IMG/VR virus record: IMGVR_UViG_3300038549_000020 | Location: 1-62,819 of that record | Strand: one strand, 5' to 3' | Source of the DNA: a virus | Taxonomy: Duplodnaviria > Caudoviricetes | DNA: 62,819 bases | Shown here: in pieces, positions 1-62,819 of the stretch | Layout of the letters: every line of letters starts with the position of its first letter | Numbering within the stretch: position 1 is the first letter of the stretch | Notes under the pieces: generated by a model | What the model was told of the DNA's origin: nothing | What the model saw: only the letters and a program-made list of their open reading frames with translations | Databases searched by the model: none | Position numbers and translations under genes: made by a program

Positions 1-141
1 GAATCGGCAGTGCAGTTCGCCGTGCGGCCCGGTTTCCAGAGGCATGGCGTCGTTGGGGCAGGACGCGGGAGGTTCGCGCTGCTCGCGCAGGACCTCCTCG
101 CGCTGCTCCTGGTAGATGGAGGCAAGCTGATCCCAGGACAT
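1..141 (-). CDS. Small Zn-finger-like head-module protein, runs off the window edge
   Basis: ATG at 141-139 overlaps the upstream TGA; translates MSWDQLAAIYQEQ...SCPNDAMPLETGPHGELHCRF; not in the supplied ORF track. Confidence 0.6.
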   Translation of the reverse strand, partial: MSWDQLASIYQEQREEVLREQREPPASCPNDAMPLETGPHGELHCRF

Positions 142-917
142 CAGCAGATCCCCACCATCGGGGCCATGATCGCGTGGAGTTGCAAAACATTGGCGGCCGT
201 CAGTTTCTTGCCGGTGATGAATGGCAAGGCGATCCGGCCATGGAACTCGTTGACCGGTACGGCGGTGACCCCGGAGCAGCCAATCGTCAGGGGTGCGGCG
301 GTGTCCTCCAGGCCAACGTACGCGCCGGTCTCCACGGTGGATCCGTCGTTGACAGCGGCGGCGTCGACATACAGGTACAGCTCGGGAGTGGCCGCCGTAC
401 CGTCGTATGTGGCCACAACAAACTGCCACTGACCTGCGGTGAGGGCCGCTGTAGACGATGCGATCTCGGTGGTGTCCGCCGACTCGTCATACAGCTCGAA
501 GGTGAGCAGTCCGGTGGCGCCGACCCAGAACCGCCACTCCCGCAGGGTGCCGGCCGAGTCGTACTTCGCCATGATCGTGTTGTTGACGATCGTGTTCGGG
601 CGAATCCACGCCCCGAACGAGCAGGCCGCATCCCCCGCGAACGAGTAGTTGGCGTGGTCCACGCCAGCCAGATGATGATCACCGGTGGGATGGAAGTGGT
701 AGGAGTACAGCCCACACGGCAGTTGCAGCGGCGCGAAGTCGTCCTCCAGCGCCTCGGCGGCACCACCGGTCTCCGCCGAGGTCAGATCCCCGGCCCCGAT
801 GCAGGTGATCAGGCTTCCAGTGGCCTCCCAGAAGGGCCACAGCGAGGCCTTGGTGGTGCCCAGGACCGTGAGGATGTCGTTGAGTAGACCCTCGGTACCT
901 CGGTTATAGAGAGCCAT
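141..917 (-). CDS. LamG/concanavalin A-like lectin-domain virion protein
   Basis: Motifs SFGAWIRP, GQWQFVVATYDG, LYLYVD, LTIG...FHGRI. Confidence 0.75.
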   Translation of the reverse strand: MALYNRGTEGLLNDILTVLGTTKASLWPFWEATGSLITCIGAGDLTSAETGGAAEALEDDFAPLQLPCGLYSYHFHPTGDHHLAGVDHANYSFAGDAACSFGAWIRPNTIVNNTIMAKYDSAGTLREWRFWVGATGLLTFELYDESADTTEIASSTAALTAGQWQFVVATYDGTAATPELYLYVDAAAVNDGSTVETGAYVGLEDTAAPLTIGCSGVTAVPVNEFHGRIALPFITGKKLTAANVLQLHAIMAPMVGIC

Positions 918-1005
918 CTATTTCACCAGCTTCCGCAGCCGCAGCGGGCGTGACCACCCGAACGCCGAAGGCGCGGCGTTCGGGTGGTCACATGGACGAT
1001 CGGCA

Positions 1006-1281
1006 TCAGTCGACGGCCCTCGTAATGGGGGCGCCGTTGGGCGGGGAGACGGTCGTGGAGGTGCGTGCCACGGTCGTGGACACCCGCTGAGCCCCGGCGG
1101 CGTCGGTGGCGACCTTCGTGGTCTTCCCTCCACCACTGCTGGCCTTGGCGGGCTTGCGGCGGGGCAGCGGCTCCGCTGGCGGTGGTGTCGCTGGCGACGG
1201 AGCTGCAGGCTCCCGACAGCCACAGTTGGCGCACGGCGCATCCAGCCACGGCAGTGCGCAGTCGCGACAGGTCTGCTGCAT
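1006..1281 (-). CDS. Small Cys-rich (CxxC...CxxC) protein with low-complexity tail
   Basis: ORF with an RBS-like GGGGA, inside the head operon. Confidence 0.5.
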   Translation of the reverse strand: MQQTCRDCALPWLDAPCANCGCREPAAPSPATPPPAEPLPRRKPAKASSGGGKTTKVATDAAGAQRVSTTVARTSTTVSPPNGAPITRAVD

Positions 1282-1299
1282 GGTGATCCCCTATCCAGA

Positions 1300-2238
1300 T
1301 CAGGCCGTGGAGGCGGTGCCCCAGTAGCCACCGCGCTCGCCTGCGAGATTGACGACCTGGGCATCGAACACCGCGGCCGCAGCGGCGACGGTCGACAGGT
1401 TGAAGCCGTTCGCGTCGTGGCTGGCGCCGAATGTGTACGTGTTGATGACCAACCCGGTCGTGCCTGCGTTGAGGACGACTCCGCCGTCCTGGGCGGCCGA
1501 CAGGTTGTACATGTACGCGCCCTTGATCAGCATGTTCAGGTTTGCCGCACTGGTGACGATCGATCCACCGGTGTGCGTGCCGTAGATCCATACGTCCTCG
1601 ATGTGGACGTCGGCGACGGCGGACGTGACGCTGATCGCCTGAACGGATGCGTCTCCGGCCGCACCAGCGAACTTGAAGCCCTTGATCTTGGCGCGGGTGG
1701 ATCCGGCGCCAAGGATCAGGAAGTCGACGAACTGGGCGGTCGCCCCACCCTCGCGGGCCTCAATGTTCGTGAGGGTGACATCGGCGGCCGTGACGGTGAT
1801 ACCCGCGACAACGTCAGTGACCCCGGAAACCGTGCACAAGATGTTGTCCACCGAGCAGGACGCGGCTGTGATCAGCCAGGTCGCGGCGGCGGCGGAAAAT
1901 GTGAACGTAGGCCGGATCCCACCCTGGCCGAGGCCGATGACCTTAACCCCGGCGATGTCCATGGTGATCGTCCCGGCTCCTGACACCGTCTCCGCGTGGG
2001 AGGGCATCAGGTAGACGGTGTCGCCGGAGCCCACCAGGTCAGAGGAGAACGCATAGGACAGGGTGCTGAATGGGGCCTCTGGCGAGTAGCCGTGATTGGT
2101 GGTCGCCCCCGCCCCAGTGGCGTTGGAATCGACGAACCACAGATCACCTGGGGTGCGGTCGATCCCTTCGACGGTGAACGGCCCGCCGGGCGCGTTCCGA
2201 ACGAACAGGGGCGAGAACTTCGCCTGGGTACTTGGCAT
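1300..2238 (-). CDS. Parallel beta-helix (pectate lyase-like) virion protein
   Basis: WFVDS...GYSPEAPFSTL...GDTVYLMPSHAET N-terminal cap followed by beta-helix-like repeats. Confidence 0.65.
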   Translation of the reverse strand: MPSTQAKFSPLFVRNAPGGPFTVEGIDRTPGDLWFVDSNATGAGATTNHGYSPEAPFSTLSYAFSSDLVGSGDTVYLMPSHAETVSGAGTITMDIAGVKVIGLGQGGIRPTFTFSAAAATWLITAASCSVDNILCTVSGVTDVVAGITVTAADVTLTNIEAREGGATAQFVDFLILGAGSTRAKIKGFKFAGAAGDASVQAISVTSAVADVHIEDVWIYGTHTGGSIVTSAANLNMLIKGAYMYNLSAAQDGGVVLNAGTTGLVINTYTFGASHDANGFNLSTVAAAAAVFDAQVVNLAGERGGYWGTASTA

Positions 2239-2322
2239 CGCGCATCTCCCTTTTCGGGGTTCGAACCCTTGTTGGGCAGTGCTCCGGCGCCGATCTGCGA
2301 GCGCACGCCGGAGCTGGGTAGG

Positions 2323-2865
2323 TCAGGCGTTGGCCGCACCCGGGTTGAGCAGGTTCGGCAGGTTCGCCGGGGTCCGCTGCTGCTTGAGGTCGTGGAGGAC
2401 ATACAGGCAGCCGCACAGGCAGGCCGTACCGTTGTCGCTGGTGGCGGTCAGGGACACGTGGGTGTATCCGGCGCCCAGGGCGTGCGCGGGGACGTGGATG
2501 GCGACGAGCTTCTGCAGCAGGCCATAGGACGTTCCGATGTCGCACTCGCTGGCCTCGGACTGGGTGACCCGCGTCCACGATTCGTCGTTGTCCAGAGCCG
2601 CCTCGGACTTGACGTACCACTCGGTGACACCCGTCGAGGTGGATACGCCGGTCGAGTCCAGGTCGGCGCTGGTGCCGCCGGTGTAGGCGGTGTGCTGCTG
2701 CACATCGACGGTGAAGCCGGCCGGACCGGTGCCAGCGAACACGACAAACGTGATCGCCGACGCGTTCTCCATGCTGATGCGTTTGCCCGTGGCGCCGTTG
2801 GCGTCGTCGAGGTCGACGGGCACCCACCCGACACCCAAGTCGAACAGACGTCCGAGTCCTTGCAT
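2323..2865 (-). CDS. Putative capsid decoration/cement protein
   Basis: Directly after the major capsid gene; beta-rich 180 aa; GGAGAGG RBS. Confidence 0.55.
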   Translation of the reverse strand: MQGLGRLFDLGVGWVPVDLDDANGATGKRISMENASAITFVVFAGTGPAGFTVDVQQHTAYTGGTSADLDSTGVSTSTGVTEWYVKSEAALDNDESWTRVTQSEASECDIGTSYGLLQKLVAIHVPAHALGAGYTHVSLTATSDNGTACLCGCLYVLHDLKQQRTPANLPNLLNPGAANA

Positions 2866-3027
2866 TGATTGTCCTCTCCGCTTCCAGGGTGTTAATGCTG
2901 GTCGCTGCGGCCTACCGGGATTTCGTCCCTCGGCCTAGAGTGCTTCTCCAGGTAGCGGGTTGCTTCCAGGAGCAATACCGGATCATCACGACCGGGGCCG
3001 GTCACCCGGCCCCTCGGCCGCGAGTGG

Positions 3028-4377
3028 CTAGGCCCGCTCGTCCAGGACGACGTAGGCGGACAAGGTGCTGGCGGAGCCGTTCTTCGGCGTGATCGCACTC
3101 AGCAGCCACGGCCGACCGTCGACCCGCTCGGAGACCATGTAGCAGGTCTTGCCGTAGGCGAATTTGTAGTGAGTGCTGGAGTCCATGAACATCTGCTGGC
3201 GGTCGCCGAGCAAGTAGAACCGACGGTCGACAAAGGCGATGTCGCACTGGTCACCGAGGGGTGCGGTCTTCTCGGTGAAGTAGACGGGCCGTCCGTAGAT
3301 CGTAACCGGAGGTGCGCCGACGATCCCGTTGTTCAGCCACACCGGAGACCCGCCCGTACCGACGTTGATAGCCATCTCAGCCAGCTGCGGGAACGTGTCA
3401 ATCGCGGCGATCCACACCGCGTTCATCAGGGACGACGGCAGCATGCGGGAGAACATCTTGTCGATGTTCTTCTTGACGATCGTGTCGGCCAGTTGACCGG
3501 CCTCTTTCGCCACGCTGACACGGCCCTTGCCCTTGAGACAGCCGAGCGGTTCACCCGTCCCGTTGCCCATGAGCATCTTGTAGTCCTCCTCGAATTTGAT
3601 CGCGGAGGGCATGGCCATGCCCAAAAACGCGGACATCGCCGGGGCGTCCTGGAGCAAGTCGTTGGGGACTTCGGCGTACGCGCAGAGACTCTGCTCGCTG
3701 GTGTCCAGGGCGACGCGGGCGAACTTCGCCGAGGTTTCGGTGACCGCGGCGGCCTCGCTCGTCCAGTAGGCGACGACGCCACCGAAGACGCTGGATGCGT
3801 GGCTGGTGACATCCACCGCCGGAAGGCTCACCTTGGCCGTGGACATGGGAATGATCGTCGCCCCGGGGCGCATGATCGCCTCTTCGAGCGACAGCGACAG
3901 GATGTCCGAGCGCATGGTCTCGGGCATGAGGAATCCGCCATCCGCCGGAGCACCCTCGCTGTAGGCGTTGCGGAGCATGGCGAGCTTGTCGGTGTACTTA
4001 GGGTTGTCCCGGTTGCCGTGGTGCACGGTCCAGAGGAGATCGGCGAAGTCGGAGAACTTGCCGTCGAGCGGTGCGCCAGCGGCGGCCTTGTTGTACAGGC
4101 CGTCGCGGCGGGCGATGGTGCTGCCGCGCTCCTGGCCGGTCAGGTTGGGCCGCTTGATCGTCGTGGCGTTGGTCTCGCGGAGGAAGTCGGCCATGGTCTT
4201 CTGGACTTCGAGGCGAACCTGTTCGCCGATGCCCGGATCGGACTTCGCGTTGGCCGCGGCGTAAGCCTTGATCAGGTCGGGGAACTGTCCCTCCTTGAGT
4301 AGAGCGGCGACCTGCTTGCCGTCATTGAGCATTTCCTCCAGCTCAGCGGGAGCGGTAGGGATTACGATCTTGGTCAC
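3028..4377 (-). CDS. Major capsid protein (HK97 fold)
   Basis: DGGFLMPE, GNGTGEPLG, IYGRPVYFTE, ERVDGRP motifs; follows the protease gene. Confidence 0.95.
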   Translation of the reverse strand: MTKIVIPTAPAELEEMLNDGKQVAALLKEGQFPDLIKAYAAANAKSDPGIGEQVRLEVQKTMADFLRETNATTIKRPNLTGQERGSTIARRDGLYNKAAAGAPLDGKFSDFADLLWTVHHGNRDNPKYTDKLAMLRNAYSEGAPADGGFLMPETMRSDILSLSLEEAIMRPGATIIPMSTAKVSLPAVDVTSHASSVFGGVVAYWTSEAAAVTETSAKFARVALDTSEQSLCAYAEVPNDLLQDAPAMSAFLGMAMPSAIKFEEDYKMLMGNGTGEPLGCLKGKGRVSVAKEAGQLADTIVKKNIDKMFSRMLPSSLMNAVWIAAIDTFPQLAEMAINVGTGGSPVWLNNGIVGAPPVTIYGRPVYFTEKTAPLGDQCDIAFVDRRFYLLGDRQQMFMDSSTHYKFAYGKTCYMVSERVDGRPWLLSAITPKNGSASTLSAYVVLDERA

Positions 4378-5117
4378 GCGAATGCTCCCCTCAGAGCGTC
4401 AGTGATGGCGGCAAGGTCGATGTCGTCGTCGGTCGGGTCGTCGAGTTTCGGTGCCGGGGCGGCGGCCCGCCCCGAGTAGTTGAAGATCGACAGGTCCCAG
4501 CTGTTCTGTTTCGAGGAGGTGCCGGACACCTCGTCGACCAGGCCCGCCTCCAGAGCCTCGGCGGCGGTGAACCACGTCTCGGCGAGCATCAGCTCACGCC
4601 ACTCGCCGACCGTCCTCTTGCGACGTTTCCCGCCGCAGTTGGCGCAGCGCTCGGCGTAGATGTCGGCCAGGTTGTCGCTGGTGGCGTCCAGGCGGTCCGC
4701 CTGCTCGCGCAGTTCGGCGGCCGAGCCGATGCCCAGCGTCCGCGCCTCGTGGATCATCATCGTGGCGTTGCGGGCCATGATCCGGTGATCACCACCCTGG
4801 GCGATCACGCTCGCGATCGACGCGGCCAGGCTGTCGATATAGACGGTGACCTGGGCCTCGTGCTGGCGCAGGGCCTCGTAGATGGCGATCCCGTCATACA
4901 CTTCCCCACCAGGGGAGTTCAGATGTACGCTGATGCGATCACGGTCGATCTCTGCGAACTCGCGGACGAAATCGGCCGCAGTGATCCCGAAGTAGCCGAT
5001 CTCGTCGTAGATGTAGACCGCCGCTCCGTCGGCCTTGTTGGTCTGGATGCTGTACCAGTCGGCGCGACCCTCACGGAGTCGCGCTACCGGACGCGCGGTT
5101 TTGAGTCGGTCACGCAC
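4374..5117 (-). CDS. ClpP-family prohead maturation protease
   Basis: LNSPGGEVYDG, AASIASVI, MMIHEA, ETWFTAAEALEAGLVDEV; true start is GTG at 5117 with an AAGGAGG RBS, overlapping the portal stop. Confidence 0.92.
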   Translation of the reverse strand: MRDRLKTARPVARLREGRADWYSIQTNKADGAAVYIYDEIGYFGITAADFVREFAEIDRDRISVHLNSPGGEVYDGIAIYEALRQHEAQVTVYIDSLAASIASVIAQGGDHRIMARNATMMIHEARTLGIGSAAELREQADRLDATSDNLADIYAERCANCGGKRRKRTVGEWRELMLAETWFTAAEALEAGLVDEVSGTSSKQNSWDLSIFNYSGRAAAPAPKLDDPTDDDIDLAAITDALRGAFA

Positions 5118-7971
5118 CGGTGTCCTCCTTCTTCTCCCAGACGGGGATGATCTGACCCCGGCATCGCACCCCGCCTGAGCAGTGCAGATAGCCCTTGACC
5201 GGGTACATGGCGCGGGCGGCCGGAAGCGTGGCGAATTCAGTCCCGTCAATCTCCGCGCACGCGGGGCAGCGATTGGTGTCATTGACCTCGCACGCCACGT
5301 AGCGGGTCGGCTGCGGCGAAGCGGCGGCCATGGTCTCCACCCGCCCGGCATGCTGGGCCTGACTGAGCGCACCGCCCAGCTGGTCACGCGGATACCGGTC
5401 CGACAGCTCCTCCAGGTGCTGGCGCACCAGCTCGGCCACCTCAGCGCCCGTGGTCAGCTCACCCGCCACCCGCAGCGCCTCCTGGCCAGCGGTCACGGCC
5501 AGGCTGGAGGCCATCAGAGCGGCGACGGTGGCGGCGGCCGCCGTCATCTCGGCTTCTGGCGGGACCTGCTCGACGACCGTCACACCCTGGGCGGCGGCCT
5601 CCTGCCTCACACTGATCGCACCCAGCAGAGCCAGGGCGATCATCGCGGCGGCGAGGGCCGCGGTCGCGTCGTCGGTGTCGGCCTCCAACTCAGACAGGCC
5701 CTCGGTGTCGCCCTTGTCCACGGCGATACGGATCTGCTCCAGGATCTGCTCGCGCTGACGTGCGCCGAGGCGCTGCCACTGATCCAGCAGGTCCTCCACG
5801 GCGGATTCCCAGTCCCGCTGGAGGCGGCGCATGGACTCCTCGACCGCCTCATCGAGATCGGCCTGCGCGTGGAGGATCGGCCCGGGATGCGGAGGGTTGT
5901 GGTGGGCACACGTGTGTGCCGGTCCGCGCTCACCCTGCGGCCCACGGGGGCCAGCCGGTCCGAGGTCGCCCTGGGGTCCGACCGGTCCGGTCTGGCCGAC
6001 GGGTCCGATCTCGCCACGTTCGCCGCGCGGGCCCTCCGCCCCGATTGGACCGGGCAGCCCACGCTCGCCGCGTTCGCCGCGCGGGCCGCGCTCACCGCGG
6101 GGTCCGGCGGGGCCGAGGTCGCCCACGGGTCCGGTGGGGCCGATCTCGCCGCGTGGTCCGCGTTCGCCGCGTTCGCCCGTGGGTCCAGCTGGTCCTGTCT
6201 CGCCGATGGGGCCGATGGGTCCTGGTTCGCCCGGGGTTCCCGGGATGCCGTCTGTGCCGCGCTCGCCCTTCGGGCCGCGTTCGCCGCGTTCTCCCTGGGG
6301 GCCGAGGTCGCCCACTGGGCCAATGGGTCCGGTCTCGCCGCGCGGGCCGCGCTCTCCCCGAGGTCCAACTGGGCCGAGCAGGCCGGGATCGCCGCGCTCA
6401 CCTGGCTCGCCGCGCTCCCCGGCTGGGCCAATAGCGCCGACGGGACCGGTCTCTCCGCGTGGTCCGCGTTCGCCGCGTTCGCCCGGCTCGCCCCGTTCAC
6501 CCACGGGGCCGATGGGTCCAAGTTCGCCGCGCGGACCACGCTCGCCCCGCTCGCCCTGGGGACCGGTCTTGCCCTCTGGTCCTGGTGCTCCGGTGGCGCC
6601 AACGGGTCCGGTCTCGCCGCGTTCGCCCACCGGCCCAGGGATGCCCCGGTCGCCGCGTTCGCCGCGCGGGCCGCGTTCGCCTCGGGGACCGACAGGCCCG
6701 GTCTCTCCGCGCAGGAGGTTTCCGTACCGCTGGTACATGGCGGTGACCAGCTGCTCGGGGGCCTCGCCGTGGTGGGGCATGGGCGGGAGTCCCACCATGG
6801 CGAGGACACCGGCCGGCTCGAAGCCCGCGGCGATCAGGCTGGTGGCTGCGGCGACCTTCGAGGCGAGGTCGGCGCGCAGTGCCTCGGCGTCGGCGGGTAC
6901 CGGGGAGTCGTAGTCCAGTTCGTACAGTTCGGCGTCGCGCTGGCCGAAGAGCGGCAGGTAGCGGGCGTTGAGGACGCCTTTCCACCGCTCCAGGCGGGGC
7001 ACGGTGAGCTGTTCGGCGAACCAGGTCTTGGATGCCTCGGCGGTGGCGCGGTTGACGTCGTCGAGGATGCCGAGGGCGAATGCCGGGATGCGGAATGCCT
7101 CCCGGATGACCTCGCGGGAGACCTCGCGGAGCTCGACGAACTGCATGTCACGCTGGGAGAGCCTGTTCTCGACCCATTCGCCCATTTCGATGATGGCGAC
7201 GCGGTGAGCGTTGGCCACGCCCTGGTGCTGCTCGCGCCAGCGCAGGCACATCTCGTCGAATTCCTCATCGGACAGTCGACGATCGACCTTGATCATTCCG
7301 CCGGGGGCCGCGCTGTTGATGAAGAAGTTCCGGTTCCACTCAGCGCTGTATTTGGCCGAGTCGATGTCGGCGAGGATGGCCTGCACCGGCCCCATGCCCC
7401 GGTACGGATCCAGCGGATTGGGCATGCGCAACTGGAGGACGTCCTCCAGGGGCAGCGGCACCGTCTCCCCGGACGGACCGGTGTACTCCCAGCCGACCAG
7501 GTAGTCAGTGGCAGAGGCGACCGGGGTCATGCGGTCGGGGCGCACCGGCCACAGCTCCAGAGGGATCGACCGCATCCGCTCATCGCGGGCGACGACAAGG
7601 AACCCCTCGCCGACCAGGTCAAGATGCTGCTGACAGGTCTCGATCAACAGCTGGCGGTTGAAGAAGGAGTTGGGCTTGTTGAGGACGTCCAGCGCCAGAT
7701 GCCTAGTGACCTCGACGCGGTCTTCCTTGCGCCCGGATGCGGCCTTGCGCCACAGTCGCCAGTTGACGGCGGCGGTGGCGTTCGAGGTGCAGTTGACGAT
7801 CGCATAGACCGTCCCGTTCGCACCCATGGCCTCCATCTGGCCGACCGCACCGGTGCGGACAAGGGAGCCGAACAGTCCGCCACGGCCGGCGTAGCGCGGC
7901 ACGTAGGGCACGGGAGCGCGGTTGACGACACGCTGAGTGAGTGCTCCGAGGGCACCCACCAGTGATCGCAT
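5110..7971 (-). CDS. HK97-type portal protein fused to a collagen-like region and a C-terminal MuF-like domain
   Basis: Portal motifs (LWPVRPDRM, PYRGMGPV, FFINSAAPGG, DMQFVELR, IREAFRIP); 88 Gly-X-Y triplets; C-terminal DTNRCPAC..IDG...HC.GGVRCRG. Confidence 0.9.
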   Translation of the reverse strand: MRSLVGALGALTQRVVNRAPVPYVPRYAGRGGLFGSLVRTGAVGQMEAMGANGTVYAIVNCTSNATAAVNWRLWRKAASGRKEDRVEVTRHLALDVLNKPNSFFNRQLLIETCQQHLDLVGEGFLVVARDERMRSIPLELWPVRPDRMTPVASATDYLVGWEYTGPSGETVPLPLEDVLQLRMPNPLDPYRGMGPVQAILADIDSAKYSAEWNRNFFINSAAPGGMIKVDRRLSDEEFDEMCLRWREQHQGVANAHRVAIIEMGEWVENRLSQRDMQFVELREVSREVIREAFRIPAFALGILDDVNRATAEASKTWFAEQLTVPRLERWKGVLNARYLPLFGQRDAELYELDYDSPVPADAEALRADLASKVAAATSLIAAGFEPAGVLAMVGLPPMPHHGEAPEQLVTAMYQRYGNLLRGETGPVGPRGERGPRGERGDRGIPGPVGERGETGPVGATGAPGPEGKTGPQGERGERGPRGELGPIGPVGERGEPGERGERGPRGETGPVGAIGPAGERGEPGERGDPGLLGPVGPRGERGPRGETGPIGPVGDLGPQGERGERGPKGERGTDGIPGTPGEPGPIGPIGETGPAGPTGERGERGPRGEIGPTGPVGDLGPAGPRGERGPRGERGERGLPGPIGAEGPRGERGEIGPVGQTGPVGPQGDLGPAGPRGPQGERGPAHTCAHHNPPHPGPILHAQADLDEAVEESMRRLQRDWESAVEDLLDQWQRLGARQREQILEQIRIAVDKGDTEGLSELEADTDDATAALAAAMIALALLGAISVRQEAAAQGVTVVEQVPPEAEMTAAAATVAALMASSLAVTAGQEALRVAGELTTGAEVAELVRQHLEELSDRYPRDQLGGALSQAQHAGRVETMAAASPQPTRYVACEVNDTNRCPACAEIDGTEFATLPAARAMYPVKGYLHCSGGVRCRGQIIPVWEKKEDTGA
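5917..6708 (-). repeat. Collagen Gly-X-Y repeat, 88 uninterrupted triplets
   Basis: 792 nt = 88 x 9 nt of GER/GPR/GPV/GET-type triplets, in frame within the portal ORF. Confidence 0.95.
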
Positions 7972-8108
7972 GGCGGCATTGTCACGGCTGGATTGGTGCT
8001 GTCAGCTGGCCAAACGCCCACCGTCCAGACTGACATGTCCAAATCGGATCATCATGATCATGGCAATGATCGCCGTCACCATCGGTGAGATCAGCATGAT
8101 GTCAGACT

Positions 8109-8549
8109 GTGCGCATGGCGGCATATGGGATCCCGATCGGGCCGGCTGGCACGACCCTGCGCATCAACCTCCTCCACATCCGCACCAGCAGACACCTCAG
8201 CCGCCCCGGACTGGCCGGAGCGGTCCGCGAGGAGACCGGGCGGGCACTGCCGGAGATCGCGATCCGACGCATCGAGGAGGGCAACCGACGCGTCGACGTC
8301 GACGACCTCATCGCCCTGGCCGTCGCACTCGACATCACCCCCGTCGACCTGCTGATCCCCGGGTCGGCCGACGACGACACCACCTATCGGGCCGCCCCAA
8401 GATTGGAGATGACAGCCGGCGTAGCGCGGGCGTGGCTGGGTGGTCAGATACTCCGGCGTCCTCAGACGGCGCTGGAGTTGGCCGAGGCCATCCGGTGGAT
8501 GCCGCAGCAGAGGGCGCGGGAGACAGCCCGGATGTGGAGCGGCGACTAG
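8109..8549 (+). CDS. XRE-family HTH transcriptional regulator, inverted within the packaging operon
   Basis: LSRPGLA...IRRIEEGNRRVDVDDLIALAVALDITPVDLL. Confidence 0.8.
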   Translation: MRMAAYGIPIGPAGTTLRINLLHIRTSRHLSRPGLAGAVREETGRALPEIAIRRIEEGNRRVDVDDLIALAVALDITPVDLLIPGSADDDTTYRAAPRLEMTAGVARAWLGGQILRRPQTALELAEAIRWMPQQRARETARMWSGD

Positions 8550-8740
8550 CGGCGGCCCGGCCGCTGATCGGCGTCCTGATCAGACGGCTGGTCCGGTCGG
8601 ATCATCCACGCCAGCACCAGGCAGGCCCCGGCGGAGGCCAGCGTCCCCGTGCGCCAGCCCCAGCCCCAGGCCGCGGTGACGACCCCGGCGAGGGCGACCA
8701 GCTCCAGGACGGTAGTAAGGGCGGAGCGGAGGCGGGACAC
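8546..8740 (-). CDS. Small two-TM membrane protein upstream of the portal
   Basis: Two hydrophobic segments; position typical of HK97-like phages. Confidence 0.6.
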   Translation of the reverse strand: MSRLRSALTTVLELVALAGVVTAAWGWGWRTGTLASAGACLVLAWMIRPDQPSDQDADQRPGRR

Positions 8741-8741
8741 G

Positions 8742-8978
8742 CTATGCTCCGGCGTTCTCTGCTGGATCCGGCGTCGGATCGGGTCTCACGGCAGCCATAC
8801 ACGACACACCGTTGACGACCACGACCTTGATTCCCATCGCCTCCATCGGGGCGAATCCCTGGACCAATGCGTCCATCCACTCGTCGCTCACCATCGGATT
8901 ATTGATGCCGATGACCAGCACGTCACCGGGTCGGACAATGGCGGCCAGGTGGGATGTGGGTACGGCCTGGGTGTTCAC
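8742..8978 (-). CDS. Hypothetical protein
   Basis: ATGA overlap with the upstream gene. Confidence 0.55.
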   Translation of the reverse strand: MNTQAVPTSHLAAIVRPGDVLVIGINNPMVSDEWMDALVQGFAPMEAMGIKVVVVNGVSCMAAVRPDPTPDPAENAGA

Positions 8979-9328
8979 CAGCTCCGCCAGATCGAGTTGT
9001 CCGCATCATGTCCGTTACGGATCGCGGCACAGATGTCCCGATGCTCCTTCAGGGCTTCTGCGCGGGTGATGTTGCGCCACTGCCGTTCATGCCATGGATG
9101 ACCAGGCCGGGAGAAAGTCATCGTCTCGAACATTCCCCAGCTCGGGGAGTCGACGCCGCGAAACACGGTGGATACCTCGACGTCTCCGACCTGGTCAAGG
9201 AGGATACGGCTACGCTCCGGGTCGCTGTGCCACTGGGCCCATGCCATGATGTCCGGCTCTGGTGCTGGGTTGCCGTCGGCGTCCAGGATGTATGTGTACG
9301 CATGGTGCTTGCGATGCTGGTCGATCAT
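8975..9328 (-). CDS. Hypothetical phage protein
   Basis: EVSTVFRG...FETMTF motif seen in actinophage proteins; coupled to terL. Confidence 0.6.
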   Translation of the reverse strand: MIDQHRKHHAYTYILDADGNPAPEPDIMAWAQWHSDPERSRILLDQVGDVEVSTVFRGVDSPSWGMFETMTFSRPGHPWHERQWRNITRAEALKEHRDICAAIRNGHDADNSIWRSW

Positions 9329-10656
9329 CTAATGATCCTTATCCGTGGGCGTGGCTGGAGATCCAGCTCGGCGCAGATGTACCGGGCGGCGTCACAGCCA
9401 TGGTCGTCAATCTTGAGTGGCTGTTCCTTGATCGCCTTGCCTGCGCCAGTGTCCCAGACGTATCCGGGGATCTCCTCGGCCGTGCAGGTGGGTTTCTTCG
9501 CGTCGATCAGCTCGGGGTCCCGCTCGACCAGGGAGTCTCGCAGGATGTACAGCCGGGGTCTGCCGTCGCCAGCGGGGGCGAGGCGTCCCTGCATGACCTG
9601 GATGCCGTCGGTGACGGTCTTCTTCGCCGGTGTGGTGCCCAGGCCCAGCTCACGTTCGAGGACGGCGCGGCCCTCCGCGTCGTGGTCGCAGATGATGGCG
9701 CGCGGTCGCGGTTCGGTCCACCGACCATCCTGGTCTCTGACCTGGGTGAGGGCATGTCTGGCGTGGACGTCGACGGTCCGGCGGGTGTGGTAGATCTCGC
9801 GGTACAGGTAGAGCCTGCCGTCGGGGTCGACGGCCCACCACTGGATGACCATCGGATTGGTGTAGCCGAAGTCGACCGACCAGTACCGGGTCCAGGTCGC
9901 GGGGATGTCGAAGCGGTCGATGAGGTGGGTGGCGGGGTCGTAGGTGTCGAAGATCTGCCCTTCGGCGGAGACCCAGAGGCCGCGCCGCAACCGCTGGTAG
10001 CGGGGGCCGGTGAGGTTGTCGAGTTTGGCGATGTACGCCTGCCCGGCTTCGGTGAGCTTGCCGTCGTCGTCGTACAGAACGGGATTGTCCTCGTGGCGGC
10101 TGTCGAGGATGCGGCACACCCCCCGATCACACCGGGCTTTGAGCCAGTGGGTAGGGGTGTCGGGGTTGGTGTCGGCCATGATCTGCTGAAAGCTGATCTT
10201 GCCATTGCGTAGGCGGGTCGTGATCGCGTCCCAGTCGCCCTCGGTGAGCTCGATCGCCTCCTGCACGTAGGCGATATCGAATTCTGACGACATGATCTTT
10301 GTCGGCTTGTCCATCCCACCGACGTTGATCACACTGCCGTTGCGGTACCGGTAGCCGGGGGATTCCTGGGTCGACCCCCCGTACCATTCCACCTCACCCA
10401 CCAGCTTCGCTTCCGGGATCACGAAGCGGTTCCATGTCACGAGGGCCGTGTTGCCCAGGCTCGCGAGGGTCTTGCGGATGACGATTCCCCGCATGCCCGG
10501 ATTCAGCAGGGCGAGCAGGTGCAGGCGCTCCAGCAGCGCGCGACTCTTGCCGGTGCCGGCCGGGCCGGACAGCAGCATCTCTGGATCACGGCACTCGAAC
10601 GCCTGCCGGCAGGCACCACGGGGAATGAACTGGTGACGGAGGACGGTAGTGGTCAT
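9325..10656 (-). CDS. terL: Terminase large subunit
   Basis: Walker A SGPAGTGKS, YVQEA, DTNP, nuclease SVDFGYTNP, DDHGCDAARY. Confidence 0.95.
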   Translation of the reverse strand: MTTTVLRHQFIPRGACRQAFECRDPEMLLSGPAGTGKSRALLERLHLLALLNPGMRGIVIRKTLASLGNTALVTWNRFVIPEAKLVGEVEWYGGSTQESPGYRYRNGSVINVGGMDKPTKIMSSEFDIAYVQEAIELTEGDWDAITTRLRNGKISFQQIMADTNPDTPTHWLKARCDRGVCRILDSRHEDNPVLYDDDGKLTEAGQAYIAKLDNLTGPRYQRLRRGLWVSAEGQIFDTYDPATHLIDRFDIPATWTRYWSVDFGYTNPMVIQWWAVDPDGRLYLYREIYHTRRTVDVHARHALTQVRDQDGRWTEPRPRAIICDHDAEGRAVLERELGLGTTPAKKTVTDGIQVMQGRLAPAGDGRPRLYILRDSLVERDPELIDAKKPTCTAEEIPGYVWDTGAGKAIKEQPLKIDDHGCDAARYICAELDLQPRPRIRIIR

Positions 10657-12074
10657 CAGGCGGTGAAGTCGTGTGGTTCCATGGTGCCGTCGTCAAGCAT
10701 CCTGTCCGGAATGACGCCAATGGCCTCCTGGAGGCGACGACAGATTAGGTCACAGTATGCGGGGCTGATCTCGCATCCGTAGCCGATGCGCTGCTCTTGG
10801 TGTGCCGCTAGGAGGGTTGTTCCTGAGCCTGCGAAGGGGTCGAGTACTGCATCGGTGGGGTCGGTGTACGCACGGATGAACCAGGCCGGCAGTGCGACGG
10901 GGAAGGCCGCTGAGTGTGTTCCGTCGCCCCCGGCCGGGATCTTGATCACATTGCTTGGCCTTGCCAGCCCAGCTCCGTAATTCCTGGCTCCTGCCGGTGC
11001 GTAGCCACCTTCGCGCATGTCCATGTGTGCGTCTGGGCTGTAGCGGAGCACGTCTTCGCTCACGTGCCCGTTGGCGAGCGGGTTGAACCTGATCGGCGCC
11101 GACGCGGCGAAGTGGAAAACGGGCTCCCACGCGTCCTTGAACCGGTTCGGAAAGGAGCCGGGGAACCCGTTGGAGGCGTCAACCCAGCAAAGCTCATCGA
11201 CGAACCGCCATCCCCACCTGCGTACGTGGGCGATCGTCAGGTCTTTGACGTACAGGTGCCGCTGACCGTCCTCGCAATGCTCCTTGATGTTGACGAACCA
11301 TGATCCATCGCTGGCCAGGACTGCTCTGACGTTGGCCTGAATCTCCTCGAACCAGTCGACATAGCCATCCGGCGGTATCGGAGTGAAGCCGCTCGACTCA
11401 TCGTATGTGCGCTGCGACGCGTACGGCGGGCTTGTGAAGGCGAGGTTGACCCTGACCCCATCCATCAGGCGCTCGATCACGTCGAAGTCGCGACAGTCCC
11501 CACAGATGAGCCTGTGGCGTCCGATCCTCCACAAGTCGCCCCGCTTGCTGACTGGATCCGCTGGCGGAGACGGTGGCGCCGCCGGTCCGTCGTCGAGTGC
11601 GGGCGGGAGTTCGGTCACCTCGCCTTCGCCGAGGAGTTCGGCCAGATCGTCATCGCTGAATCCGGTCAGGTGCGCCAGTTCGGCGTCAACCTCGGCGATG
11701 GAACCCACCAGGGCGGCCAGCTCCCCGGCGTCCCATCCGCCGAGTTCGGTGTATCGGTTGTCAGCGACCAGGTATGCGTCCGCCTCGGCGTCCGACCGTG
11801 ACGCCCAGCCGCAGACGACCGGGACCATCCACTCGTCGCCCTGGACCTGGATGCCGGCGGGCGGAGACTGTCCGGACTCCCGTAGCGCCGTGAGCGCCTC
11901 GAGGCGGCCATGCCCGGCGACCAGTCGTCCGGTGCGCTCGTCGAGCAGGGCTGGCTGCGTGAAGCCGAATCGGCCGATGGATCGGCGTACGCCGTCGATG
12001 TCGTGGCGCTTGGGGTTGCTGGTGGCCGAGAGGATGGCCGACAGTGGGCGGTATTCGATGCGTCGGTCGCTCAT
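10656..12074 (-). CDS. ParB-N domain plus beta-class DNA N4-C/N6-A methyltransferase
   Basis: NPKRHD...LVAGHGRL (ParB); FTSPPY; LDPFAGSGTT; start MSDRRIEY overlaps the terS stop. Confidence 0.9.
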   Translation of the reverse strand: MSDRRIEYRPLSAILSATSNPKRHDIDGVRRSIGRFGFTQPALLDERTGRLVAGHGRLEALTALRESGQSPPAGIQVQGDEWMVPVVCGWASRSDAEADAYLVADNRYTELGGWDAGELAALVGSIAEVDAELAHLTGFSDDDLAELLGEGEVTELPPALDDGPAAPPSPPADPVSKRGDLWRIGRHRLICGDCRDFDVIERLMDGVRVNLAFTSPPYASQRTYDESSGFTPIPPDGYVDWFEEIQANVRAVLASDGSWFVNIKEHCEDGQRHLYVKDLTIAHVRRWGWRFVDELCWVDASNGFPGSFPNRFKDAWEPVFHFAASAPIRFNPLANGHVSEDVLRYSPDAHMDMREGGYAPAGARNYGAGLARPSNVIKIPAGGDGTHSAAFPVALPAWFIRAYTDPTDAVLDPFAGSGTTLLAAHQEQRIGYGCEISPAYCDLICRRLQEAIGVIPDRMLDDGTMEPHDFTA

Positions 12075-12565
12075 CGCAGTTTCTCCATGTCGACGCCGTC
12101 GACGGTGTAGCGGACGGTAACGCCACCACTGATGTCGGTCTTGACGGGTTCGTTGAGGCCGAACAGGAGTGCCCGTTGCCGGCTGATGGCGGTCAGGACC
12201 TTGATGGCCGAGAGGATGGGGCCGTCGTCGACGAGTGGGACGTCTCTTCCTGCGTCGGGATCTGGGATGGTGACGATTTCTCCACTGGAGACGACGTAAT
12301 GACGGCGGGCCATGACGGCGAGGGCGACGCGTTCGAGTCGATCGAGCTTGTCTGACTCGATCATGCGTCGGAGGTCGACGGCTACGGCTGGCCGCTCCGC
12401 GTTGGCCTTCTTGAGCTGCTGGCTGACGGCGGCTTGCGTTATGCCGTAGTGCTCGGCGATCTGTTGCTGTGAGTGACCGTTGACGATCATGCGCATCATT
12501 TCGGCGCGTCGTTCGGCCATAAGCGCACGCTGCCGTGATCTTGACGTTTTGTCCTGATCTGTCAC
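12071..12565 (-). CDS. Putative terminase small subunit (N-terminal HTH)
   Basis: GHSQQQIAEHYGITQAAVSQ HTH, RALLFGLNEP; upstream of the MTase and terL. Confidence 0.7.
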   Translation of the reverse strand: MTDQDKTSRSRQRALMAERRAEMMRMIVNGHSQQQIAEHYGITQAAVSQQLKKANAERPAVAVDLRRMIESDKLDRLERVALAVMARRHYVVSSGEIVTIPDPDAGRDVPLVDDGPILSAIKVLTAISRQRALLFGLNEPVKTDISGGVTVRYTVDGVDMEKLR

Positions 12566-12758
12566 GGCACCCCGCCTTATATAAGCGCCCTGTATAAGGC
12601 TGCGTATAAGGTGGATCATAGGCCGTCATGATCGCCAGACGCCACGCCGCGCGTAAGATAATGACGGTTATCCAACGCGATCGGTTACGCTCCGAAACGC
12701 CGGCGGCTACTGTCCGACGACGTGAGCAGGGCCGATCCGGGGCCGTTATGGTGACGGG

Positions 12759-13061
12759 ATGAGTGTCGACAGGTCCGCGCAGTCCAATGATCAGCAGCCC
12801 TACGCCAACGGCACGGTGACTTGGCGGGACGGTGGGCTAACGCCACTCGTGGAGCGCGACTCGACGACACTGCCGACCCTCATGACAGTCGAGCTGCTGC
12901 GAAGCAAGTTTGTGGTGGTTGCCCATGGAGACACGGTTTGCCTTGGCGTAGACAAAAGCGAGTCCCCGGTGCTCTACCGGATCACCGGATGGGATTCGGC
13001 GATGAAGGCGTTCATTCTCCACCCAGTCGCGCATGACGAGGACGAAGCCGCCAGGTTCTGA
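12759..13061 (+). CDS. Hypothetical protein
   Basis: Natural composition; overlaps a convergent ORF. Confidence 0.4.
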   Translation: MSVDRSAQSNDQQPYANGTVTWRDGGLTPLVERDSTTLPTLMTVELLRSKFVVVAHGDTVCLGVDKSESPVLYRITGWDSAMKAFILHPVAHDEDEAARF

Positions 13062-13268
13062 TTCCGACTCGACCCGTGGCGAGCGCACGACCTCGACACA
13101 GCCAAGGCCGCCGACGACCTCCAGGATGTCCGGATCAGCGAACATCTCGACGTAGGCCATCACTGGCTGTCCACCCTGGACGTCGATGACGATCCGCCTC
13201 GTCATCTTGGGATCGACGCCGAGCTTGTCACAGATATCGCGCAATGGGGACAGGGCTTGCTTACTCAT
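12837..13268 (-). CDS. Hypothetical protein
   Basis: Plausible N-terminal half (LGVDPKMTRRIVIDV); 3' part overlaps the convergent ORF. Confidence 0.45.
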   Translation of the reverse strand: MSKQALSPLRDICDKLGVDPKMTRRIVIDVQGGQPVMAYVEMFADPDILEVVGGLGCVEVVRSPRVESESEPGGFVLVMRDWVENERLHRRIPSGDPVEHRGLAFVYAKANRVSMGNHHKLASQQLDCHEGRQCRRVALHEWR

Positions 13269-13560
13269 CGTGCATGCCTTCCGCTAGGTCAAGCGTCCGT
13301 TCCATGTCCCGCACGGGCCACCGTCGCACCAACCACCGCATCCACCAGGCCGAGCGGTGCTGCCTCGGTGAGCGTCTGGTTGACGGTGATGATCCCGAGC
13401 GGTACAGCCGCGTCTCTGCTGGCGACGTCGGGCAGGCTGCACGCATCTCGATCCATCCGGCCATGATGGCACAGCGGCGTGTGGCGCAAGCCAATCAAGC
13501 CTGACCGTTGGCGCCAGCGCGGACGATGCCAACGCGACTTGCCGCCATGATCCGCCTGTG

Positions 13561-13857
13561 TCAGGGTCGCACGCCGGGCCAATCCCTGCGGGAGAGCCTG
13601 ATCGTGCGGACGATCTTCACCGACCCGTCCGCCTCGCTAACGATCCTTATTCCGCTAGGGCCGGTGGCGTACTCGGTCACGGTTACCGTGTCGCCTGAGG
13701 GAGTGCTTTCGACCTCGACACGGCACACGCGCTTCGGGTCGACGTCGATGCCCCTGAGCCAGTCGCACCAGGAGTCCCGCCGCGAGCAGTGTGGACATGC
13801 GCCGAGTGTAGTGGTGCGGCTTGCGGCGGCATCTCCGAATGTTGGTGGCACCAACAT
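13561..13857 (-). CDS. Hypothetical protein (start uncertain)
   Basis: WCDWLRGIDVDPKRVCRVEV segment. Confidence 0.35.
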   Translation of the reverse strand: MLVPPTFGDAAASRTTTLGACPHCSRRDSWCDWLRGIDVDPKRVCRVEVESTPSGDTVTVTEYATGPSGIRIVSEADGSVKIVRTIRLSRRDWPGVRP

Positions 13858-13922
13858 TGACCGCCGCACAATCATCATGCCCACCGATATAACGCGCTGT
13901 ATACTGTCCACTGACAAGGGAG

Positions 13923-14111
13923 GTGGAGAGGATGGCGAGAGCGCGCAGGCGGCAGTACATGCCAACGCTGACCGTACGTCAGCACCCCTACACCGAGTCA
14001 GTGACGGTCGTGGGATGCTGCGCCCAATGTGGACTGCCAGAGGCCAACCGGGTACACACGGTCGTGTCGGCGTGGGATGTGGCGCAGCTTGCGGCAGGGG
14101 AAGCGGCATAG
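13923..14111 (+). CDS. Small Zn-binding protein (HxY...CxxC...H)
   Basis: GGAGAGG RBS; probable ATG start at 13932. Confidence 0.5.
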   Translation: MERMARARRRQYMPTLTVRQHPYTESVTVVGCCAQCGLPEANRVHTVVSAWDVAQLAAGEAA

Positions 14112-14138
14112 GCTCCCAGTGTGCCGTGAAGACAATGG

Positions 14139-14384
14139 TCAGGATGACTGGCGCGTGACGGCGGCCAGGCCGACGGCGCAATCCTTGGCCTCGCGAAGTT
14201 TGCGCAGCGCCACGACCAACTCCGGGTCGTCCGGGAGTGCCTGGAGCAGACCCTCGGCGAGACGGGCGAACTCTGCCGACAGTGCCCGCACCTGCGGGTC
14301 GCGCAGATGCTCGAACTCCATGAACCGCAGGATGCCGGTAACAGACGGGTGGCGGTCGGAGAACTGGGCGAAGAACTTGGTCAC
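14139..14384 (-). CDS. Small helical-hairpin phage protein, possible signal-sponge family
   Basis: RHPSV..ILRFMEFEHL...LPDDPELVVALRKLREAKDCAV; start reassigned to GTG at 14384. Confidence 0.7.
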   Translation of the reverse strand: MTKFFAQFSDRHPSVTGILRFMEFEHLRDPQVRALSAEFARLAEGLLQALPDDPELVVALRKLREAKDCAVGLAAVTRQSS

Positions 14385-14619
14385 GATTGCAGCATATCTG
14401 TCAACAATCGGGCCGCGTGACGCCCAGGCCGCACCAGCCCGGGCGTCACGCTCGATACGGATCCGGCCGGCGTCTGCCAGACCCGCACCACCCATCGGTG
14501 GGCGACAGAGCCGGCTCGTCGGGATGCCGGATCCCGCCAGCACAAACGGCCCACACCGATAGTGGCGCCGGGTGCGGCCGGGGCTGACATCCACTCTGAG
14601 CGTCGCCCAAATTGGTATG

Positions 14620-14690
14620 TGTGTCTGGATGGATTCGAACCACCAACCTCCGGCGCGAAGACCGTCGCTCTGCCGTTGAGCTACAGACAT
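14620..14690 (-). tRNA. Atypical tRNA-Arg(TCG)-like gene with a 6-nt anticodon loop
   Basis: ATGTCTG-TA-GCTC AACGGCA GAGC-G-ACGGT CTTCGC GCCGG-AGGTT-GGTGG TTCGAAT CCATC-CAGACAC-A. Confidence 0.65.
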
Positions 14691-14754
14691 CGCCAGGTGA
14701 TCAGTCCTGGCGGAGCGGCTTCGCCAGCGGTGATCAGCCGCAGGTTGCCACCCG

Positions 14755-14854
14755 TGGCTCCGGCGGGATTCGAACCCGCGTCTCCCGATCCTGCTCGGGC
14801 GCCCTACCTCGGACTACCTCGTGCGGCGTGGTGCGTCCTCTGGGCTACGGTGCC
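14755..14854 (-). tRNA. tRNA-like element with a 37-nt D-loop and a 6-nt anticodon loop
   Basis: GGCACCG/CGGAGCC acceptor; GCCC/GGGC D-stem around 37 nt; CCCGA GCAGGA TCGGG; GCGGG TTCGAAT CCCGC. Confidence 0.6.
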
Positions 14855-14939
14855 AGCGATGGCCATGTGCTTGTTAGCCCGGCCACCAGGGCTATCGCGT
14901 CCCGCTCCATGCGGTGCTGGGGGCGGATCGGCCGCGTCG

Positions 14940-15013
14940 TGGCGAGGACGGGATTTGAACCCGTGACCTCTGGGTTATGGGCCCAGCGAGCTACCGAGCT
15001 GCTCTACCTCGCG
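14940..15013 (-). tRNA. tRNA-fMet(CAT) with C33
   Basis: CGCGAGG acceptor with 1:72 mismatch; three G-C anticodon-stem pairs; loop CCCATAA; TTCAAAT T-loop. Confidence 0.88.
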
Positions 15014-15291
15014 TCGCACCGCTCAGCCCCATGTCGCTGAGCGGCGGTGGCCATCATACCGGCGCGGCAGTCTCGGCGAAGAGGTCCAGCTGACCCGACA
15101 CGGTCGGCTCTGGTCGTCGGGGAGCGACAAGCGCCCCGGATCCCGCCACGACAAGCCCGGCCAGCAGGGCATGCCACCGTCCCCCGCAGGGGCATGCGCA
15201 CTGCGCCGTCTCACTGCCCGATGCGGTCAGGCAGCGGGACGAGCATCCCCCTGCGGCGAGGAGCTGGCGGACGGTCAGGTCAGGCATTCGG

Positions 15292-15504
15292 TCAGTCTCC
15301 ACCGCTTCGGTTCGTCGAGACCCCGGCCGCCGCGAGGTCGACGACGACGAATCCATAGTCGTCGTCCGGCAGTTCGACGGCGACGACGAGCATGCCGTCG
15401 TGTGATCGCACGACTTGCCCCGTGATGTGGACTGTGACCTGTGACCCTGGCGGATACTCGCGGTCGTCGGGCAGGCCGAAGACCGCGTCGAAGGGGTCAG
15501 TCAT
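15292..15504 (-). CDS. Hypothetical protein
   Basis: Overlaps the stop of the upstream HTH gene. Confidence 0.5.
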   Translation of the reverse strand: MTDPFDAVFGLPDDREYPPGSQVTVHITGQVVRSHDGMLVVAVELPDDDYGFVVVDLAAAGVSTNRSGGD

Positions 15505-15706
15505 CGGTGGATTCGGCAGAGTCCTCGCAGATGCGTCTGATCTGCTCTCTCGTCAGACCGGCCGCCTTGACGAGGTCGACCTGACGCACACCACGGAGCT
15601 TGTCCTCGCGGATGAGGTCGACCAGGTTCGCGCGGACCTCCTTGAGCTGAGTCTCCAGGCGGCCTCTGCGAGCCGCGAGTCGAGCGATCTCCGGGTTTGG
15701 TTCCAT
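15497..15706 (-). CDS. Small coiled-coil plus HTH regulator
   Basis: GVRQVDLVKAAGLTREQIRRIC. Confidence 0.75.
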   Translation of the reverse strand: MEPNPEIARLAARRGRLETQLKEVRANLVDLIREDKLRGVRQVDLVKAAGLTREQIRRICEDSAESTDD

Positions 15707-15771
15707 GCCTCATTGTTGCATACCGTCTAGGCCACTTGCCAATGCCACATGACGTGGCCTACACTATTGGC
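15707..15771. promoter_or_regulatory. Divergent promoter with inverted-repeat operator
   Basis: TTGCCA...TACACT ahead of a leaderless-type ATG at 15772; inverted repeat TAGGCCAC...GTGGCCTA. Confidence 0.6.
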
Positions 15772-16311
15772 ATGACGCAGACGACCACAGCCCGCAAGGC
15801 CATCGCTGGCCAGGCAGACATCCGCCTGACCACCACGGTCACCGGGGTGTACGTCGTCACCATCGCCTACGCCAGCACCGGCCAGGTCGTTCACACCTGG
15901 GCGACCGACAGCGCCAGCGACGCGGAGACCGGCTTTCTCCGCCGGGTATACGCCTTCGGGCGCGGCCTGACGATCGACGCAGCGCTCGACCTCATGGGTC
16001 AGGGCGGTGTCACGCCGTCCGCGTCGACCGAGACCGCCGATGAGCCGGTCGTCATCCTCGCCCCTGCGTCGAAGGGGCAGCAGACGGCGATGTCCAGGGC
16101 TCAGGCCCACGTCATCGCCGAGGCGACCGCTGGCTACATCCGGCGGGGGCGCGGCTTCGGCGCCGCGAGCATCGCCCAGTTGAAGGCCATGGCGAAGCGT
16201 GACTTCGTCCGGCTGGACGTACGTGCTGTCGGTGGCCGCCAGTTCATCGAGGGCGGCACCGTCACCACCTGGGGTCAGCGACGCGCCGATGAGGTCATGG
16301 CCACCACCTGA
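15772..16311 (+). CDS. Hypothetical protein, possible C-terminal winged helix
   Basis: First gene after the promoter. Confidence 0.6.
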   Translation: MTQTTTARKAIAGQADIRLTTTVTGVYVVTIAYASTGQVVHTWATDSASDAETGFLRRVYAFGRGLTIDAALDLMGQGGVTPSASTETADEPVVILAPASKGQQTAMSRAQAHVIAEATAGYIRRGRGFGAASIAQLKAMAKRDFVRLDVRAVGGRQFIEGGTVTTWGQRRADEVMATT

Positions 16312-16398
16312 CGTGCTGCGGGGCCGGCGGCGTGATCAGATCCCCGGCGGCTCCGCAGCGATCAACCCGACCGACACCATCCTTGAGGAGACGCCACG

Positions 16399-16935
16399 AT
16401 GGACCCGATCCGCATCCCGGCCACGCAGGTCCTCCCCGGTCACACCGTGTTCTTGCGGTACGGCCGTGACCTCCTGGTCGACGTCGACCAGGTGTTCGCC
16501 GAGCACACCGACACGCACCCTGTGCCGGGCGATTGCCGGGGCACGGTGATCCGGCTGGTTGGTGCGGTGCGCTACCCGCAGTGCGACACAGCGCACGACT
16601 ACACCGCCACCAGCAGACACAGGACCACCACCAGGCTCACCGTGGTGGCCGACCGGAATGAACCGATCGGCCACCGGGACGGGTGGAACGACCTCACCAG
16701 GATCGTTCGCCACTACGACCGGGACAGGCGGATGCACATGGTGTGGACCCTCGACAACGACGAGCCGATCGGCCATGGCGGCAGGTTCGTTGGCACGATC
16801 TTCCGCGTCCCGCATGACGGCGGCGCCTGGTGGTGGCATGTCGACTGTGGGCGCGGCGGGCGCCAGATCGGGAACTACATCGACGTCGAGGCCTCGCTGC
16901 TGGCTGCTGGCGTCGAGAGGGACGGCTCCCGGTGA
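16399..16935 (+). CDS. Hypothetical protein
   Basis: GAGGAG RBS; short internal EPIGH repeat. Confidence 0.6.
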   Translation: MDPIRIPATQVLPGHTVFLRYGRDLLVDVDQVFAEHTDTHPVPGDCRGTVIRLVGAVRYPQCDTAHDYTATSRHRTTTRLTVVADRNEPIGHRDGWNDLTRIVRHYDRDRRMHMVWTLDNDEPIGHGGRFVGTIFRVPHDGGAWWWHVDCGRGGRQIGNYIDVEASLLAAGVERDGSR

Positions 16936-17162
16936 TCAGCAAACGGTTCAGTGGCGTTGTGGTCGGTGACTTCGTCCGGCTGCGGGGTGGACGGCTGAAC
17001 GCACACCTGACCGACCGGTGGCACCGGATCGTCACGGTCGACCGCGACGCCATCACCATGATCGACCGGCGCGGGACGACGCGCCGGATCAGCTTCGAGT
17101 TCTCGCGCGGTGTCCGGTTCCACGTATGGGAGCCGGGCGATGACCGTAACGACCAGGCATGA
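16932..17162 (+). CDS. Small hypothetical protein
   Basis: GTGA overlap with the previous gene. Confidence 0.5.
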   Translation: MISKRFSGVVVGDFVRLRGGRLNAHLTDRWHRIVTVDRDAITMIDRRGTTRRISFEFSRGVRFHVWEPGDDRNDQA

Positions 17163-17173
17163 GAGGACAGACC

Positions 17174-17533
17174 ATGACGGAAGCATTCCTTGACCCGGCG
17201 CGCACCGTACGCGCATTCAAGATCCACCTGACCGCCGGCGGGAAGCGGGTCGGACACGTCCCGTTCGAGCGCGACGGCGCCAACCGCGCCGTCTTCGAGT
17301 GGCACACCGACACGCAGGCGCTCAACCACGCGATCAGCGCCGCGCTCAAGGCCGGACTCGGCCAGTGTCGCGAGAGGATCGACGACTACAAGATCGACGT
17401 GACGTACATGGATCCCGTCTACGACCCGGATCGCGACCTGTACGTCGATCCGGTGACCGGGGTGGAGGATTCCGGGTGCCGCGCGAAGCGGCTGGTCGAG
17501 GAGTCGAGCCCGACCGCGTTCTGGGGTGACTGA
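17174..17533 (+). CDS. Hypothetical protein
   Basis: GAGAGGA RBS. Confidence 0.6.
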   Translation: MTEAFLDPARTVRAFKIHLTAGGKRVGHVPFERDGANRAVFEWHTDTQALNHAISAALKAGLGQCRERIDDYKIDVTYMDPVYDPDRDLYVDPVTGVEDSGCRAKRLVEESSPTAFWGD

Positions 17534-17551
17534 CCACCCCACGTTCGGACC

Positions 17552-17575
17552 AGGGCGCTCCTTCGGGGGCGCCTT
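17552..17575 (+). terminator. GC hairpin with TTCG loop, probable terminator
   Basis: AGGGCGCTCC TTCG GGGGCGCCTT at the operon end. Confidence 0.6.
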
Positions 17576-17673
17576 CGCCGTGTGCCGATCATCCGACCAG
17601 ACCGGCACCGATCAAGCGACCCGCTACGTGTGATATCGGTGCGCACCTCGCCACACCGTGTCACCATGCCGAC

Positions 17674-18147
17674 GTGACCTCCACGCGTCGTAACCTGATC
17701 ATCGTCATTGCCGGGCTCGTCGCCGCTGTCCTCATCGTCGGCGGAACCCTCGTAGCGGCCGATGTGGTCGGCCTCGCCATCCGTACCGCCACCGGACATC
17801 CATCCGCCACCCCATCCCAGCTCGGCGAGGTGGAGTCGATCGCCCAGTTGCGGCGGGAGCTGACCAGTCGGGGCCTGCCGGAGTGCGGCGGGTATGAGGC
17901 GATCGACTCGCCCACCGGATCGCGGGAGCGCGGGCGCTGCTGGGTTGGCACGGCAGAGATCGTGATCGGGGTGTACGTCGACCACGCGTCCGCTGCTGCC
18001 CAGTGGGACCGGAAGGCCACCCTCCTGGAGGGTGTCACCGATCTGTGCATGGCCACCGGTACCAACTGGACGGTTGACGGCGATGACTGCGGATACGTGC
18101 GCAGGGCTGCCGAGGTGACCGGAGCCCGGTACCAGCAGCAGCCCTGA
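17674..18147 (+). CDS. Membrane-anchored exported protein with Cys pairs
   Basis: N-terminal TM helix, S/T/P linker, G.NWTV motif. Confidence 0.65.
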   Translation: MTSTRRNLIIVIAGLVAAVLIVGGTLVAADVVGLAIRTATGHPSATPSQLGEVESIAQLRRELTSRGLPECGGYEAIDSPTGSRERGRCWVGTAEIVIGVYVDHASAAAQWDRKATLLEGVTDLCMATGTNWTVDGDDCGYVRRAAEVTGARYQQQP

Positions 18148-18159
18148 AACGCAGCCTGA

Positions 18160-18558
18160 TCAATCTCTCGGCTCGACGACGATCCATGCGTCGTACTCCG
18201 GATAGATCATCTCGTGGGGGTTGAAGTGCTCGTCGAAGTCGAGCTTGACCTTCACCGGAATCTCAAACTCGCCACCGCTGTCATGCCTGCCACTTCTGAT
18301 CTCAACCCCGTTGAGGTCACCGAAGATCAGGTCGCAGCCATCCGGAATCAGATCATCAACCCCGGCGCAGCAGTAGGAGCAGCCGAGTTCGACCCCATCC
18401 CATTCCTCGGCGGGCGCTTCACCACTCAGCACCCACAGATGACCACCGTGACGCTCCACGCAGGAGTGCATCTCCCCTTGGCGCCACGCCTCATCCATCT
18501 CCAACTCTTCCGCGTTGGGTTCTGAGGCTGATGGATCGATCAGATCGAAGCTGATCAC
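18160..18558 (-). CDS. Acidic hypothetical protein (CxxC)
   Basis: ORF with natural composition. Confidence 0.55.
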   Translation of the reverse strand: MISFDLIDPSASEPNAEELEMDEAWRQGEMHSCVERHGGHLWVLSGEAPAEEWDGVELGCSYCCAGVDDLIPDGCDLIFGDLNGVEIRSGRHDSGGEFEIPVKVKLDFDEHFNPHEMIYPEYDAWIVVEPRD

Positions 18559-18768
18559 AGCGATCTCCAGGCGACCGACCAGCCCGGAACATCGCCCGTG
18601 GTGACCAGTTCGGCCATGGCCCTGATCTCGCTGACGTAGTCAGGATCCACGGGGCCGGTGACATCCAACGCGCCAGCGATCAGGCCTCGGACACGCCGGT
18701 GACCAGCTCGCCATCCTCGGTGATCACGATGTACTTCATGGTGTCTCTATCCAGTCCAAGGTGCTGTT

Positions 18769-19728
18769 TCACTTCGAGCTGAAGAGGTCCAGTTGCTCAT
18801 CTGCGGCCTGTGCGGCCGCTACCGCCGCTCTCGCCTTGATGGTTGGCTCCACCGGCGGAATGTCCTCATCACCACTTCGGCGTTTCCTGGTCGATCGTGT
18901 CGACCCCCGAACGCCCGCCCGACCGCCCTGGTCGGCGAGGGCGCGCCGTAGCGCCTCGTACTCCCCGTACCCGCCATCGGAGACGGCCACGGCGAACGCG
19001 TCGAGGACGGGTATCCCCTCAGGGGTAACCATCGTCTCGATGGCCGGCACATTCTCCATCACGAATGTGTGCGGCATGATCTCCGTGATCAGTCGGGCGT
19101 ACTCGAACACCAGGCTGTTGCGGGGGTCCATGACGTTCCGGCGTCCGGCCATGCTGAATCCCTGGCAGGGCGGTCCGCCGATCATCACGGCGACCTCCCC
19201 GACATCCATGCCGATGGCGTTCAGGATCTCGGCACCGGTCAGGTTGCGGATGTCGGCGAGCCAGAAGTGTTCGCAGGCATGCCGCTGAGCATCGGCGTCC
19301 ATGGTGGATATCCACCCCTCACCGACGGTCATGCCGCCGCGAATGAGCGGCCCCACCTGGCCGCGCGGTGCTGATGCCGAGGCGGCGTTGCCCTTGCGCC
19401 GCTTGAGGCCCATGTGGACCTCGCACGCCTCGGCGAACTCCTTCTCTCGCTCCGGAGTGTCGTAGTGGAAGCGGACACCCCCATAGCGGGTATGGCGGCC
19501 CAGGTTGATCGTGTATGTAAGGGCTGCGGAGACGTTCATCTCCACGGCGGCGATCATGTGGAATCCGGCCTGGTGGAAGCCCATGGAGAATCCTCCGGCA
19601 CCGGCGAAGAAGTCGATCCCGACCGGCTTGGTCCGGCGACGTCGGGGTGCTGGCGGGACGAGGAGACCGAGGGGGGATCTGGTCCACCCGTCCTGGCATG
19701 GGTCGTCGACGATCATGTCGTTGTCCAA
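18769..19728 (-). CDS. C5-cytosine methyltransferase, N-terminal catalytic half only
   Basis: Motif I DFFAGAGG, IV GGPPCQGFS, VI MENVP; no motifs VIII-X. Confidence 0.8.
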   Translation of the reverse strand: MDNDMIVDDPCQDGWTRSPLGLLVPPAPRRRRTKPVGIDFFAGAGGFSMGFHQAGFHMIAAVEMNVSAALTYTINLGRHTRYGGVRFHYDTPEREKEFAEACEVHMGLKRRKGNAASASAPRGQVGPLIRGGMTVGEGWISTMDADAQRHACEHFWLADIRNLTGAEILNAIGMDVGEVAVMIGGPPCQGFSMAGRRNVMDPRNSLVFEYARLITEIMPHTFVMENVPAIETMVTPEGIPVLDAFAVAVSDGGYGEYEALRRALADQGGRAGVRGSTRSTRKRRSGDEDIPPVEPTIKARAAVAAAQAADEQLDLFSSK

Positions 19729-19732
19729 TCCA

Positions 19733-19764
19733 ACGCGGGGGCGATATCGATATCGCCCCCGCGT
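19733..19764. repeat. Perfect 32-bp palindrome
   Basis: ACGCGGGGGCGATATC|GATATCGCCCCCGCGT. Confidence 0.9.
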
Positions 19765-19773
19765 CCATGTCGT

Positions 19774-20379
19774 CTACTCCGTGTCCACTGGCGGCTGTGG
19801 AGCTTTCGGTGACCATCTGGCGTTGTCGCGGAGGCGGTCGCGGTAGGTGGGTGGCACGATGCCCCTGGCCCAGAGGTTTCGGGTCACGGTCACCTCCCCG
19901 GTCGGCTGTCCATCGTCATCAAGCCACTCGATGTCATGGCGGCGGCCGCCGAAGCCGTCACCACTTCCTGGTTGCGAGCTGTCCGGCGCGATGGCGTAGC
20001 AGTGGTGGTTGATCACGACGGTCTTGCGGCGCCCAGACGTACGCTCGGCTTCCAGTTCGGCGACGATCGGATCCCAGAACCACTCCGACGCGTTGTAGGT
20101 TCGCGTGAAGGTGATCTTCAGGCGTTCCGATGTCCGATGACGCCTGCCGTCAAAGGTCGCGGTGACGTGCCAGTAGTCCCACATGCCATCGCCGCGCGGC
20201 TTGCTGAAGGCACACAGGCACTTCATGCCGTCCGGCGAGTAGTAGCCGATATCGCGATTGCATCCAGAACCAACGTTCGCGGCACCCCAGTCAAGGATGG
20301 CCTTCCACAGGCCGGCCCTGATCTGTTCGGGGGTGACCGTCTTCGGGTCGATCGTCGTGAGGTCTACAGGAATTGCCAT
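19774..20379 (-). CDS. Hypothetical phage protein
   Basis: GFGGRR...TRNLW.RG.VP...L.DNA motif. Confidence 0.6.
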   Translation of the reverse strand: MAIPVDLTTIDPKTVTPEQIRAGLWKAILDWGAANVGSGCNRDIGYYSPDGMKCLCAFSKPRGDGMWDYWHVTATFDGRRHRTSERLKITFTRTYNASEWFWDPIVAELEAERTSGRRKTVVINHHCYAIAPDSSQPGSGDGFGGRRHDIEWLDDDGQPTGEVTVTRNLWARGIVPPTYRDRLRDNARWSPKAPQPPVDTE

Positions 20380-20442
20380 GGTTTCTCCCCGGGGAAAATG
20401 GCCGACCTGGGGAAGCGCCTAGGTCGGCCATGCTCGTCTCGT

Positions 20443-20982
20443 CTACTCGATCACTGCCGGCTCGCCCAGAGCGGCGGCAATGGCCTCGACGATGCTTCCT
20501 GCGGTCTGGCCGATCTCGGCCTTCGCCGCACTGTCCGCTCGCACGGTCAGCGTGCCCGGCTGACCGCCGGGGACGAACACGAGGCCGGGCACGACCTCGC
20601 CGTCGTCGGCGATGAAGACGGCCTCGCCGTCGCTGTCGAGCTGCTTCATCAGAGCTCTCAGATCCGAGTCGCGGATCCGTGTCTCAAGCGCGTGCGGACG
20701 ACGCTCGGTCGCCCACTTCACCAGGGCGCGCTCGTCCCCGATACGGATCTTCGGCTGGCTGACCGGAAGAATGATCTTGGCAACTCCCGGGATGGTCCAC
20801 GACGGAGCCGTGCCCTGCTTCGTCAGCTCATCGCGGGCGGCCTGGGCCAGTTGCTCGCGGGCCTCGGCGGCACGCTTGGTGGCGGCCGCCGCGACCTGCT
20901 CCCACAGGATGATGTCTCTGGCCAGCTCGGCGCGGGTCGGGGCTGGCGTGGTGCTGGCCTCGGTGATCGCCTGGTCTGTCAT
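20443..20982 (-). CDS. Gp157/Gam-like recombination accessory protein
   Basis: Helical N-terminus, DERALVKW, DGEVVPGL; coupled to the AAA ATPase. Confidence 0.55.
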   Translation of the reverse strand: MTDQAITEASTTPAPTRAELARDIILWEQVAAAATKRAAEAREQLAQAARDELTKQGTAPSWTIPGVAKIILPVSQPKIRIGDERALVKWATERRPHALETRIRDSDLRALMKQLDSDGEAVFIADDGEVVPGLVFVPGGQPGTLTVRADSAAKAEIGQTAGSIVEAIAAALGEPAVIE

Positions 20983-21881
20983 GCCGCAACCTCGCGTCCG
21001 GCCGCCTCGCGACCCTTGGCCTTGATGAGCTCTCCGAGGATGGTGGGCTCTCCCGTGTCGTCCATGACGGGCGCGGCCAGCAGCCCCAGCTGCTCGACAC
21101 GCTTGTACAGGGCGAGCAGGTCGGCGCGGGTGGCGTAGCTGTCAACCGCCTTCTCGACCAGGTCGCTGACGCTCGGCCCACCGGCCACACCGTCATCCAG
21201 CCACGTCTTGATGGTTTCGGCGAAGTCGCGACCGGGCTTCGGGATGATGGCCCCGGATACGGCCGGACACCGTGACTTCGTGACATTCAGCTCGTTGTCG
21301 AGGTCGAGCGAGCCGACGATGTCGAACTCGTATTCGATGCCCTCACGCTGTTCAGCCTTCGTGCCAACTTTGATCATCTGGCGTTTGCCACGCGAGTTCT
21401 CGCCCTCGACCCAGTCGGTCTTGACGCGCATCGTGACGATGACGTGCCCGGGGTAGGCGAGCAGGGCGTCAACCATCTGGCGCTCGTAGGGGCGCATCTC
21501 CTTCCAGCCGGACATGCCGTGTCCGCCGGAGCGCTTGGCGGCGTGGTCGACCTGTTCGAGCATCCCGCCAGCCCCCATCCAGAAGTGGGAGAGGGAGTCG
21601 ACGATCACGACGTCGTAGCCCTGCGCACCAGCGGCGGCCAAGGCCTTGACCAGGACGCGGGGGTCATAGTTGGTGAGATTGAGGCGATTGAATGCGAACT
21701 GGTCGGCGTACTTGCTGGCCGATCCGTGTTCGGTGTCGATGACGGCTACCCGCTCGCCGAGCGTGGTGGCGATGACCAGCGAGGTCCAGGTCTTCCCGGA
21801 TCCGGACGGGCCATCCAGGGCGATCCGGGCCTTGGCCTGCGCCTTGGTGGCGGGCTCGAATTCGAACATCAGGTCACTCAT
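20979..21881 (-). CDS. Sak4-like AAA ATPase/recombinase
   Basis: GPSGSGKT, IDTEHGSA, IVDSLSHFW, QREGIEYEFD, KSRC. Confidence 0.85.
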   Translation of the reverse strand: MSDLMFEFEPATKAQAKARIALDGPSGSGKTWTSLVIATTLGERVAVIDTEHGSASKYADQFAFNRLNLTNYDPRVLVKALAAAGAQGYDVVIVDSLSHFWMGAGGMLEQVDHAAKRSGGHGMSGWKEMRPYERQMVDALLAYPGHVIVTMRVKTDWVEGENSRGKRQMIKVGTKAEQREGIEYEFDIVGSLDLDNELNVTKSRCPAVSGAIIPKPGRDFAETIKTWLDDGVAGGPSVSDLVEKAVDSYATRADLLALYKRVEQLGLLAAPVMDDTGEPTILGELIKAKGREAAGREVAA

Positions 21882-22374
21882 CGCACGCCTCCCTGCTGTT
21901 TCCCTGCTGCTGCTTCTTGGTGACGTGCACGGTGGACCTACCGCCGACGACCCGGTTCACGCATGGAACGTCAGTGAATTCCAAGGCGTCAAGCAGCTGC
22001 TCGTCGTGCTCGCACGGCTCCCCGAAGGGGACGCCCGGGCAGCACCTCTCGCGGGTGTCGATCGCGATGAGCGGCACGGCGCGGACGACCGCCGGCAGGT
22101 TCCAGTCGGTTCGAGTGGTCGAGACTGCGACTTCGCATCCGCAGTCTTCGCCCTTGAGGCAGCCGCACGCCTTCGCGGCGCCGGGGATGATCACGGTGCG
22201 ACTGGCGCGATAGATCGCCTCGGCGCACGCCGCGTTGCCCACGACCATCCCGCCGTTGAGGTGGTACGGGTGCATGTCGCTGTGTGCGTCGAGACGCTGC
22301 CCGCAGTGGGCGCACGGGTCCGCCGTGTCGGCGGTGACCCGCTCACCCGCTCGGGGGAGGGTACTCTGTGTCAC
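21874..22374 (-). CDS. Cys-rich hypothetical protein
   Basis: Several CxxC/CxC clusters; GTG start. Confidence 0.5.
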   Translation of the reverse strand: MTQSTLPRAGERVTADTADPCAHCGQRLDAHSDMHPYHLNGGMVVGNAACAEAIYRASRTVIIPGAAKACGCLKGEDCGCEVAVSTTRTDWNLPAVVRAVPLIAIDTRERCCPGVPFGEPCEHDEQLLDALEFTDVPCVNRVVGGRSTVHVTKKQQQGNSREACDE

Positions 22375-22539
22375 GTTCGGTGGCCTTCCAGATAGGCGTC
22401 GGACGGTTCGGGGTGGATGGTGATGACATCCACCCCGAATGCTTGTGCCAACATCATACCGCCGCTTGGCACACCATGCAATGCGTTTGGCATACCGACA
22501 CGCTTGTGTTGGCCAACGGTGCATGAGACCATCGCAAGC

Positions 22540-22818
22540 ATGACCGACCAGCTCACCAGGGCCGCCGAGGCGTACCGGGCGGCAGCCAACAAGGACGCCG
22601 AGGCCAGAGACGCCCTGGCGGTGGCCAGGAAGCGGCGGGCCGAAACGGCGAGGGCCGTCGAGCGGACGCGCGGGCCGCTCGCCGAAGCGATCATCGCGGC
22701 GACACGGGCCGGAGTCCGCCAGCGGGACATCCTGGCCACCATCGGCGGGGTGTACACCAGGGAGCGGATCCGGCAGATCTGCCGGGCAGCAGGAATCGAC
22801 GCCAACGAGGACCTGTGA
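22540..22818 (+). CDS. Coiled-coil plus HTH regulator, paralog of 15497-15706
   Basis: GVRQRDI...YTRERIRQIC. Confidence 0.75.
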   Translation: MTDQLTRAAEAYRAAANKDAEARDALAVARKRRAETARAVERTRGPLAEAIIAATRAGVRQRDILATIGGVYTRERIRQICRAAGIDANEDL

Positions 22819-22819
22819 C

Positions 22820-23029
22820 ATGCCACTCTCCAGCGACAACGACGAATGGACTGGCGATCCGGAAGCCGACCTGGCTACCCTCATCGCCCGAGCACGCGCC
22901 TCCATGCCCCGAGTCCCACCCAGATCGCCAGTGAGTGCCCTGCCGTCCGGGTGGGACATGGCTATCACCGCGATCCTTCTCATGGTGATGCTTGGGATCC
23001 TCTTCGCCACGGCGGCGGGTGACGCATGA
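22820..23029 (+). CDS. Small C-terminal TM protein
   Basis: Hydrophobic C-terminus. Confidence 0.45.
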   Translation: MPLSSDNDEWTGDPEADLATLIARARASMPRVPPRSPVSALPSGWDMAITAILLMVMLGILFATAAGDA

Positions 23030-23073
23030 CAGACACGCGATAGACATACGTCTCAGCTCCACGTCCGGCATGC

Positions 23074-23403
23074 CTACTCCCGCAACCTCATGACCGCGTC
23101 CCACACGAGCCGCGCCGTGGTCCTGCTCGTGTCGTACCCGGTACACGAGCAGATGCCGACGTGATGGCCGAGGACCGGTCGCAACTCGCACTCGGCGTGG
23201 ATCGGCATGGTGCCGGGGGCGACCGCGAGTCCACCAGCACCGTCGTCGGCGAGATGGTGGCGGATCCATCCACGGTCATCCTCGGCAATCGGCTCACCAC
23301 AGCCGTAGCAGATCTCGCCGACCGGGGCGGCGATCTTGATCGCGCCATCGAGCGCGGGAACTCCCCAGGGCGTGCCGAAGTAGCGCGGGGTGTGGTCAGC
23401 CAT
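23074..23403 (-). CDS. Zn-finger hypothetical protein
   Basis: CYGCGEPI...HAEC...CSC. Confidence 0.6.
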   Translation of the reverse strand: MADHTPRYFGTPWGVPALDGAIKIAAPVGEICYGCGEPIAEDDRGWIRHHLADDGAGGLAVAPGTMPIHAECELRPVLGHHVGICSCTGYDTSRTTARLVWDAVMRLRE

Positions 23404-23725
23404 GGCTTGCCTTGTCGCGGGGCGTCTCGGCTCCGCATTCCAGGCAGGCGTAGCCAGCGGGCGGCACGCCATGACAGGCGGCGCAGGCGGACTGCTGGGT
23501 GAGCGCCCAGGGGTCGTCGATGCCGAGGGCGGCGGCGAGGGCTGCGAGGTCATCGACGGTGACGTGCGCACGTCGACCATTCTCGATTTTCGCGACGGTC
23601 TGGCGGGTCCAGGCCACGCCAGCCGCATTGATGGCGGCTGCGAACTCCTCGGCGGTCTGTCCTCGTATCTGGCGCAGTCGACGGATGTTGGCTGCGACAA
23701 CCGACGACAAGGAATGCTCAGTCAT
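23396..23725 (-). CDS. XRE-family HTH regulator with C-terminal Zn ribbon
   Basis: VAANIRRLR...VAKIENGRR...DDLAALAAALG; CxxC...CxxC. Confidence 0.8.
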   Translation of the reverse strand: MTEHSLSSVVAANIRRLRQIRGQTAEEFAAAINAAGVAWTRQTVAKIENGRRAHVTVDDLAALAAALGIDDPWALTQQSACAACHGVPPAGYACLECGAETPRDKASHG

Positions 23726-24113
23726 GACCCTTCGGCCTTTCGTCTGCGGACGCCTGCTCGCCGCGCTTGATGGTTACCGGGAAATGCTTTCGCAGATCGG
23801 CCAGTATCGCGGACTCGGTACGCCCCCCGATGATCCAGATCCGCATTGGAGGGAGTCCCAGTTTCTCGGTCTCGATCACAATGGGTTCGTCGGCCATGAG
23901 TCGCGCCATGTTCTCGCCGCTCAGCCCGAGGATGAGTGCGGGCAGCCCTTCCGTGGTCTTCCCGGTCGCCTTTGGGTCGAAGTCTTGATGTCCGCAGTCG
24001 CAGGCGTATCCGGCGATGGCGTGGTGGCCACAGTGAGGGCAGCGGCGGAGCACGGCTAAGGGGTCAGGGCTGCCGCAAGCAGCGCATTCGAAGGAGAGGC
24101 ACTGGCTCACCAT
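23718..24113 (-). CDS. Zn-ribbon hypothetical protein
   Basis: Three Cys clusters; LILGLSGENMARL. Confidence 0.55.
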   Translation of the reverse strand: MVSQCLSFECAACGSPDPLAVLRRCPHCGHHAIAGYACDCGHQDFDPKATGKTTEGLPALILGLSGENMARLMADEPIVIETEKLGLPPMRIWIIGGRTESAILADLRKHFPVTIKRGEQASADERPKGHD

Positions 24114-24367
24114 CGGGGCCTCCGCCTGGTCGTTCCCCCTGGCGAGCCCCACATGATCGACAGTGCCGGATATCCGGGACGTCCGCTCAGTCTGGGAAGG
24201 CCGATGGCGACCCCGATGAGGCACCCCGGATAGGTGTTCCATGTGATCCAGCGTCGGTCGGTGGTCCGGTAGCGGACGATTCGAGGCCGACGCCACTCGA
24301 ACCGAAACCAGGCTGGTGGACCGCCGGGGATCGGTTGACGCCAACTGCCCCAGCCATGGACGATCAC
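24107..24367 (-). CDS. Trp-rich hypothetical protein
   Basis: Coupled ORF in the operon. Confidence 0.4.
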   Translation of the reverse strand: MIVHGWGSWRQPIPGGPPAWFRFEWRRPRIVRYRTTDRRWITWNTYPGCLIGVAIGLPRLSGRPGYPALSIMWGSPGGTTRRRPRW

Positions 24368-24672
24368 CTGTCCGCCTCCGCCTGATCGAGTTCGCTCGCC
24401 ATCTCCAGATCTGCCGGATCAACCCTGACCACGAAGTGCTCCCGCCGCGACCGGTCATGCTTGCGGCGGTATCGGGCGACGATCCGACCCGACTTGCGTC
24501 GTGCCCGCTCGCGACTGCCCCACGAGTACCAGGTGCCGCAGTCCATGCTCGGCCACGAGCCCACCGGTACCAGCAGCGTGATCTCCCATCGCCAGCGGCC
24601 GACCCGCTTGACGTCCGCGTATGCCCTGTTGTGCTGCATCACCTCGGGAGCCAACTCAGTCATGGTCACCAC
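24364..24672 (-). CDS. Hypothetical protein
   Basis: Coupled ORF in the operon. Confidence 0.5.
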   Translation of the reverse strand: MVTMTELAPEVMQHNRAYADVKRVGRWRWEITLLVPVGSWPSMDCGTWYSWGSRERARRKSGRIVARYRRKHDRSRREHFVVRVDPADLEMASELDQAEADR

Positions 24673-25255
24673 CTGGACACGTCATGCCGTATGGCACGGT
24701 CAGGCTCATGCCCTCGGTCGGCTCGCCGTGGATCACCGCGAGGATGATCCGCAGAGCGTCCACGATGGGCCCCTGAAGGTCGGTGAGGTCATCGTCGACA
24801 CGCGGTTTCATCCCCCTGGTCCGCGTGGCGAGCCGGAAGACCCCACCAGGCAGGGCGGCGAGCAGGATCCGCCGCTCCACGGAGCCCGGGATGTCGGCCA
24901 GGCTGCGGGGGTCGGCCTCGCGCTCCTCCGGGGTCATGGTGTCGTTGCCCCACGTCTCGACCAGGAGGGCGATCCCGAGTAGCGCCGGCTGACGGAGAAC
25001 CTCCAGGATGGCGACGGCCGACGGGTGTGGCGGATCCACGATGTTGTACGCGAGGTTGAACAGGGCGTGCGGCGGCCTCGGATGCAGGGCGCCCGAGGGC
25101 ATGCAGGGGGTTGCCCCGTACCCCTCCAGGCGGATGGTTGGCCCGAAGGAGCAGCGATGGTAGACGTCGGCGGTCTGCTGGTCCGTGGCGTCATACAGCG
25201 TGTACAGCTCGGGCTGTCCATCCCATCCGCGACGGTGGGCGTCGCGGTCAGACAT
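24656..25255 (-). CDS. Hypothetical protein
   Basis: HRRGWDGQPEL...VETW...LADIPGSVERR. Confidence 0.6.
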   Translation of the reverse strand: MSDRDAHRRGWDGQPELYTLYDATDQQTADVYHRCSFGPTIRLEGYGATPCMPSGALHPRPPHALFNLAYNIVDPPHPSAVAILEVLRQPALLGIALLVETWGNDTMTPEEREADPRSLADIPGSVERRILLAALPGGVFRLATRTRGMKPRVDDDLTDLQGPIVDALRIILAVIHGEPTEGMSLTVPYGMTCPGGDHD

Positions 25256-25814
25256 GACCGTCTCCTCCGATGGGGATGAGGGCATACACCCTGCGGTTCG
25301 GTGACATGCGGTTGTTGCGCTCGTCAACGCCCCGCATCCGCCGGATGGCCGCTTCGGCATCCTCGGCGGTCCGGTACACGGCCTGTGATCCATCAGCGAC
25401 CACGTAGCCGACAGCGATCGACCGCTGCGGGGACCGCTGGTCGGCGGTCAGGATCCCCCGCTCGTAGGCCCTGGCGATCGCGTGAGCCCGGTCGCGGGCG
25501 TCGAGCCGGCGGTACATCCGCCGAGCGTGGGTCTTGACGGTGTCCTCCGAGATGAACAGTTCCCGGGCAATCTCCGAGTTGCTCCTGCCGGCCGCCATGC
25601 CGCGTAGGACGTTGAGCTGACACTCGGTCAGCTCCCCTGGTGGGGCGTACCGGACCTTGTCCCGGTTGGGCTCATAGACCCCGGCTTCCTTGAGGCTGTT
25701 GCGGATCGTCCGACTGGATACTCCGTGCAGGTGTGCGAGATTCGTGACGGTGACCCCGTCCTGGTAGGAGGCGATGACCTCGGGTAGTTGGTCGTCGTTG
25801 AGAGTGGCCATCAC
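25248..25814 (-). CDS. HTH plus LuxR-type HTH regulator
   Basis: LTECQLNVL..MAAGRSNSEIARELFISEDTVKTH...RAHAIARAYERGIL. Confidence 0.9.
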   Translation of the reverse strand: MMATLNDDQLPEVIASYQDGVTVTNLAHLHGVSSRTIRNSLKEAGVYEPNRDKVRYAPPGELTECQLNVLRGMAAGRSNSEIARELFISEDTVKTHARRMYRRLDARDRAHAIARAYERGILTADQRSPQRSIAVGYVVADGSQAVYRTAEDAEAAIRRMRGVDERNNRMSPNRRVYALIPIGGDGHV

Positions 25815-25891
25815 TCGTCGCCCCCGTTGACGGTGTCCTCCGAGATGAACAGTTCCCGGGCAATCTCCGAGTTGGTCTTGCCGTCGGCCAT
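25811..25891 (-). pseudogene. 26-aa LuxR recognition-helix fragment (duplication)
   Basis: 48-nt exact copy (25827-25874) of 25534-25581; MADGKTNSEIARELFISEDTVNGGDE. Confidence 0.6.
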
Positions 25892-25895
25892 GAGG

Positions 25896-26471
25896 TCACT
25901 CGCCATCGTCGACTCCCGCCATGAGGACGGCGTACACGACACGTCGGGGCTGCTGACCGGTGGTGTTGACCCGCTCGGCGTCGGCTGCCGCGGCCCGCCA
26001 GGTGCGGCGGATGCTGCCGACGGGGATGGCGCACCAGCCGAACACCTTCGGTGACGGCACTCCGGGCCGCACCTCGGCGTTCGGAGTGGTATCGACATGG
26101 CGCTCCACGGTGAGGATTCCCCGCTGGTAGGCGGCGGCGATGGCGCGGGTGCGGCTGCGTCGCGCGGGGGGTATCCCCAGGATCTCGTAGATCCTCTTCA
26201 TCGCCGATTTGATCGTGTCGACCGGCATGCTGAGGTCGACCGAGATCTGGCGGTCGGTTCGCCCGTTGGCCACGAGTTCGAGCAGCGCCCGATCACGGTT
26301 AGTGATCACATACTGCCGGGGCCGCTCTTTCGGGTAGATGCCAGCCTGATGGAGATGATTACGGACCGTGCGGCGAGCCAGACCGTGATGGGCGGCGAGG
26401 TCGCTGATGGTGACCCCATCCAGCCACTCTGACACCATCTCCGCACGTAGCCCGGTGGTGACCCTGCCCAT
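25896..26471 (-). CDS. HTH plus LuxR-type HTH regulator (paralog)
   Basis: LVANGRTDRQIS...DTIKS...RAIAAAYQRGIL. Confidence 0.85.
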   Translation of the reverse strand: MGRVTTGLRAEMVSEWLDGVTISDLAAHHGLARRTVRNHLHQAGIYPKERPRQYVITNRDRALLELVANGRTDRQISVDLSMPVDTIKSAMKRIYEILGIPPARRSRTRAIAAAYQRGILTVERHVDTTPNAEVRPGVPSPKVFGWCAIPVGSIRRTWRAAAADAERVNTTGQQPRRVVYAVLMAGVDDGE

Positions 26472-26839
26472 CAGTCGTCACCCCAGTCGGACGGGTCGTC
26501 GTCGCCCTGGTCGTCGTCATCCTCGGCGGGATCGCTGTCACACCGACTGCCGGCCAGGCAGCCGGCGCAGTAGCAAGACTCGCGGCGGGTCAGCTCCTCC
26601 TGGGCCGCCACCTCCAGCATTCCGGCGGCGGTGAGGACCTGCTCCAGGATCACGCTGGCAAGGCCGGCGGCGGCGTCTTCCAGGGCGATGGCGTCACCGG
26701 TGAGGGCGGCCTGGTAGGCGGCGACCCACAGGTGCGCCGTTGGTGATGCCTGGCCGCGTCGGGCGGGGGTGGCGACGAGGCCGCTGGGTGGCGCGTCGGG
26801 GCGGACCACCTCGGTACGGGCGGGGGGGCGGTCAGCCAT
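26471..26839 (-). CDS. Hypothetical protein (CxCxxC, acidic tail)
   Basis: Coupled ORF. Confidence 0.5.
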   Translation of the reverse strand: MADRPPARTEVVRPDAPPSGLVATPARRGQASPTAHLWVAAYQAALTGDAIALEDAAAGLASVILEQVLTAAGMLEVAAQEELTRRESCYCAGCLAGSRCDSDPAEDDDDQGDDDPSDWGDD

Positions 26840-26929
26840 GGCGAACCGCCAGGTTATCCGTACGGCCGATGCCGTGCTGACCTCGCGCACTGGACGAGAT
26901 CTCATCTGTCTGGTCAATCATGTGTGCTC

Positions 26930-27310
26930 CTAGATCGTTCCCGCCGCGCCGAAATCGGGCAGCACCGGCTGCCCGTCGAGCCGTCCCCACAGGTGCAGGC
27001 AGTGCTCATGGAGGTTGATGTGGGCCGAGGGTGGCGCGAACACCTGATAGGCCCAACCGTCGCCGAAGACGGCCCGGTGCATGAGCACCAGGTCGTCGTA
27101 GTCGGGGACCCGTCCGGCGCGGGACATCGACGCGTGGATCCACTCCGCGTCGTCATAAGGGGCGCAGGAGGCGATGATCCGCGCGGACCGGTCGCGGCGG
27201 TCGAAGTACCAACCGTCCTCGCCGTACCTGGACGGTGGCCACCAGTCGCGGCCAAGGATCTGGCGCACCCGGACGGCATCGATGTTGGTTGGTGGGCGGC
27301 GGTCGCTCAT
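26930..27310 (-). CDS. Conserved hypothetical phage protein
   Basis: WIHASMS...PDYDDL...HINLHEHCLHLW motif. Confidence 0.7.
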   Translation of the reverse strand: MSDRRPPTNIDAVRVRQILGRDWWPPSRYGEDGWYFDRRDRSARIIASCAPYDDAEWIHASMSRAGRVPDYDDLVLMHRAVFGDGWAYQVFAPPSAHINLHEHCLHLWGRLDGQPVLPDFGAAGTI

Positions 27311-27516
27311 CGTCGTCCCCCTTTCTTGCGGATCTCGTAACGGATGCCGGACCCACCGGCCAGGAGCAGGTCGGACAGGGTCATGAGTGAGGCGTCGAGG
27401 GCTGCCATGATCCAGGTGCGGTACCACCGCGCGGCGACCTCGGTCGCGGGTGGCTGCGGCACCATCCACACCCGCCAGCGGCGGGTCAGGGGGTTGCGCG
27501 GGGGGCCGAGGATCAC
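27307..27516 (-). CDS. Hypothetical protein
   Basis: Coupled ORF. Confidence 0.4.
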   Translation of the reverse strand: MILGPPRNPLTRRWRVWMVPQPPATEVAARWYRTWIMAALDASLMTLSDLLLAGGSGIRYEIRKKGGRR

Positions 27517-27558
27517 CGCGGCCTCCCAGTGGGGACGACGACGCGGTCGACCAGCTGC

Positions 27559-27972
27559 TCAGTCCCCACGCAGCCCACCCACCCCATACCTGGTCAGTGC
27601 GTACACGGCGATGGTCGCCTGGGCCCCCGAGCGCCGGGTGGCCGAATTGGCGCGGGTGGCGATGCGGGCGGCGGCGTCCGGGACGGGATGGACCTCGTCG
27701 AAGGCGATCGCCGCGTATCCGCAGGGCGCTCCTGGCCCGCCGGGAGGGGTGCCGAGGATGCCCCTGATGTGGGCGAGGTGGACGGCGTGGGGCCGCCCGT
27801 GCGCGCCGAGCTTGACCGACAGGTGGACGAGATGGCAGGCCACCGTGCCGAGGCTGAGGTGCAGCTGGGCGACGATGGCCGCCGTGGACTTCCCCTCGGC
27901 GACCAGGCGCAGGATCTCAATCTCGCGGGCGGTCAGTGGATCGCCCTGGCGGGGCTTGGACGGATTACCCAC
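27559..27972 (-). CDS. LuxR-type HTH regulator
   Basis: LTAREIEILRLVAEGKST...LSLGTV...RPHAVHLAHIRGIL. Confidence 0.85.
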   Translation of the reverse strand: MGNPSKPRQGDPLTAREIEILRLVAEGKSTAAIVAQLHLSLGTVACHLVHLSVKLGAHGRPHAVHLAHIRGILGTPPGGPGAPCGYAAIAFDEVHPVPDAAARIATRANSATRRSGAQATIAVYALTRYGVGGLRGD

Positions 27973-28255
27973 GGATCGCCGCCAGGAGCTTGTCACGGTC
28001 GGCCGCGAGGAGAGTCCTGGGTGGCGAAGCGGGCGCGTCACAGGACGGTGGGATGGTCGCGATGTGGGTGACCGGAGTCAGGTGGGGTGTCCGGGGCGGA
28101 GCTGGCCGCACCCCGCTGCGGATTTGGGCGCGGCACAGGTGGCTGCGGACGGTGGTGATGGCGAGGCCCAGGTCCTGGGCGATCTGGGCGACACCACGTC
28201 CGGCGTCCGATAGTGCCATGATCTGCTCCTGGCGGCGGGTGAGCGGTGCTTTCAC
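27965..28255 (-). CDS. LuxR-type HTH regulator (short)
   Basis: LTRRQEQIMAL..AG..VAQIAQDLGLAITTVRSHL. Confidence 0.75.
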   Translation of the reverse strand: MKAPLTRRQEQIMALSDAGRGVAQIAQDLGLAITTVRSHLCRAQIRSGVRPAPPRTPHLTPVTHIATIPPSCDAPASPPRTLLAADRDKLLAAIRG

Positions 28256-28494
28256 CGGGCACCCCCGCCGCGGCGGATCCTGGTCGTGGGTGCGGCGCGG
28301 TGCTGGGCCAGGGGTGGCGCTTGGGTGCGGTAGCCGTCCGGGGTGTAGCGGCGGGGCGTGGTGGGCTTGGCGGTGCGTACGGCCACCAGGAGCCATAGGG
28401 CGCCGAGGATGACGGCCAGGGCGGCGAGGACGATTCCGCCGACGATGAGCGGGTGCGACACGGGTACCTCCAGTGTGGACGGCGCGATGATCAT
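28252..28494 (-). CDS. Small membrane protein
   Basis: Single TM segment. Confidence 0.5.
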   Translation of the reverse strand: MIIAPSTLEVPVSHPLIVGGIVLAALAVILGALWLLVAVRTAKPTTPRRYTPDGYRTQAPPLAQHRAAPTTRIRRGGGAR

Positions 28495-28814
28495 CGCTGG
28501 ACCTCCTTGACGACGTCGATGTCGTCGAGCCGCTGCATGCGGCCAAGGATCTTGGCGTCGCCGTATTCGGCGCAGTGGTGGGCCGCGAGGACATCCACCG
28601 GAAGACGCTTGACGCCAACCATGTCGATGAACACGCCGAGGCCCCGGGAGAAACCGAACGCGTCGCCAGGGCTGAGGGACGCGGGGGCGACTGGGGTGGG
28701 CTCCATGCTGCGGTAGCGGCCGTTCTGCAGAAGGCCACGGATGATCGATCTGTGGCAGTACCGGCAGGTCTCGCGCCGGATGGGAGCCTTGCGCCCGGGG
28801 GTTGGCATCAGCAC
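28491..28814 (-). CDS. Zn-finger protein (CxxC...HxC)
   Basis: CRYCHRSII...AHHC. Confidence 0.55.
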   Translation of the reverse strand: MLMPTPGRKAPIRRETCRYCHRSIIRGLLQNGRYRSMEPTPVAPASLSPGDAFGFSRGLGVFIDMVGVKRLPVDVLAAHHCAEYGDAKILGRMQRLDDIDVVKEVQR

Positions 28815-29032
28815 CCACCACCCTTGAGGATTCCCTGGCAGACGTGGCAGTAGTCGACGTCGCGGTTCGGGTACGGGCAGTCGGGGTGATGGCCCCGGAT
28901 GCCGTGCCGGATCGGCGCCGAGGTGAGGGGGCGCAGTGGGATGACCTCGGCCAGGCGTCCGGGTTCGCGGACCGCCGCGGCGGGCTCCTCGCCCCAGTCC
29001 TCCGGCCAGATGCGGCGTGCGGCGAGACTCAC
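28808..29032 (-). CDS. Small Zn-binding protein
   Basis: HHPDC...CHVC. Confidence 0.45.
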   Translation of the reverse strand: MSLAARRIWPEDWGEEPAAAVREPGRLAEVIPLRPLTSAPIRHGIRGHHPDCPYPNRDVDYCHVCQGILKGGGC

Positions 29033-30018
29033 GACTCGACCACCCTCAAGAGCGCACCGACAGGAGCGGGCTCGCAGCTTGGGGCCGGACCCTTCCCGGC
29101 GAGGAATGCCCTCAGCGCGCTCCTGGCGGCTTTGGCCTGCTCGGGGGTGACCGGTGGTGCCTGCTCGGCGCCTTCGTCCTCCTCGCGCATTTTCGCGGCG
29201 AGGAGAGCCCTGCGCTCGGTCGCCTTCGTCGCTCGCTGGCGGTCTTCGCGGACCTCGGCGAGAACCGCGGCGAGGTCGCCCTGGCGATGCATGGTCCGGA
29301 TGTAGCCGCCCGGATTGGTGGGACGGTGACGGGTCATGATCTTTTCAATGACGAAGTCTGCCTCATCATCATCAGCTCCGGTCAGAGTCGTCACGAGGCG
29401 GACGTCTCGCGCATCCGCGTGCGCGCGTTGATGATGATCCTTTCCCTGTTCCCTGATCCCTGATCCTTGATCAGGGGGGAGGATTTCGTGAGTCCTCCGG
29501 AGGATTTCCGGAGTGGTGTGGGCATATGTGTTTGCGCAGGCCAGCTGTGGTGGAGGCTGATTTTCGTGGTTGGTGGGTGGTGGAGACTCCTGCCGACCGC
29601 CGGAATCCTCTGGAGGTCTCCGGAGACTCTCCGGAGGATTTCCGGAGGACTCTGGAGGGTCGTCCTGGGGGTGTCCGTCGGGCGCGTCCGGCGGTGCCGG
29701 GATGCGGCTCTTCGACGGGTGGCTCACCTTCTGGTGCTCGGCCCATCCGGTGACCGCGAGGTAGGTTCTCCTGCCCGCCCGGTAGCGGACGATGAGACCC
29801 GCCTCGGCCAGCTCGGCGAGGTCCTCCTCAACATCGGAGGCGACCCGGTCATCCAGCGGCCAGAGGGCGGCCTTGACGAGCCGGGCGTCGTCGACACAGC
29901 GCCCGTAGTCGTCGACATGGGTCCACAGGCCCACGAACGTCAGCCGCGTCTCAATGCGCAGGCTGGCGACCGTGAGGCTCGTGAAGAACTCAGGCTTGAT
30001 CGTTCGAATGCGCGCCAT
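29029..30018 (-). CDS. Replication initiator/replisome organizer
   Basis: MARIRTIKPEFF...DDYGR...W.EHQK. Confidence 0.85.
   Translation of the reverse strand: MARIRTIKPEFFTSLTVASLRIETRLTFVGLWTHVDDYGRCVDDARLVKAALWPLDDRVASDVEEDLAELAEAGLIVRYRAGRRTYLAVTGWAEHQKVSHPSKSRIPAPPDAPDGHPQDDPPESSGNPPESLRRPPEDSGGRQESPPPTNHENQPPPQLACANTYAHTTPEILRRTHEILPPDQGSGIREQGKDHHQRAHADARDVRLVTTLTGADDDEADFVIEKIMTRHRPTNPGGYIRTMHRQGDLAAVLAEVREDRQRATKATERRALLAAKMREEDEGAEQAPPVTPEQAKAARSALRAFLAGKGPAPSCEPAPVGALLRVVES
29495..29647. repeat. Iteron-like repeats inside the rep gene (putative origin)
   Basis: CTCCGGAGGATTTCCGGAG exact at 29495 and 29629, plus CTCTGGAGG/CTCCGGAG variants. Confidence 0.6.
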
Positions 30019-30327
30019 CAGACATCCCCCGCCAGGGCGATGGATGACGTGGAAACGGCACGCTCCGTACGAGCGTGCCGGCGGTCTGGCATCATGAGAG
30101 CCAGGTCCTCTCCGGTGTGGTCGGATGAGGGCATCAGGCCGGTGAAGCGCGCCAACGCTTTGCCGGCCGCCCTGTTTGTCGCCCTGATCATACCTCGTGG
30201 GCTCATATTCCCCGTGCTCACTCGGGCCATGTCGCCACCCATTGATTCGAAGTGACATTCGCATTCATGTACAGCAATCCTCGAAAGCCTCCGACCCAAT
30301 CGAGCCGGAGGCTTTCCTCAACAGCAA

Positions 30328-30612
30328 TCAGTTCTCGTCGATCCCAGCGGCACTGAGCAGGGCTTTGAGCCTGGCAACCTCGTCCAGGATGGTCGGACAA
30401 GGAAAGACGACGTCGCTGAATTCCTGATACCGCTGCCCGGTCATCGGATTGACGTGCTCACTGAAGAGATCACCACCGAGAGTGGCATCGGAGACAATGT
30501 CCCGAGCGTCATCCTCATCGTAAAGACCAGCCTCGGCGGAATGGGGAGTAAAGCCCTGCTGATCGGGCCGCCACCACATGCCGTGCTCGTTTGACCAGAT
30601 CATGACTTTCAT
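30328..30612 (-). CDS. Hypothetical protein, tandem paralog A
   Basis: IWSNEHGMWWRP...EAGLY. Confidence 0.7.
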   Translation of the reverse strand: MKVMIWSNEHGMWWRPDQQGFTPHSAEAGLYDEDDARDIVSDATLGGDLFSEHVNPMTGQRYQEFSDVVFPCPTILDEVARLKALLSAAGIDEN

Positions 30613-31031
30613 GACGCACCTCCATGATCAGAAGGCTGCTGGTGGGCCCCCATCTCCGTCAGGCAAGCAAGGGCCTCAGTCAATTGGCCGCGCACCTCGG
30701 CCAGCTCGGAGCGCATCCGGTTGTACTGCCGCTCCACGGCCCGCGCGTGTTCCCCAATCTGGCGCTGCAACCCCACCTCGCGCGCCAGATACTCGACGTC
30801 GGCCATGACCTCGGGCGCCGGAATGATCACCTCGTCGACCTCCCGGTACCTCATGCCGCTGACCGGATCGACGCGATCATGGGTGAGCTCGCCGTCGCAG
30901 GTGGCCTTCGCCACGATCCGTTGGGCTTCATTGAGCCCGTACTTCCCCGCCTCGGACAGGTGAGCGGTGTAGCCGCGCTCGTTCGGACGCCACCACTTGC
31001 CATGCTGGTTCGACCAGATCAGGACCCACAT
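30609..31031 (-). CDS. Hypothetical protein, tandem paralog B with coiled coil
   Basis: IWSNQHGKWWRP...EAGKY. Confidence 0.7.
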   Translation of the reverse strand: MWVLIWSNQHGKWWRPNERGYTAHLSEAGKYGLNEAQRIVAKATCDGELTHDRVDPVSGMRYREVDEVIIPAPEVMADVEYLAREVGLQRQIGEHARAVERQYNRMRSELAEVRGQLTEALACLTEMGAHQQPSDHGGAS

Positions 31032-31381
31032 GAGACGGCCTCCTCGTACAAGTCGGACGAGTAGACCTTGGCCCGCTCACGCCCGTCGGTGATCTTCTCC
31101 GCCCAGTAGTCCGGGTTGATCCGCGCGAGGTTCCAACCCGCGCTTGGTCGGAAGAACTCGAACATGTTCGGCAGGCGGCGGAACGTGAACCCGTCGCGAT
31201 TTCCCCCGATGTGCAGGTGACCGGGCCAGGTGATGACGTCGAAGTGGCCGATCTCCGTGTTCGGCCGCTGGCACCGCAGGTGCCGGTACAGCCCGTCGTC
31301 GTGGAGGATCGTCAGCTGGTGCTCGGCGACGTCGCGGTCGAAGGTGGTCTTCAGGTAGTCGGGATAGGTGGGCCGAGTCAT
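31019..31381 (-). CDS. Conserved phage protein, possibly C-terminally truncated
   Basis: DDGLYRHLR...ITWPG.L...MFEFFR...INPDYWAEK. Confidence 0.65.
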   Translation of the reverse strand: MTRPTYPDYLKTTFDRDVAEHQLTILHDDGLYRHLRCQRPNTEIGHFDVITWPGHLHIGGNRDGFTFRRLPNMFEFFRPSAGWNLARINPDYWAEKITDGRERAKVYSSDLYEEAVSCGS

Positions 31382-31977
31382 GCCGCCACCTCCCGCTCCG
31401 CGTCGCAGCGATGCCCTGCGACCTGGTCGCACAGCTCTGACCACTTGGTGGCTGACGGGCCGAGGATGCCGGACGTCCGGACCGCAAGAGCCTCATCAGT
31501 CTTGGCGCACGCGACAGTGACGGTTGCGCCGTACTCATCCACGCTCACCAGCACTGTCGGATCGCACACGGCCACCATCTGCGGCCAGTCGGCCCGGGCG
31601 TGCCCGTGGGCCGCTGACTCCTCCTGCTCCGGCGTGAGCGGCCTGAGCGGGTACGCCTTCGGCTTCCATCCGGCGGCCCGCAGCTGTCGCGCGTCAGCCT
31701 CGGCAAGGTCGGCGCGGCGCTCCTGGACGCGACACTGACGGATAGCCTCAGCGGCGGCCTCGTGGGCGCGGACAGCCTCCGCGCGGGCCTCGGCCACCAG
31801 TGCGGCGGAGGCCTCCCGCTCACGCTGGATCGCGGGATTGGCCATCACTGCGGCACGGGTTTCGATCAGGTGTTCTATGTTTCTGGTCGTGTCGGCCAGG
31901 TTCGCGGCGATCTCGCGTACCGCATCGAGTGGATCGACCACAGTGGTCGACTGATCTATCGATTCATTCATGATCAT
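31378..31977 (-). CDS. Coiled-coil hypothetical protein
   Basis: Ala/Glu/Arg heptads. Confidence 0.55.
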   Translation of the reverse strand: MIMNESIDQSTTVVDPLDAVREIAANLADTTRNIEHLIETRAAVMANPAIQREREASAALVAEARAEAVRAHEAAAEAIRQCRVQERRADLAEADARQLRAAGWKPKAYPLRPLTPEQEESAAHGHARADWPQMVAVCDPTVLVSVDEYGATVTVACAKTDEALAVRTSGILGPSATKWSELCDQVAGHRCDAEREVAA

Positions 31978-31994
31978 TTCCTCAGGATTTCTGG

Positions 31995-32282
31995 TCACGA
32001 CGCACCACTGCGCCGGGACCTGCGATGGCGTGCGGCATACGGACAGGTGGCGAAATGCGACCGGTACACGGCCCGCGCACCAAACAGGTCGGCGGGATTC
32101 GACACGACCTGGGCCAGCGGCCCGGCTGGACTGGAGGTCAGCAGGACGTTGCCGCCCCCGTGGTTGACGTCCACCGGCTCGGCGTCCACCGGCATGCGCC
32201 GACCGGACGCCCGTACGGTCGCCCAGATGATCGGGGCCTGGCAGGAGGTGCACCGACTCGTCGGATAGTCGGGTTGGGTCAT
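31995..32282 (-). CDS. Zn-finger protein
   Basis: CTSCQAPIIW...MPVD...SHFATCP. Confidence 0.7.
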   Translation of the reverse strand: MTQPDYPTSRCTSCQAPIIWATVRASGRRMPVDAEPVDVNHGGGNVLLTSSPAGPLAQVVSNPADLFGARAVYRSHFATCPYAARHRRSRRSGAS

Positions 32283-32286
32283 CGGG

Positions 32287-32520
32287 TCACCCCCGGCCCA
32301 CGAGGTTGAGAGCCTGGGTGACGGCGGCGTGCACGTCGGTGGTGGTGCGGCGAGACTCCCGCTCGGCCTTCAGTTGGCGCTCCAGGGTCGCGATCCGCTC
32401 AGCCCTAACCTCGGACCGCCGCTGAGTGACCGTGTACAGGGCGACGGCCACGGTCGCCAGGGCGCTCATGGTCGCGGCGACCAGGGCCAGGCCGATCTCG
32501 ACCGCGAGGTGGTCGCTCAT
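32287..32520 (-). CDS. Small TM plus coiled-coil protein
   Basis: ATGA coupling to the GGDEF gene. Confidence 0.55.
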   Translation of the reverse strand: MSDHLAVEIGLALVAATMSALATVAVALYTVTQRRSEVRAERIATLERQLKAERESRRTTTDVHAAVTQALNLVGRG

Positions 32521-33536
32521 GCCGCCACCTCCCGCCCGTACTGGCATCCGGGGCAGTCGACCCCGTCACCGAGGCATTCACACGGCGGGGCGTCCCGCAC
32601 CGTGCGCCGGATCTCCTCGGCAACCGGGGGCGGCATAACCCGGCGACCATCGGAGGGTAGGGAGGCGGGATCTCTGCGCCGCTGGGCCTTGGCGCAGTAC
32701 ATCCCGCGATCGGCCACCATCAAGGCATCACGCAGGGTGGTTGAGGGTCTGACGGGGGCAACGCCAACCGAGGCGGACACCTCCACGACCACCCCGCAGG
32801 TGAGCATGATTGGCGGCCCCAGGAGGGCATCCACGGACTTCGCCGCGACCATCGGGACGCCCTCGACCACGAGCGCGAACTCATCGCCACCGAGCCGTAC
32901 GGCGGCGAGGCACCCCTGCGTCAGGGGGAGCCTGACGGCCACGGCCCGCAGGACCTCGTCACCGGCGGCGTGACCGTATGTGTCGTTGACGACCTTGAAC
33001 CAGTCCAGGTCGACCAGGAGCAGCCCGGTCGCCTCGGCCAGCGGCCAGCGTGTCGTCAGCCACCGCCGGTTGGGGAGTCCGGTCAGATCGTCTCGATACG
33101 CCAGACGCTCGGCGTCCTGGCGCAGGAGACGCTCGATCGCGAGCGTCTCCTCGGCGGCCAGGGCGGCATGCTCTGCTGCGGCCAGCTGGGCCCGCACCAG
33201 GCGCAGGTCGTCATGTGCGGCCGTCAGGGCGTCCTCGGCCCCAACGAGAGCGACGACCAGATCCGCCCGATCGGTGGCGCCCAGCTCCGCCAGTGCGTCC
33301 CGCAGCTGCTCATCCAGCGCGGAGGCGGGAATGGCCGGGGCTGGCAGATTGGCCCATGCCAGCCCCGGCCCGTCCGGCCGTGGCGGGAGGTCGCCACCAC
33401 AGCCGGATGCACCAGCGTCACGGCGCCGGTGCGGATCCCCGGGAGGCATAGGGGAACACCCCCCCGGGGTTGGTGTGGCCCGCCGGCCGGGCCCTCCCTC
33501 CTGGCCGGCGGGAGATGTGGAGGCGTGCGCTGTCAT
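32517..33536 (-). CDS. GGDEF diguanylate cyclase with N-terminal coiled coil
   Basis: AYRDDLTGLPNRR, VDLDWFKVVNDTYGHAAGDEVL, RLGGDEF, SASVG, ADRGMYCAK. Confidence 0.92.
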   Translation of the reverse strand: MTAHASTSPAGQEGGPGRRATPTPGGCSPMPPGDPHRRRDAGASGCGGDLPPRPDGPGLAWANLPAPAIPASALDEQLRDALAELGATDRADLVVALVGAEDALTAAHDDLRLVRAQLAAAEHAALAAEETLAIERLLRQDAERLAYRDDLTGLPNRRWLTTRWPLAEATGLLLVDLDWFKVVNDTYGHAAGDEVLRAVAVRLPLTQGCLAAVRLGGDEFALVVEGVPMVAAKSVDALLGPPIMLTCGVVVEVSASVGVAPVRPSTTLRDALMVADRGMYCAKAQRRRDPASLPSDGRRVMPPPVAEEIRRTVRDAPPCECLGDGVDCPGCQYGREVAA

Positions 33537-34495
33537 GACGCATCGCCTGGCGTGGTGATCGGCGAGCCATCCGGCCAGCAACGCCGACAGCCGAAGGTCG
33601 CGCCGTGGTCGCGGGCGGCCTGGGCTGCGGTCATCCGGATACCTGTGCGCATGGACCGCCCACAGGCGGTCAGCGCAGCGCCAGGTCTGCCGAAGGTGGC
33701 GTCCGGATCCCGCCCGTCGGTGGGGCGGTGTGCGGCGATCCCCTTGCGGGTGGTGGCGATCCACGCTGGATCGAACCAACCCGACCCCTCCAGGCCGGAG
33801 GGGTCGGCAGTGATCGCAACCCATCCGCGCACTTCGACGACCATGTCAAGCACGTTGGAGTGTCCGGCAGCCCAGCCGGTGCGGTAGTGATCATGCGGAC
33901 TGGAGCTGCGCACCTTGCTGTATACGTGCGGCCCGATGTCGAGGGCCCGCGCCCAGTCTGCGATGTACTCCGGCCGGTCGGTCTCGACCCGGATCTTGAC
34001 CTCGTCGCTGTAGTACCCCACTTCGATCTCCATCGGTGACGACAGCCCGTCGCCGACTAGGCGGGCAATGACGCCCCAGATGCCGCGGGCGGGGCTGGCG
34101 GGAGACTGCTGATCGGCGTCCGGGGATGCGGCACCCCTGGCGGCCGCACCCCCGGACGTGGCGGACCCATCCGGGACCTGGTCCGCCCTCTCCCCGACAG
34201 GTGGGGGAGTCTGATCGGCGGACGGTGACGGGGATGTGACACCGTCCGCCGAGTCTGTGCTGGCCGGGCCGTAGGCGACGACCATGTCGCCCTCGATGAC
34301 GACCGTGGCGGCATTGATGTACTTGCTCGTCGCGAGCAGCCGCTCGACACGGTCGCGGGTGTTCTCGACCGTGTCATCGCCCAGGGTGCCAATGAGGCAC
34401 CGCTCGGCGTCCGTGACGACCCACCGAGGCGGGTCGTAGATGTCGTTGCGGATCGCCGTGGCGACGGCGCCGAGGCCGGGAGGTGGGGAGGCCAT
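33533..34495 (-). CDS. Multi-domain hypothetical protein with C-terminal Zn finger
   Basis: H...TACGRS...CRRC. Confidence 0.55.
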   Translation of the reverse strand: MASPPPGLGAVATAIRNDIYDPPRWVVTDAERCLIGTLGDDTVENTRDRVERLLATSKYINAATVVIEGDMVVAYGPASTDSADGVTSPSPSADQTPPPVGERADQVPDGSATSGGAAARGAASPDADQQSPASPARGIWGVIARLVGDGLSSPMEIEVGYYSDEVKIRVETDRPEYIADWARALDIGPHVYSKVRSSSPHDHYRTGWAAGHSNVLDMVVEVRGWVAITADPSGLEGSGWFDPAWIATTRKGIAAHRPTDGRDPDATFGRPGAALTACGRSMRTGIRMTAAQAARDHGATFGCRRCWPDGSPITTPGDAS

Positions 34496-35322
34496 CACAT
34501 GCCCTCGATTCGTCCCGAGATGAAACCGAAGTCGGCCTTGATGTCGCCGATCGGGGCCACGGTGGAGGTGCTCCACCGGTAGGTGATGGGGTCCTGGATC
34601 TCTCGGCGCACGACCGGGCCGCCGATGAGGTCCGCGAGGCGGCGGGTGGCCGCCAGGGAGGCGTCCTCGTCGGCCTCCCAGTCGCTCTCGTCGTCGACGT
34701 ACACAGAGGTGCTGCCCCCGACCCGGACGGCCCCGACCTGCGGCGCCTCGGGCCTCTCCAGGAGATCCGCCAGGCGACGCAGGCCTGCGGCAACGCCCGC
34801 GTTGGGGTGGACGCTCGCGGCTGGGTACACGGTGACGCTGGCGTTGGTCCCATCGGAGGAGATGTCAATGACGACCTCGCCGGTCGGCGTGCCCTCACCG
34901 ACCAGCTGCGACACCAACTGGGCCGCGACCGCGTTGGTGTCGTGGATGGGGCGCTCGATGATGCCGATGCGCTGGCCGGCGGGTGCCTCGACATCCCAGG
35001 CGCCACGGGCCGGAGCCCACAGCGCGACAGCCAGCGGCGTGCCGAGGGTCCACCGGTTGAGAGCGGCCGCGATGGTGCAGGCCTGCTCCCACCGGGCCAG
35101 CAGGTCATCCTCGTCCTCGAAGTCGCCGGAAATATCGGACCAGTAGAGGAGCGTGTCCCTGGAGGGGGTCTCTCCGTAGGGGTGCTCCCCGCGCACGACG
35201 GAGATCTCGACATCGACGGTCTCGTCCACCCCGGCAGGGGTGGGGTACCCCTGCCCTGATGTGTCCGTGCAGATTGCCCGCCAGGGGCCGTGCGTGGCGT
35301 CCCTGGCTTGAGTGGGATTCAT
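34495..35322 (-). CDS. Hypothetical protein
   Basis: GGAGG RBS; acidic. Confidence 0.55.
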   Translation of the reverse strand: MNPTQARDATHGPWRAICTDTSGQGYPTPAGVDETVDVEISVVRGEHPYGETPSRDTLLYWSDISGDFEDEDDLLARWEQACTIAAALNRWTLGTPLAVALWAPARGAWDVEAPAGQRIGIIERPIHDTNAVAAQLVSQLVGEGTPTGEVVIDISSDGTNASVTVYPAASVHPNAGVAAGLRRLADLLERPEAPQVGAVRVGGSTSVYVDDESDWEADEDASLAATRRLADLIGGPVVRREIQDPITYRWSTSTVAPIGDIKADFGFISGRIEGM

Positions 35323-35449
35323 TCCGTATCCTCCTAGGTGCTTGTTTCGTTGTTCGGCATCTCGCCAGGCGCCCCCGTTGACGCGCGGGGGCGCTTTGCT
35401 GTCGGGTCCGGCCTGGGTGGATCGCTCCCATCCCAAGCCGGACCGACGT

Positions 35450-35686
35450 CTATGCGGCGGCCGAGAGTGGCTGTGCGATGAGGTCGCGTGGGTCGACGCC
35501 CAGCTCGTGCGCGATCGCTTCGAGATCGCTCAGGCTGATTTCGGCCTTGCCATTGATGCGCACGGTCAGGTACTTGACCGTCCAGCCGAGACGCCTGGCC
35601 AGCTCGGTGGCCCTGAGCGGCGGATCCTGGCGCGCCATTTCGACCCTGATGCCGACTCTGGCCAGCTGTACCAAGGTGTGTTCCAT
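35450..35686 (-). CDS. Cro-like XRE regulator
   Basis: IRVEMARQ...ATELARRLG...DLEAIA; divergent from the repressor. Confidence 0.8.
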   Translation of the reverse strand: MEHTLVQLARVGIRVEMARQDPPLRATELARRLGWTVKYLTVRINGKAEISLSDLEAIAHELGVDPRDLIAQPLSAAA

Positions 35687-35828
35687 GCATCTAGTTTCTT
35701 GCCTAGCGGGGAAGACGTCAACCCGTGACAGTAAGCTCATGTCATGGCAAGAAAATTTCGCACCTCATCGGGATGTGCGTCTCACGTAGGGGGTTGCGTA
35801 CAGCCCGGTCATGGAAGACTCTTGCGGT
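35687..35828. promoter_or_regulatory. Lysis/lysogeny switch region
   Basis: Intergenic between divergent XRE genes; imperfect inverted repeat CCGTGACA...TGTCATGG. Confidence 0.55.
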
Positions 35829-36248
35829 ATGGGCACGCAGGGAACCGCTACGGCAACCACGCTCCAGGCGAGGGTCGCCACTGAGATCCGCGTCGAGCTG
35901 GCCAGGCAGAACATCAGGGCGTCTGAGCTGGCGAGACGACTGAACGAGGCGGACAAGTGGGTGAGTATTCGCCTGCGGGGGCTGACGCCGATCACACTGA
36001 CTGACCTGGAGCGGATCGGCAAGGCTCTCAGGGTGGATCCGGCCGCCCTGCTACCCCGTGGCCGCCCAAACGGGTCGATCGAGAAATACCATGATCTCGC
36101 CAGCGAGCCAAATGGCGATGAGATCGCACCGATTGGACGACCACGGTCGGGCACCGGTCGTTACGGCGGCCCTGAAGGGGATCGCCGCCCCCGACCGATA
36201 ACACAGTCCGTGTACCCACTGTCACGAGCGGTTCCCGTAGCCGCATAG
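35811..36248 (+). CDS. CI-like immunity repressor (XRE) with disordered tail ending VPVAA
   Basis: IRVELARQNI.ASELARRL...DLERIGKAL; alternative start at 35829. Confidence 0.8.
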   Translation: MEDSCGMGTQGTATATTLQARVATEIRVELARQNIRASELARRLNEADKWVSIRLRGLTPITLTDLERIGKALRVDPAALLPRGRPNGSIEKYHDLASEPNGDEIAPIGRPRSGTGRYGGPEGDRRPRPITQSVYPLSRAVPVAA

Positions 36249-36254
36249 TCGGGC

Positions 36255-37085
36255 ATGGGACTCATCGAGGAGTATCTTGACGAACTTCGGAGCATGGGCC
36301 GCTCCGAAGAGACCATCCGTTACACCCGGACCACCCTCCACCAGGCTGACCGCGCCGACCAGTTCGAACTCGGCCTATGCCTGGCCAGTCGCAACGAAGT
36401 TCAGGCATGGCTCAGACGCCCCACACGCGGGGGGAAGCGACTCGCCCCCAATACCCTCGCGAACAACTTCGACCGGTTGCGCGGATTCTTTCGCTGGGCC
36501 CATGGCCAGGGAAAACTTGATTGGGATCCGATGGCGTCCCTCACCCCACCAGGCAGACCGAAGGGCGTGCCGCGACCGGTCACCGATGACCAACTGGCGC
36601 TGATCGTCGCCAGCGTGCGGCACGCGATCCGGATCGCCGCGCTCCTGGCCGCGTGGGAGGGCATGCGCGCCGGAGAGATCGCCCGCATCGATCGAGAGGA
36701 CATCACCCCGGGTGGGGTGATCGTCTACGGCAAGGGTGGTCGTCAGCGGGTCGTGCCCACCCATCCGCTCGTGGCGGCCGAGGTGGCATCTCTCGCCCCC
36801 GGCAATCTCATGGCCCAGCTGGGAGTGCGGCCCGCAGCTCAGGCCGTGACATCCACCAGTGGGTATGAGTTCGGCAAGCTGGGCCTGGACGTCACCTTGC
36901 ACCAGTTGCGGCACTGGTTCGCCACGACATTGATCAACGCTGGGTGGTCGACCAGGGTCGTGCAGGTCCTCCTCGGGCACGCCTCGGTGGCGACCACGGA
37001 GGTGTACACCGAGGTTGCCGGCCACAATCTCGGCCAGGCCGTGGCGGGCCTGCCCAGTCTTGGACTGGACGGACCCGCCACATGA
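36255..37085 (+). CDS. int: Tyrosine integrase lacking an arm-binding domain
   Basis: GMRAGE, GKGGRQR, HQLRHWFAT, LLGHAS..TTEVYT. Confidence 0.92.
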   Translation: MGLIEEYLDELRSMGRSEETIRYTRTTLHQADRADQFELGLCLASRNEVQAWLRRPTRGGKRLAPNTLANNFDRLRGFFRWAHGQGKLDWDPMASLTPPGRPKGVPRPVTDDQLALIVASVRHAIRIAALLAAWEGMRAGEIARIDREDITPGGVIVYGKGGRQRVVPTHPLVAAEVASLAPGNLMAQLGVRPAAQAVTSTSGYEFGKLGLDVTLHQLRHWFATTLINAGWSTRVVQVLLGHASVATTEVYTEVAGHNLGQAVAGLPSLGLDGPAT

Positions 37086-37088
37086 TGA

Positions 37089-37505
37089 TCATCTATTGGG
37101 TTGGTGTCCGGGTCGCTGGGGTCGCATCCCCAGCAGCTCGGCCGCCGCTGTCTGGTCGAGGTGGCCGGCGTGCAGGAGTCGCCGCACCATCTCGGTCAGG
37201 TGTCCGTGATGGTGCGGCCGCGCATGTTCACGCTGCCGCAGCACGTGGACCACCCCGCCGGCCGCCGTGACAGCGGCGGTCAGGGCGTCGTCGTCGAGGG
37301 CGGTGATGACCGCCTCGGCGAGGTTGTGACGGATGAGGGCGGCGGCCGCGCGTGGATCCCACGCGTAGGCCACGACCTCGGCGTCGGGGTGATGGCGCAG
37401 GACTGCCGCCGTGAGGCGGTGACGGGACTGATGATCGTCGCGGGTAGACGGTGGCATGTGGAGGATCGCTCTCATGCCGTGATCAACGACCGGATAGTTA
37501 GGCAT
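37089..37505 (-). CDS. Hypothetical protein
   Basis: Natural composition. Confidence 0.5.
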   Translation of the reverse strand: MPNYPVVDHGMRAILHMPPSTRDDHQSRHRLTAAVLRHHPDAEVVAYAWDPRAAAALIRHNLAEAVITALDDDALTAAVTAAGGVVHVLRQREHARPHHHGHLTEMVRRLLHAGHLDQTAAAELLGMRPQRPGHQPNR

Positions 37506-37548
37506 GCGAACATTTACGTTCGCGGTGGTACGGCCTACGGGGTCGTAC

Positions 37549-37918
37549 TCACGGGTAGCCTGCGGTCCGACACGCGGTCACCAGCGCCAACAGCTGATCC
37601 AACGAAGACAGCGACGCCGACGCCTCGGCATCGGTCATACGGGCAGCGTTCGCGTCGATCACGGCCCGCTCCAGACTCTGGCCAGCGGCGGACACGACAG
37701 GGATGGTCGACGCTGCGGCATCATCGCCGATCTTCGTCAGCGTCGCCAGCAGCCAGTCACGGTCCCCGACGACCAGCGGGATCGGGATCAACGGAGACGG
37801 ATGGATTGGGTGTCCACTGTGGCAGCGACGGCGCAGCGGTCGCGGACGATCCGGACGACGAACATCCGGCGACGCACAGAGCCGCCAGGGAGGCGGCGAG
37901 GAGGGAGAGTCGTGTCAT
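37549..37918 (-). pseudogene. Lipoprotein split by an apparent 1-nt frameshift
   Basis: Lipobox VAGC after a signal peptide; coding-like frame resumes after GATCCC-GATCCC at about 37777-37788. Confidence 0.5.
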
Positions 37919-37958
37919 GCGGGCAGCGTGACCCCTCAGGGCGAGCAGGACACCACAG

Positions 37959-38231
37959 TCACCCGTCCGAGGGACGAGTACGGCGGCGCCCAGTCTGCTT
38001 GCCAGCCGCGATCTGGGCGGCGGTCTCCCGTGCCACGCCGAAAACCTCGCCGACATCGGCATGGGAGAGGCCTGCGGATCGCAGCCCCAACACAATCTCG
38101 CGTCGGAGTTTGACCGCCTCCCGGTGGGTCTCCGTGAGGTCGCGGAGGAGCTTGGCGATTGCCCGGCCGCGCTCCTCCAGGTCCGGGATGGCCTCAATCC
38201 GGGCAATGGCAGCCATCAATGCGTCCCTCAC
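37959..38231 (-). CDS. Coiled-coil plus HTH regulator divergent from the transfer module
   Basis: GLSHADVGEVFGVARETAAQI. Confidence 0.7.
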   Translation of the reverse strand: MRDALMAAIARIEAIPDLEERGRAIAKLLRDLTETHREAVKLRREIVLGLRSAGLSHADVGEVFGVARETAAQIAAGKQTGRRRTRPSDG

Positions 38232-38239
38232 AAGATCAG

Positions 38240-38296
38240 TGTATGGGATCCCGTACTCATGGGCCGGGTTGCCACATTGTGAGGGATCCCTTACAG
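38240..38296. promoter_or_regulatory. Paired GGGATCCC-centred palindromes (operators)
   Basis: TGTATGGGATCCCGTACT and TGTGAGGGATCCCTTACA. Confidence 0.55.
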
Positions 38297-38324
38297 TTAG
38301 GTCAAGTGTGCGAAGGGAGACCAC

Positions 38325-38642
38325 ATGAGCGACCACGACGACGACGCATGGACCATCCGTGATCTCAAGGACCGGCTCGACCGAGACGACGTCGACGGCG
38401 ACACCGAGGCGCTCCGTGCCATCGCCACCCGAATCGAGGCCAGGATCACGACGACCACGGACCCCCGCAGTCTCCTGGTCGATCTGGGCTACACCGTCCA
38501 TTCAATCCGCGACGCAGTCGACCAGCTCGCAGCGGATCGGGAGGTGGACGACCCAGAGGTCAAGGACACCGTGAAGGAGATCTACAACATCCTCCACGTG
38601 GCGTCTGGCCATCTCGCATGGGTCAGCGACTACATCCACTGA
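38325..38642 (+). CDS. Acidic helical protein
   Basis: AAGGGAG RBS. Confidence 0.6.
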   Translation: MSDHDDDAWTIRDLKDRLDRDDVDGDTEALRAIATRIEARITTTTDPRSLLVDLGYTVHSIRDAVDQLAADREVDDPEVKDTVKEIYNILHVASGHLAWVSDYIH

Positions 38643-38690
38643 CCAACCCGGCGGGGCGCATCCCTCAGCGCCCGCCCTGACCTGGAGGAC

Positions 38691-40115
38691 ATGATGACCA
38701 CTGACACCGCCACGGCCGGCGCCGTCGATCGCCTCGCCGGTCTCGTCGGCGCCACCGAAGGCGACCGACGGGCACGCCGACGTCTCCTCGATCGCGCTTC
38801 CCGCGTCCTGGCGGCTGACGCCGAGGCGGAGCGGCGGGCACGGTTCGCGATCGCCGAGGCCGAGCAGCGGGCGAAGGCGGTCGAGGCTGACGCCGAGGCG
38901 CGCATCCGGGCCGCCGAGGCACGGCTGCATGTGCAGCAGCGTGAGCGGGAGGCCAGCCGGGCGGAGCGGGAGGCGCAGCGCGCAGCGGACGCCGCAGCAC
39001 GCGAGGACCGCGCCGAGCGCGCAGCGCTGCGCAGCGCCCGCTACGCAGCGGCGCGTGACGCGTGCGGCGCGGCGGCACCAGCAGTGCTGTCCATGCTCGT
39101 CTACGGCGCAGCGGTCGCATCCGCCGTCTTCGGACAGGTCACCGTCGCCACCGGCCGCTACGCCTGGCCGATGTGGCGCGGACTGCTGCTTGCGGCATTC
39201 ATCGAACTCATGGCCCTGGCCATGGCCCTGACCGCCAACCGGCTACGGCTGCGCGGGGAGCGCGCCTTCGCCCCCCGGGTGCTCACGTGGGTGTTCGCGA
39301 GCTTCGCAGCGGCCGTCAACGTGTGGGGGCACTGGACAGACCCGCTCATGGCGGCGGGGCTGGGAGCGGCCTCGCTCGGCGGCATCACGCTGTGGGAGAT
39401 CCGGTCGTCGGCGCGGCACCGGGATGCGCTGCGCGCAGCGGGTCAGCTGGCGGAGCCCATGCCGCGGTTGGGGTGGCGGATGTGGGTGCTGCGCCCGCGC
39501 ATTGCTGCGGGTGCGTACCGGTTGGCGGTGCGCGCTGCGGTGTCCGATGCCGCTGCGCCACTCATCGCCGAGGCCGAGGCGCAGCGGGTGCTGCGACGCT
39601 CCGCGCGGGTGCTGCGCGGCGGCAAGGGTGCTGCGGCGGCGCTTCCCGCTGCGCTCGCAGCATCAGAGGTCGCAGAGGGTGCAGCGGGTGCTGCGGACGC
39701 CGATCTGTGGGCGGAGATCGACGCCCGCGACCCGTGGGCCGCAGCGGTGCGGCGCGACGACGACAGCGTGCAGCGGAGCGTCGCAGCATCCGCAGCGCTG
39801 CACCCGCAGCAGCTCCGCGCAGCACCGCGCCGGGGAGGGCGCAGCGCGGCGACCGTCCATCCGCTGCGTCCTGTCCGCAGCGCGCAGCGCAGCACCGCGC
39901 AGCGTGGCGCGGCACTGACCGACGACCAGATCGCAGCGGCCATCCGTGACGCCGTCGCAGCGGCGCGGCGAGGCGAGGCTGAGATGCCGTCGCAGCGGGA
40001 GCTGATCCGGATCGTCGCCACGCAGCACCCGACGGCCCCGGTCGTCGGGCCGCGGCGCATCGACCGGATCGCAGCGGAGATCGCAGCACCCATGTTCGCT
40101 GGTGTGGCGTCATGA
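38691..40115 (+). CDS. SpdB/DUF2637-like multi-pass membrane protein (coiled coil, 4 TM, C-terminal HTH-like)
   Basis: AAAVNVWGH, PRLG.RMWVLRP, MPSQREL. Confidence 0.7.
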   Translation: MMTTDTATAGAVDRLAGLVGATEGDRRARRRLLDRASRVLAADAEAERRARFAIAEAEQRAKAVEADAEARIRAAEARLHVQQREREASRAEREAQRAADAAAREDRAERAALRSARYAAARDACGAAAPAVLSMLVYGAAVASAVFGQVTVATGRYAWPMWRGLLLAAFIELMALAMALTANRLRLRGERAFAPRVLTWVFASFAAAVNVWGHWTDPLMAAGLGAASLGGITLWEIRSSARHRDALRAAGQLAEPMPRLGWRMWVLRPRIAAGAYRLAVRAAVSDAAAPLIAEAEAQRVLRRSARVLRGGKGAAAALPAALAASEVAEGAAGAADADLWAEIDARDPWAAAVRRDDDSVQRSVAASAALHPQQLRAAPRRGGRSAATVHPLRPVRSAQRSTAQRGAALTDDQIAAAIRDAVAAARRGEAEMPSQRELIRIVATQHPTAPVVGPRRIDRIAAEIAAPMFAGVAS

Positions 40116-40154
40116 GGTGTGCCGCCACCCACACCAACATGTCTTACGCAGTGT

Positions 40155-40281
40155 GACTGTCAGGGGTGACAGGTGTCAGGGGTGACAGTCACCCCTGACA
40201 GCCCCGTACACCCCGTCAGACGCCACTAGAAAGCCCATCCGGACACCCCGTCACCCCCGGACACCCGTCAGGGGCGACAGC
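40155..40281. repeat. clt-like repeat locus
   Basis: TGTCAGGGGTGACAG direct repeats at 40158 and 40174; 13+1+13 palindrome at 40174-40200; variant copies to 40280. Confidence 0.7.
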
Positions 40282-40302
40282 CACAGAGAGTGAGGTGAGG
40301 TC

Positions 40303-41439
40303 ATGACGGCGCCAGCACCAGAGACGCAGGATGTCAGTCAACGGCCGAAGTCGACGACCAAGCGGGCGGGCAAGTGGCGCCCCCGGTGGGAGCACGTCGC
40401 CGCGCTCGTCCTCGGGGTCGTCGTCCTGGAGCTCGGACTCGCCGCACTGCTCGGCTCCTGGCGGTGGTGGCTGATCGTGCACGGGATCCTCGCCGTCGCG
40501 ATCGTCGCCGCCATCGTCGGATGGCGGGAGATGGGCAAGCGGAGTGCCGCCGGTCGACGTCGTCCCGCAGGTAGCGGCACCCCAGGGGCGGGACGTCCGG
40601 GGGGCGGTCGCGGACTGCTGCCGTGGTCGCGTCGGCGTGGTCCCACTGGTCGCGGTCGCGCGCCATCCGGTGGTCATCCCAAGCGTGGCCTGTTTGGTCG
40701 TCCGCGTCGCGGCGGGGGCGGCGCTCCAGGCGGCGGGCGCGGGTCTGGAGGTCACCCAGGTCGCGGCGGAGGACTCTGGCCGCGTCGCCGCAATGGCCCC
40801 TCTGGCGGCGGGGGATCGCCCTGGCCGTGGAGACGGAAACCCCATAACCAGAAGGGCAAGAGCACGAAGGGTGACGCCAGCGATCACGCTCCGAAGCAGA
40901 GCGCCGCACGACGCGGGGGCAAGCCGTCGGGCCCAATGCCACCCACCAGCGATGGCAGATCCGGCGCCCAGCCACAGCGCCCGACCGGAAGAAGCGAACA
41001 ACCGAGGAGGCGGCATACATCGTCGCCGGAAGGAGAGGACACGATGAGGTACGACGAAGACGCCAGCCTGCAACGGTGGGGACGCAACCTCGCCACCGTG
41101 GCGCCAGCCCTCCAGGAACTGGCGACCAACGCACGGGTCGCCGAGGACCAGGCCGCCGCAGCGGCTCAGGCCCTCGGACGGATCGCCAGCCAGGGCGACA
41201 GCGAACTGCCCGCCGACCATCCCCTGGTCGCCGAGCTGGAGGACATCCAGCGCGAACTCGCGCAGATCAACGCCGAGCCGGTGTCGGCCAGATTCGGCGC
41301 GCTCGTGGACCGCGCCGAGGCGCTGACCCGGACATACCGCACCCGCCATGAGGTGGACGAGGAGCGGCTCGCGGGTGGGCGTGGAGGCCGCGCCCGCGAG
41401 AAGCGCGCCGACGTGACCACCGCCGAGCAAGACACCTGA
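40303..41439 (+). CDS. 2-TM, Gly/Arg-rich, coiled-coil transfer/spread-associated protein
   Basis: Possible second in-frame start at 41044 with a GGAGAGGA RBS. Confidence 0.6.
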   Translation: MTAPAPETQDVSQRPKSTTKRAGKWRPRWEHVAALVLGVVVLELGLAALLGSWRWWLIVHGILAVAIVAAIVGWREMGKRSAAGRRRPAGSGTPGAGRPGGGRGLLPWSRRRGPTGRGRAPSGGHPKRGLFGRPRRGGGGAPGGGRGSGGHPGRGGGLWPRRRNGPSGGGGSPWPWRRKPHNQKGKSTKGDASDHAPKQSAARRGGKPSGPMPPTSDGRSGAQPQRPTGRSEQPRRRHTSSPEGEDTMRYDEDASLQRWGRNLATVAPALQELATNARVAEDQAAAAAQALGRIASQGDSELPADHPLVAELEDIQRELAQINAEPVSARFGALVDRAEALTRTYRTRHEVDEERLAGGRGGRAREKRADVTTAEQDT

Positions 41440-41449
41440 GGAGGACGTC

Positions 41450-43546
41450 ATGGATCACCGGGGTCGTATCCCAGTCATCGCGACAGTGGGCTGCCTGGCC
41501 GCACTCGGGGCGGCCTTGGTGGTCCGGACCGTGCCCGGCATCCCCTGGTGGGCGCCGGGTGCGGCTGGCGCCATCCTCGGCGCCTTTGCCGGCATCGTCT
41601 GCCTGGCCACCCTCATACCCCTGGCCACGGGCCTGCACCGGGTGGTGTGTGTGGCGGCCGTGGGCGCCTGGGCGTCCTGGGCGTCCTGGCACGGCATGAC
41701 ACCCCTGGATGTGGTGTGGCTGCTGCTGGCTGCCGCTGTGCTGGCACTCCTGGCGGTGGCGCTGCCGACCGTGGGTGAGACGGTCGGCCCCGAGGTGGCG
41801 CCCCGCGACCGGCGGCCGGATGAGGTGCGCGCCCTGGAGGACCTGCTACGGCGGCTGACCAAGCAGCCGACGATCAGCGTCAGCAGGATCGACCCGTGGG
41901 AGCGGCCAAAGGACGGACTTCGCGCCCACGTCGACCTACCCGAGGGCATGACCATCAAGGACCTGGCCGGCTACTGCGACCGGATCGCATCATCACCGGT
42001 GCTGCGGTTGCCGCAGGGCTGCGCCGTGCGGGCGCTGGACGGCGCCTACCAGTGCGAGGCGGTCCTGGACATCATGACCAGGGACTGCCTGGCTGACACG
42101 GTCGTGATCGACGAGCCGGCGACCCCGGCATCGGTCAGGGACGAATTCACTGTCGTGTGCTCACCGAGGGGTGAGCGGCTATCGATCTGCCTGCGGATCA
42201 TGTCCATGGTGGTTGGTGGCACTATCGGATCGGGCAAGACGACCTTGTTGCACCGGATCATCATGTGGCTTGCACGCTGCACGGACGCCCTGGTGTGGAT
42301 CATCGACATGAACGGTGGCGGGCTGGGTGCGCCCTGGGCGCAGCCCTACCTCGACGGCAAGACCGATCGGCCGACCGTCGACTGGATCGCAGACTGTGAG
42401 GAGGAGGCTGCGCTCATGACCGCGGTTGCCAAGGCCGTGCTCATCGACCGCAAGACTTCGCCGCAGGCCAGGGCCGCCCGGCGTGCGGCCAACACCAATG
42501 TGATGCCCGTCAGTGCCGACCTCCCGGCGATCATCATCATCGCCGACGAGGGTGGAGAGATCCGCCAGACCATCACCCTCCTCGGCCGACTCGCGGGCGA
42601 ACGGATCTCCTCGATCGCCCAGATCGGCCGGGAGACCGCCGGCCGGGTCGTGCTGTCCGTCCTCCGCGGTACGTCTGACCTGCTGGACAAGGGCTTCCGA
42701 GCGGTCGCGGGGCTCCGGTTGTGCCTGCGGATGGACGAAGAGGGGGAAGCCGACCACATCCTCGGCCGCAACCCTGGGCGTACCCCGCTGCTGCACGTCG
42801 GCTCGGCCTGGCTGTACCGATCCGGCACCGACTATCGGCCCATCCTCGGCCGAACGGTCGACATCCCTCCGGACGCCATCGAGCGGCACGCGCTGGCCAC
42901 CGCACGCCTTCGCCCCCAGTTGGACGAGCGTGGACAGCTCATCGCTTCCCAGGTCGATGCGGTCGCCGTCCTTGGTGGCATCAGGCCGGACAACATCCGG
43001 CACCTGCTCAGCCTGCCTCCGCTGGCCGATGCGGCGGCGGGCCACGCGTACAGCATGCGGTGGCGCCGGTATCGGGACCGGCTGGCGGCCCGCGACGGCA
43101 CCGGACCGGTCGAGCCGATCCGCCCAGCCGACTCACCCACGGTCGCCCCGGCGGGCAGCAGCATGGAGCGACTGCTCATGGCGACCGGGGTCACAGGTCA
43201 GGACGGGCCGGAGCCAGGAGCCACACCCGAGCAGATACAGAGGGCGGCCCTCGACGCCGTAGCGGTCGGTGACGAGTTCGCGGCGCTCACCTCAGCCGAG
43301 CATTTCGTCCGCGACGCCCAGGAGCCGCGGCCCGTCAGCGTCCCGGCCAGGGTCGAGCCCATCACAGGACGAGAGATGATCCTGGCCGTCCTGCAGGACG
43401 CCCACCCCGACGGGCTCACGGCCGGGCAGATCGAGACTCAGCTACGAGAGCGCGGCACACCATTGAGCCGTGGGCGGCTTTATGAGCTGCTGAGGGACAT
43501 GCAGTTGCCGAGGGATGGACAGCAGTACCTGTACCCTGAGCGCTGA
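41450..43546 (+). CDS. TraB-like FtsK/SpoIIIE DNA translocase
   Basis: N-terminal TMs, Walker A GTIGSGKT, WIIDMNGG, Walker B IIIIADE, C-terminal winged helix. Confidence 0.85.
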   Translation: MDHRGRIPVIATVGCLAALGAALVVRTVPGIPWWAPGAAGAILGAFAGIVCLATLIPLATGLHRVVCVAAVGAWASWASWHGMTPLDVVWLLLAAAVLALLAVALPTVGETVGPEVAPRDRRPDEVRALEDLLRRLTKQPTISVSRIDPWERPKDGLRAHVDLPEGMTIKDLAGYCDRIASSPVLRLPQGCAVRALDGAYQCEAVLDIMTRDCLADTVVIDEPATPASVRDEFTVVCSPRGERLSICLRIMSMVVGGTIGSGKTTLLHRIIMWLARCTDALVWIIDMNGGGLGAPWAQPYLDGKTDRPTVDWIADCEEEAALMTAVAKAVLIDRKTSPQARAARRAANTNVMPVSADLPAIIIIADEGGEIRQTITLLGRLAGERISSIAQIGRETAGRVVLSVLRGTSDLLDKGFRAVAGLRLCLRMDEEGEADHILGRNPGRTPLLHVGSAWLYRSGTDYRPILGRTVDIPPDAIERHALATARLRPQLDERGQLIASQVDAVAVLGGIRPDNIRHLLSLPPLADAAAGHAYSMRWRRYRDRLAARDGTGPVEPIRPADSPTVAPAGSSMERLLMATGVTGQDGPEPGATPEQIQRAALDAVAVGDEFAALTSAEHFVRDAQEPRPVSVPARVEPITGREMILAVLQDAHPDGLTAGQIETQLRERGTPLSRGRLYELLRDMQLPRDGQQYLYPER

Positions 43547-43552
43547 CACTGG

Positions 43553-43586
43553 GAGCGGCCCGCACCGATGGGGGTGCGGGCCGCTC
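43553..43586. terminator. Bidirectional hairpin terminator
   Basis: GAGCGGCCCGCACC...GGTGCGGGCCGCTC between convergent genes. Confidence 0.7.
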
Positions 43587-43597
43587 GCTGTCTGGGT

Positions 43598-43852
43598 TCA
43601 GGCGGCGTGTCGGCCGCGTCCGAACCAGGCCGGCGTCTGGGGCATTGTCTGGGTGACCGGGGCCGTGGTTGGTGGAGTGGCGGGACGGCGCAGCTCGGCG
43701 AGACGAAGCCCTTCGGCGATCCCGGCCTGCACTCGCGCCATCACCTCATCCTGGCTGGCGCCGCAGGTGCCGATGGCCTCGATGACGGTGCTCTCGACCT
43801 TACCGAGCCACCGCTCCCGGTCCTCCGCGCGCTGCTCTGGTGTCATGCCCAT
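43598..43852 (-). CDS. Hypothetical protein
   Basis: GGAGG RBS. Confidence 0.5.
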   Translation of the reverse strand: MGMTPEQRAEDRERWLGKVESTVIEAIGTCGASQDEVMARVQAGIAEGLRLAELRRPATPPTTAPVTQTMPQTPAWFGRGRHAA

Positions 43853-44035
43853 GCCTCCAGGCTACGGCAGGGGTGCGTCATCGTGTCGGGGTCGACCCCG
43901 ACAGCATGCAACGGCGCCCGCTCCTGGTGGAGACGGGCGCCGTGGTGGAGGGGGATGATCTTCCTGCCGGCCCGAGGTGCTAACTCCATCTCGGGCCGGC
44001 GCAGGTATGGCACAGGTCAGGCCGGGTCAAGCACC

Positions 44036-44401
44036 TCAGGTTGGGATCCTCTCCGCCAGCGTCTCATGGATGCTTACCAACTGCTGGGCGTCGTACTCCT
44101 TGTGTGTCCAACTGCGAAGAGCAACGCTCTCGATCTCATCGCGCGTGTAGCCGTACCGCGCCAGCATGGCCTTGGCATCCTCCAGGGACCAGACGGTGTA
44201 TGGCTCCTCGATTTCGATCTGGGCAAGAGCTCCGCAGGAGCCTTTCGTCCCGTCGCCGAATTCGAATCCCAGGCAGCCATCCTCTCGGGGAGTGATGCCG
44301 GTGATGGTGCCGCCACGGCATCCCTGGAGGTTGTCCAGGACGCGCATGCCGACCAGTAGGGCGGCTGCCGGGATTGTCCTGATGGCGTATCCGGTCCTCA
44401 T
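44036..44401 (-). CDS. Hypothetical protein
   Basis: AAGGAA RBS. Confidence 0.6.
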   Translation of the reverse strand: MRTGYAIRTIPAAALLVGMRVLDNLQGCRGGTITGITPREDGCLGFEFGDGTKGSCGALAQIEIEEPYTVWSLEDAKAMLARYGYTRDEIESVALRSWTHKEYDAQQLVSIHETLAERIPT

Positions 44402-44443
44402 GATCGATTCCTTCCTTTCCTCCGCCCGGGTGGGCGGTCCGAG

Positions 44444-44510
44444 TGGGTGTGCCGGGACTCGAACCCGACCGGAAAACCGGTGCCTGGCCACGTGCACCCA
44501 GGCCACACCC
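44444..44510 (-). ncRNA. 67-nt tRNA-like cloverleaf without a real anticodon loop
   Basis: GGGTGTG/CACACCC; GCCTGG..CCAGGC; ACCGG TTTT CCGGT; CGGG TTCGAGT CCCG. Confidence 0.6.
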
Positions 44511-44525
44511 GCCACGGAGATCTCC

Positions 44526-45389
44526 TCAATCTCCGGATAGCCGTCCGGCCACCTGGATGGTCAGCAGTGGGACCATCTCCGTGACCTGGGGCCCGTAGGG
44601 GTATTCCCGCCACCCGTACTCAGCCAGCTCGGCCAGCTGCTCCCCGTCGTTCCACCCGCCAGCAGGGCGAGCGGCGAGGACCTTGACGGGCTCCCCGTAT
44701 CCGTACACGTTCGCCTCGGTCGCTTCCCAGCCAAGGCCGGCAAGGATGGCGGTCGCTTCGGCCACCTCGTCCGGGGTGGCGTACTCCCGGGTGACCAAAT
44801 CCCATCCCTGGTAGGAGTCCATGTCCGGGATGGCGGTTGCCCTTAGGGCGTCGTGCAGATCCGTGCGGGCACGCTCACGCGCACCCCGGATGGCCATCAG
44901 TGCATCGCGCTGGGGACGCTCAGCCACGGAAATCTCCGCAGCCTCCATGAACGCCTTGAAGTACGCGCCCTCGTACCTCTCCCCGTCGACGATGGGGAAT
45001 GACCCCGTGATGGTCCACTCGTCGCCACGCCTGCTGGCCAGGATCCGGGACCCTGACGAGGCTGAGGCGAACTCCAGGCGGCTCACGGTTTCCGCTGTGG
45101 CTACCAGCCATGCCCCATTGAAGTCCTGGTCCTTGATCCAGGGGTGGTTATGCCAGTCCCCCTCCAGGTCAAATGACCGGTCACCGACGGAGTGATCCGC
45201 GACCAGCACAACATCGTTGTCCGCAATCCACTCCAGGCCGTCCAGAACCCGGGTTGCCGGGGCCTTCCGGAGTGCGGCCAGGACTTCTTCCGGATCACAC
45301 TCGCAGGCGTTGAACCCGCCGAGAGCCGTAGTGACGTGCTTCCATGTGGCGCCCTTGATCTCCAGGGTGCTGTATTCCTTGATCTGCAT
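44526..45389 (-). CDS. Acidic hypothetical protein (anti-defence candidate)
   Basis: GGAGA RBS; first gene after an operator-flanked promoter. Confidence 0.7.
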   Translation of the reverse strand: MQIKEYSTLEIKGATWKHVTTALGGFNACECDPEEVLAALRKAPATRVLDGLEWIADNDVVLVADHSVGDRSFDLEGDWHNHPWIKDQDFNGAWLVATAETVSRLEFASASSGSRILASRRGDEWTITGSFPIVDGERYEGAYFKAFMEAAEISVAERPQRDALMAIRGARERARTDLHDALRATAIPDMDSYQGWDLVTREYATPDEVAEATAILAGLGWEATEANVYGYGEPVKVLAARPAGGWNDGEQLAELAEYGWREYPYGPQVTEMVPLLTIQVAGRLSGD

Positions 45390-45447
45390 GGCTATCTCCT
45401 TGTTCGTTGCCCCGTGGGGCGTTGGGTGTGGTTCCCCCCGGCTGTAA

Positions 45448-45490
45448 TTTCCGGTACCTAAAACTCTAGCACACTTTCCGGTACCGGAAA
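45448..45490 (-). promoter_or_regulatory. Extended -10 promoter flanked by two TTTCCGGTACCGGAAA-type operators
   Basis: Sites at 45448 and 45475; TGCTAGAGT between them on the minus strand. Confidence 0.8.
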
Positions 45491-45495
45491 CCGTG

Positions 45496-46011
45496 TCACT
45501 CTTCCGTGTCAGGCGGCAGCAGCGTCACGCTGCCGGCGCAGGCGTCACAGAAATCCTCGGTGGGACCCGGCCCACCACAGACGATGCACACGCCGAGCAC
45601 CCGAGCGTGAGTCCCGATCGGCAGCACGGCCGCCGCCCGGTTGCGCCGCCCGGCACCGTCCGGGACGACCAGCACCCACACGTCCGGGTCCGAGTCGTCC
45701 AATCCCTGGGCGCGCAGCCACGCCCAGGCGGCGTCGTCGAGAGAGTGGCTACCCAGCCACTCCGCCAACTCCTCACCCTCGGCGTCCGGGGATGCACCCC
45801 GGAACACCTCCAGCGTGAGCATGGCCTGGTCTCCCGACACCTCCCAGTAGCGGCGTGCGTCATCCCGCAACCCCTGGAGGACGTAGCGGCGGATCACCTC
45901 GGAGCGGTCCACGGCCAACTGGGCCGCCCGCTCCTCCAGATCTGCCACATCCTCTAGCGGCAAGCGGGTTTTGATCTCTGGCCCAATGGGGGGCCGACCG
46001 GTCTTGGCCAT
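45496..46011 (-). CDS. RHH (CopG-like) domain fusion protein
   Basis: GRPPIGPEIKTRL...DRSEVIRRYV; C-terminal CxxC..CxxC. Confidence 0.75.
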   Translation of the reverse strand: MAKTGRPPIGPEIKTRLPLEDVADLEERAAQLAVDRSEVIRRYVLQGLRDDARRYWEVSGDQAMLTLEVFRGASPDAEGEELAEWLGSHSLDDAAWAWLRAQGLDDSDPDVWVLVVPDGAGRRNRAAAVLPIGTHARVLGVCIVCGGPGPTEDFCDACAGSVTLLPPDTEE

Positions 46012-46031
46012 GCGTCTCTACTCCTTGGATG

Positions 46032-46391
46032 TCAGACCGCGAGAGCGGCGAGGGTGGTGTACCGGGTGGTGGCTGGACGGAACAGGCCCCGGGCCCAGCG
46101 GTAGACGGTGGAGACGTGTACACCGACCGCCGCGGCGATGGCGCGGACGCTCATGCCGGCCTGGCGGAGGATGGCGATGATGCTGACCGCGTCCTGGTGG
46201 GTGGCGGCTTCTGCCGCTTCCCGCTCCGCCTGTGCCGCGTCCTGCTCGGCCTGGCGGATCTGGGTTTCCCATCCCGCCGGGTCCTTGGCGATCTGGGAGA
46301 AGGTGGCCTCTGTCAGGCCAGCGGACCATGCGCGATCCCGCAGGCTGTTGATCCGCTGGCGCTGGCTGCTGGTGATCCTCTGGTAGGCCAT
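46032..46391 (-). CDS. HTH regulator
   Basis: GMSVRAIAAAVGVHVSTVYRWARG. Confidence 0.8.
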   Translation of the reverse strand: MAYQRITSSQRQRINSLRDRAWSAGLTEATFSQIAKDPAGWETQIRQAEQDAAQAEREAAEAATHQDAVSIIAILRQAGMSVRAIAAAVGVHVSTVYRWARGLFRPATTRYTTLAALAV

Positions 46392-46405
46392 GTCCTCACC
46401 CCTCG

Positions 46406-46448
46406 TTTCCGGTACCTGAAATCCTAGCATGGTTTCCAGTACCGGAAA
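46406..46448 (-). promoter_or_regulatory. Second promoter with the same paired operators
   Basis: TTTCCGGTACCTGAAA (46406) and TTTCCAGTACCGGAAA (46433) flank TGCTAGGAT. Confidence 0.8.
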
Positions 46449-46566
46449 TGGAGGTCACCCGAACGGGGACGTGGCGCTGCCTATACGCCCTGAGCTGCGG
46501 CGTTTCTGTCTGCTCATGGCTCATGCCATAATGGGGCAACACCCACTACAGGAATGAGGGCAACCA

Positions 46567-46806
46567 ATGACTGATGTCCTGGTCGAGCTCGACAACCGAC
46601 GCCGAGCATCCCTCGGCAGACTCGGCAACCCCGAGCACCGCTACTACCTCGGCCATACGGAGCCGGACGGCAGGATCGTCCTGGTTCCGGCCGTGGTCAT
46701 GCCGGAGGCGGAAGCCCGACTTCGGGGCAACCCCGAACTGCTCGGGCAGATCGAGCACACCGTCGCCGAACCGGCAAGCCGGGTGCGGCGCGCGAGACGC
46801 CAGTAG
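46567..46806 (+). CDS. AbrB/MazE-like small protein
   Basis: ELDNRRRASLG...DGRIVLVP. Confidence 0.6.
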   Translation: MTDVLVELDNRRRASLGRLGNPEHRYYLGHTEPDGRIVLVPAVVMPEAEARLRGNPELLGQIEHTVAEPASRVRRARRQ

Positions 46807-46995
46807 GAGTCCTGACGCTCGGCCTCGCCTGGCCCGATACGCCACAGCGCCCCCGGTCATCCCGGGGGCGATGGTCGTTTGAGCCCGGCCCCGTGATGGG
46901 GCCGGGAAGCACCCGCCTGGCGGGCGTGGTCGTGTCGCGACGTGTCGAGGGTAGCTGGGGTGGCTTGTCGTGGGGCGACACGTTCGAGTGATGCT

Positions 46996-47040
46996 GTTTG
47001 TGATGTAGAAACAACGTGCTAGAGTTTATGCATCACAAAC
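46996..47040 (+). promoter_or_regulatory. Promoter with inverted 17-bp operators
   Basis: GTTTGTGATGTAGAAAC and GTTTATGCATCACAAAC flank TGCTAGAGT. Confidence 0.75.
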
Positions 47041-47058
47041 AAGCGAACGGAGAGAGCG

Positions 47059-47664
47059 ATGAGCCGCAACTACACCTACACCGTCACGTTCCCCAGCGAC
47101 GAGAAGGCCGCATTCGTCGCCGACATCCTGCGTCCCTACGGAATCGAGCAGCCCAAGCGCGAGGGCGGCCAGCTCATCCTGAGCAAGGACGCCCTGGAGA
47201 TCCTCGCCGAACACGGCGAGGACAACGACGGCTGCTACATCGACGGCCAGATCTGGGTCTCCGGAGACGGATACGCCGTCACCCGCAATACCGGACGGCC
47301 CAGCGTCGGCACCAGCGGGTCAACCCGCATCACGGCAACGCTGGACGCGGATGTTCTCGCCCGGCTCGACCAGGCCGCTTACGTGTTCAGCATCGACCGC
47401 TCTGCGGCAGTCAGGCGAGCGATCGAGATGTGGCTCGGCTCCCTGTACACCGTGGAGATCCAGAGCTGGAGTGAGAGCGCGCGGGCATGGATGGCCCTTG
47501 CCCCCGCCGAGACCGTCAGCGCGGCCAGCGCGCGCGATGCCGCCGAGGACGTGGCGGATGACCAGAACATCGCCGAGGGTCCGGACTGGCGCGTCTGCGC
47601 TTGGGCCGGTGCCGACCCGGACACGGGCGGGACGCCCGACCACATCTTTGAGCCCGAGAGTTAG
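47059..47664 (+). CDS. Three-domain protein with central RHH
   Basis: GRPSVG..RITATLD..VLARLD....DRSAAVRRAI. Confidence 0.7.
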   Translation: MSRNYTYTVTFPSDEKAAFVADILRPYGIEQPKREGGQLILSKDALEILAEHGEDNDGCYIDGQIWVSGDGYAVTRNTGRPSVGTSGSTRITATLDADVLARLDQAAYVFSIDRSAAVRRAIEMWLGSLYTVEIQSWSESARAWMALAPAETVSAASARDAAEDVADDQNIAEGPDWRVCAWAGADPDTGGTPDHIFEPES

Positions 47665-47694
47665 TCGACCAGCGAACGCCTCCACGCAAGCGCA

Positions 47695-47721
47695 GCGCCC
47701 CACCTCCACGGGTGGGGCGCT
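47695..47721. terminator. Hairpin between convergent genes
   Basis: GCGCCCCACC...GGTGGGGCGC. Confidence 0.6.
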
Positions 47722-47730
47722 GTTGTGCCA

Positions 47731-48822
47731 TCACTGCCGGTCGCTCAGGTCCGTCCTGGCGCCCGGCTGCCGATCGCGGTGGATCCACGGCCAGATCGTT
47801 CCCGGCCACCATCCGCGTCGCCCACCCACGAACGCGTCATAGGCCGGCGCCTGCCCCCGGCTCACATACCCGACCAGGGTCGTGGCCTTGATGCCCAGGA
47901 TCCCGGCCACCTCAACCACTCCGAGAGGCACCGCGTCATCCAAGTGCCCGTCCGCTACCTCCCGCAGGTACGGAGGATCCTGCTGGCGCTTCCCCGGATC
48001 CCGGCGGGCGCCACACCGCGCCGTGCGGCCCGACACGAACCCCCCGGCGCCAGACCAACCGATCCCCAGCAGGGCCGGCACAGCGGACGCCGGCATGGGG
48101 GTCTCCCACAGCAGCCAGTCACACACCAGCTCGGACCGGTCGGCCCCGGTGCGCCGGTAGTGCCAGCCCACCGCCCCCCGGCAGGGCCGATCCTGGTCGA
48201 CGGCGCCAGCCACCTGGTGGGCGGGGACGTCGCGGGCCGGCTGGCACGGCAAGCCCATGACCGCCAACCAGTCCAACCCCGGCGAGGCGGACGAGCCGGT
48301 GTCGGACTCGCCCCGCAAGATCCACAACCCGGCGGGGTAGTCGCGAGTCAGGCCGAGACCGGGACCACAGATGGCCTGGTCGAGTAGGCCAGGATCAGCC
48401 CGCAGACATCCGACCATGGTGGTCAGCATGCCCCGGACGGTTTGCGCCGCGTGCGGCCAGACCATGGGGTGCAGCAGCCTACTGGGGGTCAGGAGGGCTG
48501 ACGCCCACATCTCGGATCCGGCCGGGGGTGGCTGGGCGGCCAGGTGGCGACCCCGGGCACCCCACCAGTCGCGGCCGGGCGGGGGGAACTCCGCAGGGCA
48601 GTCGGGGAGGACCCCGCCGTCAGGGATCCGGTCGAGAGTCAGCTCGCGGATCGCCTCGGCGGCCTCGTCGGTGGTGGATGGCCCGGCGTCGAGGATCAGC
48701 CGCCCGTCGTCGAGACTCCAGCGGACCAGGAGCTGCGGCCAGCGTTGGGCCAGGACGCGGATCGCGCCGAGAGCGGCGAGCCAGCCGTGGGGGGTTGTGC
48801 CGTCCAGGTGGAGTGTGGTCAT
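47731..48822 (-). CDS. Type I-G Cas8g2 (Cas8u2)-like protein fused to a C-terminal HTH
   Basis: LDGTTPHGWLAALGAIRVL, IPDGGVLP..PAEFPPPG, QTVRGML, PGLDWLAVMGLP, WLLWETPM....VPALL; C-terminal EVAGILGI...GYVSRGQAP...PGARTDL. Confidence 0.72.
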   Translation of the reverse strand: MTTLHLDGTTPHGWLAALGAIRVLAQRWPQLLVRWSLDDGRLILDAGPSTTDEAAEAIRELTLDRIPDGGVLPDCPAEFPPPGRDWWGARGRHLAAQPPPAGSEMWASALLTPSRLLHPMVWPHAAQTVRGMLTTMVGCLRADPGLLDQAICGPGLGLTRDYPAGLWILRGESDTGSSASPGLDWLAVMGLPCQPARDVPAHQVAGAVDQDRPCRGAVGWHYRRTGADRSELVCDWLLWETPMPASAVPALLGIGWSGAGGFVSGRTARCGARRDPGKRQQDPPYLREVADGHLDDAVPLGVVEVAGILGIKATTLVGYVSRGQAPAYDAFVGGRRGWWPGTIWPWIHRDRQPGARTDLSDRQ

Positions 48823-49241
48823 GCCGTGCTGCCAGGTCGGGTGGCCGTCCAGAGTACGGCCGCGAGGAGGACGGCGACGACGGCTGTGGGGAGGATGCCG
48901 GCACCCTGCGTGATCATGGTGGCCATGCCCGCACCGGAGATGACCAGCGCGACCGGTGTGGCGTACCGGATGGCGTGCTGGCGGAGGGGGATGGGTGGGT
49001 CGGCGACCAGGTGGAGTGGCCACTGCTGGCCGTCGGAGGCGTGGATGGTGGTGGTTCCGTCGTCGGCGATGGTGATGTGGCCGTCCTCGCCGTGCTCGCG
49101 GTGGGCGATGAGCCAGGCGACCTGCTCCCGGCTGATCTGGACGATGCCGGGCTGGGTTGCCCGGATGCCGGGTCCGGTGAGCCAGGATGGGGTGCCGCTG
49201 GGGCCGAAGTCTGCGATCTACACCCCATGTGTCACTGACAC
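48819..49241 (-). pseudogene. Membrane protein ORF interrupted by TAG at codon 8
   Basis: Long open frame with GC-rich third positions and 2 C-terminal TMs; ATGA coupling to the cas8-like gene; in-frame TAG at 49218-49220. Confidence 0.45.
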
Positions 49242-49254
49242 GATTGGGGGACTA

Positions 49255-49291
49255 CTCACACTTTACAAGGCTTTCCTTGTATAGTGGTGGC
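49255..49291. promoter_or_regulatory. Divergent promoter with TACAAGG/CCTTGTA inverted repeat
   Basis: TTTACA...TATAGT ahead of a leaderless-type ATG at 49292. Confidence 0.7.
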
Positions 49292-49702
49292 ATGACACAG
49301 ACAGCGCCCATCGTCCTCAACCACCACGACGACCGCCCAGTCGTCGGCGGACCGGCCGCACTCATCAACGCATCCCTGGGCGGCGCGGCGCCGCTCACCA
49401 TCACAGGCAAGAAGGCCACTGGCGACATCGTCTGGCTCGCCCCGGTCACTGAGCGAGTGTGGCGCGACGACGCGATCACCGTCGAAGATCACGCCATCGC
49501 CTGGACGATCAGCCACCCCGTCCATGGCGAGATCGCGTACGCCTACATCGACATGTCCCGTCTCGACAGGGCTCCCCAGGTCTCCGAGCTGACTCGGGCG
49601 CTGCGGGCTGCGGACGCTGCCGCGTACAACGCCACGATGGCACAGGCCGCCAAGGCCGCACCGAGCTGCGACAACTGCGGCGACTGCCCGCAGTGCTGCT
49701 GA
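49292..49702 (+). CDS. Hypothetical protein with CxxCxxCxxCC tail
   Basis: First gene after the promoter. Confidence 0.6.
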   Translation: MTQTAPIVLNHHDDRPVVGGPAALINASLGGAAPLTITGKKATGDIVWLAPVTERVWRDDAITVEDHAIAWTISHPVHGEIAYAYIDMSRLDRAPQVSELTRALRAADAAAYNATMAQAAKAAPSCDNCGDCPQCC

Positions 49703-49712
49703 GGAGGTAGGC

Positions 49713-50204
49713 ATGGCCACCAGAGACGGCTGGACACCACTCCAGATCGCGTGGGCTGACTACAGCCACGCCGATGCCGTTCACCACCAGGCCGCCAACC
49801 TCGACCTGATCGAGGCCAAGGCCGAGTACGACGAGGCCAAGCACCGCCTTGGCGAGGGCATGCTGACGCCCAAGGAATGGCAGGAGGCTCAGGACGCCTG
49901 GCAGGCGGCCGTTGACCGGATCGCCACCACCGAGCAGGCGCTCCGTCACGCGGAGCGCGCTTACTGGGCCGAGAAGTGGCTCACCCGCCGACAGGTAGCC
50001 GACCTCGTCTCCGCTCTGACCGGCCGAGGCATCAACCCGGACACCTGGTCCGGGTACGTCACCAGGGGACAAGCACCAGCACCCGATGGGCGCGACGACA
50101 CCAATCACCCGTGGTGGTCGGAGCTGACCGTCAGGGACTGGGTCGCCTCCCGCCCCGGCCAGGGTGCGCGGACGGGACGCAACAAAGGAAATAGTCCAAA
50201 ATGA
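49713..50204 (+). CDS. Helical domain plus HTH (same HTH family as the Cas8-like fusion)
   Basis: LTRRQVADL...GYVTRGQAPAPD...RPGQGART. Confidence 0.75.
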   Translation: MATRDGWTPLQIAWADYSHADAVHHQAANLDLIEAKAEYDEAKHRLGEGMLTPKEWQEAQDAWQAAVDRIATTEQALRHAERAYWAEKWLTRRQVADLVSALTGRGINPDTWSGYVTRGQAPAPDGRDDTNHPWWSELTVRDWVASRPGQGARTGRNKGNSPK

Positions 50205-50986
50205 TCGATGCTGAATTTGCCGCCGCACTTGCCAGACTTCGTGGACCACTCGACTTCTCCTGGATCCCCGTCCAGGATGGCGGCGGCTGGTATCTCGCCA
50301 AAGCGTGGTCTCGGGATCCCAGCGAACTGGACCGCTACGACACAGAGGCGGAGGCACAGGCCGCCGCTGACGCGGAGAACGCCGACGCACAGACGCTGCT
50401 TGACGCGCTGATGGCGCGCGTCGAGGAACACGTCCCGGGCGACTACCGGGACGGGTACACCCGCGAGCAGTACGAAACCGCATGTTCCGTGCTCGGCGCA
50501 ACGCCAGTCAGCGACGACGACCTTCGCCGCGGTTCATCGGCGGTCATCCTCGTGCCCGAATACACACATCGGCACGTCGTGTACGCCCAGCTGTGCCACG
50601 GGCGGACCGTCGGAATCAAGGCCGAGGACCAGACCGCCGACGACCAGATCGCAGCAGCCCTCGACAGCGCCGGCCTGCTGCGAAAGCGCATGTACACCCG
50701 CGAGCAGTACGAGGCCGCCTGCCAGATTGCCGGCATCGATCCCATCGCCGACGATGAGGTCGCCACGTGGTTGAGCGTTCACTACCTGCCGCCGTTCGTT
50801 GACCGCACCCCGATGGAGCTTCGGAGGCAGACCCTGGCCGACCACCGGCTGGCGGGATTGCGTCGCGAGGCCAAGAAGGAGGGGGAGGCGTGCGACAACT
50901 GCGACCGGCCGATCGCGCCCGGCGAGGGCATGAGCGCGAACCTCGGCATGGCCTGCTCGCTCGGTTGCTACCAGGAAATGAGCTGA
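50201..50986 (+). CDS. Protein with a duplicated YTREQYE domain and a C-terminal Zn finger
   Basis: YTREQYETAC and YTREQYEAAC; CDNC...CSLGC. Confidence 0.65.
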   Translation: MIDAEFAAALARLRGPLDFSWIPVQDGGGWYLAKAWSRDPSELDRYDTEAEAQAAADAENADAQTLLDALMARVEEHVPGDYRDGYTREQYETACSVLGATPVSDDDLRRGSSAVILVPEYTHRHVVYAQLCHGRTVGIKAEDQTADDQIAAALDSAGLLRKRMYTREQYEAACQIAGIDPIADDEVATWLSVHYLPPFVDRTPMELRRQTLADHRLAGLRREAKKEGEACDNCDRPIAPGEGMSANLGMACSLGCYQEMS

Positions 50987-50987
50987 T

Positions 50988-51791
50988 TTGAGCACTGATC
51001 TGAAGCGTGCGGCGCGGGAGGCGTTCGCCCGCGCCGACCAGCTCACCACCCAGATGGAGCGCCGCTACCCCACCGCGTGGCGGGAACTTGACGGCTTCCG
51101 CGTCAACCCGCCGCAGCCCTGGCCGGAGTGGTGCCTACTGCCCATGGCCGCATCAGCGGCCGTCTGTACCGACTTCGCCCCGATCGAACAGGTGCGACAC
51201 CCGCTGACCCCTGTCCCGATCGCCACGATGGCGGCCGTCTACGCCTGGCGGTACAGCCGGTCGGTGTACCTGTTCCACCCCGACCTCCGGCGCAGGCTGA
51301 CGGGCACGGTGCCCGATCTGCCTGACCTGGATCTCCTCGCGGGCATGCCGGACTGGTGTCTGGTGGTCCCCACGATGCATCCGGAGTGGCCTGGTGCAGG
51401 GCTGTGGGCGCACTTGGAGGCCGACGCCAACACCAGACGCCCGGAACTGCGACTCCTCGACGACGACGGCACCAACGACCCGGTGACGATCCCGGTCTAC
51501 CTGGACCGGCCCACGCTCACCGAGGCGCTCGCGGACTTCCGCGCCACCGCGCGAGCGTCCGGTGTCCGTGGTGGTCAGATCACCACCGGGCAGGATGTCC
51601 ACGGTGGAGCCCTGGACGAGTGGGCGGCGTCGATGGCTGATCGGGTCGATCAGATGATCGCCCTCGTGGCCTACCTGTGTCGCCCTGAGGCGGACATCAG
51701 GGAGATGGGGCGCACGTGGGTGCGGCCTGGACCTCGGGCACGGTCGCGGCGACGAGGGAGAACCGTGTGGTTGGTCGGGTACGGCGACTGA
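50988..51791 (+). CDS. AcrVA2/FinQ-like protein, C-terminally shortened
   Basis: YPTAW..LD.FR...WPEWCLLP, AWRYSRSVY.F, MPDWC, GLWAHL, YLCRPEADI, VWLVG. Confidence 0.7.
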   Translation: MSTDLKRAAREAFARADQLTTQMERRYPTAWRELDGFRVNPPQPWPEWCLLPMAASAAVCTDFAPIEQVRHPLTPVPIATMAAVYAWRYSRSVYLFHPDLRRRLTGTVPDLPDLDLLAGMPDWCLVVPTMHPEWPGAGLWAHLEADANTRRPELRLLDDDGTNDPVTIPVYLDRPTLTEALADFRATARASGVRGGQITTGQDVHGGALDEWAASMADRVDQMIALVAYLCRPEADIREMGRTWVRPGPRARSRRRGRTVWLVGYGD

Positions 51792-51806
51792 CCACACACA
51801 GCACGA

Positions 51807-51837
51807 CGGCGCCCACCCCGCGTTGGGGTGGGCGCCG
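51807..51837. terminator. Hairpin between the island and the lysis cassette
   Basis: CGGCGCCCACCCC...GGGGTGGGCGCCG. Confidence 0.7.
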
Positions 51838-51861
51838 TTGTGATCCCATCCGTTTCCGGCC

Positions 51862-52113
51862 TCAGGTTACCGGCGGGACAACCCTCCTGGCCAGGTGTGC
51901 CACACCGGATTGCACGGCGGTCTTGAGTAGCAGCAGGCCCAGTGCACCCCACCAGGCTCCGGTCCACTGGAGATCACCCACCTGTGTCGCCAGGACCATG
52001 ATCACGGCAACGGCGACGTCGGTGAGGAGGCCCTGCACGCAGGTGCGCCAGGCGCGGCTACGGGCATCAGCGATGACGGCACGCTCACGGTCCCCCATGC
52101 CGTATGCGGTCAT
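51862..52113 (-). CDS. Putative holin
   Basis: RAWRT..QG, two TM segments. Confidence 0.65.
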   Translation of the reverse strand: MTAYGMGDRERAVIADARSRAWRTCVQGLLTDVAVAVIMVLATQVGDLQWTGAWWGALGLLLLKTAVQSGVAHLARRVVPPVT

Positions 52114-52166
52114 TGACGATCATCTCCTCAGATCTGGTGGCGAAACGGGAGGATGCGCAGGTCAGG

Positions 52167-52412
52167 TCACTCGCCAGGCCGAATGATCGCCACCGCCAGG
52201 GCCGCCAGCGACACCAACGCCGCCAACGCCGGTAGTGGCCACCGGCCGCGCTCCAGGTCCCGCATGCGCCCCTCGTGGTCACGTACCTCGGCGCGGGTCT
52301 CCGCGTACTGCTCGACCAGGCGCCCAACCGTGGCCTCCAGGCGCACAAGGGCGTCGTAGATCTCGCGGGCCCCGATGCGGACATCCATTGGCTGCTCGTC
52401 GCGGCGGACCAC
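52167..52412 (-). CDS. Coiled-coil plus TM lysis-associated protein
   Basis: DHEGRMRDLE..RW followed by a TM. Confidence 0.6.
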   Translation of the reverse strand: MVRRDEQPMDVRIGAREIYDALVRLEATVGRLVEQYAETRAEVRDHEGRMRDLERGRWPLPALAALVSLAALAVAIIRPGE

Positions 52413-53290
52413 TACGCCTCACCCTTGAGTTCGGCGAGGACATCCGCCGCGCGCTGCGCCAGCTGGGCGACAATCGCCGTGGCGATCTCCTCGGCGGTCG
52501 GCATTGCCACCCTGGCTGGATCAGACGCGGTCGTCACCGGTGATGTCGCCAGGGCTGCCAGTCCGGCGCGCAGCTCGCCGAGTGCCGACAGCACCTCGGC
52601 GGCCCGTCCCTGCTCGGCGACCACGGCGGCATCAACCGTGTTGGCCAGTACCCGCACATTGGCGTAGGCCCGCTCCAGGAGATCCCCGGCTGGCATGGTC
52701 TCGGTCAGGTCCGGCAGGGCCTCACGATGCTGCGGGGGGATCTCGATCTCGGTATCCCACGACATGTCGTCCTCCTTGGTTGTGCCCACGAGTGCGGCGA
52801 GGATCGCGCGCATCGCGTCCATGTCCTCCACGTAGCGGCGGCGTATCTCCAGGTGGATGTGCCACTTGTGGTCGTCGGTGGCGGTGGACACCTTGCCGCT
52901 GACCATGTCGTAGCGGCCGGCTGAGCCCTGCCCGTCCCATCCGCACCAGGCGTTGATGTACTTCGCCGCAGGGTTGGTTGCGCGGTTGCGCCACACCACC
53001 CGAAGCCGCTCGTGGGTGGCGGCCAGATCGGCGGTGCGGGCATAGGTCATGTCGACGGCGGCCGCCGCGTCGGACGGTCCGCAGCCGGCCCGGTCATCGG
53101 CGCGGATGGTCGAGTAGTTGCCGGCGGGGTTGTCCTGACGGCTGATGTGATAGCCGCCGCTGGCACGGTGGCGGGCGTCGCCGACGATGCCGGCCTGGGT
53201 GGCTGCGTCGTCCCTACGGGTCGCGGAGTCGATGACGGCTTCCCACTGGCGCGACAGCCAGGTGAGCGCGTCGGTCGCTCTGGTGGTCAT
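52412..53290 (-). CDS. Putative endolysin (Zn-peptidase, M15/LAS-like)
   Basis: GYH.S...AAVDM...HKWHIHLE; located in the lysis cassette. Confidence 0.7.
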   Translation of the reverse strand: MTTRATDALTWLSRQWEAVIDSATRRDDAATQAGIVGDARHRASGGYHISRQDNPAGNYSTIRADDRAGCGPSDAAAAVDMTYARTADLAATHERLRVVWRNRATNPAAKYINAWCGWDGQGSAGRYDMVSGKVSTATDDHKWHIHLEIRRRYVEDMDAMRAILAALVGTTKEDDMSWDTEIEIPPQHREALPDLTETMPAGDLLERAYANVRVLANTVDAAVVAEQGRAAEVLSALGELRAGLAALATSPVTTASDPARVAMPTAEEIATAIVAQLAQRAADVLAELKGEA

Positions 53291-53300
53291 GCGTCCCCTC

Positions 53301-53819
53301 TCAGCTCGGGCACCACTGGGCGGTGATCCACGAGCCATTTTTGACGGTCGTCGATCCGCTATTGGCGTTCTGTCCCCACTGGAAGGTGAGGTCTCCGGCT
53401 GTGGCGCCCATGCTCACCCGGACCGCGACGTTGAGCGCCATGGTGGTGGTGGTGACGCCGTAGGCCCTGGCCGTGCTCGGAGGGGCGCCCTCGTTCCAGC
53501 CGTCGTAGTAGAACTCTGTGTCACCATCGGACATCGCGCCGGTGAGGTCCGATGTGGTGGGACCCCAGATCTTGTAGCAGATCACCGCGTCGTCGGGGTA
53601 GTCCCAGTCGTACTTGATGTCGCCACCGTCGCCGGATGCGACCACCGAGAGTAGTCCGTGGACGTCGTACACCCGGTTGGCCTTGAGGGCGACGAGGAGA
53701 TCCGGATCGTCGCTGATCGCGGTTCCCGACCGGGTGGTGTCGTCGGCCTTGTAGGCGTGGATCGGCGCCCTGTCGTTGATGTCCGACGCGTAGATGATCT
53801 GTCCTGCGTAGACGGTCAT
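53301..53819 (-). CDS. Minor tail/receptor-binding protein
   Basis: AGQIIYAS.IN N-terminal anchor; FQWGQ...TVKNGSWI. Confidence 0.65.
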   Translation of the reverse strand: MTVYAGQIIYASDINDRAPIHAYKADDTTRSGTAISDDPDLLVALKANRVYDVHGLLSVVASGDGGDIKYDWDYPDDAVICYKIWGPTTSDLTGAMSDGDTEFYYDGWNEGAPPSTARAYGVTTTTMALNVAVRVSMGATAGDLTFQWGQNANSGSTTVKNGSWITAQWCPS

Positions 53820-53827
53820 GGCACCCC

Positions 53828-56038
53828 CTATCTCGCGTATCTGGCCTGGTGGAACAGTTGGATGGGTGCGCCTGCCGCATGCGCCTTGACCACGCCGTTG
53901 ACCGAACGGGTCACCGTGAACGTCTGTGGCGAGGTCGTGTCGGCGACGTCCGTCACGGTCATGCGCTCCCCGCCGATGATGATGTCGAAGGGCAGGCTCG
54001 CGGCGTCGTCGGTCGCCAGAACCCACCTCGGCCCGGTGAACGTCACGGACAATGACACATCCGCTGAGGTGATCGCGGTGGTCAGAGTCGACCCGTCGGA
54101 CTCATAGCGACCCAACGCCGACGAGTCGTACACCCCGACGTGCGTCCACGCCCCGGCCGGCGTCGCGTTATACGAGATCGTCCAGGTGTACGCGCCGATC
54201 CGCTCCGTATACCCCTGGATCATGAGGCCGGTGTCGTCGGGTGGCATCCACGACGGCGGATTGGTGAGGGTGACCACCGAGCCAATGTCCAGGGCGATCG
54301 CGGCGGCGGTGGCGACCGGATCGGCGCGCCACACCGATCGGTGCAGGCCGATCTCCGCGCGGGGGTAGCGCGTGGCGTCCCAGGTGCCCAGATGTCGCAG
54401 CCACCCGGTGACGTCGGGCAGCTGGCTGTCGTCGTCCAGGTACAGCCTCGGGGTGCTGTCGTACACCCCGACCCCGTCCGGATCGGTACGGGGATCGTTG
54501 ATGTTGAGTGGCCCCGATGTCTGGGTGGACCGCCACGATCCGCCGTCGATGCGGGTGACCGTGATGTCGTTGGCGATCGCGTCGTCGTCGTCCTCGGGCT
54601 CCAGCCGGCCGGAGAGCGCGTTGGCTGAATAGTCCCAGGTCGGACCTGTCGTGTTGTACATGCTGTCTCGGGTGCGGTAGGCCAGGCCCAGGCCTAGGCG
54701 CGGCTCGTAGAGGATCCCGCCGTCGGTGTCGGCGCAGTCGTCCATCAGGTCGATGAGGGTGCTCTCCTCCTGGCGACCCATGGCGGCGGTCGCGCTGGCC
54801 GCACCGTCGAGCTGGAGATGCACCCCATCCTCGGCACACAGTCGGATCATCCGGGCGGCGGCCAGCTCGCCCCAGTAACCCCCCATGGCCTCGTAGGTGC
54901 TGGTGGCGACCGTGTCGGCATAGACGGCGATGTGTCCACACGAGGCGGATTTCATCGACGTGTCGGGCACGTTCTGGACGGAGATCTGGACGACCGAGCC
55001 GGGCACGAAGGCATCGGTGTCGGTTCCTCCGGAAACGTCGTCCAGGAGCACCTCCATGGTCGCGTTCGCCCCGACTTGGTCCAGGGTGACGCGCAGGTGG
55101 TGCCACTCGCCGTCCAGGGGCTCCTCGCCGGAGATCACCACGGATACCGAGCCTCCGCCCGAGTCGGCCTCGGTACCGGTCACGGTGATCGTGTCGGTGA
55201 CCCCGTCCTCGAAGTCGATGACGAGCGTCCAGGTCGCCCATTCCGTCGTCCACTTGATGGGTGCGTACTGGGCGACGGCGATGTCGGTGGTGTCGCCCAG
55301 GAAGATCAAATCCAGGGTCCAGCTATCTCCTGTGGACCCCGACAGGAAAGCTGTCATGACAGGCTCGATCGCCGTGACGGCGTACACAAACTCCGGCAGG
55401 GTCGACCGCGCGCCATCCGGACCGGTGATCTTCGAGAATGCGAAGCTCCCGTACGCGGTCACCCCAGGCTGCCCGGACACCACCGATCCACCGACGCTGG
55501 TGGATGTCCCATCATCCAGCGGCCAGTAGGCCACCGGACTACGGGCGACGATGGAGCGCTCCAGGGCCGAGCGCTTGCCCCGCTGACCCTGGCCGAGACG
55601 GCGCTTGATCCCTGCGGCCTCCAGGGGCACGTAGACATCACTGCCACTGGTGTCCCAACGCTGCGGCCAGCTGGACACCTCCCCCTCGAATCGCTGGTCA
55701 GACCCGATGGTCACCCTGATCGGGGTGTTGCGGCCAATCAGCCCGTAGTAGGGGCTCGACGGGTTGCGCGGCGACATGTAGCCGTCGCGGTTGTCGAGGG
55801 TGAGCGCGAGGGTGCTCGGGCCGAGAGTGGACTGCCCATTGCTGCGTCCCCGGGTGATGGTGATCCCGTCGGACTCCCGAACCCTGCTGGTGACGTCCAC
55901 CCACCCACCGTCGACGAAGATCTCGACCCTGTGGTTGATGTGGCCGTCCGCATCGAAGGCGGACACGCCGGATCCGCCGAGGAGGGTTGGCCTGCCAGCC
56001 AGCTCCCACCCGGCCCACAGGGGGGCGAGTGACCTCAT
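53828..56038 (-). CDS. Minor tail hub protein with LamG-like insertion
   Basis: ITRGR...LTLDNRDG.MSP.NP.SPYYG, PVAYWPLDDG. Confidence 0.75.
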   Translation of the reverse strand: MRSLAPLWAGWELAGRPTLLGGSGVSAFDADGHINHRVEIFVDGGWVDVTSRVRESDGITITRGRSNGQSTLGPSTLALTLDNRDGYMSPRNPSSPYYGLIGRNTPIRVTIGSDQRFEGEVSSWPQRWDTSGSDVYVPLEAAGIKRRLGQGQRGKRSALERSIVARSPVAYWPLDDGTSTSVGGSVVSGQPGVTAYGSFAFSKITGPDGARSTLPEFVYAVTAIEPVMTAFLSGSTGDSWTLDLIFLGDTTDIAVAQYAPIKWTTEWATWTLVIDFEDGVTDTITVTGTEADSGGGSVSVVISGEEPLDGEWHHLRVTLDQVGANATMEVLLDDVSGGTDTDAFVPGSVVQISVQNVPDTSMKSASCGHIAVYADTVATSTYEAMGGYWGELAAARMIRLCAEDGVHLQLDGAASATAAMGRQEESTLIDLMDDCADTDGGILYEPRLGLGLAYRTRDSMYNTTGPTWDYSANALSGRLEPEDDDDAIANDITVTRIDGGSWRSTQTSGPLNINDPRTDPDGVGVYDSTPRLYLDDDSQLPDVTGWLRHLGTWDATRYPRAEIGLHRSVWRADPVATAAAIALDIGSVVTLTNPPSWMPPDDTGLMIQGYTERIGAYTWTISYNATPAGAWTHVGVYDSSALGRYESDGSTLTTAITSADVSLSVTFTGPRWVLATDDAASLPFDIIIGGERMTVTDVADTTSPQTFTVTRSVNGVVKAHAAGAPIQLFHQARYAR

Positions 56039-56547
56039 CACTCAGCCCAGCGGATCCAACACCGCATGTCCACCCCGGACGTCGGAGTGGTCGCCCGGAC
56101 GCGGACGAACTTGCTAACCGGAATGATCGGCCGCGAGTCGGGCATCCACTGATAGGAGTAGTGCGAGGGTGATTCGCTGGTGGTCATCGACAGCGCCACC
56201 ACATCGAAGACCCGTGTCGCCGTGGTGTTGTCCTCGGCGGAGGAGGTGTAGCCGGTGGCCTCCGTGCCCAGGGTGAGCAGAGACGCGGGTGCGCCAGGGT
56301 CGGTGGGCTGCACCCCTGCGGCCACATGCGCGGTGACGGTGGCGGCCACATCGGTTTGCAGCAGCTCCACCACACCATCGGCACCTGGGATGTCGTCGAC
56401 GGTGAATCCCCATGCGATCAGGGTGATCTGCCTGGTCGACGGGGTCGCCAGCTGCAACATGGTCTTGATCGATGTCCCGGTGGTGACGGCGGCCTGGGCT
56501 GCCGTGGTCGGCATCGGTCCGTTCCAGGCCGTATAGATGTGCGGCAC
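56038..56547 (-). CDS. Minor virion protein
   Basis: Beta-rich; in the tail operon. Confidence 0.6.
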   Translation of the reverse strand: MPHIYTAWNGPMPTTAAQAAVTTGTSIKTMLQLATPSTRQITLIAWGFTVDDIPGADGVVELLQTDVAATVTAHVAAGVQPTDPGAPASLLTLGTEATGYTSSAEDNTTATRVFDVVALSMTTSESPSHYSYQWMPDSRPIIPVSKFVRVRATTPTSGVDMRCWIRWAE

Positions 56548-56555
56548 TATGCCCC

Positions 56556-58673
56556 CTACACCTTGATGTTGAGCAGGTCGGGTGACCCGCCCCGTTTCTT
56601 GATCGCGATGGCCAGGATGTTGAGTAGCAGGTCACCCAGTTGCGAGCCGTCCGAACCAATGACCAGCGTGGATCCGCCACCGCCTCCGCCGCCCCCGGAC
56701 GCGACCGAGCCGCCACCTCCACCACCGCCCATCATCTGTTTGGTCTCCTGCGCGGTGGACACCCAGCGTGGCTTGGTCTCCCAGATCAGCTCGGGGCCCT
56801 CCTCGCCGACGAGGACCGGACCGGGCTTGGTCCAACCACCCTCGGCGTTGTGTGTGTAGCCGGATCCATAGAGGGCCTGCTCCCGCGCGTCCTGCCCCTG
56901 ATAACGCACGTAGTGCCACTCATTGATCACGTAATTCATCGTCTTCGTGCCAGTGGGCAGACCGAGGATTCTGTTGATCAAGGCCTGGACCTGCTCGCGG
57001 TCATATCCCATGGCGGCGGCCTGGTCGAGGATCGCCGCGATGACAGCGTTCTGCGCTGCGGCGGCCCGATATGACGCCCCGGCAAGATCCCCTTGGGCGA
57101 CAGCCGCCGCATACTCGGCCTCACCAGCTGCGACGGCGGCCCCGACAAGATCCTGAAACATGCCAATGTTGTCGCGACCCTTGGCTGTCGAGTCGTCCAG
57201 ACTCCTGCCGTGCTCACGGGTCGACTCCGCAAGATTGTCGATGCCCTCCTCGAAGGCGAGATGCGCCTCAAAGGCGGAAGCGAACGAATCCTGGAGATCT
57301 TTCGTGGCGTCGGCGGCTTCCTTCTCCGCGTCCGCCAGGGCCTTCGCCGATTCGGCGGCCACACTCAAACCGGCTGATGCGATGGCCGTGGAGTCGCCCA
57401 AGCTGCGGAAATGCTCATCGCTGTCGACGAATCCCGTGGTGAGCATGTCCCACGCATCCATCAGGGGGCTGATGGCCTGCCCGAGCGGTCCCAGCAACGT
57501 GTCGGCGAGCCGACCCCCCGACATCTCATTGAGATCACTCAATCCGCTGTACAGCTTGGACAGGACCTCGATCGTCTCGCCCAAACCGTCGACCACATCG
57601 GCGGTTCCGTCGACCAGGTCGCCAAAGAACTTCGCGGCCCCGGGGCCAGCGGACGCGATCGAGTCGGAGAAGTCCCCGATCGCCTCCCCGAGCTGGGGAA
57701 GGTCACCCGCCACCGACTCGATGAACGGTGCCGATGCGGCGAACATCTGTCGAAGCCCAGGACCCGCCTCCCGCACCATGCCGATCAGCCCCTTGGCCAG
57801 GGGATCCACGGCCTTGGCCAGGGGAGCGAACATGCCGGAAAGATCCAGCTGGCCGATCTCACCACGCAACTCGTCCAGGGCTGTGACCACGGGTTTCTTG
57901 AATGCCGACCCGATCGAGATCAACTCCTCGCTCAGGGTGGCGCTGAACACCCCGGCGGCCTGCTTGACCTCTGGCGACTGGGCCGCCCCCGCGATGCCGG
58001 CGGCCAGACCTCCCGCTCCGGCGGCACCCAGCAGGCCGGCGGAGATGGCGGCGCCGACAGCGGGAGCCATGACTACCCCGATGGCGGCCCCGGCGGCGAC
58101 GACATACGGAGACCGGGCGGCACCGGCGATACCGTCAACCATCTGCCTGCCGAGGCTTTCCCCGGCCTCTCTGCCCGTGTTGGCGATCGTCTTCTTCAGC
58201 TTGGTTAGTTGGCTGATGACGGCCTGATCGGACTTGATGTTCGGCAGCAGATCGCGGTCACCGGTCCGGTCGAGCTGCTTGATCATCTCAAGGTGGCGCG
58301 CTTTGACCTTCTCCAGGGCCGCAGTGAGCCGATCGGAGTCCTTGCCGGCGGCCGACAGCTCATCGCCGAGTGCCTGTACAGCGGGGGCCGCTTTGCGGGC
58401 CGTGGCGGCAACACCCTCGACCCCTTCGGCCGCGGGCTTGACCTTCTTGCCCGCCGCACCCAGTTTGCCCAACTGTTCGGTCAGGCCCTCTGTGGCGTCG
58501 TCGGCCTTGCGTGCCGTCTCGGCCGCGGTCGAAAAGGCCAGGGCAAGGTTCGCGGTCGCCTTGGTCGCCTGCCGGTTGATCGCACCGAGGGAACGCTGGA
58601 TCGACGCGGCGGTCTTCCCGAAGTCGTTGTCGCCCTTGACGTGGATCTGGATGTCATTGGCCACCGTCGTCAC
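56556..58673 (-). CDS. Tape measure protein
   Basis: Long Ala/Gly helical ORF after the chaperones; C-terminal AEGG....VLVGEEGPEL. Confidence 0.85.
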   Translation of the reverse strand: MTTVANDIQIHVKGDNDFGKTAASIQRSLGAINRQATKATANLALAFSTAAETARKADDATEGLTEQLGKLGAAGKKVKPAAEGVEGVAATARKAAPAVQALGDELSAAGKDSDRLTAALEKVKARHLEMIKQLDRTGDRDLLPNIKSDQAVISQLTKLKKTIANTGREAGESLGRQMVDGIAGAARSPYVVAAGAAIGVVMAPAVGAAISAGLLGAAGAGGLAAGIAGAAQSPEVKQAAGVFSATLSEELISIGSAFKKPVVTALDELRGEIGQLDLSGMFAPLAKAVDPLAKGLIGMVREAGPGLRQMFAASAPFIESVAGDLPQLGEAIGDFSDSIASAGPGAAKFFGDLVDGTADVVDGLGETIEVLSKLYSGLSDLNEMSGGRLADTLLGPLGQAISPLMDAWDMLTTGFVDSDEHFRSLGDSTAIASAGLSVAAESAKALADAEKEAADATKDLQDSFASAFEAHLAFEEGIDNLAESTREHGRSLDDSTAKGRDNIGMFQDLVGAAVAAGEAEYAAAVAQGDLAGASYRAAAAQNAVIAAILDQAAAMGYDREQVQALINRILGLPTGTKTMNYVINEWHYVRYQGQDAREQALYGSGYTHNAEGGWTKPGPVLVGEEGPELIWETKPRWVSTAQETKQMMGGGGGGGSVASGGGGGGGGSTLVIGSDGSQLGDLLLNILAIAIKKRGGSPDLLNIKV

Positions 58674-58881
58674 CTCCCTCAGTGGACAAGCGTTCGATCA
58701 TGAGCAGGCGGAGTAGGTCGGCGTCCTCGGCCAGCAGGGCGGATGGCAGGCAGCCGAACCGCTGGCACAGGGACAGGATCATGCGGGCGTGGGTGAGCTC
58801 TCCTGGCTCGGTGGCAGCATGTCCATCGGCATCGATTCCTCCAGGGACGGATCTCCACCGCTGGAGGCTGGCGACAAAGGG
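58654..58881 (-). CDS. Tail assembly chaperone -1 frameshift extension
   Basis: In-frame slippery heptamer C CCT TTG at 58881-58875; the -1 frame reads ...LCQRFGCLPSALLAED. Confidence 0.65.
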   Translation of the reverse strand, partial: PFVASLQRWRSVPGGIDADGHAATEPGELTHARMILSLCQRFGCLPSALLAEDADLLRLLMIERLSTEGGDDGGQ

Positions 58882-59228
58882 GCCTTGACACTCGCGATCG
58901 CCGAGGTGATGCCGGCGGCGATCGCCCACAGCAGGGCGGGATCACAGCCAGGACCCATCAGACCATCCCTGGTCAGGGGTACCGGCTGCTCGGTGACCGG
59001 ATCCTCCAGGTTCCAGTCGACCAGCAGGCCAGGTTTCTCATCCGGGTCGTCCGGATCGGGGGCCATCATCGCAACCAGGTCGGCGAGGCCGGTGGAGTCG
59101 CCCCGCTCCCGGGCGGCGGTCATCTCAATGACCATGCCCACCGTGGCGCGGCGGGCACGCACCCGCAGACCCTCCAGCTCCGGGTCGTCGAACACGAGTT
59201 CGAGGAGGGGTCGGCGGTACCCGGTCAC
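58779..59228 (-). CDS. Tail assembly chaperone
   Basis: LVDWNLED...PVP; between the tail tube and TMP genes. Confidence 0.7.
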   Translation of the reverse strand: MTGYRRPLLELVFDDPELEGLRVRARRATVGMVIEMTAARERGDSTGLADLVAMMAPDPDDPDEKPGLLVDWNLEDPVTEQPVPLTRDGLMGPGCDPALLWAIAAGITSAIASVKAPLSPASSGGDPSLEESMPMDMLPPSQESSPTPA

Positions 59229-59650
59229 GGAGTATCCCAGGTGGGAATCGTGCCGCTGGCCAGACTGCCCGGCACCGTCCAGGTCAGCTCACCGGAGGCC
59301 GCCCTGGTCAGGGCGTAATCGGTGAGCACAACCGTGCACACCGGGGTGGTGCCCAGACGCTGGCCGGAGACGGTCAGGGTGAACTCTCGGGCGACCGATG
59401 TGGACGGAACGGTCTTGAACACGTCGTGGCTGTAGTTGGCCGCGTCGTTGAACACCCCGTTCCAGGTCGCCGTGAAATCCGCCAGCAGCAACAGCCGCTC
59501 ATAGGCCGAGCTGTCGAGGCCGGTGGTGTCCTGCACGCCCCTCGGAGTCGCGAACTCGAAGTTCGTGATGTCATTGAGGATCGCCCTCAGGGTTCCGCCA
59601 CTGTCGTCGATGGACATCGCCGTCCAGGCGAGACCACTCTCTTTCGCCAC
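59225..59650 (-). CDS. Major tail tube protein
   Basis: QDTTGLD..AYERL..LAD, LTWTVPGSLASG.IPTW. Confidence 0.75.
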   Translation of the reverse strand: MAKESGLAWTAMSIDDSGGTLRAILNDITNFEFATPRGVQDTTGLDSSAYERLLLLADFTATWNGVFNDAANYSHDVFKTVPSTSVAREFTLTVSGQRLGTTPVCTVVLTDYALTRAASGELTWTVPGSLASGTIPTWDTP

Positions 59651-59656
59651 GATCGA

Positions 59657-60103
59657 TCACCCTCTCTGAAATCTCGTGGCCAGGCTGTCCTGGTGGAGAG
59701 CGAAGTCCTCCACCCAGTGCTCCGGCCGTTGATGCACCCGCCGCTGTCCGATCAGGCCGCGCCAGTCCCCACCCCGCACCACACACAGCGGATCCCTCTC
59801 CAGGGGTGTGAAGTGCGGCTTGAAGCAGCGCTGACCAGGGGAAAAGGTGAACACGGTCAGCCCGGAGGGGTCCGGGCGCTCCCTGAACGCCCGGCCGGCG
59901 CGGGTACGGATGTAGCCGGCCCTCCTGGCGCCGTCCTCGGTGCGCTCATCCAGGGCGGTAACCCATCCGTTGCGCCAGCGTTCGCACTCCACCTCAGCGC
60001 AGCTCGCGCGACGGTGATGCGTGGAGATAGGTGCGCTGAGCTGGTACGTCTTGTACGCCTGCACCGGCATGACGGGTGTGAGGCGGTTGACCGGGCGCGC
60101 CAT
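59657..60103 (-). CDS. Hypothetical tail-operon protein
   Basis: Coupled ORF; CAEVEC...GW. Confidence 0.55.
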   Translation of the reverse strand: MARPVNRLTPVMPVQAYKTYQLSAPISTHHRRASCAEVECERWRNGWVTALDERTEDGARRAGYIRTRAGRAFRERPDPSGLTVFTFSPGQRCFKPHFTPLERDPLCVVRGGDWRGLIGQRRVHQRPEHWVEDFALHQDSLATRFQRG

Positions 60104-60855
60104 CAGAACACCGTCGCCGTCAAGTTGCGGCAGATCGCGACCGCGAACGTCATCGATGTGAATCCGGCGGCGGTGGTCGTCACGACCCGTAGGTACTGCT
60201 CGACGGCCAGGGTCGCGGAGGTGGCGATCCGCTGCACGGTCGGCGCGGCCGTGACCGCTGTGAATGATCCACCGGTCACGTTAGCCCAGGCGTCAGCTCC
60301 CCCGTTGTCGCTGGACTCCTGGATCGTGATCGTCGCATCCGTACCGACGAACGTGAATACCTGGAGGTAGGCCTGTAGTCCGAACGCCGAGGGAGCACTG
60401 TCGTTGATGGATGATCCGTTGGTGGCGCCCGTGTCGGTACGGATCCCTGCCGTGCCGAGCCTGCCCCACTCCAGGCCGTAGTCATTGGAGAGGGCCTGAA
60501 CCGAGAAGCTGAACGATCCGTCAGCACCCCGGCTGCCGTCATAGTTGGGCTGCTTGGCGATCATGCAAGCCGCCGCGTTGCCCAGTGTCGTCCCTCGGCA
60601 GTACATGAGGTGCACATCGGTACGCGGCAGGGTCTTGAGCACCGGATGGGCCTGACCGGCGGCGTCGTTGAACCAGGACGACCACTCGACCGTGCCGTTA
60701 CGCCCCCCGCCTATCCGCTCGGGTGCGTACTTGTCGATGCCGGTGACCTCCAGGGCGGCAGGCCCACCGGAGATGCCGCCCAGGGAGCCGACGTCGCCAC
60801 TGAGGTTGTACCCACCACAGTAGAAGTTGTCCCCGAGGCCGCTCTGCTTGGTCAT
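60103..60855 (-). CDS. Tail-tube-like protein with an extra C-terminal beta domain
   Basis: N-terminus resembles 59225-59650 (KQSGLG, EVTGID...ERI, FNDAA..H.V.KT). Confidence 0.6.
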   Translation of the reverse strand: MTKQSGLGDNFYCGGYNLSGDVGSLGGISGGPAALEVTGIDKYAPERIGGGRNGTVEWSSWFNDAAGQAHPVLKTLPRTDVHLMYCRGTTLGNAAACMIAKQPNYDGSRGADGSFSFSVQALSNDYGLEWGRLGTAGIRTDTGATNGSSINDSAPSAFGLQAYLQVFTFVGTDATITIQESSDNGGADAWANVTGGSFTAVTAAPTVQRIATSATLAVEQYLRVVTTTAAGFTSMTFAVAICRNLTATVF

Positions 60856-61301
60856 GGCGCCTCCGTCCACGCATCGTTGATCAACAGGGGGAGGGTGATC
60901 GTGTACACCCTGTACAGCCGGTTGTCCTGGGACAGGTAGCCATCGACGGCCTCCATCGGCACCCCGTGGATGCCGCGCACATCCACCGTGCGCACCTGGG
61001 CGCCGAGGGTCAGATCACCGGCATAGGCGGCCATGAGCGTGTCGCAGGCCGCCGTCAGGTTTGGATCGATCATGTCCGCTGGCTCTTGCAGCATCGACGA
61101 GTACAGGCGCACGTTCAGCAGGAGTCGCACGCTCGTGGAAGCCAGGCCAGACGAATTGATCGGGGTGATTCGTCCACCCCAGATCGCGCAGGTCAGACCG
61201 TTGCCGGGGGCATTTTTCGGCTCGTGCTTGTTGACCCTTTCGAACAGGCCGAGGGTCATGGCGTGGCTGGCAGCCGCATCGATGATCGCGTTGGTGTCCA
61301 C
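60852..61301 (-). CDS. Tail terminator-like protein
   Basis: Position; DLTLG..V..VD. Confidence 0.6.
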   Translation of the reverse strand: MDTNAIIDAAASHAMTLGLFERVNKHEPKNAPGNGLTCAIWGGRITPINSSGLASTSVRLLLNVRLYSSMLQEPADMIDPNLTAACDTLMAAYAGDLTLGAQVRTVDVRGIHGVPMEAVDGYLSQDNRLYRVYTITLPLLINDAWTEAP

Positions 61302-61302
61302 G

Positions 61303-61689
61303 TCAGCCCTCCAGCCTAAGGAGGTGGTGCGACACAACCGGTTCGACGATCGTCGGCACCATTCCGTCAATCGCCTGTCGGGTCTGTCTCCAGTGCCGGT
61401 AGCCCTTGAATCTGCTGGTGGCGTTGCGGGAGCCGACCCCCTCCAGCCACGGCCCGTAGACGATGCCCGTGTCGTGGACGATGGCGGTCAGGTAGGCGGG
61501 GTGCGCGGTGGTGACCCGCGTCCAGTAGTAGGGCGTCGGGTCGCGGAAATAGATGTGCATGAGGTGCACGGCGTGCTCCTCGGCGACGTCGGCGACCGTG
61601 TCGACCACATCGGCCGCGAGGTCTTCGACGATGCCCTCGGCGCGGCCGTCCAACAGGGGACCGTGGGCGTCCACCGTGATCCGGATCAT
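61303..61689 (-). CDS. HK97 gp10-like neck protein
   Basis: VYGPWLEG.G...FKGY. Confidence 0.6.
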   Translation of the reverse strand: MIRITVDAHGPLLDGRAEGIVEDLAADVVDTVADVAEEHAVHLMHIYFRDPTPYYWTRVTTAHPAYLTAIVHDTGIVYGPWLEGVGSRNATSRFKGYRHWRQTRQAIDGMVPTIVEPVVSHHLLRLEG

Positions 61690-62732
61690 CAGACGGCCCT
61701 CGATCTGGCCTTGCGGCCGTAGGTCGCATACACCTGGTCGCGTTTCTCGCCCAGCTGCCGGCCCCAGTACTCGCGGGCGTTCTCGCCGCTGCCGGCAACC
61801 CGGGCGTAGCCGCTCCCCTCGTTGAGCAGCTGATTCATTGCCGACGCCACCGCGTACCCCTCCACCAGGGGCGGCACGACGTGCCGGGTGATCGCCGCGT
61901 TGATCAGATGGGTCGCGGCGGTGGTCCCCAGGGCTCCCCGCTCCACGGTGAGGGTGCGGGGGGCGTAGATGTCGGCCAGGGCGGCATGGGTGGCCAACAC
62001 GGAGCCGTCCCAGGCCCTCTTGACCGTGAGCACGCTGCCCGCGACGTCGACGACCAGCATCCGCTCGCTGTCGATGAGGATGATCTCGTCTGCGACCGGG
62101 GCCGCCGTGGTGGTCGACATGGTGATGCCGACGTCGGCGTTGGACGCGGTCAGGGAGTCAGCGGCGTGGATATTGACCCCGGTGTCGGCCATCGTCTTGC
62201 CGGTGACGATCATCCGCTCGCTGTCGACCTTGATGATGTCCCCGACTCCGATTGCTGCCGAGTCCGAGCAGCTGACGCTCGTGCCGGTGGTGTCGGCCAG
62301 GGCGGCGGTGATCGTGCCGGCCGCTGAGGTGTTCGCCGAGTGCCCCCAGATGCCGACCAGGACATTGCCACGCTGCGAGGACGACCAGGAAGCCGAGGCG
62401 TCATCGTCGAGATCGATCCACCGATACGGCGGCCCATCCTGCGGATACAGATGGTAGTCGGACGCGCTCAGCGCCGTACCGTCCACAGTGATGCTGGTGG
62501 CACTGATCAGGTCGTGTTTGTCCAGGTAGAGACGGGTACCGCACACGGGGCCGATCTTGTCGTCGAAGTATCTCGTCGCGGTCAACGGGTAGAAGAACCG
62601 GTGACACAGACCCTCGATCTCAGGCGACGCGGAGGCGATCGCCGCGTCGACCTGGGCATTGTTACGCGCGGTCTCAGCCGCATCCAGGGCGCGCTTGACC
62701 CGTTCGCGCGTGGTGTACCAGATCGTGCTCAC
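61689..62732 (-). CDS. Head-tail adaptor with inserted beta modules
   Basis: YTTRERVK...AS.EIE..C.R.FYP..ATRYF. Confidence 0.7.
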   Translation of the reverse strand: MSTIWYTTRERVKRALDAAETARNNAQVDAAIASASPEIEGLCHRFFYPLTATRYFDDKIGPVCGTRLYLDKHDLISATSITVDGTALSASDYHLYPQDGPPYRWIDLDDDASASWSSSQRGNVLVGIWGHSANTSAAGTITAALADTTGTSVSCSDSAAIGVGDIIKVDSERMIVTGKTMADTGVNIHAADSLTASNADVGITMSTTTAAPVADEIILIDSERMLVVDVAGSVLTVKRAWDGSVLATHAALADIYAPRTLTVERGALGTTAATHLINAAITRHVVPPLVEGYAVASAMNQLLNEGSGYARVAGSGENAREYWGRQLGEKRDQVYATYGRKARSRAV

Positions 62733-62819
62733 CCTGTCCCTTGCTTTCTTGGCGTCGCGGCGTGCCGCGTGGGGCGATCAGTGTCTATGTGGTTGTGGCG
62801 TTGCGGCTGGTCAGGTCCC

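Follow-up and report, generated by a model that had tools for sequence, protein, structure and literature searches.

In phage SPP1, the MuF protein gp7 is a component of the head interior (PMC6316719; PMC5512222); its gene follows that of the portal protein gp6, and gp7 is directed to the procapsid interior by way of the portal, through binding to gp6 (PMC6316719). The two are separate proteins joined by non-covalent binding, with few copies of gp7. Covalent portal-MuF fusions have been published for Microbacterium phages (for example, in subclusters EA3, EA5 and EA8 and cluster EB; PMC7302621), and in a further set of MuF or portal fusions ('polyvalent' and polymorphic-toxin proteins; PMC5512222) the added modules, such as enzymes or toxins, travel in the virion. 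Phage collagen segments form the shafts of tail fibres, and in SPP1 a capsid accessory protein, gp12, assembles into trimers with a collagen-like fold that bind the capsids; both are found on the virion exterior and have end domains of their own. In the gene described here, a structural collagen repeat is inserted between two modules that would both belong to the head interior.

The fusion gene and its neighbors

We analyzed a 62,819-nucleotide stretch of viral DNA (IMG/VR record IMGVR_UViG_3300038549_000020; referred to as the window), in which a single open reading frame of 953 aa plus stop, with an ATG start and no internal stop, occupies 5110..7971 on the minus strand. The initial annotation had read this ORF as portal, collagen and MuF-like parts in that order, with an uninterrupted run of exactly 88 Gly-X-Y triplets (5917-6708), a His/Pro linker, a helical region and a Cys-rich end, and all of these features were recovered (portal and collagen by Pfam; the MuF-like part by fold, position and similarity). 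The N-terminus of the protein (MRSL...) aligns with the starts of its relatives, and GC content by codon position backs the reading frame in both flanks of the collagen part (GC3 of 0.87 and 0.86). The gene has the position expected of a portal gene, between that for the large terminase (9325..10656; phrog_2, E 3.4e-36), which is upstream and reads in the same direction, and those for a ClpP-type prohead protease (4374..5117; PF00574, E 1.3e-26) and the major capsid protein (3028..4377; phrog_10, E 2.3e-28), all on the minus strand. The GTG start of the protease gene at 5117, preceded by AAGGAGG at 5124-5130, overlaps the stop of the fusion by 8 nt.

The portal domain (aa 54-384; 6820..7812, minus strand) belongs to the HK97-type Pfam family Phage_portal PF04860 (E 4.6e-57, 194.1 bits; cut-off 39.1), and the portal fold extends to about aa 400. 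The narrower NCBIfam model TIGR01537 portal_HK97 scores 92.4 bits, under its cut-off of 112. In the PHROG collection this part matches phrog_2662 and phrog_12 (each 'portal protein'), and it is 57-65% identical to the portals of actinomycete prophages. The junction that leads from the portal end to the first triplet (aa 401-421, ...GLPPMPHHGEAPEQLVTAMYQRYGNLLR; 6709..6771, minus strand) contains a GLPPM motif common to relatives in the alignment, and its lead-in (...Y..LLRG) resembles the ...HYAEQLRG that precedes a short G-X-Y run in one of them, P0013.

The collagen-like segment

The 88 triplets span aa 422-685 (5917..6708, minus strand), as recovered by a triplet script, and match Pfam Collagen PF01391 with E 1.4e-42 (143.7 bits; cut-off 27.2). 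The 264 residues include 75 charged residues and 48 prolines, and the most frequent triplets (GER, 21 copies; GPR, 11; GPV, 10) are those of phage and bacterial collagen segments. The best PHROG matches are tail-fibre collagen families (E 1e-47 to 1e-55), which the segment resembles in its charged, Pro-rich composition and in its length (runs in IMG/VR phage collagen ORFs comprise 14-135 triplets). GC3 falls to 0.70, below the flanks, and a similar drop (mean 0.08) is seen in 84 other phage collagen ORFs. A search of the window in all six frames for other Gly-X-Y runs of at least six triplets returned only one, of six triplets, at 2443-2496. Because glycine is intact in every triplet despite the DNA copies of the repeat being just 60-74% alike, with a longest exact repeat of 31 nt (at 6149 and 6455), the segment looks functional rather than like a fresh product of slippage.

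The last triplet is followed directly by the His/Pro stretch AHTCAHHNPPHPGP (His/Pro-rich aa 686-705, AHTCAHHNPPHPGPILHAQA; 5857..5916, minus strand), at the site that LD(L/I)HHH(V)P occupies in many relatives. Profile searches with Pfam, using both the whole protein and its C-terminal 268 aa, recognized no trimerization domain adjoining the repeat.

The MuF-like end domain

The remainder of the protein (aa 706-953; 5113..5856, minus strand) is a helical bundle with a small Cys unit: AlphaFold2 models the last 268 aa (pLDDT 92, pTM 0.87) as long helices that lead into a compact strand/Cys unit. Four cysteines (C902, C905, C931 and C937; CxxC ... C.....C, then RCRG; 5161..5268, minus strand) are invariant in our alignments A1 and A2. 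A fold search of BFVD with this domain gave 70 matches at E<=0.001, led by a protein of Arthrobacter phage Vibaki (E 2.5e-11, TM 0.66). Among the 50 matches listed, 28 carry head-protein names (minor capsid in 16, head morphogenesis in 6, and capsid maturation protease, portal and toxin fusion in 2 each); the remaining 22 comprise 19 nameless entries, 2 named 'uncharacterized protein' and 1 'Gp15'. With tblastn the domain matched 66 Arthrobacter phage records, the best of which (E 3e-11, 36% identity over domain aa 149-262) is annotated 'MuF-like minor capsid protein'. Structure comparison with solved structures returned only generic helical bundles.

Family models place the domain less firmly. 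Pfam Phage_Mu_F PF04233 was matched with E 0.05 by the whole fusion protein and with E 0.0064 (17.6 bits) by the C-terminal 268 aa alone; in the window-wide search, where this is the sole PF04233-like stretch, the score was 18.9 bits, each value lying below the cut-off of 29.6. NCBIfam TIGR01641 (cut-off 39.65) did not match the domain, and scored 14.8 bits on a relative, P0126. Within a set of 24 family members, PF04233 was found at E<=0.01 in just two, and phrog_595 was matched by 20. Alignment of the family profile by hhalign gave E 0.0031 at 10% probability for SPP1 gp7 (a weak alignment of profile positions 151-258 with gp7 residues 165-279, in which gp7 has other residues in place of the four-Cys motif) and E 0.025 for Mu gp30. 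With scores under the PF04233 and TIGR01641 cut-offs, we therefore call the domain MuF-like, by its fold, its position and its similarity to Arthrobacter-phage genes, and do not file it as a member of PF04233.

Relatives and their linkers

The portal-MuF fusion itself is ordinary and already described, with thousands of relatives in actinomycete prophages. At E<=0.001 we found 5578 relatives of the fusion protein among 8000 scored candidates, the best 120 of which are 636-1299 aa long and come from Micromonospora, Streptomyces, Nonomuraea and Streptosporangium; the C-terminal domain as the sole query retrieved 1066 representatives, mostly at the C-terminus of proteins of 650-750 aa. Alignment A1, with members from Micromonospora, Streptomyces and Nonomuraea, runs end to end at 51-57% identity outside the insert, and some of its columns are invariant in the portal as well as in the C-terminal domain, placing the protein within this family. 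Its members share with the published Microbacterium fusions an N-terminal portal, a C-terminal MuF-like head domain and a location between the terminase and the protease/capsid genes. Both arrangements, fused and separate, occur at such loci, with fusion in 45 of 80 loci from IMG/VR (a further six have the C-terminal domain as a separate, adjacent downstream ORF) and in 20 of 65 genome loci (four are split).

What sets the window's protein apart is its joint. The collagen falls exactly in the variable linker of the family, which measures 33-118 aa in the 45 fused IMG/VR loci and 32-121 aa in the 20 fused genome loci, and includes Pro/Ala runs, acidic runs and tandem units; by the same measure the linker here is 315 aa, of which 264 are collagen-like. 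None of these 65 fused relatives has collagen in its joint, no Gly-X-Y run of more than 10 triplets occurs among 268 pooled relatives, and our database searches of relatives returned no further portal-collagen-MuF protein. The initial annotation had named a common fusion with a dispensable linker as grounds for rejecting its reading; this applies by half, since portal-MuF fusions are common and the collagen joint occurs in none of the other relatives examined. Two relatives, P0013 and P0123, have short G-X-Y runs (5-10 triplets) within tandem linker units; these two also have an extra C-terminal domain of about 270 aa, and another relative (L106) has two HEFGH modules.

Proposed mechanism

Our preferred reading, to which we assign a probability of roughly 0.6, is that an uncultured, soil-type, actinomycete-type phage truly encodes the fusion as one gene, and that the long, possibly trimerizing spacer of its product carries MuF into the capsid in cis and may be cut by the ClpP-type protease encoded alongside. 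The N-terminal ~400 residues would form the portal ring. Because the C-terminal end of the fold faces the capsid interior in solved portals, each portal subunit would carry one MuF-like domain into the procapsid in cis, in contrast to the non-covalent recruitment of gp7 by gp6 in SPP1; the covalent link would thus presumably bring in 12 MuF copies. The hypervariable, low-complexity tether of the family would here have been replaced or expanded by the 264-residue collagen-like segment, and the 12 chains, which would emerge from the portal close together, might zip it into up to four triple helices. The corresponding figures of the initial annotation are sound: 264 residues at 0.286 nm give 75.5 nm (~75 nm had been stated), and 12 chains could, as a matter of arithmetic, yield four trimers.

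A 75-nm rod exceeds the inner diameter of capsids that hold about 60-80 kb; at ~75 nm the helices would be long for the capsid of such a genome and would have to bend. Another possibility is that the product of the adjoining gene, the ClpP-type prohead protease, cuts them loose from the portal, and in either case the MuF domains would be held or released deep in the DNA-filled lumen. Cleavage by ClpP had been suggested at the outset, alongside conceivable roles as an internal scaffold or ejection tether. Such processing is plausible because the protease gene lies directly downstream with an overlapping start and because ClpP is part of the same polypeptide in 21 of the best 120 listed relatives. 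A fully specified version, in which the portal nucleates a 12-to-3 symmetry match, giving four collagen helices that, as an axial bundle or spring inside the DNA-filled head, position the MuF domains or, after ClpP cleavage, release them, is less likely than not, and we put it forward tentatively.

Counting against MuF delivery on such a spacer is that no relative has a collagen insertion. The family does not need a collagen linker, because it is absent from every other relative examined, and the segment may be no more than a neutral embellishment at a permissive site. Also on this side are the length of a 75-nm rod, the single contig of origin, the MuF scores under the curated cut-offs, the merely generic matches among solved structures and the failure to recognize a trimerization domain beside the repeat.

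Alternative explanations

The alternative that survives best, which we nevertheless consider rather unlikely, is that the Gly-X-Y stretch is a long, flexible, Pro- and charge-rich tether that provides spacing only and forms no triple helix, having arisen by repeat expansion or capture. The hypervariability of the linker in both length and composition across the 65 fused relatives is consistent with this, as are the short runs in P0013 and P0123 (by which G-X-Y joins several other kinds of low-complexity sequence in this linker) and the lack of a recognized trimerization domain adjoining the repeat. The intact register of all 88 triplets across diverged DNA copies, in contrast, speaks against a mere tether, as do the triplet composition of the repeat and its matches to tail-fibre collagen families; in addition, the portal ring would place 12 chains side by side, favoring their association.

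We consider it improbable that the collagen stretch, or its length, reflects a wrong path through repeats in a short-read metagenome assembly and that the true linker is short. The gene is known from a single metagenomic contig, and the sole run found to contain it is its possible source and hence no independent sample. The exact 31-nt pair creates a branch at k=31, at which the contigs of a second assembly of the same run (Logan) break exactly; a form shorter by 34 triplets is compatible with these contigs alone. Against such an error, a 10,207-nt Logan contig covers 6456-8800 and crosses the portal-collagen junction by 252 nt (this being the one junction that the second assembly bridges), and a 335-nt Logan contig of comparable depth (13 versus 9.8) spans the sequence that separates the two 31-mers. 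The frame is maintained across both junctions, the linker motifs on both flanks are homologous to those of relatives (GLPPM upstream and the His-rich motif downstream), the window contains no other collagen gene available for mis-splicing, and long exact repeats are absent from the region, that one 31-mer apart.

Finally, we find it very improbable that the collagen-MuF part does its work beyond the capsid lumen, perhaps as a fibre freed by cleavage or made from an internal start. Such a role might be suggested by another phage lineage, where the collagen gene lies immediately after the portal gene (57 of 79 IMG/VR loci) or is fused to it (L065) and encodes end domains that, judged from their sequences, look like fibre tips. 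Against it, the terminal domain here is MuF-like, the MuF protein gp7 of SPP1 is internal to the head, and the portal C-terminus is interior in known structures. A preprint on phi24B likewise describes a portal barrel that reaches into the capsid interior.

Significance and related lineages

Portal-MuF fusions are routine annotation items, and a tether of 88 perfect triplets within one amounts to a natural experiment. If the tether folds, then it would be the first collagen helix inside a capsid and would indicate that a dodecameric ring can seed trimers; if it does not, then it would reveal the tolerance of the joint, which would be useful for loading cargo into phage heads by the portal route. 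The collagen tether would also offer a handle (through its length, stiffness and cleavage) on the positioning of MuF and its release at infection. Should collagen prove to reside in the head here, then portal-anchored collagen would, together with the other lineage, be a recurring and previously undescribed component of phage head architecture. That lineage includes relatives of Escherichia coli prophages and couples portals with fibrous or collagen proteins, which suggests a broader theme.

P22-type portals have a helical barrel as a C-terminal extension. The portal of E. coli phage 2851 (859 aa), like its relatives, resembles the window's protein in continuing beyond the portal fold, in phage 2851 with a coiled coil that leads through four tandem repeats to a globular end. 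These portals, the phi24B portal and that of L065 belong to different portal lineages from ours, and their end domains are not MuF. In the lineage of L065 the collagen gene that follows the portal gene has its own conserved start, and L065 is the sole fused case, with the layout portal, coiled coil, collagen and a globular end homologous to that of phage 2851; its portal is 24% identical to that of the window's protein.

The fusion ORF and its gene neighborhood

The initial annotation had placed a 953-aa ORF at 5110..7971, with 88 unbroken Gly-X-Y triplets; the ORF is present, on the minus strand, and a script recovered the triplets as one consecutive run at identical coordinates (aa 422-685, nt 5917-6708), the only other run of at least six triplets in the six frames of the window being a single one of six. 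The domain search that the annotation proposed, performed with Pfam, found both Phage_portal (aa 54-384, E 4.6e-57) and Collagen (E 1.4e-42) significant in this ORF.

The ORF lies in a head module of standard composition: genes for a ParB-like/DNA methyltransferase fusion (657 aa, 10656-12629, minus strand) and, immediately downstream of it, the large terminase are followed on the same strand by the fusion ORF and then by those for a ClpP-type protease and the major capsid protein. Translational coupling links the protease gene to the fusion ORF: its most likely start is a GTG at 5117, which overlaps the fusion ORF stop and is preceded by AAGGAGG, ending six bases before it.

The window record (62,819 bp, G+C about 67%) is classed as linear, with a completeness estimate of 79%. 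Although it has no exact terminal overlap of at least 12 nt, its head-to-tail gene series exits at the left contig end (1-917) and resumes at the right (59657-62732, with the major tail protein at 60103-60870), which gives the record the look of a nearly complete genome in permuted form. In a region of apparent tail genes, a 737-aa protein (53828-56041, minus strand) matches phrog_5313, of unknown function, at E 7.6e-188, and has a weaker match to a phosphodiesterase family.

A common portal-MuF fusion with short linkers

We evaluated how widely the architecture is shared, both from the whole protein and from its C-terminal part. With the whole protein as query, 5578 of 8000 scored candidates were significant; the top 120 are 636-1299 aa long, and the named ones among them are annotated as portal proteins from Micromonospora, Streptomyces, Nonomuraea or Streptosporangium. 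The C-terminal 268 aa, searched against 1.84 billion cluster representatives, matched 1066 proteins at E<=0.001, of which the best 150 are mostly proteins of 650-750 aa matched at their C-terminus, with some stand-alone (230-290 aa) and some carrying additional domains. In an alignment of the window protein with its relatives (eight sequences), homology spans the portal part and the last approximately 250 residues, with invariant columns in both parts (including cysteines C902, C905, C931 and C937), and the collagen run lies precisely within the unalignable stretch between them.

Joint lengths were measured in DNA loci from IMG/VR and from GTDB species genomes, counting from the alignment partner of query residue 400 to that of residue 30 in the C-terminal domain. 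Among 80 IMG/VR loci, 45 are fused, with joints of 33-118 aa, and six carry the C-terminal domain as a separate downstream ORF, the domain not being found in the locus DNA examined for the other 29; among 65 GTDB loci, 20 are fused (joints of 32-121 aa) and four are split. The comparison of linker lengths suggested in the initial annotation thus sets the window joint, at 315 aa, against 32-121 aa in fused relatives.

Portal-MuF fusion as such is known and common; what sets the window protein apart is the collagen joint. Such fusions are described for Microbacterium phage subclusters EA3, EA5 and EA8 and cluster EB, together with a MuF-protease fusion in cluster EG (PMC7302621), and cargo enzymes fused to MuF and portal domains are a recognized theme (PMC5512222). 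We also considered, and dropped, a programmed -1 frameshift where portal and MuF meet: there is no in-frame X_XXY_YYZ heptamer near the window junction (the ORF holds only three, all inside the collagen part) and none is conserved in 80 IMG/VR relatives, most of which have none at all, so the family appears to make only the fused form.

Several features of the relatives' linkers and neighboring genes were observed in passing. Many linkers, otherwise variable, conserve a His-rich motif, LD(L/I)HHH(V)P(F/Y)TP, a candidate metal or protease site; the matching place in the window (5857-5916) reads AHHNPPHP. In two loci, L235 (Streptomyces aculeolatus) and L246 (S. phytophilus), portal ORFs of approximately 590 aa have the four-Cys MuF-like end without the helical bundle. 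At L106 (4298-6628) the MuF-like domain ends a separate 777-aa ORF, the first 530 residues of which contain two copies of a module with a zincin-like HEFGHV motif; Pfam found nothing on this ORF. At L259, from a Micromonosporaceae MAG, NHPGH(G)DQKSHGRK stands near the start of three ORFs around the portal (3-1034, 1306-2301 and 3750-4436), one of which sits between the portal gene and a split MuF-like gene; the element may be a common targeting or cleavage tag for head-packaged cargo.

Identity of the C-terminal domain

The MuF-like end claimed for the protein is borne out by predicted fold, tblastn and phrog_595, and goes unrecognized by the curated models. Phage_Mu_F (PF04233) stayed below its cut-off of 29.6 bits (17.6 bits on the isolated C-terminus, up to 18.9), reaching E<=0.01 in two of 24 family members, and TIGR01641 gave no match to the window domain. 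Profile-profile comparison with hhalign likewise fell short, at E 0.0031 (probability 10%) for SPP1 gp7, a MuF-family minor head protein, and E 0.025 for Mu gp30, although it was the expected motif regions that aligned. An AlphaFold2 model of the domain, built on a 24-sequence alignment (pLDDT 92, pTM 0.87), had 70 matches among BFVD viral models at E<=0.001; the best 50 of these comprise 16 named 'minor capsid protein', six 'head morphogenesis', two 'capsid maturation protease', two portal, two toxin fusions, two uncharacterized, one 'Gp15' and 19 without a name. In tblastn the domain matched 66 Arthrobacter phage records (best E 3e-11), the genes in question being annotated 'MuF-like minor capsid protein' in GenBank; phrog_595 matches 20 of the 24 family members, and nothing else in the window is MuF-like.

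Solved structures yielded no MuF-like counterpart: a PDB-sequence profile search gave chance-level rows (best E 0.33), Foldseek of the model against PDB gave no match at E<=0.001, and VIA-align wide gave generic helical bundles (best Z 8.1). This result does not imply a novel fold. Because the curated models fail whereas fold, tblastn, PHROG and position agree, we label the end domain MuF-like, a remote four-cysteine variant, and do not file it under PF04233.

Rarity of the collagen joint

No second portal-collagen-MuF protein was found among the best 120 whole-protein matches (longest run five triplets, in the relative P0013) or among the best 150 representatives matching the C-terminal domain, where P0123 alone has runs, of seven and ten triplets. 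When the search was scored on aa 400-953, 118 of the best 120 matches were generic collagens and two had a portal domain (again P0013 and P0123), none having both portal and collagen Pfam domains. The architecture is likewise absent from the 80 IMG/VR loci, from the 65 GTDB genome loci and from 65 JGI metagenome loci (none of which has the C-terminal domain), no identical protein occurs in a collection of 15 billion proteins, and none of the titles and abstracts listed in literature searches reports collagen within a portal or a MuF protein. The collagen joint is unique as far as these searches reach; they cover top-ranked matches, or candidates sharing the most words with the query, and do not prove the absence of a second case.

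Short collagen-like seeds thus do occur at the linker site within the family (in P0013 and P0123), and the window may contain an extreme expansion of such a seed; its lead-in, …YQRYGNLLRG-ETG…, resembles …HYAEQLRG-PAG… of P0013. The linkers of these two proteins (1062 aa for P0013 and 1149 aa for P0123) consist of tandem units in which a His-rich helix motif, HLLAHHRDELRG, precedes short GEPG..GERGERG runs. Beyond their MuF-like domain both have a further domain of approximately 270 aa, with a motif, DRN.GN...IDHG, that looks kinase-like by eye; Pfam matched no family to this domain at E<=0.001.

In composition the collagen segment of the window (GER 21, GPR 11 and GPV 10 among the triplets; charge on 75 of its 264 residues) matches phage collagen shafts. 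Its lower GC3 (0.70 versus 0.86) was rejected as evidence of foreign origin, because 84 other phage collagen ORFs behave alike, differing in the same direction from the rest of their own ORF (mean difference 0.08).

Proposed function of the joint

In portals the C-terminal crown points into the capsid lumen, and proteins of the MuF type belong to the head interior, to which the portal recruits them. In SPP1, a few copies of gp7 enter the procapsid interior by binding to gp6, the portal, and gp7 supports the onset of infection; the capsid accessory protein gp12 forms a collagen-like trimer at the surface of the capsid (PMC6316719). The fusion would deliver one MuF-like domain per portal subunit in cis, and the collagen parts of 12 chains leaving the portal next to one another could assemble into as many as four triple helices. 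The claimed rod length of roughly 75 nm agrees with our calculation (264 x 0.286 = 75.5 nm per triple helix). Rods of 75.5 nm exceed the inner diameter of capsids for such a genome size, and must therefore bend or be cut. Cutting by the ClpP-type protease is plausible, because its gene is coupled to the fusion and because 21 of the 120 best-listed relatives contain ClpP within the same polypeptide, which implies self-processing in the family.

We therefore read the fusion, with a probability of about 0.6, as a cis-delivery tether that probably trimerizes and is possibly cleaved; the protein offers a concrete instance in which the presence of collagen within a capsid can be tested. The initial annotation had suggested an internal scaffold or ejection tether; its observations hold in full, its interpretation is only partly supported, and portal-MuF fusion as such is of a common type. 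The main rival, that the spacer is a purely flexible and functionally neutral tether, strikes us as rather unlikely. All 88 glycines are intact despite diverged DNA copies, which argues for a helix maintained somewhere in the history of the segment. The predicted complex of three copies of aa 405-720 scored 0.05 against a mark of 0.32, in a run without controls and with an uncertain chain fold, and carries no weight for or against trimerization.

That the collagen joint or its length is an assembly artefact we consider very improbable, although the finding rests on a single contig without replicate and the one public run with the sequence may be the source run. The collagen DNA is not a simple repeat: its copies are 60-74% alike, and no stretch longer than a single 31-mer (at 6149 and 6455) recurs exactly. 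Logan's independent assembly of that run has a 10,207-nt contig over 6456-8800, spanning the portal-to-collagen junction by 252 nt, and a 335-nt contig over 6150-6484 that fills the interval from one 31-mer to the other at comparable depth (13 versus 9.8); a form shorter by 34 triplets would be compatible with the contigs alone. No Logan contig is listed on 4753-5507 and short scraps only on 5508-6111 (69% of the run read, filtered), an uninformative hole that neither confirms nor contradicts the collagen-to-MuF junction. The reading frame is intact over both junctions, family linker motifs stand in both flanks, and the window has no other collagen gene that could have been spliced in.

A parallel portal-collagen lineage

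In an unrelated phage group (loci L004-L083) a collagen gene comes immediately after the portal gene (for example, portal at 3857-5305 and collagen at 5190-6623 in L036). Among the 79 of these loci with a run of at least 20 triplets, obtained by an IMG/VR scan seeded partly by a collagen word, the collagen run starts at most 1.2 kb from where the portal match ends in 57; in 20 others the locus DNA examined contains no portal, one has its run 2 kb away, and one, L065, is fused. We considered a frameshift fusion of portal and overlapping collagen ORF in this group; most simply, the collagen ORFs are separate genes, because each starts at a conserved ATG of its own (M..SNGKSE...), located in the +1 frame about 71-86 nt upstream of the portal stop.

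The fused case, L065 (3857-6451), is a single 864-aa ORF that consists of a portal (Pfam E 2.5e-76), a coiled coil, 56 collagen triplets (Pfam E 3e-28) and a globular end. It is matched, in the portal and the terminal globular domain, by the 859-aa annotated portal protein of Enterobacteria phage 2851 (L167 2890-5469, NC_049943.1) and by many related E. coli phage records, and portals of this type have a coiled coil and four tandem repeats of approximately 55 aa where L065 has collagen. A fibrous extension on, or beside, the portal is thus recurrent. We know of no discussion of the approximately 450-residue portal extension of the phage 2851 type. The window fusion differs from the L065/2851 type in belonging to another portal lineage and in its MuF-like end.

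Follow-up and report, generated by a model that had tools for sequence, protein, structure and literature searches.

The window analysed here (the whole stretch of 62,819 nucleotides, IMG/VR record IMGVR_UViG_3300038549_000020) is a 62.8-kb metagenomic phage record in which terminase, portal, major capsid, integrase, repressor and Cro-like genes were found. An open reading frame at 32517-33536 on its minus strand encodes a 339-residue protein (P0001) that matched Pfam GGDEF (PF00990) with E 5e-23 and 82.1 bits (cut-off 23.8) and TIGR00254 with 96.1 bits (cut-off 37.4). The features of the gene and its surroundings are listed below, with the basis for each in brackets.

31995-32282, minus strand: Cys-rich phage protein (phrog_5984; PHROG), also found downstream of the cyclase gene in L100/L145
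32287-32520, minus strand: small protein, hydrophobic helix at the N-terminus, start codon overlapping the cyclase stop (ATGA) (ORF)
32517-33536, minus strand: putative stand-alone GGDEF diguanylate cyclase gene, P0001 (ORF, Pfam, TIGR00254)
32544-32582, minus strand: CxC-x6-CxxC cysteine cluster, residues 319-331 (sequence; low-confidence model)
32592-32630, minus strand: C-terminal tail motif P-x6-RR-x-x-RD, residues 303-315, IRRTVRDA here (family alignment)
32676-33101, minus strand: GGDEF catalytic domain, residues 146-287 (Pfam, PleD alignment, AlphaFold)
32877-32891, minus strand: GGDEF active-site pentapeptide, residues 216-220 (sequence)
32907-32918, minus strand: QGCL at the RxxD position, residues 207-210 (sequence)
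33096-33269, minus strand: predicted stalk helix, residues 90-147, running directly into the GGDEF domain (AlphaFold, heptads, dimer model)
33533-34498, minus strand: ORF_B, 321 residues, its stop overlapping the cyclase start (ORF, homologues)
34495-35436, minus strand: ORF_A, 313 residues, second gene of the operon, no Pfam or PHROG family found (ORF, Pfam, PHROG)
35450-35740, minus strand: Cro-like HTH_3 protein, first gene of the leftward operon (Pfam)
35811-36248, plus strand: divergent repressor-like protein (phrog_4583, 'transcriptional repressor'; PHROG)
36255-37085, plus strand: tyrosine integrase (PHROG)

An earlier note on this DNA, made from the sequence, had described the gene as phage-encoded and as lying in a Cro-led early operon, and both descriptions held. 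A helix-turn-helix gene leads a leftward operon, with the repressor and integrase genes divergent from it, and this position supports the reading as an early operon; the cyclase gene is the fourth in it, and the operon runs from the Cro-like gene on to the replication genes. ATGA or GTGA overlaps join the genes from ORF_A through the small ORF after the cyclase gene, which lies 2.2 kb into the operon, with phage genes on both sides and 30 kb from either contig end. It is thus a phage gene and not host flank, as the recurrence of the same gene order in other viral contigs (below) also indicates. Two starts are available to it: the ATG at 33536, which overlaps the upstream stop, and Met30, at which the database gene call begins (310 residues); the reading frame stays open up to 33824, and residues 1-60 were disordered in the AlphaFold model. 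The GC content of the gene was 72.2% against 67.4% for the record, and its GC3 was 0.80 against 0.80-0.91 for its neighbours; base composition gave no signal either way on recent capture from a host.

The neighbouring genes were largely without recognisable families. ORF_B fell into no Pfam or PHROG family and gave no usable match in the Atlas, and a search among 5.8 billion proteins returned only ORF_B itself, its counterpart in contig L056 and one fragment; the small ORF after the cyclase gene likewise had no Pfam or PHROG family. A scan of positions 29000-37500 for promoters and terminators returned no promoter-like site and one terminator-like site, on the plus strand; the Cro-led position would be compatible with an internal promoter active in lysogens. 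Across the phage record, an Rfam scan found two tRNAs and no c-di-GMP riboswitch, and a search for PilZ and EAL domains found none, so that neither a phage-encoded receptor nor a phosphodiesterase of these kinds was detected. PADLOC models compared with the cyclase and six neighbours matched neither the cyclase nor the operon. The record also has an FtsK/SpoIIIE-like gene, a kind that PHROGs files under morons, and its product gave the sole PADLOC match, a weak one to mad8 (E 3e-4).

The GGDEF signature described earlier was complete, every named motif being present in the translation: DDLTGLPNRR at residues 149-158 (33063-33092), DLDWFKVVNDTYGHAAGD at residues 176-193 (32958-33011) and RLGGDEF at residues 214-220 (32877-32897), the coordinates 32877-32891 given before corresponding exactly to the GGDEF pentapeptide. 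When the domain was aligned with PleD, residues D176/D178, K181, N184, D193, R214, G216-F220, K283 and R287 fell at PleD functional positions, the corresponding residues there being D327, K332, N335, D344, R366, GGEEF, K442 and R446. Of these, D176, K181, R214, D218/E219, K283 and R287 align to the metal- and phosphate-binding set of PleD (D327, K332, R366, E370/E371, K442 and R446), and N184 and D193 to N335 and D344, the guanine-specific Asn and Asp. Apart from G216 and R287, the aligned catalytic residues were invariant in an alignment of five members of the family described below. The alpha1 helix was about 8 residues shorter than in most cyclases, as judged from the PleD alignment and from 52 aligned domains. 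AlphaFold modelled the domain with a pLDDT of 96-98, and Foldseek returned 96 PDB matches at E <= 0.001; those listed were cyclases throughout, and the top ones (E 4e-14 to 1e-9) were SiaD, PleD, WspR, DgcB and other cyclases. The protein is thus predicted to have all the residues expected of an active c-di-GMP synthase, and is probably an active diguanylate cyclase.

The coiled coil said to precede the domain was borne out by the model, in which residues 90-147 form a single 58-residue helix (pLDDT 81-98) whose best heptad register has hydrophobic residues at 12 of 14 a/d positions. A dimer prediction, fed with a custom-built alignment, gave a parallel, in-register coiled coil with a score of 0.53 against 0.00 for the best control, a pass that may reflect likeness because dimers of coiled-coil (stalk) cyclases have already been solved. 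Of proteins solved as pairs of one chain, 20 of 30 reached the mark used, and among those solved as single chains 1 of 23 did so. Agreement between runs was at least 48% of contacts, with a partner pLDDT of at least 76, and the interface comprised residues 97-147 with i-to-i contacts at a spacing of 3-4. The model therefore suggests that the cyclase may be a homodimer held through its stalk.

The cyclase does not appear to be a lone capture. By alignment it is one of about a dozen small stand-alone GGDEF relatives, a family that seems to be new here and whose features, all present in the phage protein, are a helical N-terminal part, a short alpha1, the absence of RxxD and an RR-x-x-R-[D/G] tail at the C-terminus. 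Scans of IMG/VR with single proteins (the cyclase, the replication initiator and ORF_B) returned no relative, and the relatives emerged only with alignment-based scans. In two other viral contigs, L056/L124 and L100/L145, the order integrase, repressor, cro, ORF_B homologue, cyclase and small membrane protein is kept; the ORF_B homologues are 34% identical over 290 residues in the first and 31% over 329 residues in the second, and the cyclase of L056 and L100 is followed by a small protein built like the one seen here. In the prophage locus L126 the cyclase lies within an early operon from which integrase and repressor diverge; this cyclase (P0122) is listed by NCBI under Micromonospora sp. 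HM134. The query phage, L124, L145 and L126 all have the cyclase in the early operon, next to the immunity and integrase region. In the prophage fragment L204, a cyclase with an RRTVRD tail adjoins homologues of genes of L145 and the query phage; L111 has the divergent FtsK-like gene in common, and no integrase was seen in it. Two members, P0238 and P0242, are fused to an extra N-terminal domain (ORF_X), which is a separate upstream ORF in L056/L124 and is absent from the 62.8-kb phage record.

A quick tree of the domain was a polytomy with two supported sub-clades and with P0001 and P0122 unplaced, and monophyly of 11 members was not rejected by an AU test (p 0.926), the constrained tree being 43.8 lnL better than the free search. 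The first GGDEF position over 12 members was G in eight, H in three and A in one, and one member had GDEY; with 4 of 12 lacking the canonical first glycine and one having GDEY, synthesis may not be what selection has maintained in every member. In Vibrio cholerae VCA0965, activity is reported to be kept only with A, G, H or M at this position (PMC3974145).

The nearest terminases, at 60-66% identity, came from Nonomuraea, Streptomyces, Micromonosporaceae, Kribbellaceae, Prauserella and an Acidimicrobiaceae MAG, and the five genomes carrying nearest terminases had ordinary host GGDEF proteins and nothing else of this kind. In the family of a Micromonosporaceae MAG, 151 genomes were scanned with 16 candidates scored per genome; at that depth, 25 genomes matched at E <= 1e-40, with a best score of 153 bits that is in the generic range. 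Among the best 10 loci from these genomes there was one clear member (L198/L204, with the RRTVRD tail), and three more had a related ...VRVRD or ...VRVRT tail. A plasmid collection gave generic GGDEF matches, mostly proteobacterial, and a megablast of positions 30000-38000 against phage records gave no match. A search of sequencing runs found the sequence in one DNA run, a wetland metagenome that is probably its source, and matched no RNA run. The cyclase relatives with a named host point to Micromonosporaceae as the putative host family.

Both a feedback site and a sensor had been said to be lacking, and this was confirmed: QGCL stands five residues before GGDEF with no RxxD, and no sensor domain could be recognised in the protein. 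RxxD was also missing from the four relatives in the family alignment and from 23 of 52 aligned GG[DE]EF domains, the query included. At the C-terminus, residues P303, R310, R311, R314 and D315 of the tail were invariant in all five aligned members, and further members carry the tail; among 82 distinct GGDEF ORFs from the viral loci its strict form (RR..RD) was confined to four, each a protein of this family. The tail was modelled with a pLDDT of 56-70 and lies outside the confident dimer interface. The CxC...CxxC motif reported in the C-terminus is present (CEC at 32574-32582 and CPGC at 32544-32555); it proved private to the phage copy, not being conserved in its relatives, and is therefore not a feature of the family. 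The further claim of a constitutive, uninhibited enzyme did not stand as established, given that absence of RxxD is ordinary (the 23 of 52 domains), that the tail is conserved, that SiaD needs an activator and that two relatives have an extra N-terminal domain. The conserved tail and SiaD-like architecture would allow regulated rather than constitutive activity.

That the cyclase is active but regulated, with the tail, a stalk-binding partner (SiaC-like) or the fused ORF_X gating its activity or targeting it to one host effector (local signalling), seems to us a serious possibility, if a somewhat unlikely one. The five invariant tail residues and their recurrence in more members, the activator carried by the top Foldseek match together with a score of 75.9 bits for the NCBIfam SiaD model, the N-terminal fusions in P0238 and P0242 to what is a separate upstream ORF in L056/L124, and the retention of ORF_B upstream of the cyclase in three contigs are all consistent with it. 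However, the tail has low pLDDT and stands apart from the confident interface, ORF_X is missing from the query phage record, and ORF_B belongs to no recognisable family. The gene might instead serve lysogenic conversion, the resident element altering host development, metabolism or surface (for example to exclude other phages) rather than the lytic cycle being served. Such a role would agree with the FtsK/SpoIIIE-like moron-type gene in the record, with the GGDEF-domain genes on pSE211, pSAM2, AICESco5349 and AICESare1562 that a figure legend shows (PMC2440964), and with Streptomyces venezuelae, for which a plasmid-borne GGDEF-only pCdgG is described, as well as CdgD, transcribed throughout the life cycle in an operon with a gene of unknown function (PMC6205966). 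We nevertheless think it unlikely, as overlapping stop and start codons embed the cyclase in a Cro-led operon reaching the replication genes and its position is the same in four elements.

A GGDEF protein that makes no c-di-GMP, being either a degenerate nucleotide sensor or receptor or the source of another product (such as cGAMP, as in Hypr enzymes) that interferes with nucleotide-based defence of the host, would account for relatives with HGDEF, HGDEY and TAGDEF and for the shortened alpha1. We regard this as very improbable for the phage copy, which has a canonical GGDEF, with Asp193 and Asn184 invariant in the family alignment, and whose operon matches no PADLOC model. A Hypr reading in particular was rejected because D193 is Asp and not Ser/Thr, which we take to be the Hypr rule. 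Iyer et al. did propose that GGDEF domains of invasive elements may disturb nucleotide signals of the host (PMC5512222), but VCA0965 is reported to keep c-di-GMP synthesis with H or A at the first position (PMC3974145). Finally, host DNA could have been wrongly joined to a viral contig, through contamination at a prophage boundary or chimeric assembly. This does happen: the 'diguanylate cyclase' of ON470592 is DgcN with YfiB, beyond the integrase at the record end, many GGDEF matches in phage collections are of this kind and many in IMG/VR lie at contig ends. For the present gene it is scarcely credible, with 2.2 kb of phage operon before it, 30 kb to the contig ends and a GC3 like that of its neighbours; with phage genes on both sides and synteny in independent viral contigs, a host-flank reading was rejected.

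The domain, its residues and fold, the operon position, the family and the synteny were established above; the dimer is a model, and cyclase activity, the timing of expression and an effect on the host are what we infer. The explanation that we favour, with moderate confidence, is that the gene truly belongs to the phage and encodes a stand-alone, homodimeric and catalytically competent diguanylate cyclase, which is expressed early and most likely holds the infected mycelium in a vegetative state. The 58-residue N-terminal coiled coil would hold two chains parallel and set two GTP-loaded GGDEF domains side by side, so that two GTP could be condensed to c-di-GMP by an enzyme that has no RxxD site for product inhibition. 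The cyclase would share a transcript with, and be translationally coupled to, the early genes that follow the Cro-like gene, and should therefore be made on infection or induction and not in a repressed prophage. Since the phage record has no PilZ, EAL or c-di-GMP riboswitch, the product would have to work through receptors of the host. When c-di-GMP is high in sporulating actinomycetes, it arms BldD and RsiG, which block development, and the most likely role would be to keep infected mycelium vegetative and phage-permissive.

The change from vegetative growth to sporulation in Streptomyces and related bacteria has c-di-GMP as its master switch. BldD is reported to require it for repressing sporulation, and overexpression of cyclases, including the stand-alone, RxxD-less CdgD, is described as arresting development (PMC7911125); the consequence through BldD and RsiG-WhiG that the earlier note had proposed is thus a reasonable one to draw from the literature. 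According to PMC10117723, development in Streptomyces keeps phage infection contained, and the repression of developmental genes that sets in early in infection follows a route yet to be explained; if the cyclase is expressed with the early genes, it would provide a direct mechanism for this repression. A more far-reaching proposal, which we make tentatively and think rather doubtful as a whole, is that temperate actinophages of one clade produce c-di-GMP themselves as an early function, to override developmental escape of the host (sporulation, and aerial growth at the infection front), the cyclase being a viral second-messenger synthase for takeover, and that the RR-x-x-R-[D/G] tail limits the enzyme itself or docks it on a host c-di-GMP effector. 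As one relative belongs to a prophage of the strain Micromonospora sp. HM134, the idea would be testable in a cultured host, provided that this strain can be obtained. A rise in c-di-GMP in actinomycetes is also reported to change antibiotic titres (PMC7911125), and the cyclase would offer a compact, sensor-less tool for raising it.

The phage cyclase has the fold and the catalytic, metal-binding, phosphate-binding and guanine-specific residues in common with PleD, WspR and TpbB/YfiN, and its identity to canonical GGDEF domains is 30-50% over the domain. Unlike canonical cyclases it lacks RxxD and any receiver, PAS, GAF or membrane sensor, its alpha1 is shorter by about 8 residues, it ends in a family-specific tail, and it is phage-encoded. 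Closest in architecture are SiaD of Pseudomonas aeruginosa (7e6g) and DgcB of Caulobacter crescentus (6ttr), in which, as here, a long N-terminal coiled-coil helix runs straight into a single GGDEF domain. SiaD was the best structural match (Foldseek E 4e-14 over 227 aligned columns) and DgcB ranked 16th, at 26-27% sequence identity to the two. SiaD is switched on by SiaC, its structure having been solved 'in complex with its activator SiaC'. The tail motif of the phage family is not described for SiaD or DgcB. Hypr GGDEF enzymes (cGAMP synthases) have the GGDEF fold in common, but at the specificity position, where we take them to have Ser/Thr in place of the guanine-specific Asp, the phage cyclase has Asp (D193).

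Among phages, lytic Pseudomonas and Bordetella siphophages have 'GGDEF domain proteins' (for example Bordetella phage CN1 APL99421.1) that are likewise phage-encoded and among early genes, and that match residues 147-223 of the cyclase at 42-52% identity. They differ in being 152 residues long, in matching no more than the N-terminal half of the domain, in lacking both stalk and tail, and in belonging to virulent proteobacterial phages; we know of no functional study of them. No published report of an actinophage-encoded cyclase was found within the open-access literature. Stand-alone GGDEF proteins of actinomycetes to which it can be likened by description are CdgD (SCO5345 / vnz19760), the plasmid-borne pCdgG and the products of the AICE GGDEF genes; going by the gene numbers, SCO5345 would be the GGDEF gene of AICESco5349. 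CdgD is reported to lack RxxD, to lie in an operon with genes of unknown function and to be an active cyclase (PMC7911125, PMC6205966). These genes are chromosomal, plasmid-borne or carried by an AICE, whereas the present one is an early gene of a phage. As plasmids and integrative elements of actinomycetes were already known to carry stand-alone GGDEF genes, we consider the phage case moderately novel.

The stand-alone GGDEF protein of the window is encoded by a leftward operon, and the genes concerned are as follows:

36255-37085 (+), tyrosine integrase, divergent from the Cro-like gene
35811-36248 (+), repressor-like protein, divergent from the Cro-like gene
35450-35740 (-), Cro-like HTH protein, head of the leftward operon
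34495-35436 (-), ORF_A
33533-34498 (-), ORF_B
32517-33536 (-), GGDEF cyclase, 339 aa

A short gap separates the Cro-like gene from ORF_A, and GTGA/ATGA overlaps join ORF_A, ORF_B, the cyclase gene and the gene for a small protein whose N-terminal helix is hydrophobic; a phrog_5984 protein is encoded 4 bp after the latter, with replication genes farther downstream. The gene order and the stop/start overlaps bore out the earlier note, which had placed the cyclase in a Cro-led early operon, and a scan, in itself weak evidence, found no minus-strand terminator-like site in the operon. From this layout the phage is temperate, and the cyclase is the fourth gene of an operon that should be switched on at infection or induction. 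No PADLOC model matched the cyclase operon.

The GGDEF signature motifs reported in the earlier note were all recovered, with the codons of the pentapeptide at 32877-32891, as was the CxC-x6-CxxC cluster near the C-terminus. Scores for the domain were well clear of the cut-offs (Pfam GGDEF, 82.1 bits vs 23.8; TIGR00254, 96.1 vs 37.4). The start of the protein is ambiguous, as the ATG at 33536 shares an ATGA with the stop codon of the preceding ORF and the database call begins at Met30 (P0002, 310 aa); residues 1-60 are rich in Pro, Gly and Arg and disordered in the model. An HMMER alignment to PleD covered D176, K181, N184, D193, R214, the GGDEF motif, K283 and R287 of the window protein, which we take to correspond to D327, K332, N335, D344, R366, GGEEF, K442 and R446 of PleD. 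The guanine-specificity Asp is Ser or Thr in Hypr cGAMP synthases, whereas the window cyclase has Asp at this position. The AlphaFold model of the domain was confident (pLDDT 96-98) and the top Foldseek matches were all cyclases; the sole oddity within the domain was alpha1, whose helix and loop are some 8 residues shorter than those of most relatives. The protein is probably catalytically active.

The earlier note had also described the enzyme as constitutive and lacking the feedback-inhibition site. QGCL does replace RxxD, five residues upstream of GGDEF. RxxD was present in 29 of 52 aligned GG[DE]EF sequences and absent from 23 (the query among them), and by this count its absence is not unusual among GGDEF domains. 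The best structural match was SiaD 'in complex with its activator SiaC', which cautions against equating the lack of a sensor with constitutive activity. The absence of the site stands but the constitutive reading is not established, since the nearest structure needs an activator and lack of RxxD is ordinary.

The predicted coiled coil ahead of the domain fared better. Residues 90-147 form a single long helix in the AlphaFold model, and the best heptad register placed hydrophobic residues at 12 of the 14 a/d positions. Two copies of residues 66-339, co-folded with an alignment that we built ourselves, gave a dimer score of 0.53 (best control, 0.00). Of 30 proteins solved as same-chain pairs, 20 attained this mark, against 1 of 23 solved as single chains. 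At least 48% of contacts were common to the runs, and the partner had a pLDDT of at least 76. In the confident interface (residues 97-147) residue i contacted residue i at 3-4 spacing, suggesting a parallel, in-register coiled coil. Because the alignment was our own and dimers of stalk cyclases (SiaD, DgcB, GCN4-WspR) had already been solved, this result indicates likeness rather than binding.

Single-sequence searches with the window cyclase returned only generic GGDEF domains (best non-self match 107 bits, 35% identity over 56% of the query; E <= 0.001 for 4,766 of 8,000 scored candidates). In IMG/VR, a scan with an alignment as query gave at least 518 GGDEF stretches, many at contig ends, as host flank would be. 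Small stand-alone proteins with the peculiarities of the window protein were carried by 4 of 20 high-GC loci; together with it they have a helical N-terminus, a short alpha1 with RRW...W, no RxxD and a C-terminal P-x6-RR-x-x-RD, in which P303, R310, R311, R314 and D315 were invariant in all five aligned members. The strict tail occurred in 4 of 82 distinct GGDEF ORFs of the viral loci, and these were the same four proteins. When 1.84 billion representatives were searched exhaustively with a profile, there were 552,839 GGDEF matches; the 150 listed included nine small single-stretch proteins that matched to, or close to, the tail region, namely the window protein, those of loci L031, L056 and L100, and five new ones. 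Counting also P0122, P0123 and the genome copy L198/L204, the family has 12 members. Two of these (P0238, P0242) have an extra N-terminal domain (LLAAASRALREAGW...), which in L056/L124 is an ORF of its own ahead of the cyclase (L056 5264-5830) and which the window lacks. The GGDEF domain tree was poorly resolved, and an AU test of 11 members failed to reject a single clade (p 0.926). Eight members have G as the first residue of the motif, three have H and one has A; GDEY occurs in one member. When all residues were tried at this position in V. cholerae VCA0965, activity is described as kept only by A, G, H and M (PMC3974145); the family residues all fall in this set, which speaks for catalysis in the family as a whole. 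A second group of small Micromonosporaceae GGDEF proteins (L192/G105, L195/G019, L196/G151), like P0149 and P0153, has a C-terminus reading ...RP-x-VRVRD or ...VRVRT, which resembles the phage tail motif, and at locus L202 a weak homologue of the window gene at 4374-5387 lies 5 kb off.

The setting of the gene was also conserved. In L056/L124 and L100/L145 the integrase, repressor, cro, ORF_B homologue, cyclase and small membrane protein follow the order of the window, with integrases 37% and 43% identical to its own over 268 aa and ORF_B homologues 34% (over 290 aa) and 31% (over 329 aa) identical, respectively; L100 also has the phrog_5984 gene. Further ORF_B relatives were not found in IMG/VR, and elsewhere one weak fragment match was the only one in 5.8 billion proteins. 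On this comparison of sequences, the window cyclase is a family member and not a lone capture.

Locus L126 is a prophage, and its cyclase is the protein listed by NCBI under Micromonospora sp. HM134; its integrase and repressor are divergent from the early operon, in which the cyclase lies and a RuvC-like resolvase comes farther downstream. The genome that carries L204 belongs to the GTDB family of a Micromonosporaceae MAG. After the L204 cyclase, whose tail is RRTVRDLA, come homologues of an L145 gene (54% over 259 aa) and of the window gene at 52167-52412. These loci suggest that the family's host, where known, is Micromonosporaceae. The nearest terminases to that of the window (60-66% identity) came from several actinomycete families and one Acidimicrobiaceae MAG.

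An FtsK/SpoIIIE-like gene, of a kind used in conjugative DNA transfer by actinomycete elements, is common to L111 and the window (37% over 681 aa); in each it is divergent from the cyclase (window 41450-43546 (+), phrog_31069; L111 155-2356 (-)). Homologues of a 474-aa window protein without assigned function (38691-40115 (+)) adjoin small GGDEF genes in two Micromonosporaceae genomes (L203 10593-11297, 37% over 241 aa; L206 8017-8460, 35% over 155 aa) and in L124; this protein may be a second recurrent neighbour of these cyclases.

The IMG/VR record itself (62,819 bp, 'linear', CheckV completeness 79%) carries tail-region genes and the following:

3028-4377 (-), major capsid protein
5110-7971 (-), portal (phrog_2662/phrog_12, residues 51-423)
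9325-10656 (-), terminase large subunit
10656-12629 (-), ParB-like nuclease domain and DNA methyltransferase fusion, 657 aa, directly upstream of the terminase
29029-30264 (-), replication initiator

The nearest named phages were Thermobifida phage P1312 (terminase 63% identical) and Streptomyces phage Dagobah (terminase 58.5%, capsid 46.6%), and the sole matching sequencing run was a wetland metagenome, probably the source of the record. Both contig ends (1-917 and 53828-62819) lie inside the minus-strand structural gene block, so the record is either circularly permuted or interrupted in the virion module. The portal is fused to about 300 residues of collagen-like Gly-rich repeats, which match many 'tail fiber' PHROGs. 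Two tRNA genes were seen (14620-14690 and 14940-15013 (-)), one of them tRNA-Met; the anticodon of the second could not be named by ARAGORN ('tc' at position 33), yet it scored 50 bits with Rfam. Positions 32001-34000 are among the GC-richest 2-kb stretches (71.4% vs 67.4% overall); the cyclase gene is 72.2% GC, with GC3 similar to its neighbours.

No PilZ domain, EAL domain or c-di-GMP riboswitch was found in the window record and, as no phage-encoded receptor was found, host effectors would be the targets of the product. Micromonosporaceae probably have BldD orthologues that carry the binding motif. The suggestion that the phage cyclase would keep infected hyphae vegetative is drawn from the literature, and we regard it as possible rather than probable. 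BldD is described as repressing sporulation genes only in its c-di-GMP-bound form (PMC5499655, PMC5485038), and RsiG as requiring c-di-GMP to sequester WhiG, in systems widespread in Actinomycetota (PMC12871210). Overexpression of cyclases, including the stand-alone, RxxD-less CdgD, is reported to arrest development (PMC7911125), and in S. venezuelae phage spread is reported to be contained by development, with developmental genes repressed early in infection (PMC10117723).

In a phage collection 138 records matched the window cyclase, none covering 80% of it, and the ten organism names listed, out of eleven, included no actinomycete phage. Two of the records were examined: the ORF of Bordetella phage CN1 is a half-domain of 152 aa, and a partial E. 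coli prophage match was rejected as host DgcN-YfiB beyond the integrase. Our search of the open-access literature found no report of an actinophage-encoded cyclase. Iyer et al. (PMC5512222) drew attention to GGDEF domains in the polyvalent proteins that phages and conjugative elements encode. Stand-alone GGDEF genes, as in the window, are on record for the AICEs pSE211, pSAM2, AICESco5349 and AICESare1562 (PMC2440964) and for the S. venezuelae plasmid pCdgG (PMC6205966). Set beside these systems, the enzyme itself is ordinary and has a conserved tail, but its viral setting is both new and conserved.

What the first reader, a model, noticed from the sequence alone, without database searches (positions are those of the whole stretch)
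47731..48822. Solitary type I-G Cas8-like protein fused to an HTH, with no other cas genes or CRISPR array
Seen: the first ~290 aa carry, in order, motifs I recognise from actinobacterial Cas8g2/Cas8u2 (LDGxxPxGxLAALGxxRxL; IPxGGVLPxxPAxFPPPG; QxxRxML; PGxxWLAxMxLP; WxLWxxP...VxALL). A ~65-aa HTH follows (GYVSRGQAP...PGARTDL). The same HTH family occurs in 49713-50204, on the other side of a shared divergent promoter. No cas7, cas5/6, cas3 or array is visible in the window. Known: Cas8 is the PAM-reading large subunit of Cascade, and phages have co-opted Cas homologues as anti-CRISPRs. Inference: this is a captured Cas8 acting as a dominant-negative decoy of host I-G Cascade with a built-in Aca-like autorepressor. 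Alternatively it could convert host Cascade into a DNA-binding regulator.
Basis: partly seen in the sequence, partly recalled or inferred. Interest (0 to 1): 0.9.

Follow-up and report, generated by a model that had tools for sequence, protein, structure and literature searches.

The report
Phage-borne Cas8g homologue fused to HTH
An uncultured phage of high-GC actinobacteria carries a lone, full-length copy of the small 'large subunit' of type I-G CRISPR systems joined to a DNA-binding domain, most likely a stolen-and-repurposed Cas protein that sabotages the host's CRISPR defence.

Summary
Gene 47731-48822 (-) encodes 363 aa. Residues 1 to about 292 are a full-length homologue of the roughly 310-aa protein that follows cas3g in actinobacterial type I-G operons. 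NCBIfam calls this family NF049934 and PADLOC calls it Cas8g. Support: hmmscan E 4.6e-14, profile-profile E 4.3e-38, a Foldseek top hit to the type I-G effector, and TM 0.74 to Atlas clusters of the family. Residues about 297-363 form a MerR/excisionase-like winged HTH, the same family as in 49713-50204.

The 62.8-kb virus record (estimated 79% complete) holds no other I-G cas gene and no array.

The protein belongs to a well-separated clade of 17 metagenomic sequences. None of them comes from a CRISPR locus, and most carry DNA-binding extensions. Three of the four fetched relatives' contigs show phage genes or genes shared with the window. One carries a second orphan Cas8g (Csx17-type) next door.

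In hosts the family is adjacent to Cas3g, and in Nocardiopsis and related genera it is naturally fused to it.

My best reading (about 0.5) is a Cas-derived anti-CRISPR of the kind shown for AcrIB3 and AcrIB4, here aimed at type I-G. The role of the HTH is open, and no function was tested. The concept is published. A type I-G, whole-Cas8, HTH-fused case is not, as far as I could search.

The parts
47731..48822 (-). Gene for the 363-aa Cas8g-like-HTH protein (P0001), stop codon included
   Evidence: ORF and translation. GC3 is 0.87. AF2 model: pLDDT 88.4, pTM 0.83.
47947..48822 (-). Cas8g (small variant, NF049934)-like domain, aa 1 to about 292
   Evidence: NF049934 E 4.6e-14. hhalign E 4.3e-38. 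Foldseek top hit 8b2x, the type I-G effector, prob 0.99. Atlas TM 0.74-0.75 over aa 1-293.
47734..47934 (-). C-terminal winged helix-turn-helix, aa about 297-363
   Evidence: phrog_597 E 6e-9. Pfam HTH_17 scores 15.7 bits, below its cut-off. Fold matches to MerR/BldC/Xis and to actinophage HTH proteins.
48819..49217 (-). Unannotated upstream open frame of 132 codons. Its TGA overlaps the ATG of the Cas8g-like gene (ATGA). It has a hydrophobic C-terminus and no ATG/GTG/TTG before 48926.
   Evidence: GC3 is 0.83-0.94 along its whole length. No homologue was found.
49259..49286 (.). AT-rich palindrome CACTTTACAAGG-N4-CCTTGTATAGTG in the 72-bp divergent control region, ending 6 nt before the ATG at 49293
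   Evidence: Found. It is unique in the window, with 0 of 100 shuffles matching. A related TTACA-N8-TTGTA palindrome lies before the homologous gene in L002.
49292..49702 (+). First gene of the rightward operon (136 aa, C-terminal CxxCxxCxxCC). It is syntenic with the Cas8g-like gene in L002.
   Evidence: ORF with GC3 0.85. L002 homologue. blastn gives 88.7% over 53 nt and 91.7% over 36 nt. No family hit.
49713..50204 (+). P0002, a 163-aa protein with the same wHTH family at its C-terminus
   Evidence: phrog_597 E 3.3e-13. BLASTP to P0001: E 9e-6, 43% over 49 aa.
50988..51791 (+). phrog_6160-like gene, syntenic with Cas8g-like genes in L004
   Evidence: phrog_6160 E 1.2e-13. tblastn from the L004 361-aa protein: 36% over 207 aa, E 1.4e-17.

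Best explanation
P0001 is a virus-encoded, diverged copy of the small large-subunit protein of actinobacterial type I-G CRISPR-Cas (Cas8g small variant, NF049934). It acts as an anti-CRISPR by subunit mimicry.

Shown: it keeps the whole fold and the family's conserved N-terminal motif, it sits in a phage outside any cas operon, and it belongs to a separate clade under its own strong conservation.

Inferred mechanism:
- Early in infection, or from the prophage, the protein competes with the host's Cas8g for its partners. These are Cas3g, to which the host protein is translationally coupled or fused, and/or the Cas7g-Csb2-crRNA backbone.
- The resulting assemblies cannot recognise targets or cannot license Cas3g.

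Inferred role of the wHTH: it either autoregulates expression (Aca-like) or anchors the sequestered partner on DNA. I cannot tell which.
For: 1. Homology and fold.
- NF049934 E 4.6e-14 over 250 aa.
- hhalign of the phage clade against the CRISPR clade: 99.95% probability, E 4.3e-38.
- The three best PDB fold hits are all Cascade entries: 8b2x (type I-G effector), 7tr6_C (I-A) and 8fcj_I (I-B CAST).
- TM 0.74-0.75 over aa 1-293 to Atlas clusters named for this family.

2. What the family is in hosts.
- cas3g lies immediately upstream in 78 of 80 genomic loci, cas5/6g is present in 75 of 80 and cas7g in 73 of 80.
- PADLOC names the L014 and L015 operons Cas7g-Cas5/6g-Cas3g-Cas8g-Cas4/1-Cas2.
- Genuine Csx17/Cas8g1 proteins share the family's first 70 or so residues.
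- 13 longer proteins are Cas3g fusions covering at least 94% of the family. One Nocardiopsis genome has a single 1437-aa open frame.
- In the studied I-G system, Cas3 joins Cascade through Cas8g (PMC9638904, passages read).

3. Orphan and viral setting.
- None of four cas tblastn queries matches the window or L001-L004.
- L003 carries lysin and tape-measure genes.
- L002 and L004 share neighbouring genes with the window.

4. Separate clade. A 17-row clade with 100 SH-aLRT contains none of the 49 CRISPR-locus rows. It has 31 invariant columns among 14 sequences of 36-49% identity, so it is maintained, not decaying.

5. Second orphan next door. In L004 the neighbouring gene is a truncated Cas8g1/Csx17 homologue: TIGR04113 E 5.9e-7, and BLASTP E 1e-24 to a genuine Csx17. 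Two different large-subunit mimics side by side look like an anti-I-G cluster.

6. Precedent. AcrIB3 (a Cas5 homologue) and AcrIB4 (a Cas8b C-terminal homologue) inhibit type I-B, form their own clades, and AcrIB3 enters Cascade. The same work reports 358 orphan viral cas genes in IMG/VR (bioRxiv 10.1101/2023.06.24.545427, sections 6 and 8 read).

7. Host range fits. The terminase is 63% identical to that of Thermobifida phage P1312 and 58.5% to that of a Streptomyces phage. The family occurs in Streptosporangiales, Streptomyces and other Actinomycetota.
Against: - No functional or binding evidence exists.
- The host is unknown, and no spacer match was found in the 80 loci held, so it is not shown that the host has a type I-G system.
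- This I-G variant is uncommon: 6 of 401 sampled genomes of the class score over the cut-off.
- The score is below NCBIfam's cut-off (52.8 against 65 bits). Identity to CRISPR-locus members is only 22-31%, so partner binding may have been lost.
- Most clade members carry DNA-binding extensions. That could equally mean the protein's main job is on DNA.
- No known acr or aca family could be checked beside it, because no such library was at hand.
- The record is about 79% complete.
Confidence: 0.5

Rival explanations
1. It is a phage transcription regulator. The Cas8g-like domain has been exapted as a DNA-contacting, oligomerising or sensor module. Together with the wHTH it controls the divergent early/immunity region and has no action on CRISPR.
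For: - The gene lies in a block rich in DNA-binding genes: RHH at 45496-46011 and 47059-47664, HTH_38 at 46032-46430, and P0002.
- A unique palindrome sits in the 72-bp divergent region.
- At least 10 of the 17 clade members carry N- or C-terminal extensions that look DNA-binding.
- Cas8 N-domains are DNA (PAM) readers in general; this is established knowledge, not tested here.
Against: - It does not explain why the whole Cas8g fold and the N-terminal motif shared with Csx17 are retained.
- It does not explain why a second, different orphan Cas8g sits next to the L004 relative.
- About 7 of 17 clade members show no clear DNA-binding extension, though some may be truncated.
Confidence: 0.22
2. 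It hijacks rather than blocks. The Cas8g-like domain holds host Cas3g (or Cascade), and the HTH brings it to chosen DNA sites. This gives crRNA-independent degradation or silencing of host or rival-element DNA. It is the reader's alternative in a sharper form.
For: - In type I-G, Cas3 is a stable part of the effector through Cas8g even without a target (PMC9638904).
- Natural Cas3g fusions of the family exist.
- Fusions to different DNA-binding modules recur, at either end of the protein.
Against: - Cas3 normally needs the single strand of an R-loop to load, and an HTH provides none.
- There is no evidence of any target site other than the single palindrome.
- It is entirely inferential.
Confidence: 0.1
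3. It is a working large subunit of a phage-borne or hybrid CRISPR system. The other parts would lie in the missing 21% or so of the genome, or be borrowed from the host.
For: The record is estimated 79% complete and linear. The protein is full-length relative to host Cas8g.
Against: - No Cas7g, Cas5/6g, Cas3g, Csx17 or array in 62.8 kb.
- No cas genes next to the relatives in L001-L004.
- In 78 of 80 host loci the gene directly follows cas3g. Here it follows an unrelated small frame.
Confidence: 0.06
4. It is a decaying remnant of a transferred cas gene with no function.
For: Low identity to host Cas8g, and a score below the family cut-off.
Against: - The frame is intact, with GC3 0.87.
- The model is confident.
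- The clade has 17 members with 31 invariant columns of their own.
Confidence: 0.04

Closest known systems
Small Cas8g of actinobacterial type I-G CRISPR-Cas (NCBIfam NF049934 'Cas3-extension family'; PADLOC Cas8g PDLC01514)
   Same: Same fold and length for aa 1 to about 292, and the same conserved motifs.
   Different: - Not in a cas operon.
- Falls in a separate clade.
- Scores below the family cut-off.
- Carries an extra wHTH.
- Clade-specific motifs (for example PHAAQT, ASPGRDWL, DPPYL) replace those of the host proteins.
AcrIB3 / AcrIB4 and other 'viral cas genes' (Katz et al., bioRxiv 10.1101/2023.06.24.545427; abstract and sections 6 and 8 read)
   Same: A Cascade-subunit homologue encoded on a mobile element, outside CRISPR loci, forming its own old clade. 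The proposed action is as a faulty subunit.
   Different: - Those are from Listeria type I-B. AcrIB4 is only the last 90 residues of Cas8b, and AcrIB3 is a Cas5.
- Here the protein is a whole large subunit of type I-G, fused to an HTH.
- Activity here is untested.
- Their Table S3 of 358 orphan genes could not be seen (supplements closed) and may or may not list this record.
Acr proteins with fused HTH autorepressor (AcrIIA1 type) and Aca proteins (recalled, not read here)
   Same: An HTH is joined to, or next to, an inhibitor gene, and there is a palindrome in the promoter region.
   Different: The HTH here is a MerR/excisionase-like winged helix. The conserved palindrome seems to belong to the neighbouring rightward operon. 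Autoregulation is not shown.
AcrIF3, a mimic of the Cas8f helical bundle that traps Cas2/3 (recalled, not read here)
   Same: A viral protein that imitates the Cas8 surface used to recruit Cas3.
   Different: AcrIF3 is a structural mimic without sequence homology. Here there is true homology over the whole protein.
CasPRs, DNA-binding Acrs that silence cas transcription (bioRxiv 10.64898/2026.02.23.707548; abstract and outline read)
   Same: A phage DNA-binding protein proposed to counter CRISPR.
   Different: CasPRs have CapR and AP2 domains and no Cas homology, and are known from Bacillota. No evidence here that the HTH binds host cas genes.

Membership tests
NF049934 (type I-G Cas8g small variant / Cas3-extension family) | HMM score at or above the curated cut-off (65 bits) | tested here: not met
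   52.8 bits as a protein and 47 bits in the six-frame search. Genuine members score 289-305 bits.
NF049934 (type I-G Cas8g small variant / Cas3-extension family) | Homology over the whole domain and the same fold | tested here: met
   Profile positions 4-259 of 299. hhalign E 4.3e-38. Atlas TM 0.74-0.75 over aa 1-293.
NF049934 (type I-G Cas8g small variant / Cas3-extension family) | Gene directly downstream of (or fused to) cas3g in a cas7g-cas5/6g-cas3g operon | tested here: not met
   78 of 80 host loci have cas3g upstream. The window has no Cas3g, Cas7g or Cas5/6g.
Cas8 large-subunit superfamily | Cas8 N-terminal-domain fold | tested here: met
   The top three PDB fold hits are Cascade entries. 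The best is 8b2x, with E 9e-3, prob 0.99 and TMq 0.45. The E-value is modest. Which chains of those entries are Cas8 is my reading.
Cas8 large-subunit superfamily | PAM reading and Cas3 recruitment within Cascade | not testable with these tools
   Needs biochemistry.
Cas-derived anti-CRISPRs ('viral cas genes', AcrIB3/AcrIB4 kind) | Cas homologue on a virus or mobile element, outside cas operons and arrays | tested here: met
   The window is a virus record with terminase and head genes. No array or cas genes.
Cas-derived anti-CRISPRs ('viral cas genes', AcrIB3/AcrIB4 kind) | Own clade apart from bona fide Cas proteins | tested here: met
   17-row clade with 100 SH-aLRT and no CRISPR-locus row. 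Quick IQ-TREE, midpoint root.
Cas-derived anti-CRISPRs ('viral cas genes', AcrIB3/AcrIB4 kind) | Inhibits CRISPR interference | not testable with these tools
   Requires an interference assay.
Aca-type autorepressor | HTH that binds an inverted repeat in the acr promoter | tested here: inconclusive
   An HTH is present and a unique palindrome lies at 49259-49286. In L002 the related palindrome precedes the other gene. Binding was not tested.
MerR/excisionase-like wHTH (phrog_597; Pfam HTH_17) | Profile and fold match | tested here: met
   phrog_597 E 6e-9. Fold probabilities 0.8-1.0 to MerR, BldC, Xis and actinophage HTH proteins. Pfam HTH_17 reaches only 15.7 bits against a cut-off of 27.

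The most novel reading that the evidence does not exclude
The protein is a crRNA-independent Cas3 loader or tether. Its Cas8g domain captures the host's Cas3g, which in type I-G rides permanently on Cas8g. Its swappable DNA-binding domain then parks or fires that nuclease-helicase at sites chosen by the phage. The host's own CRISPR nuclease is thereby turned against the host or rival elements, or locked onto phage DNA as an inert complex. This would be a protein-guided offshoot of a type I system evolved by viruses.
Probability: 0.08. Interest if true: 0.9.

Novelty: new variant of a known kind. Interest (0 to 1): 0.66.

Why it matters
No inhibitor of type I-G CRISPR-Cas turned up by name in my literature searches. 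Type I-G is being developed for genome editing in bacteria, including bifidobacteria.

If this protein is an anti-CRISPR it would be:
- the first for type I-G;
- the first made from a whole Cas8 large subunit;
- a natural probe for how the minimal I-G effector couples Cas8g to Cas3g.

The small clade, with its changing DNA-binding partners and a tandem Cas8g1-like/Cas8g2-like pair in one contig, also gives a compact case of how cas genes are converted into counter-defence genes. If the rival 'regulator' reading is right, it is an unusual exaptation of a Cas8 fold.

Tried and rejected
Structure prediction of a complex:
- Complex prediction with aa 1-295 (alignment A4) against the C-terminal 650 aa of a Cas3g from locus L020 (alignment A5) returned 'no answer', score 0.00. 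This is no evidence either way. The Cas3g is also a stand-in from an arbitrary host.

Searches for relatives that found nothing:
- INPHARED phages: megablast of 47000-50300, and tblastn of P0001 and P0002.
- IMG/VR pattern scans with A1, A2 and the L004 383-aa protein: no confirmed relative. The window's own record may be hidden from these tools.
- GTDB representative genomes with the close clade A2: 96 pattern hits, none confirmed.

PDB by sequence: nothing for P0001 or for the profile A4.

Pfam on ten relatives: no significant DNA-binding family. The best hits were HTH_28 at E 0.029 and KORA at E 0.025. The 'other DNA-binding extensions' of P0004, P0009, P0011, P0016 and L003 therefore rest on my reading of their sequences only.

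Spacer search: blastn-short of the window against the 80 host loci gave only chance-level hits. The best candidate, in L067, lies outside its array.

Consensus sigma-70 promoter and terminator scan of 47500-49800: 0 sites.

Upstream open frame: no homologues.

Sequencing runs: one DNA holder, probably the source sample. No RNA holder listed.

Not available: earlier findings of the scan were not open, and relatives could not be drawn for a virus record.

Considered and rejected: that the longer ORF from the GTG at 49023 is the gene. GC3 is 0.58 there, and homologues start at the ATG.
Full report
What the window is.
- The window is the whole of a 62,819-bp virus record: linear, with a CheckV estimate of 79% complete.
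- It encodes a large terminase (9325-10656), a major head protein (3028-4377) and tail-region proteins (53828-58673).
- It also encodes a replication initiator (29029-30264), an FtsK-like protein (41450-43546) and a tyrosine recombinase (36255-37085).
- The terminase is 63% identical to that of Thermobifida phage P1312 and 58.5% to that of Streptomyces phage Dagobah. The tail protein matches 32 Streptomyces phage records and 1 Thermobifida record out of 33.
- With 63-72% G+C, this is a tailed phage of a filamentous actinomycete. The source appears to be a wetland metagenome.

The gene.
- On the minus strand, the frame from the ATG at 48822 to the stop at 47731-47733 has GC3 0.87. The possible extension to the GTG at 49023 has GC3 0.58. 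All relatives start at the same MTT...L-P-A-L/V-x-G N-terminus.
- The 363-aa product (P0001) gives a confident AlphaFold2 model: pLDDT 88.4, pTM 0.83, from a 77-sequence alignment.

N-terminal domain.
- P0001 matches NCBIfam NF049934, 'type I-G CRISPR-associated protein, Cas3-extension family', at E 4.6e-14. The match covers aa 6-254 against profile positions 4-259 of 299. The score, 52.8 bits, is under the curated 65.
- It matches PADLOC's Cas8g model PDLC01514 only over aa 6-45 (E 3.9e-5).
- An exhaustive phmmer run found 64 proteins at E<=1e-3 (self included) and 15 at E<=1e-30. Of 28 sequences aligned, 26 hit NF049934, the best at 7.6e-95.
- A profile of the 14 closest relatives aligns to a profile of nine typical members with probability 99.95% and E 4.3e-38 over 243 columns.
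- The best Foldseek hit in the PDB is 8b2x, the type I-G effector (E 9e-3, prob 0.99, TMq 0.45). Next come a type I-A Cascade chain and a type I-B CAST Cascade chain.
- The ESM Atlas structure search gives TM 0.74-0.75 over aa 1-293 to clusters of 304-329 aa, two of which carry the family's name.
- In BFVD, none of the 50 listed viral matches covers this domain. They align only 52-210 columns, almost all to the HTH.

What the family is in cells.
- A pattern scan of GTDB representatives returned 117 confirmed relatives, of which 80 loci were kept. All are Actinomycetota.
- In those 80 loci, tblastn finds cas3g immediately upstream in 78, cas5/6g (csb2) in 75, cas7g in 73, cas4/cas1 in 47 and cas2 in 42. 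The two without cas3g are contigs cut at that point.
- PADLOC names the L014 and L015 genes Cas7g, Cas5/6g, Cas3g, Cas8g (the roughly 315-aa protein, E 1.7e-25 and 2e-28), Cas4/1g and Cas2g. No other large-subunit candidate lies in these operons.
- In most loci the cas3g stop overlaps the family's ATG.
- Thirteen longer proteins, of 814-1389 aa and mostly named Cas3g by their sources, contain at least 94% of the family at their C-terminus. In one Nocardiopsis genome the match lies in a single 1437-aa open frame.
- Two genuine Cas8g1/Csx17 proteins (TIGR04113, 378 and 392 bits) also hit NF049934 with their first 70 or so residues. The small protein is therefore related to the canonical type I-G large subunit.
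- Shangguan et al. (PMC9638904, passages read) report that I-G large subunits come in three size variants. In their system Cas3 joins the effector stably through Cas8g, and the Cas8g N-domain contacts Cas7.1, Cas7.2 and crRNA.
- The small variant is uncommon: 6 of 401 sampled genomes of the class score over the cut-off.

The phage clade.
- I built a quick IQ-TREE tree (LG+C20+F+G4, SH-aLRT only, midpoint root) of 77 sequences over the Cas8g-like columns. P0001 sits in a 17-row clade with 100% support. The clade contains none of the 49 CRISPR-locus rows. The other side, also 100%, holds all 49.
- Rows left out before the tree: loci whose tblastn range held a stop or was partial. That leaves 49 of 80 loci used.
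- All clade members are singletons from metagenomes (for the 10 looked up).
- Four metagenome loci of the clade were fetched:
  - L003 carries lysin A and tape-measure homologues.
  - L002 has, right after the Cas8g-like gene, a homologue of the window's 49292-49702 gene.
  - L004 has a homologue of the window's 50988-51791 gene (36% over 207 aa, E 1.4e-17).
  - L001 is too short to tell.
  - None of the four shows any cas gene.
- The clade has its own invariant motifs: 31 invariant columns in 14 sequences.

DNA-binding extensions.
- P0001 aa 300-360 match phrog_597, 'DNA binding protein' (E 6e-9). So does P0002 from 49713-50204 (E 3.3e-13). The two are 43% identical over 49 aa.
- The fold is MerR/BldC/excisionase-like.
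- The same domain ends P0006, P0007 and P0020. It also ends P0024 and P0032, which branch at the base of the CRISPR-side clade and whose contexts are unknown. In P0008 it stands at the N-terminus.
- P0004, P0009, P0011, P0016 and the L003 protein have other C-terminal tails that look like HTHs to me. Pfam did not confirm this.

A second orphan Cas8g.
- In L004 the gene convergent with the Cas8g-like gene encodes 383 aa. It matches Cas8g1/Csx17 (TIGR04113 E 5.9e-7; PADLOC Cas8g E 1.6e-7). It aligns to residues 71-393 of a genuine Csx17 at 31% identity, E 1e-24.
- It is therefore a truncated N-half of the other I-G large-subunit variant, next to the small-variant homologue, on a contig with no other cas gene.
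- The window has no such gene.

Local anatomy.
- Upstream of the gene, on the same strand, an open frame runs from 49217 to a TGA at 48821-48819 that overlaps the ATG (ATGA). GC3 is 0.83-0.94 throughout. There is no ATG/GTG/TTG before 48926, and the product ends in a hydrophobic stretch. No homologue was found.
- The true non-coding gap is thus about 49220-49291. It holds a palindrome at 49259-49286 that is unique in the genome. A TATAGT lies 7 nt before the ATG of the rightward gene, which looks leaderless to me. No consensus promoter was scored.
- In L002 a related palindrome (TTACA-N8-TTGTA core) precedes the homologous rightward gene. The Cas8g-like gene there lies upstream, co-directional, behind a hairpin. 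The operator therefore belongs at least to the rightward operon. Whether P0001, P0002 or both bind it is open.

Interpretation.
- Published work shows that phages and other elements turn cas genes into inhibitors. AcrIB3 (a Cas5 homologue) assembles into Cascade. AcrIB4 (a Cas8b C-terminal homologue) blocks target binding. Both form old clades of their own. The authors list 358 orphan viral cas genes in IMG/VR (Katz et al., sections 6 and 8 read).
- The present protein meets every sequence-level criterion of that kind. It adds three points: it is a whole large subunit, it is of type I-G, and it is fused to an HTH.
- The host counterpart is coupled or fused to Cas3g and shares its N-terminal motif with Csx17. 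The most economical mechanism is therefore competition for Cas3g and/or for the Cas7g-Csb2-crRNA backbone. I put this at about 0.5.
- The main rival, at about 0.2, is a regulator that merely re-uses the fold.
- Hijacking of Cas3g to HTH-chosen sites is the boldest reading the data allow, at about 0.1.

Novelty.
- The kind (Cas-derived viral inhibitor) is known.
- Searches for 'AcrIG1', 'type I-G anti-CRISPR' and 'anti-CRISPR type I-G' found no paper using those terms. The 'acrig' word-start hits are unrelated.
- The Katz text has no mention of Cas8g, Cas8u, Csx17 or Actinobacteria. Its supplementary table could not be seen.
- I therefore rate it a new variant of a known kind. It is untested, and of good interest to CRISPR and actinophage specialists.

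Noticed in passing
window 48819-49217 (-): A 132-codon open frame with GC3 0.83-0.94 and no canonical start codon before 48926. Its TGA overlaps the ATG of the Cas8g-like gene, and its product has a hydrophobic C-terminal stretch. No homologues were found. It may use a non-canonical start, or the assembly may hold an error.
   Followed up: partly
L004:910-2061 (-): A 383-aa orphan homologue of the N-terminal half of Cas8g1/Csx17 (BLASTP E 1e-24 to a genuine Csx17). It lies directly beside the Cas8g-small-variant homologue on a contig without other cas genes.
   Followed up: yes
L005-L084; P0068-P0080; G003:C33:20258-21175: The small Cas8g family is translationally coupled to cas3g in most loci (ATGA overlap). 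It is fused to the C-terminus of Cas3g in Nocardiopsis, Streptomonospora, Haloactinospora and Lipingzhangella, giving proteins of about 1300-1390 aa.
   Followed up: partly
L087:2976-5612 (-), L088:1838-4258 (-): Canonical Csx17/Cas8g1 proteins share their first 70 or so residues with NF049934 (E about 1e-6). This links the size variants of the type I-G large subunit.
   Followed up: partly
L086:776-2587 (+) (G317:C380): A further I-G 'Cas8g' variant (PADLOC PDLC01374, E 5e-75) that also hits NF049934 weakly (E 9.8e-11). The contig is only 2.6 kb, so its context is unknown.
   Followed up: no
window 49259-49286 and L002:737-763: A related AT-rich palindrome (TTACA-N8-TTGTA core) lies just upstream of homologous genes that encode a small protein ending in CxxCxxCxxCC.
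   Followed up: partly
window 10656-12629 (-): A 657-aa protein whose C-terminal two thirds match phage DNA methyltransferase / ParB-like proteins (up to 33% identity). It lies next to the terminase gene.
   Followed up: no
window 5110-7971 (-): A 953-aa protein with long 9- and 27-nt periodic repeats at 5.9-6.7 kb. By eye these look like collagen-like Gly-X-Y repeats of a tail fibre. This was not tested.
   Followed up: no
window 44526-47664: A dense block of small DNA-binding genes beside the finding: two RHH proteins, an HTH_38 protein, and an antitoxin-like 79-aa protein (phrog_19414).
   Followed up: no
window 14619-15013 (-): Two tRNA genes: one tRNA-Met, and one with an odd two-base anticodon call by ARAGORN.
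   Followed up: no
P0006, P0007 (aa about 292-352): The wHTH of two close relatives weakly matches PADLOC 'mad1' of the MADS system (E 9e-5 and 1.6e-3). This is probably generic HTH similarity.
   Followed up: no
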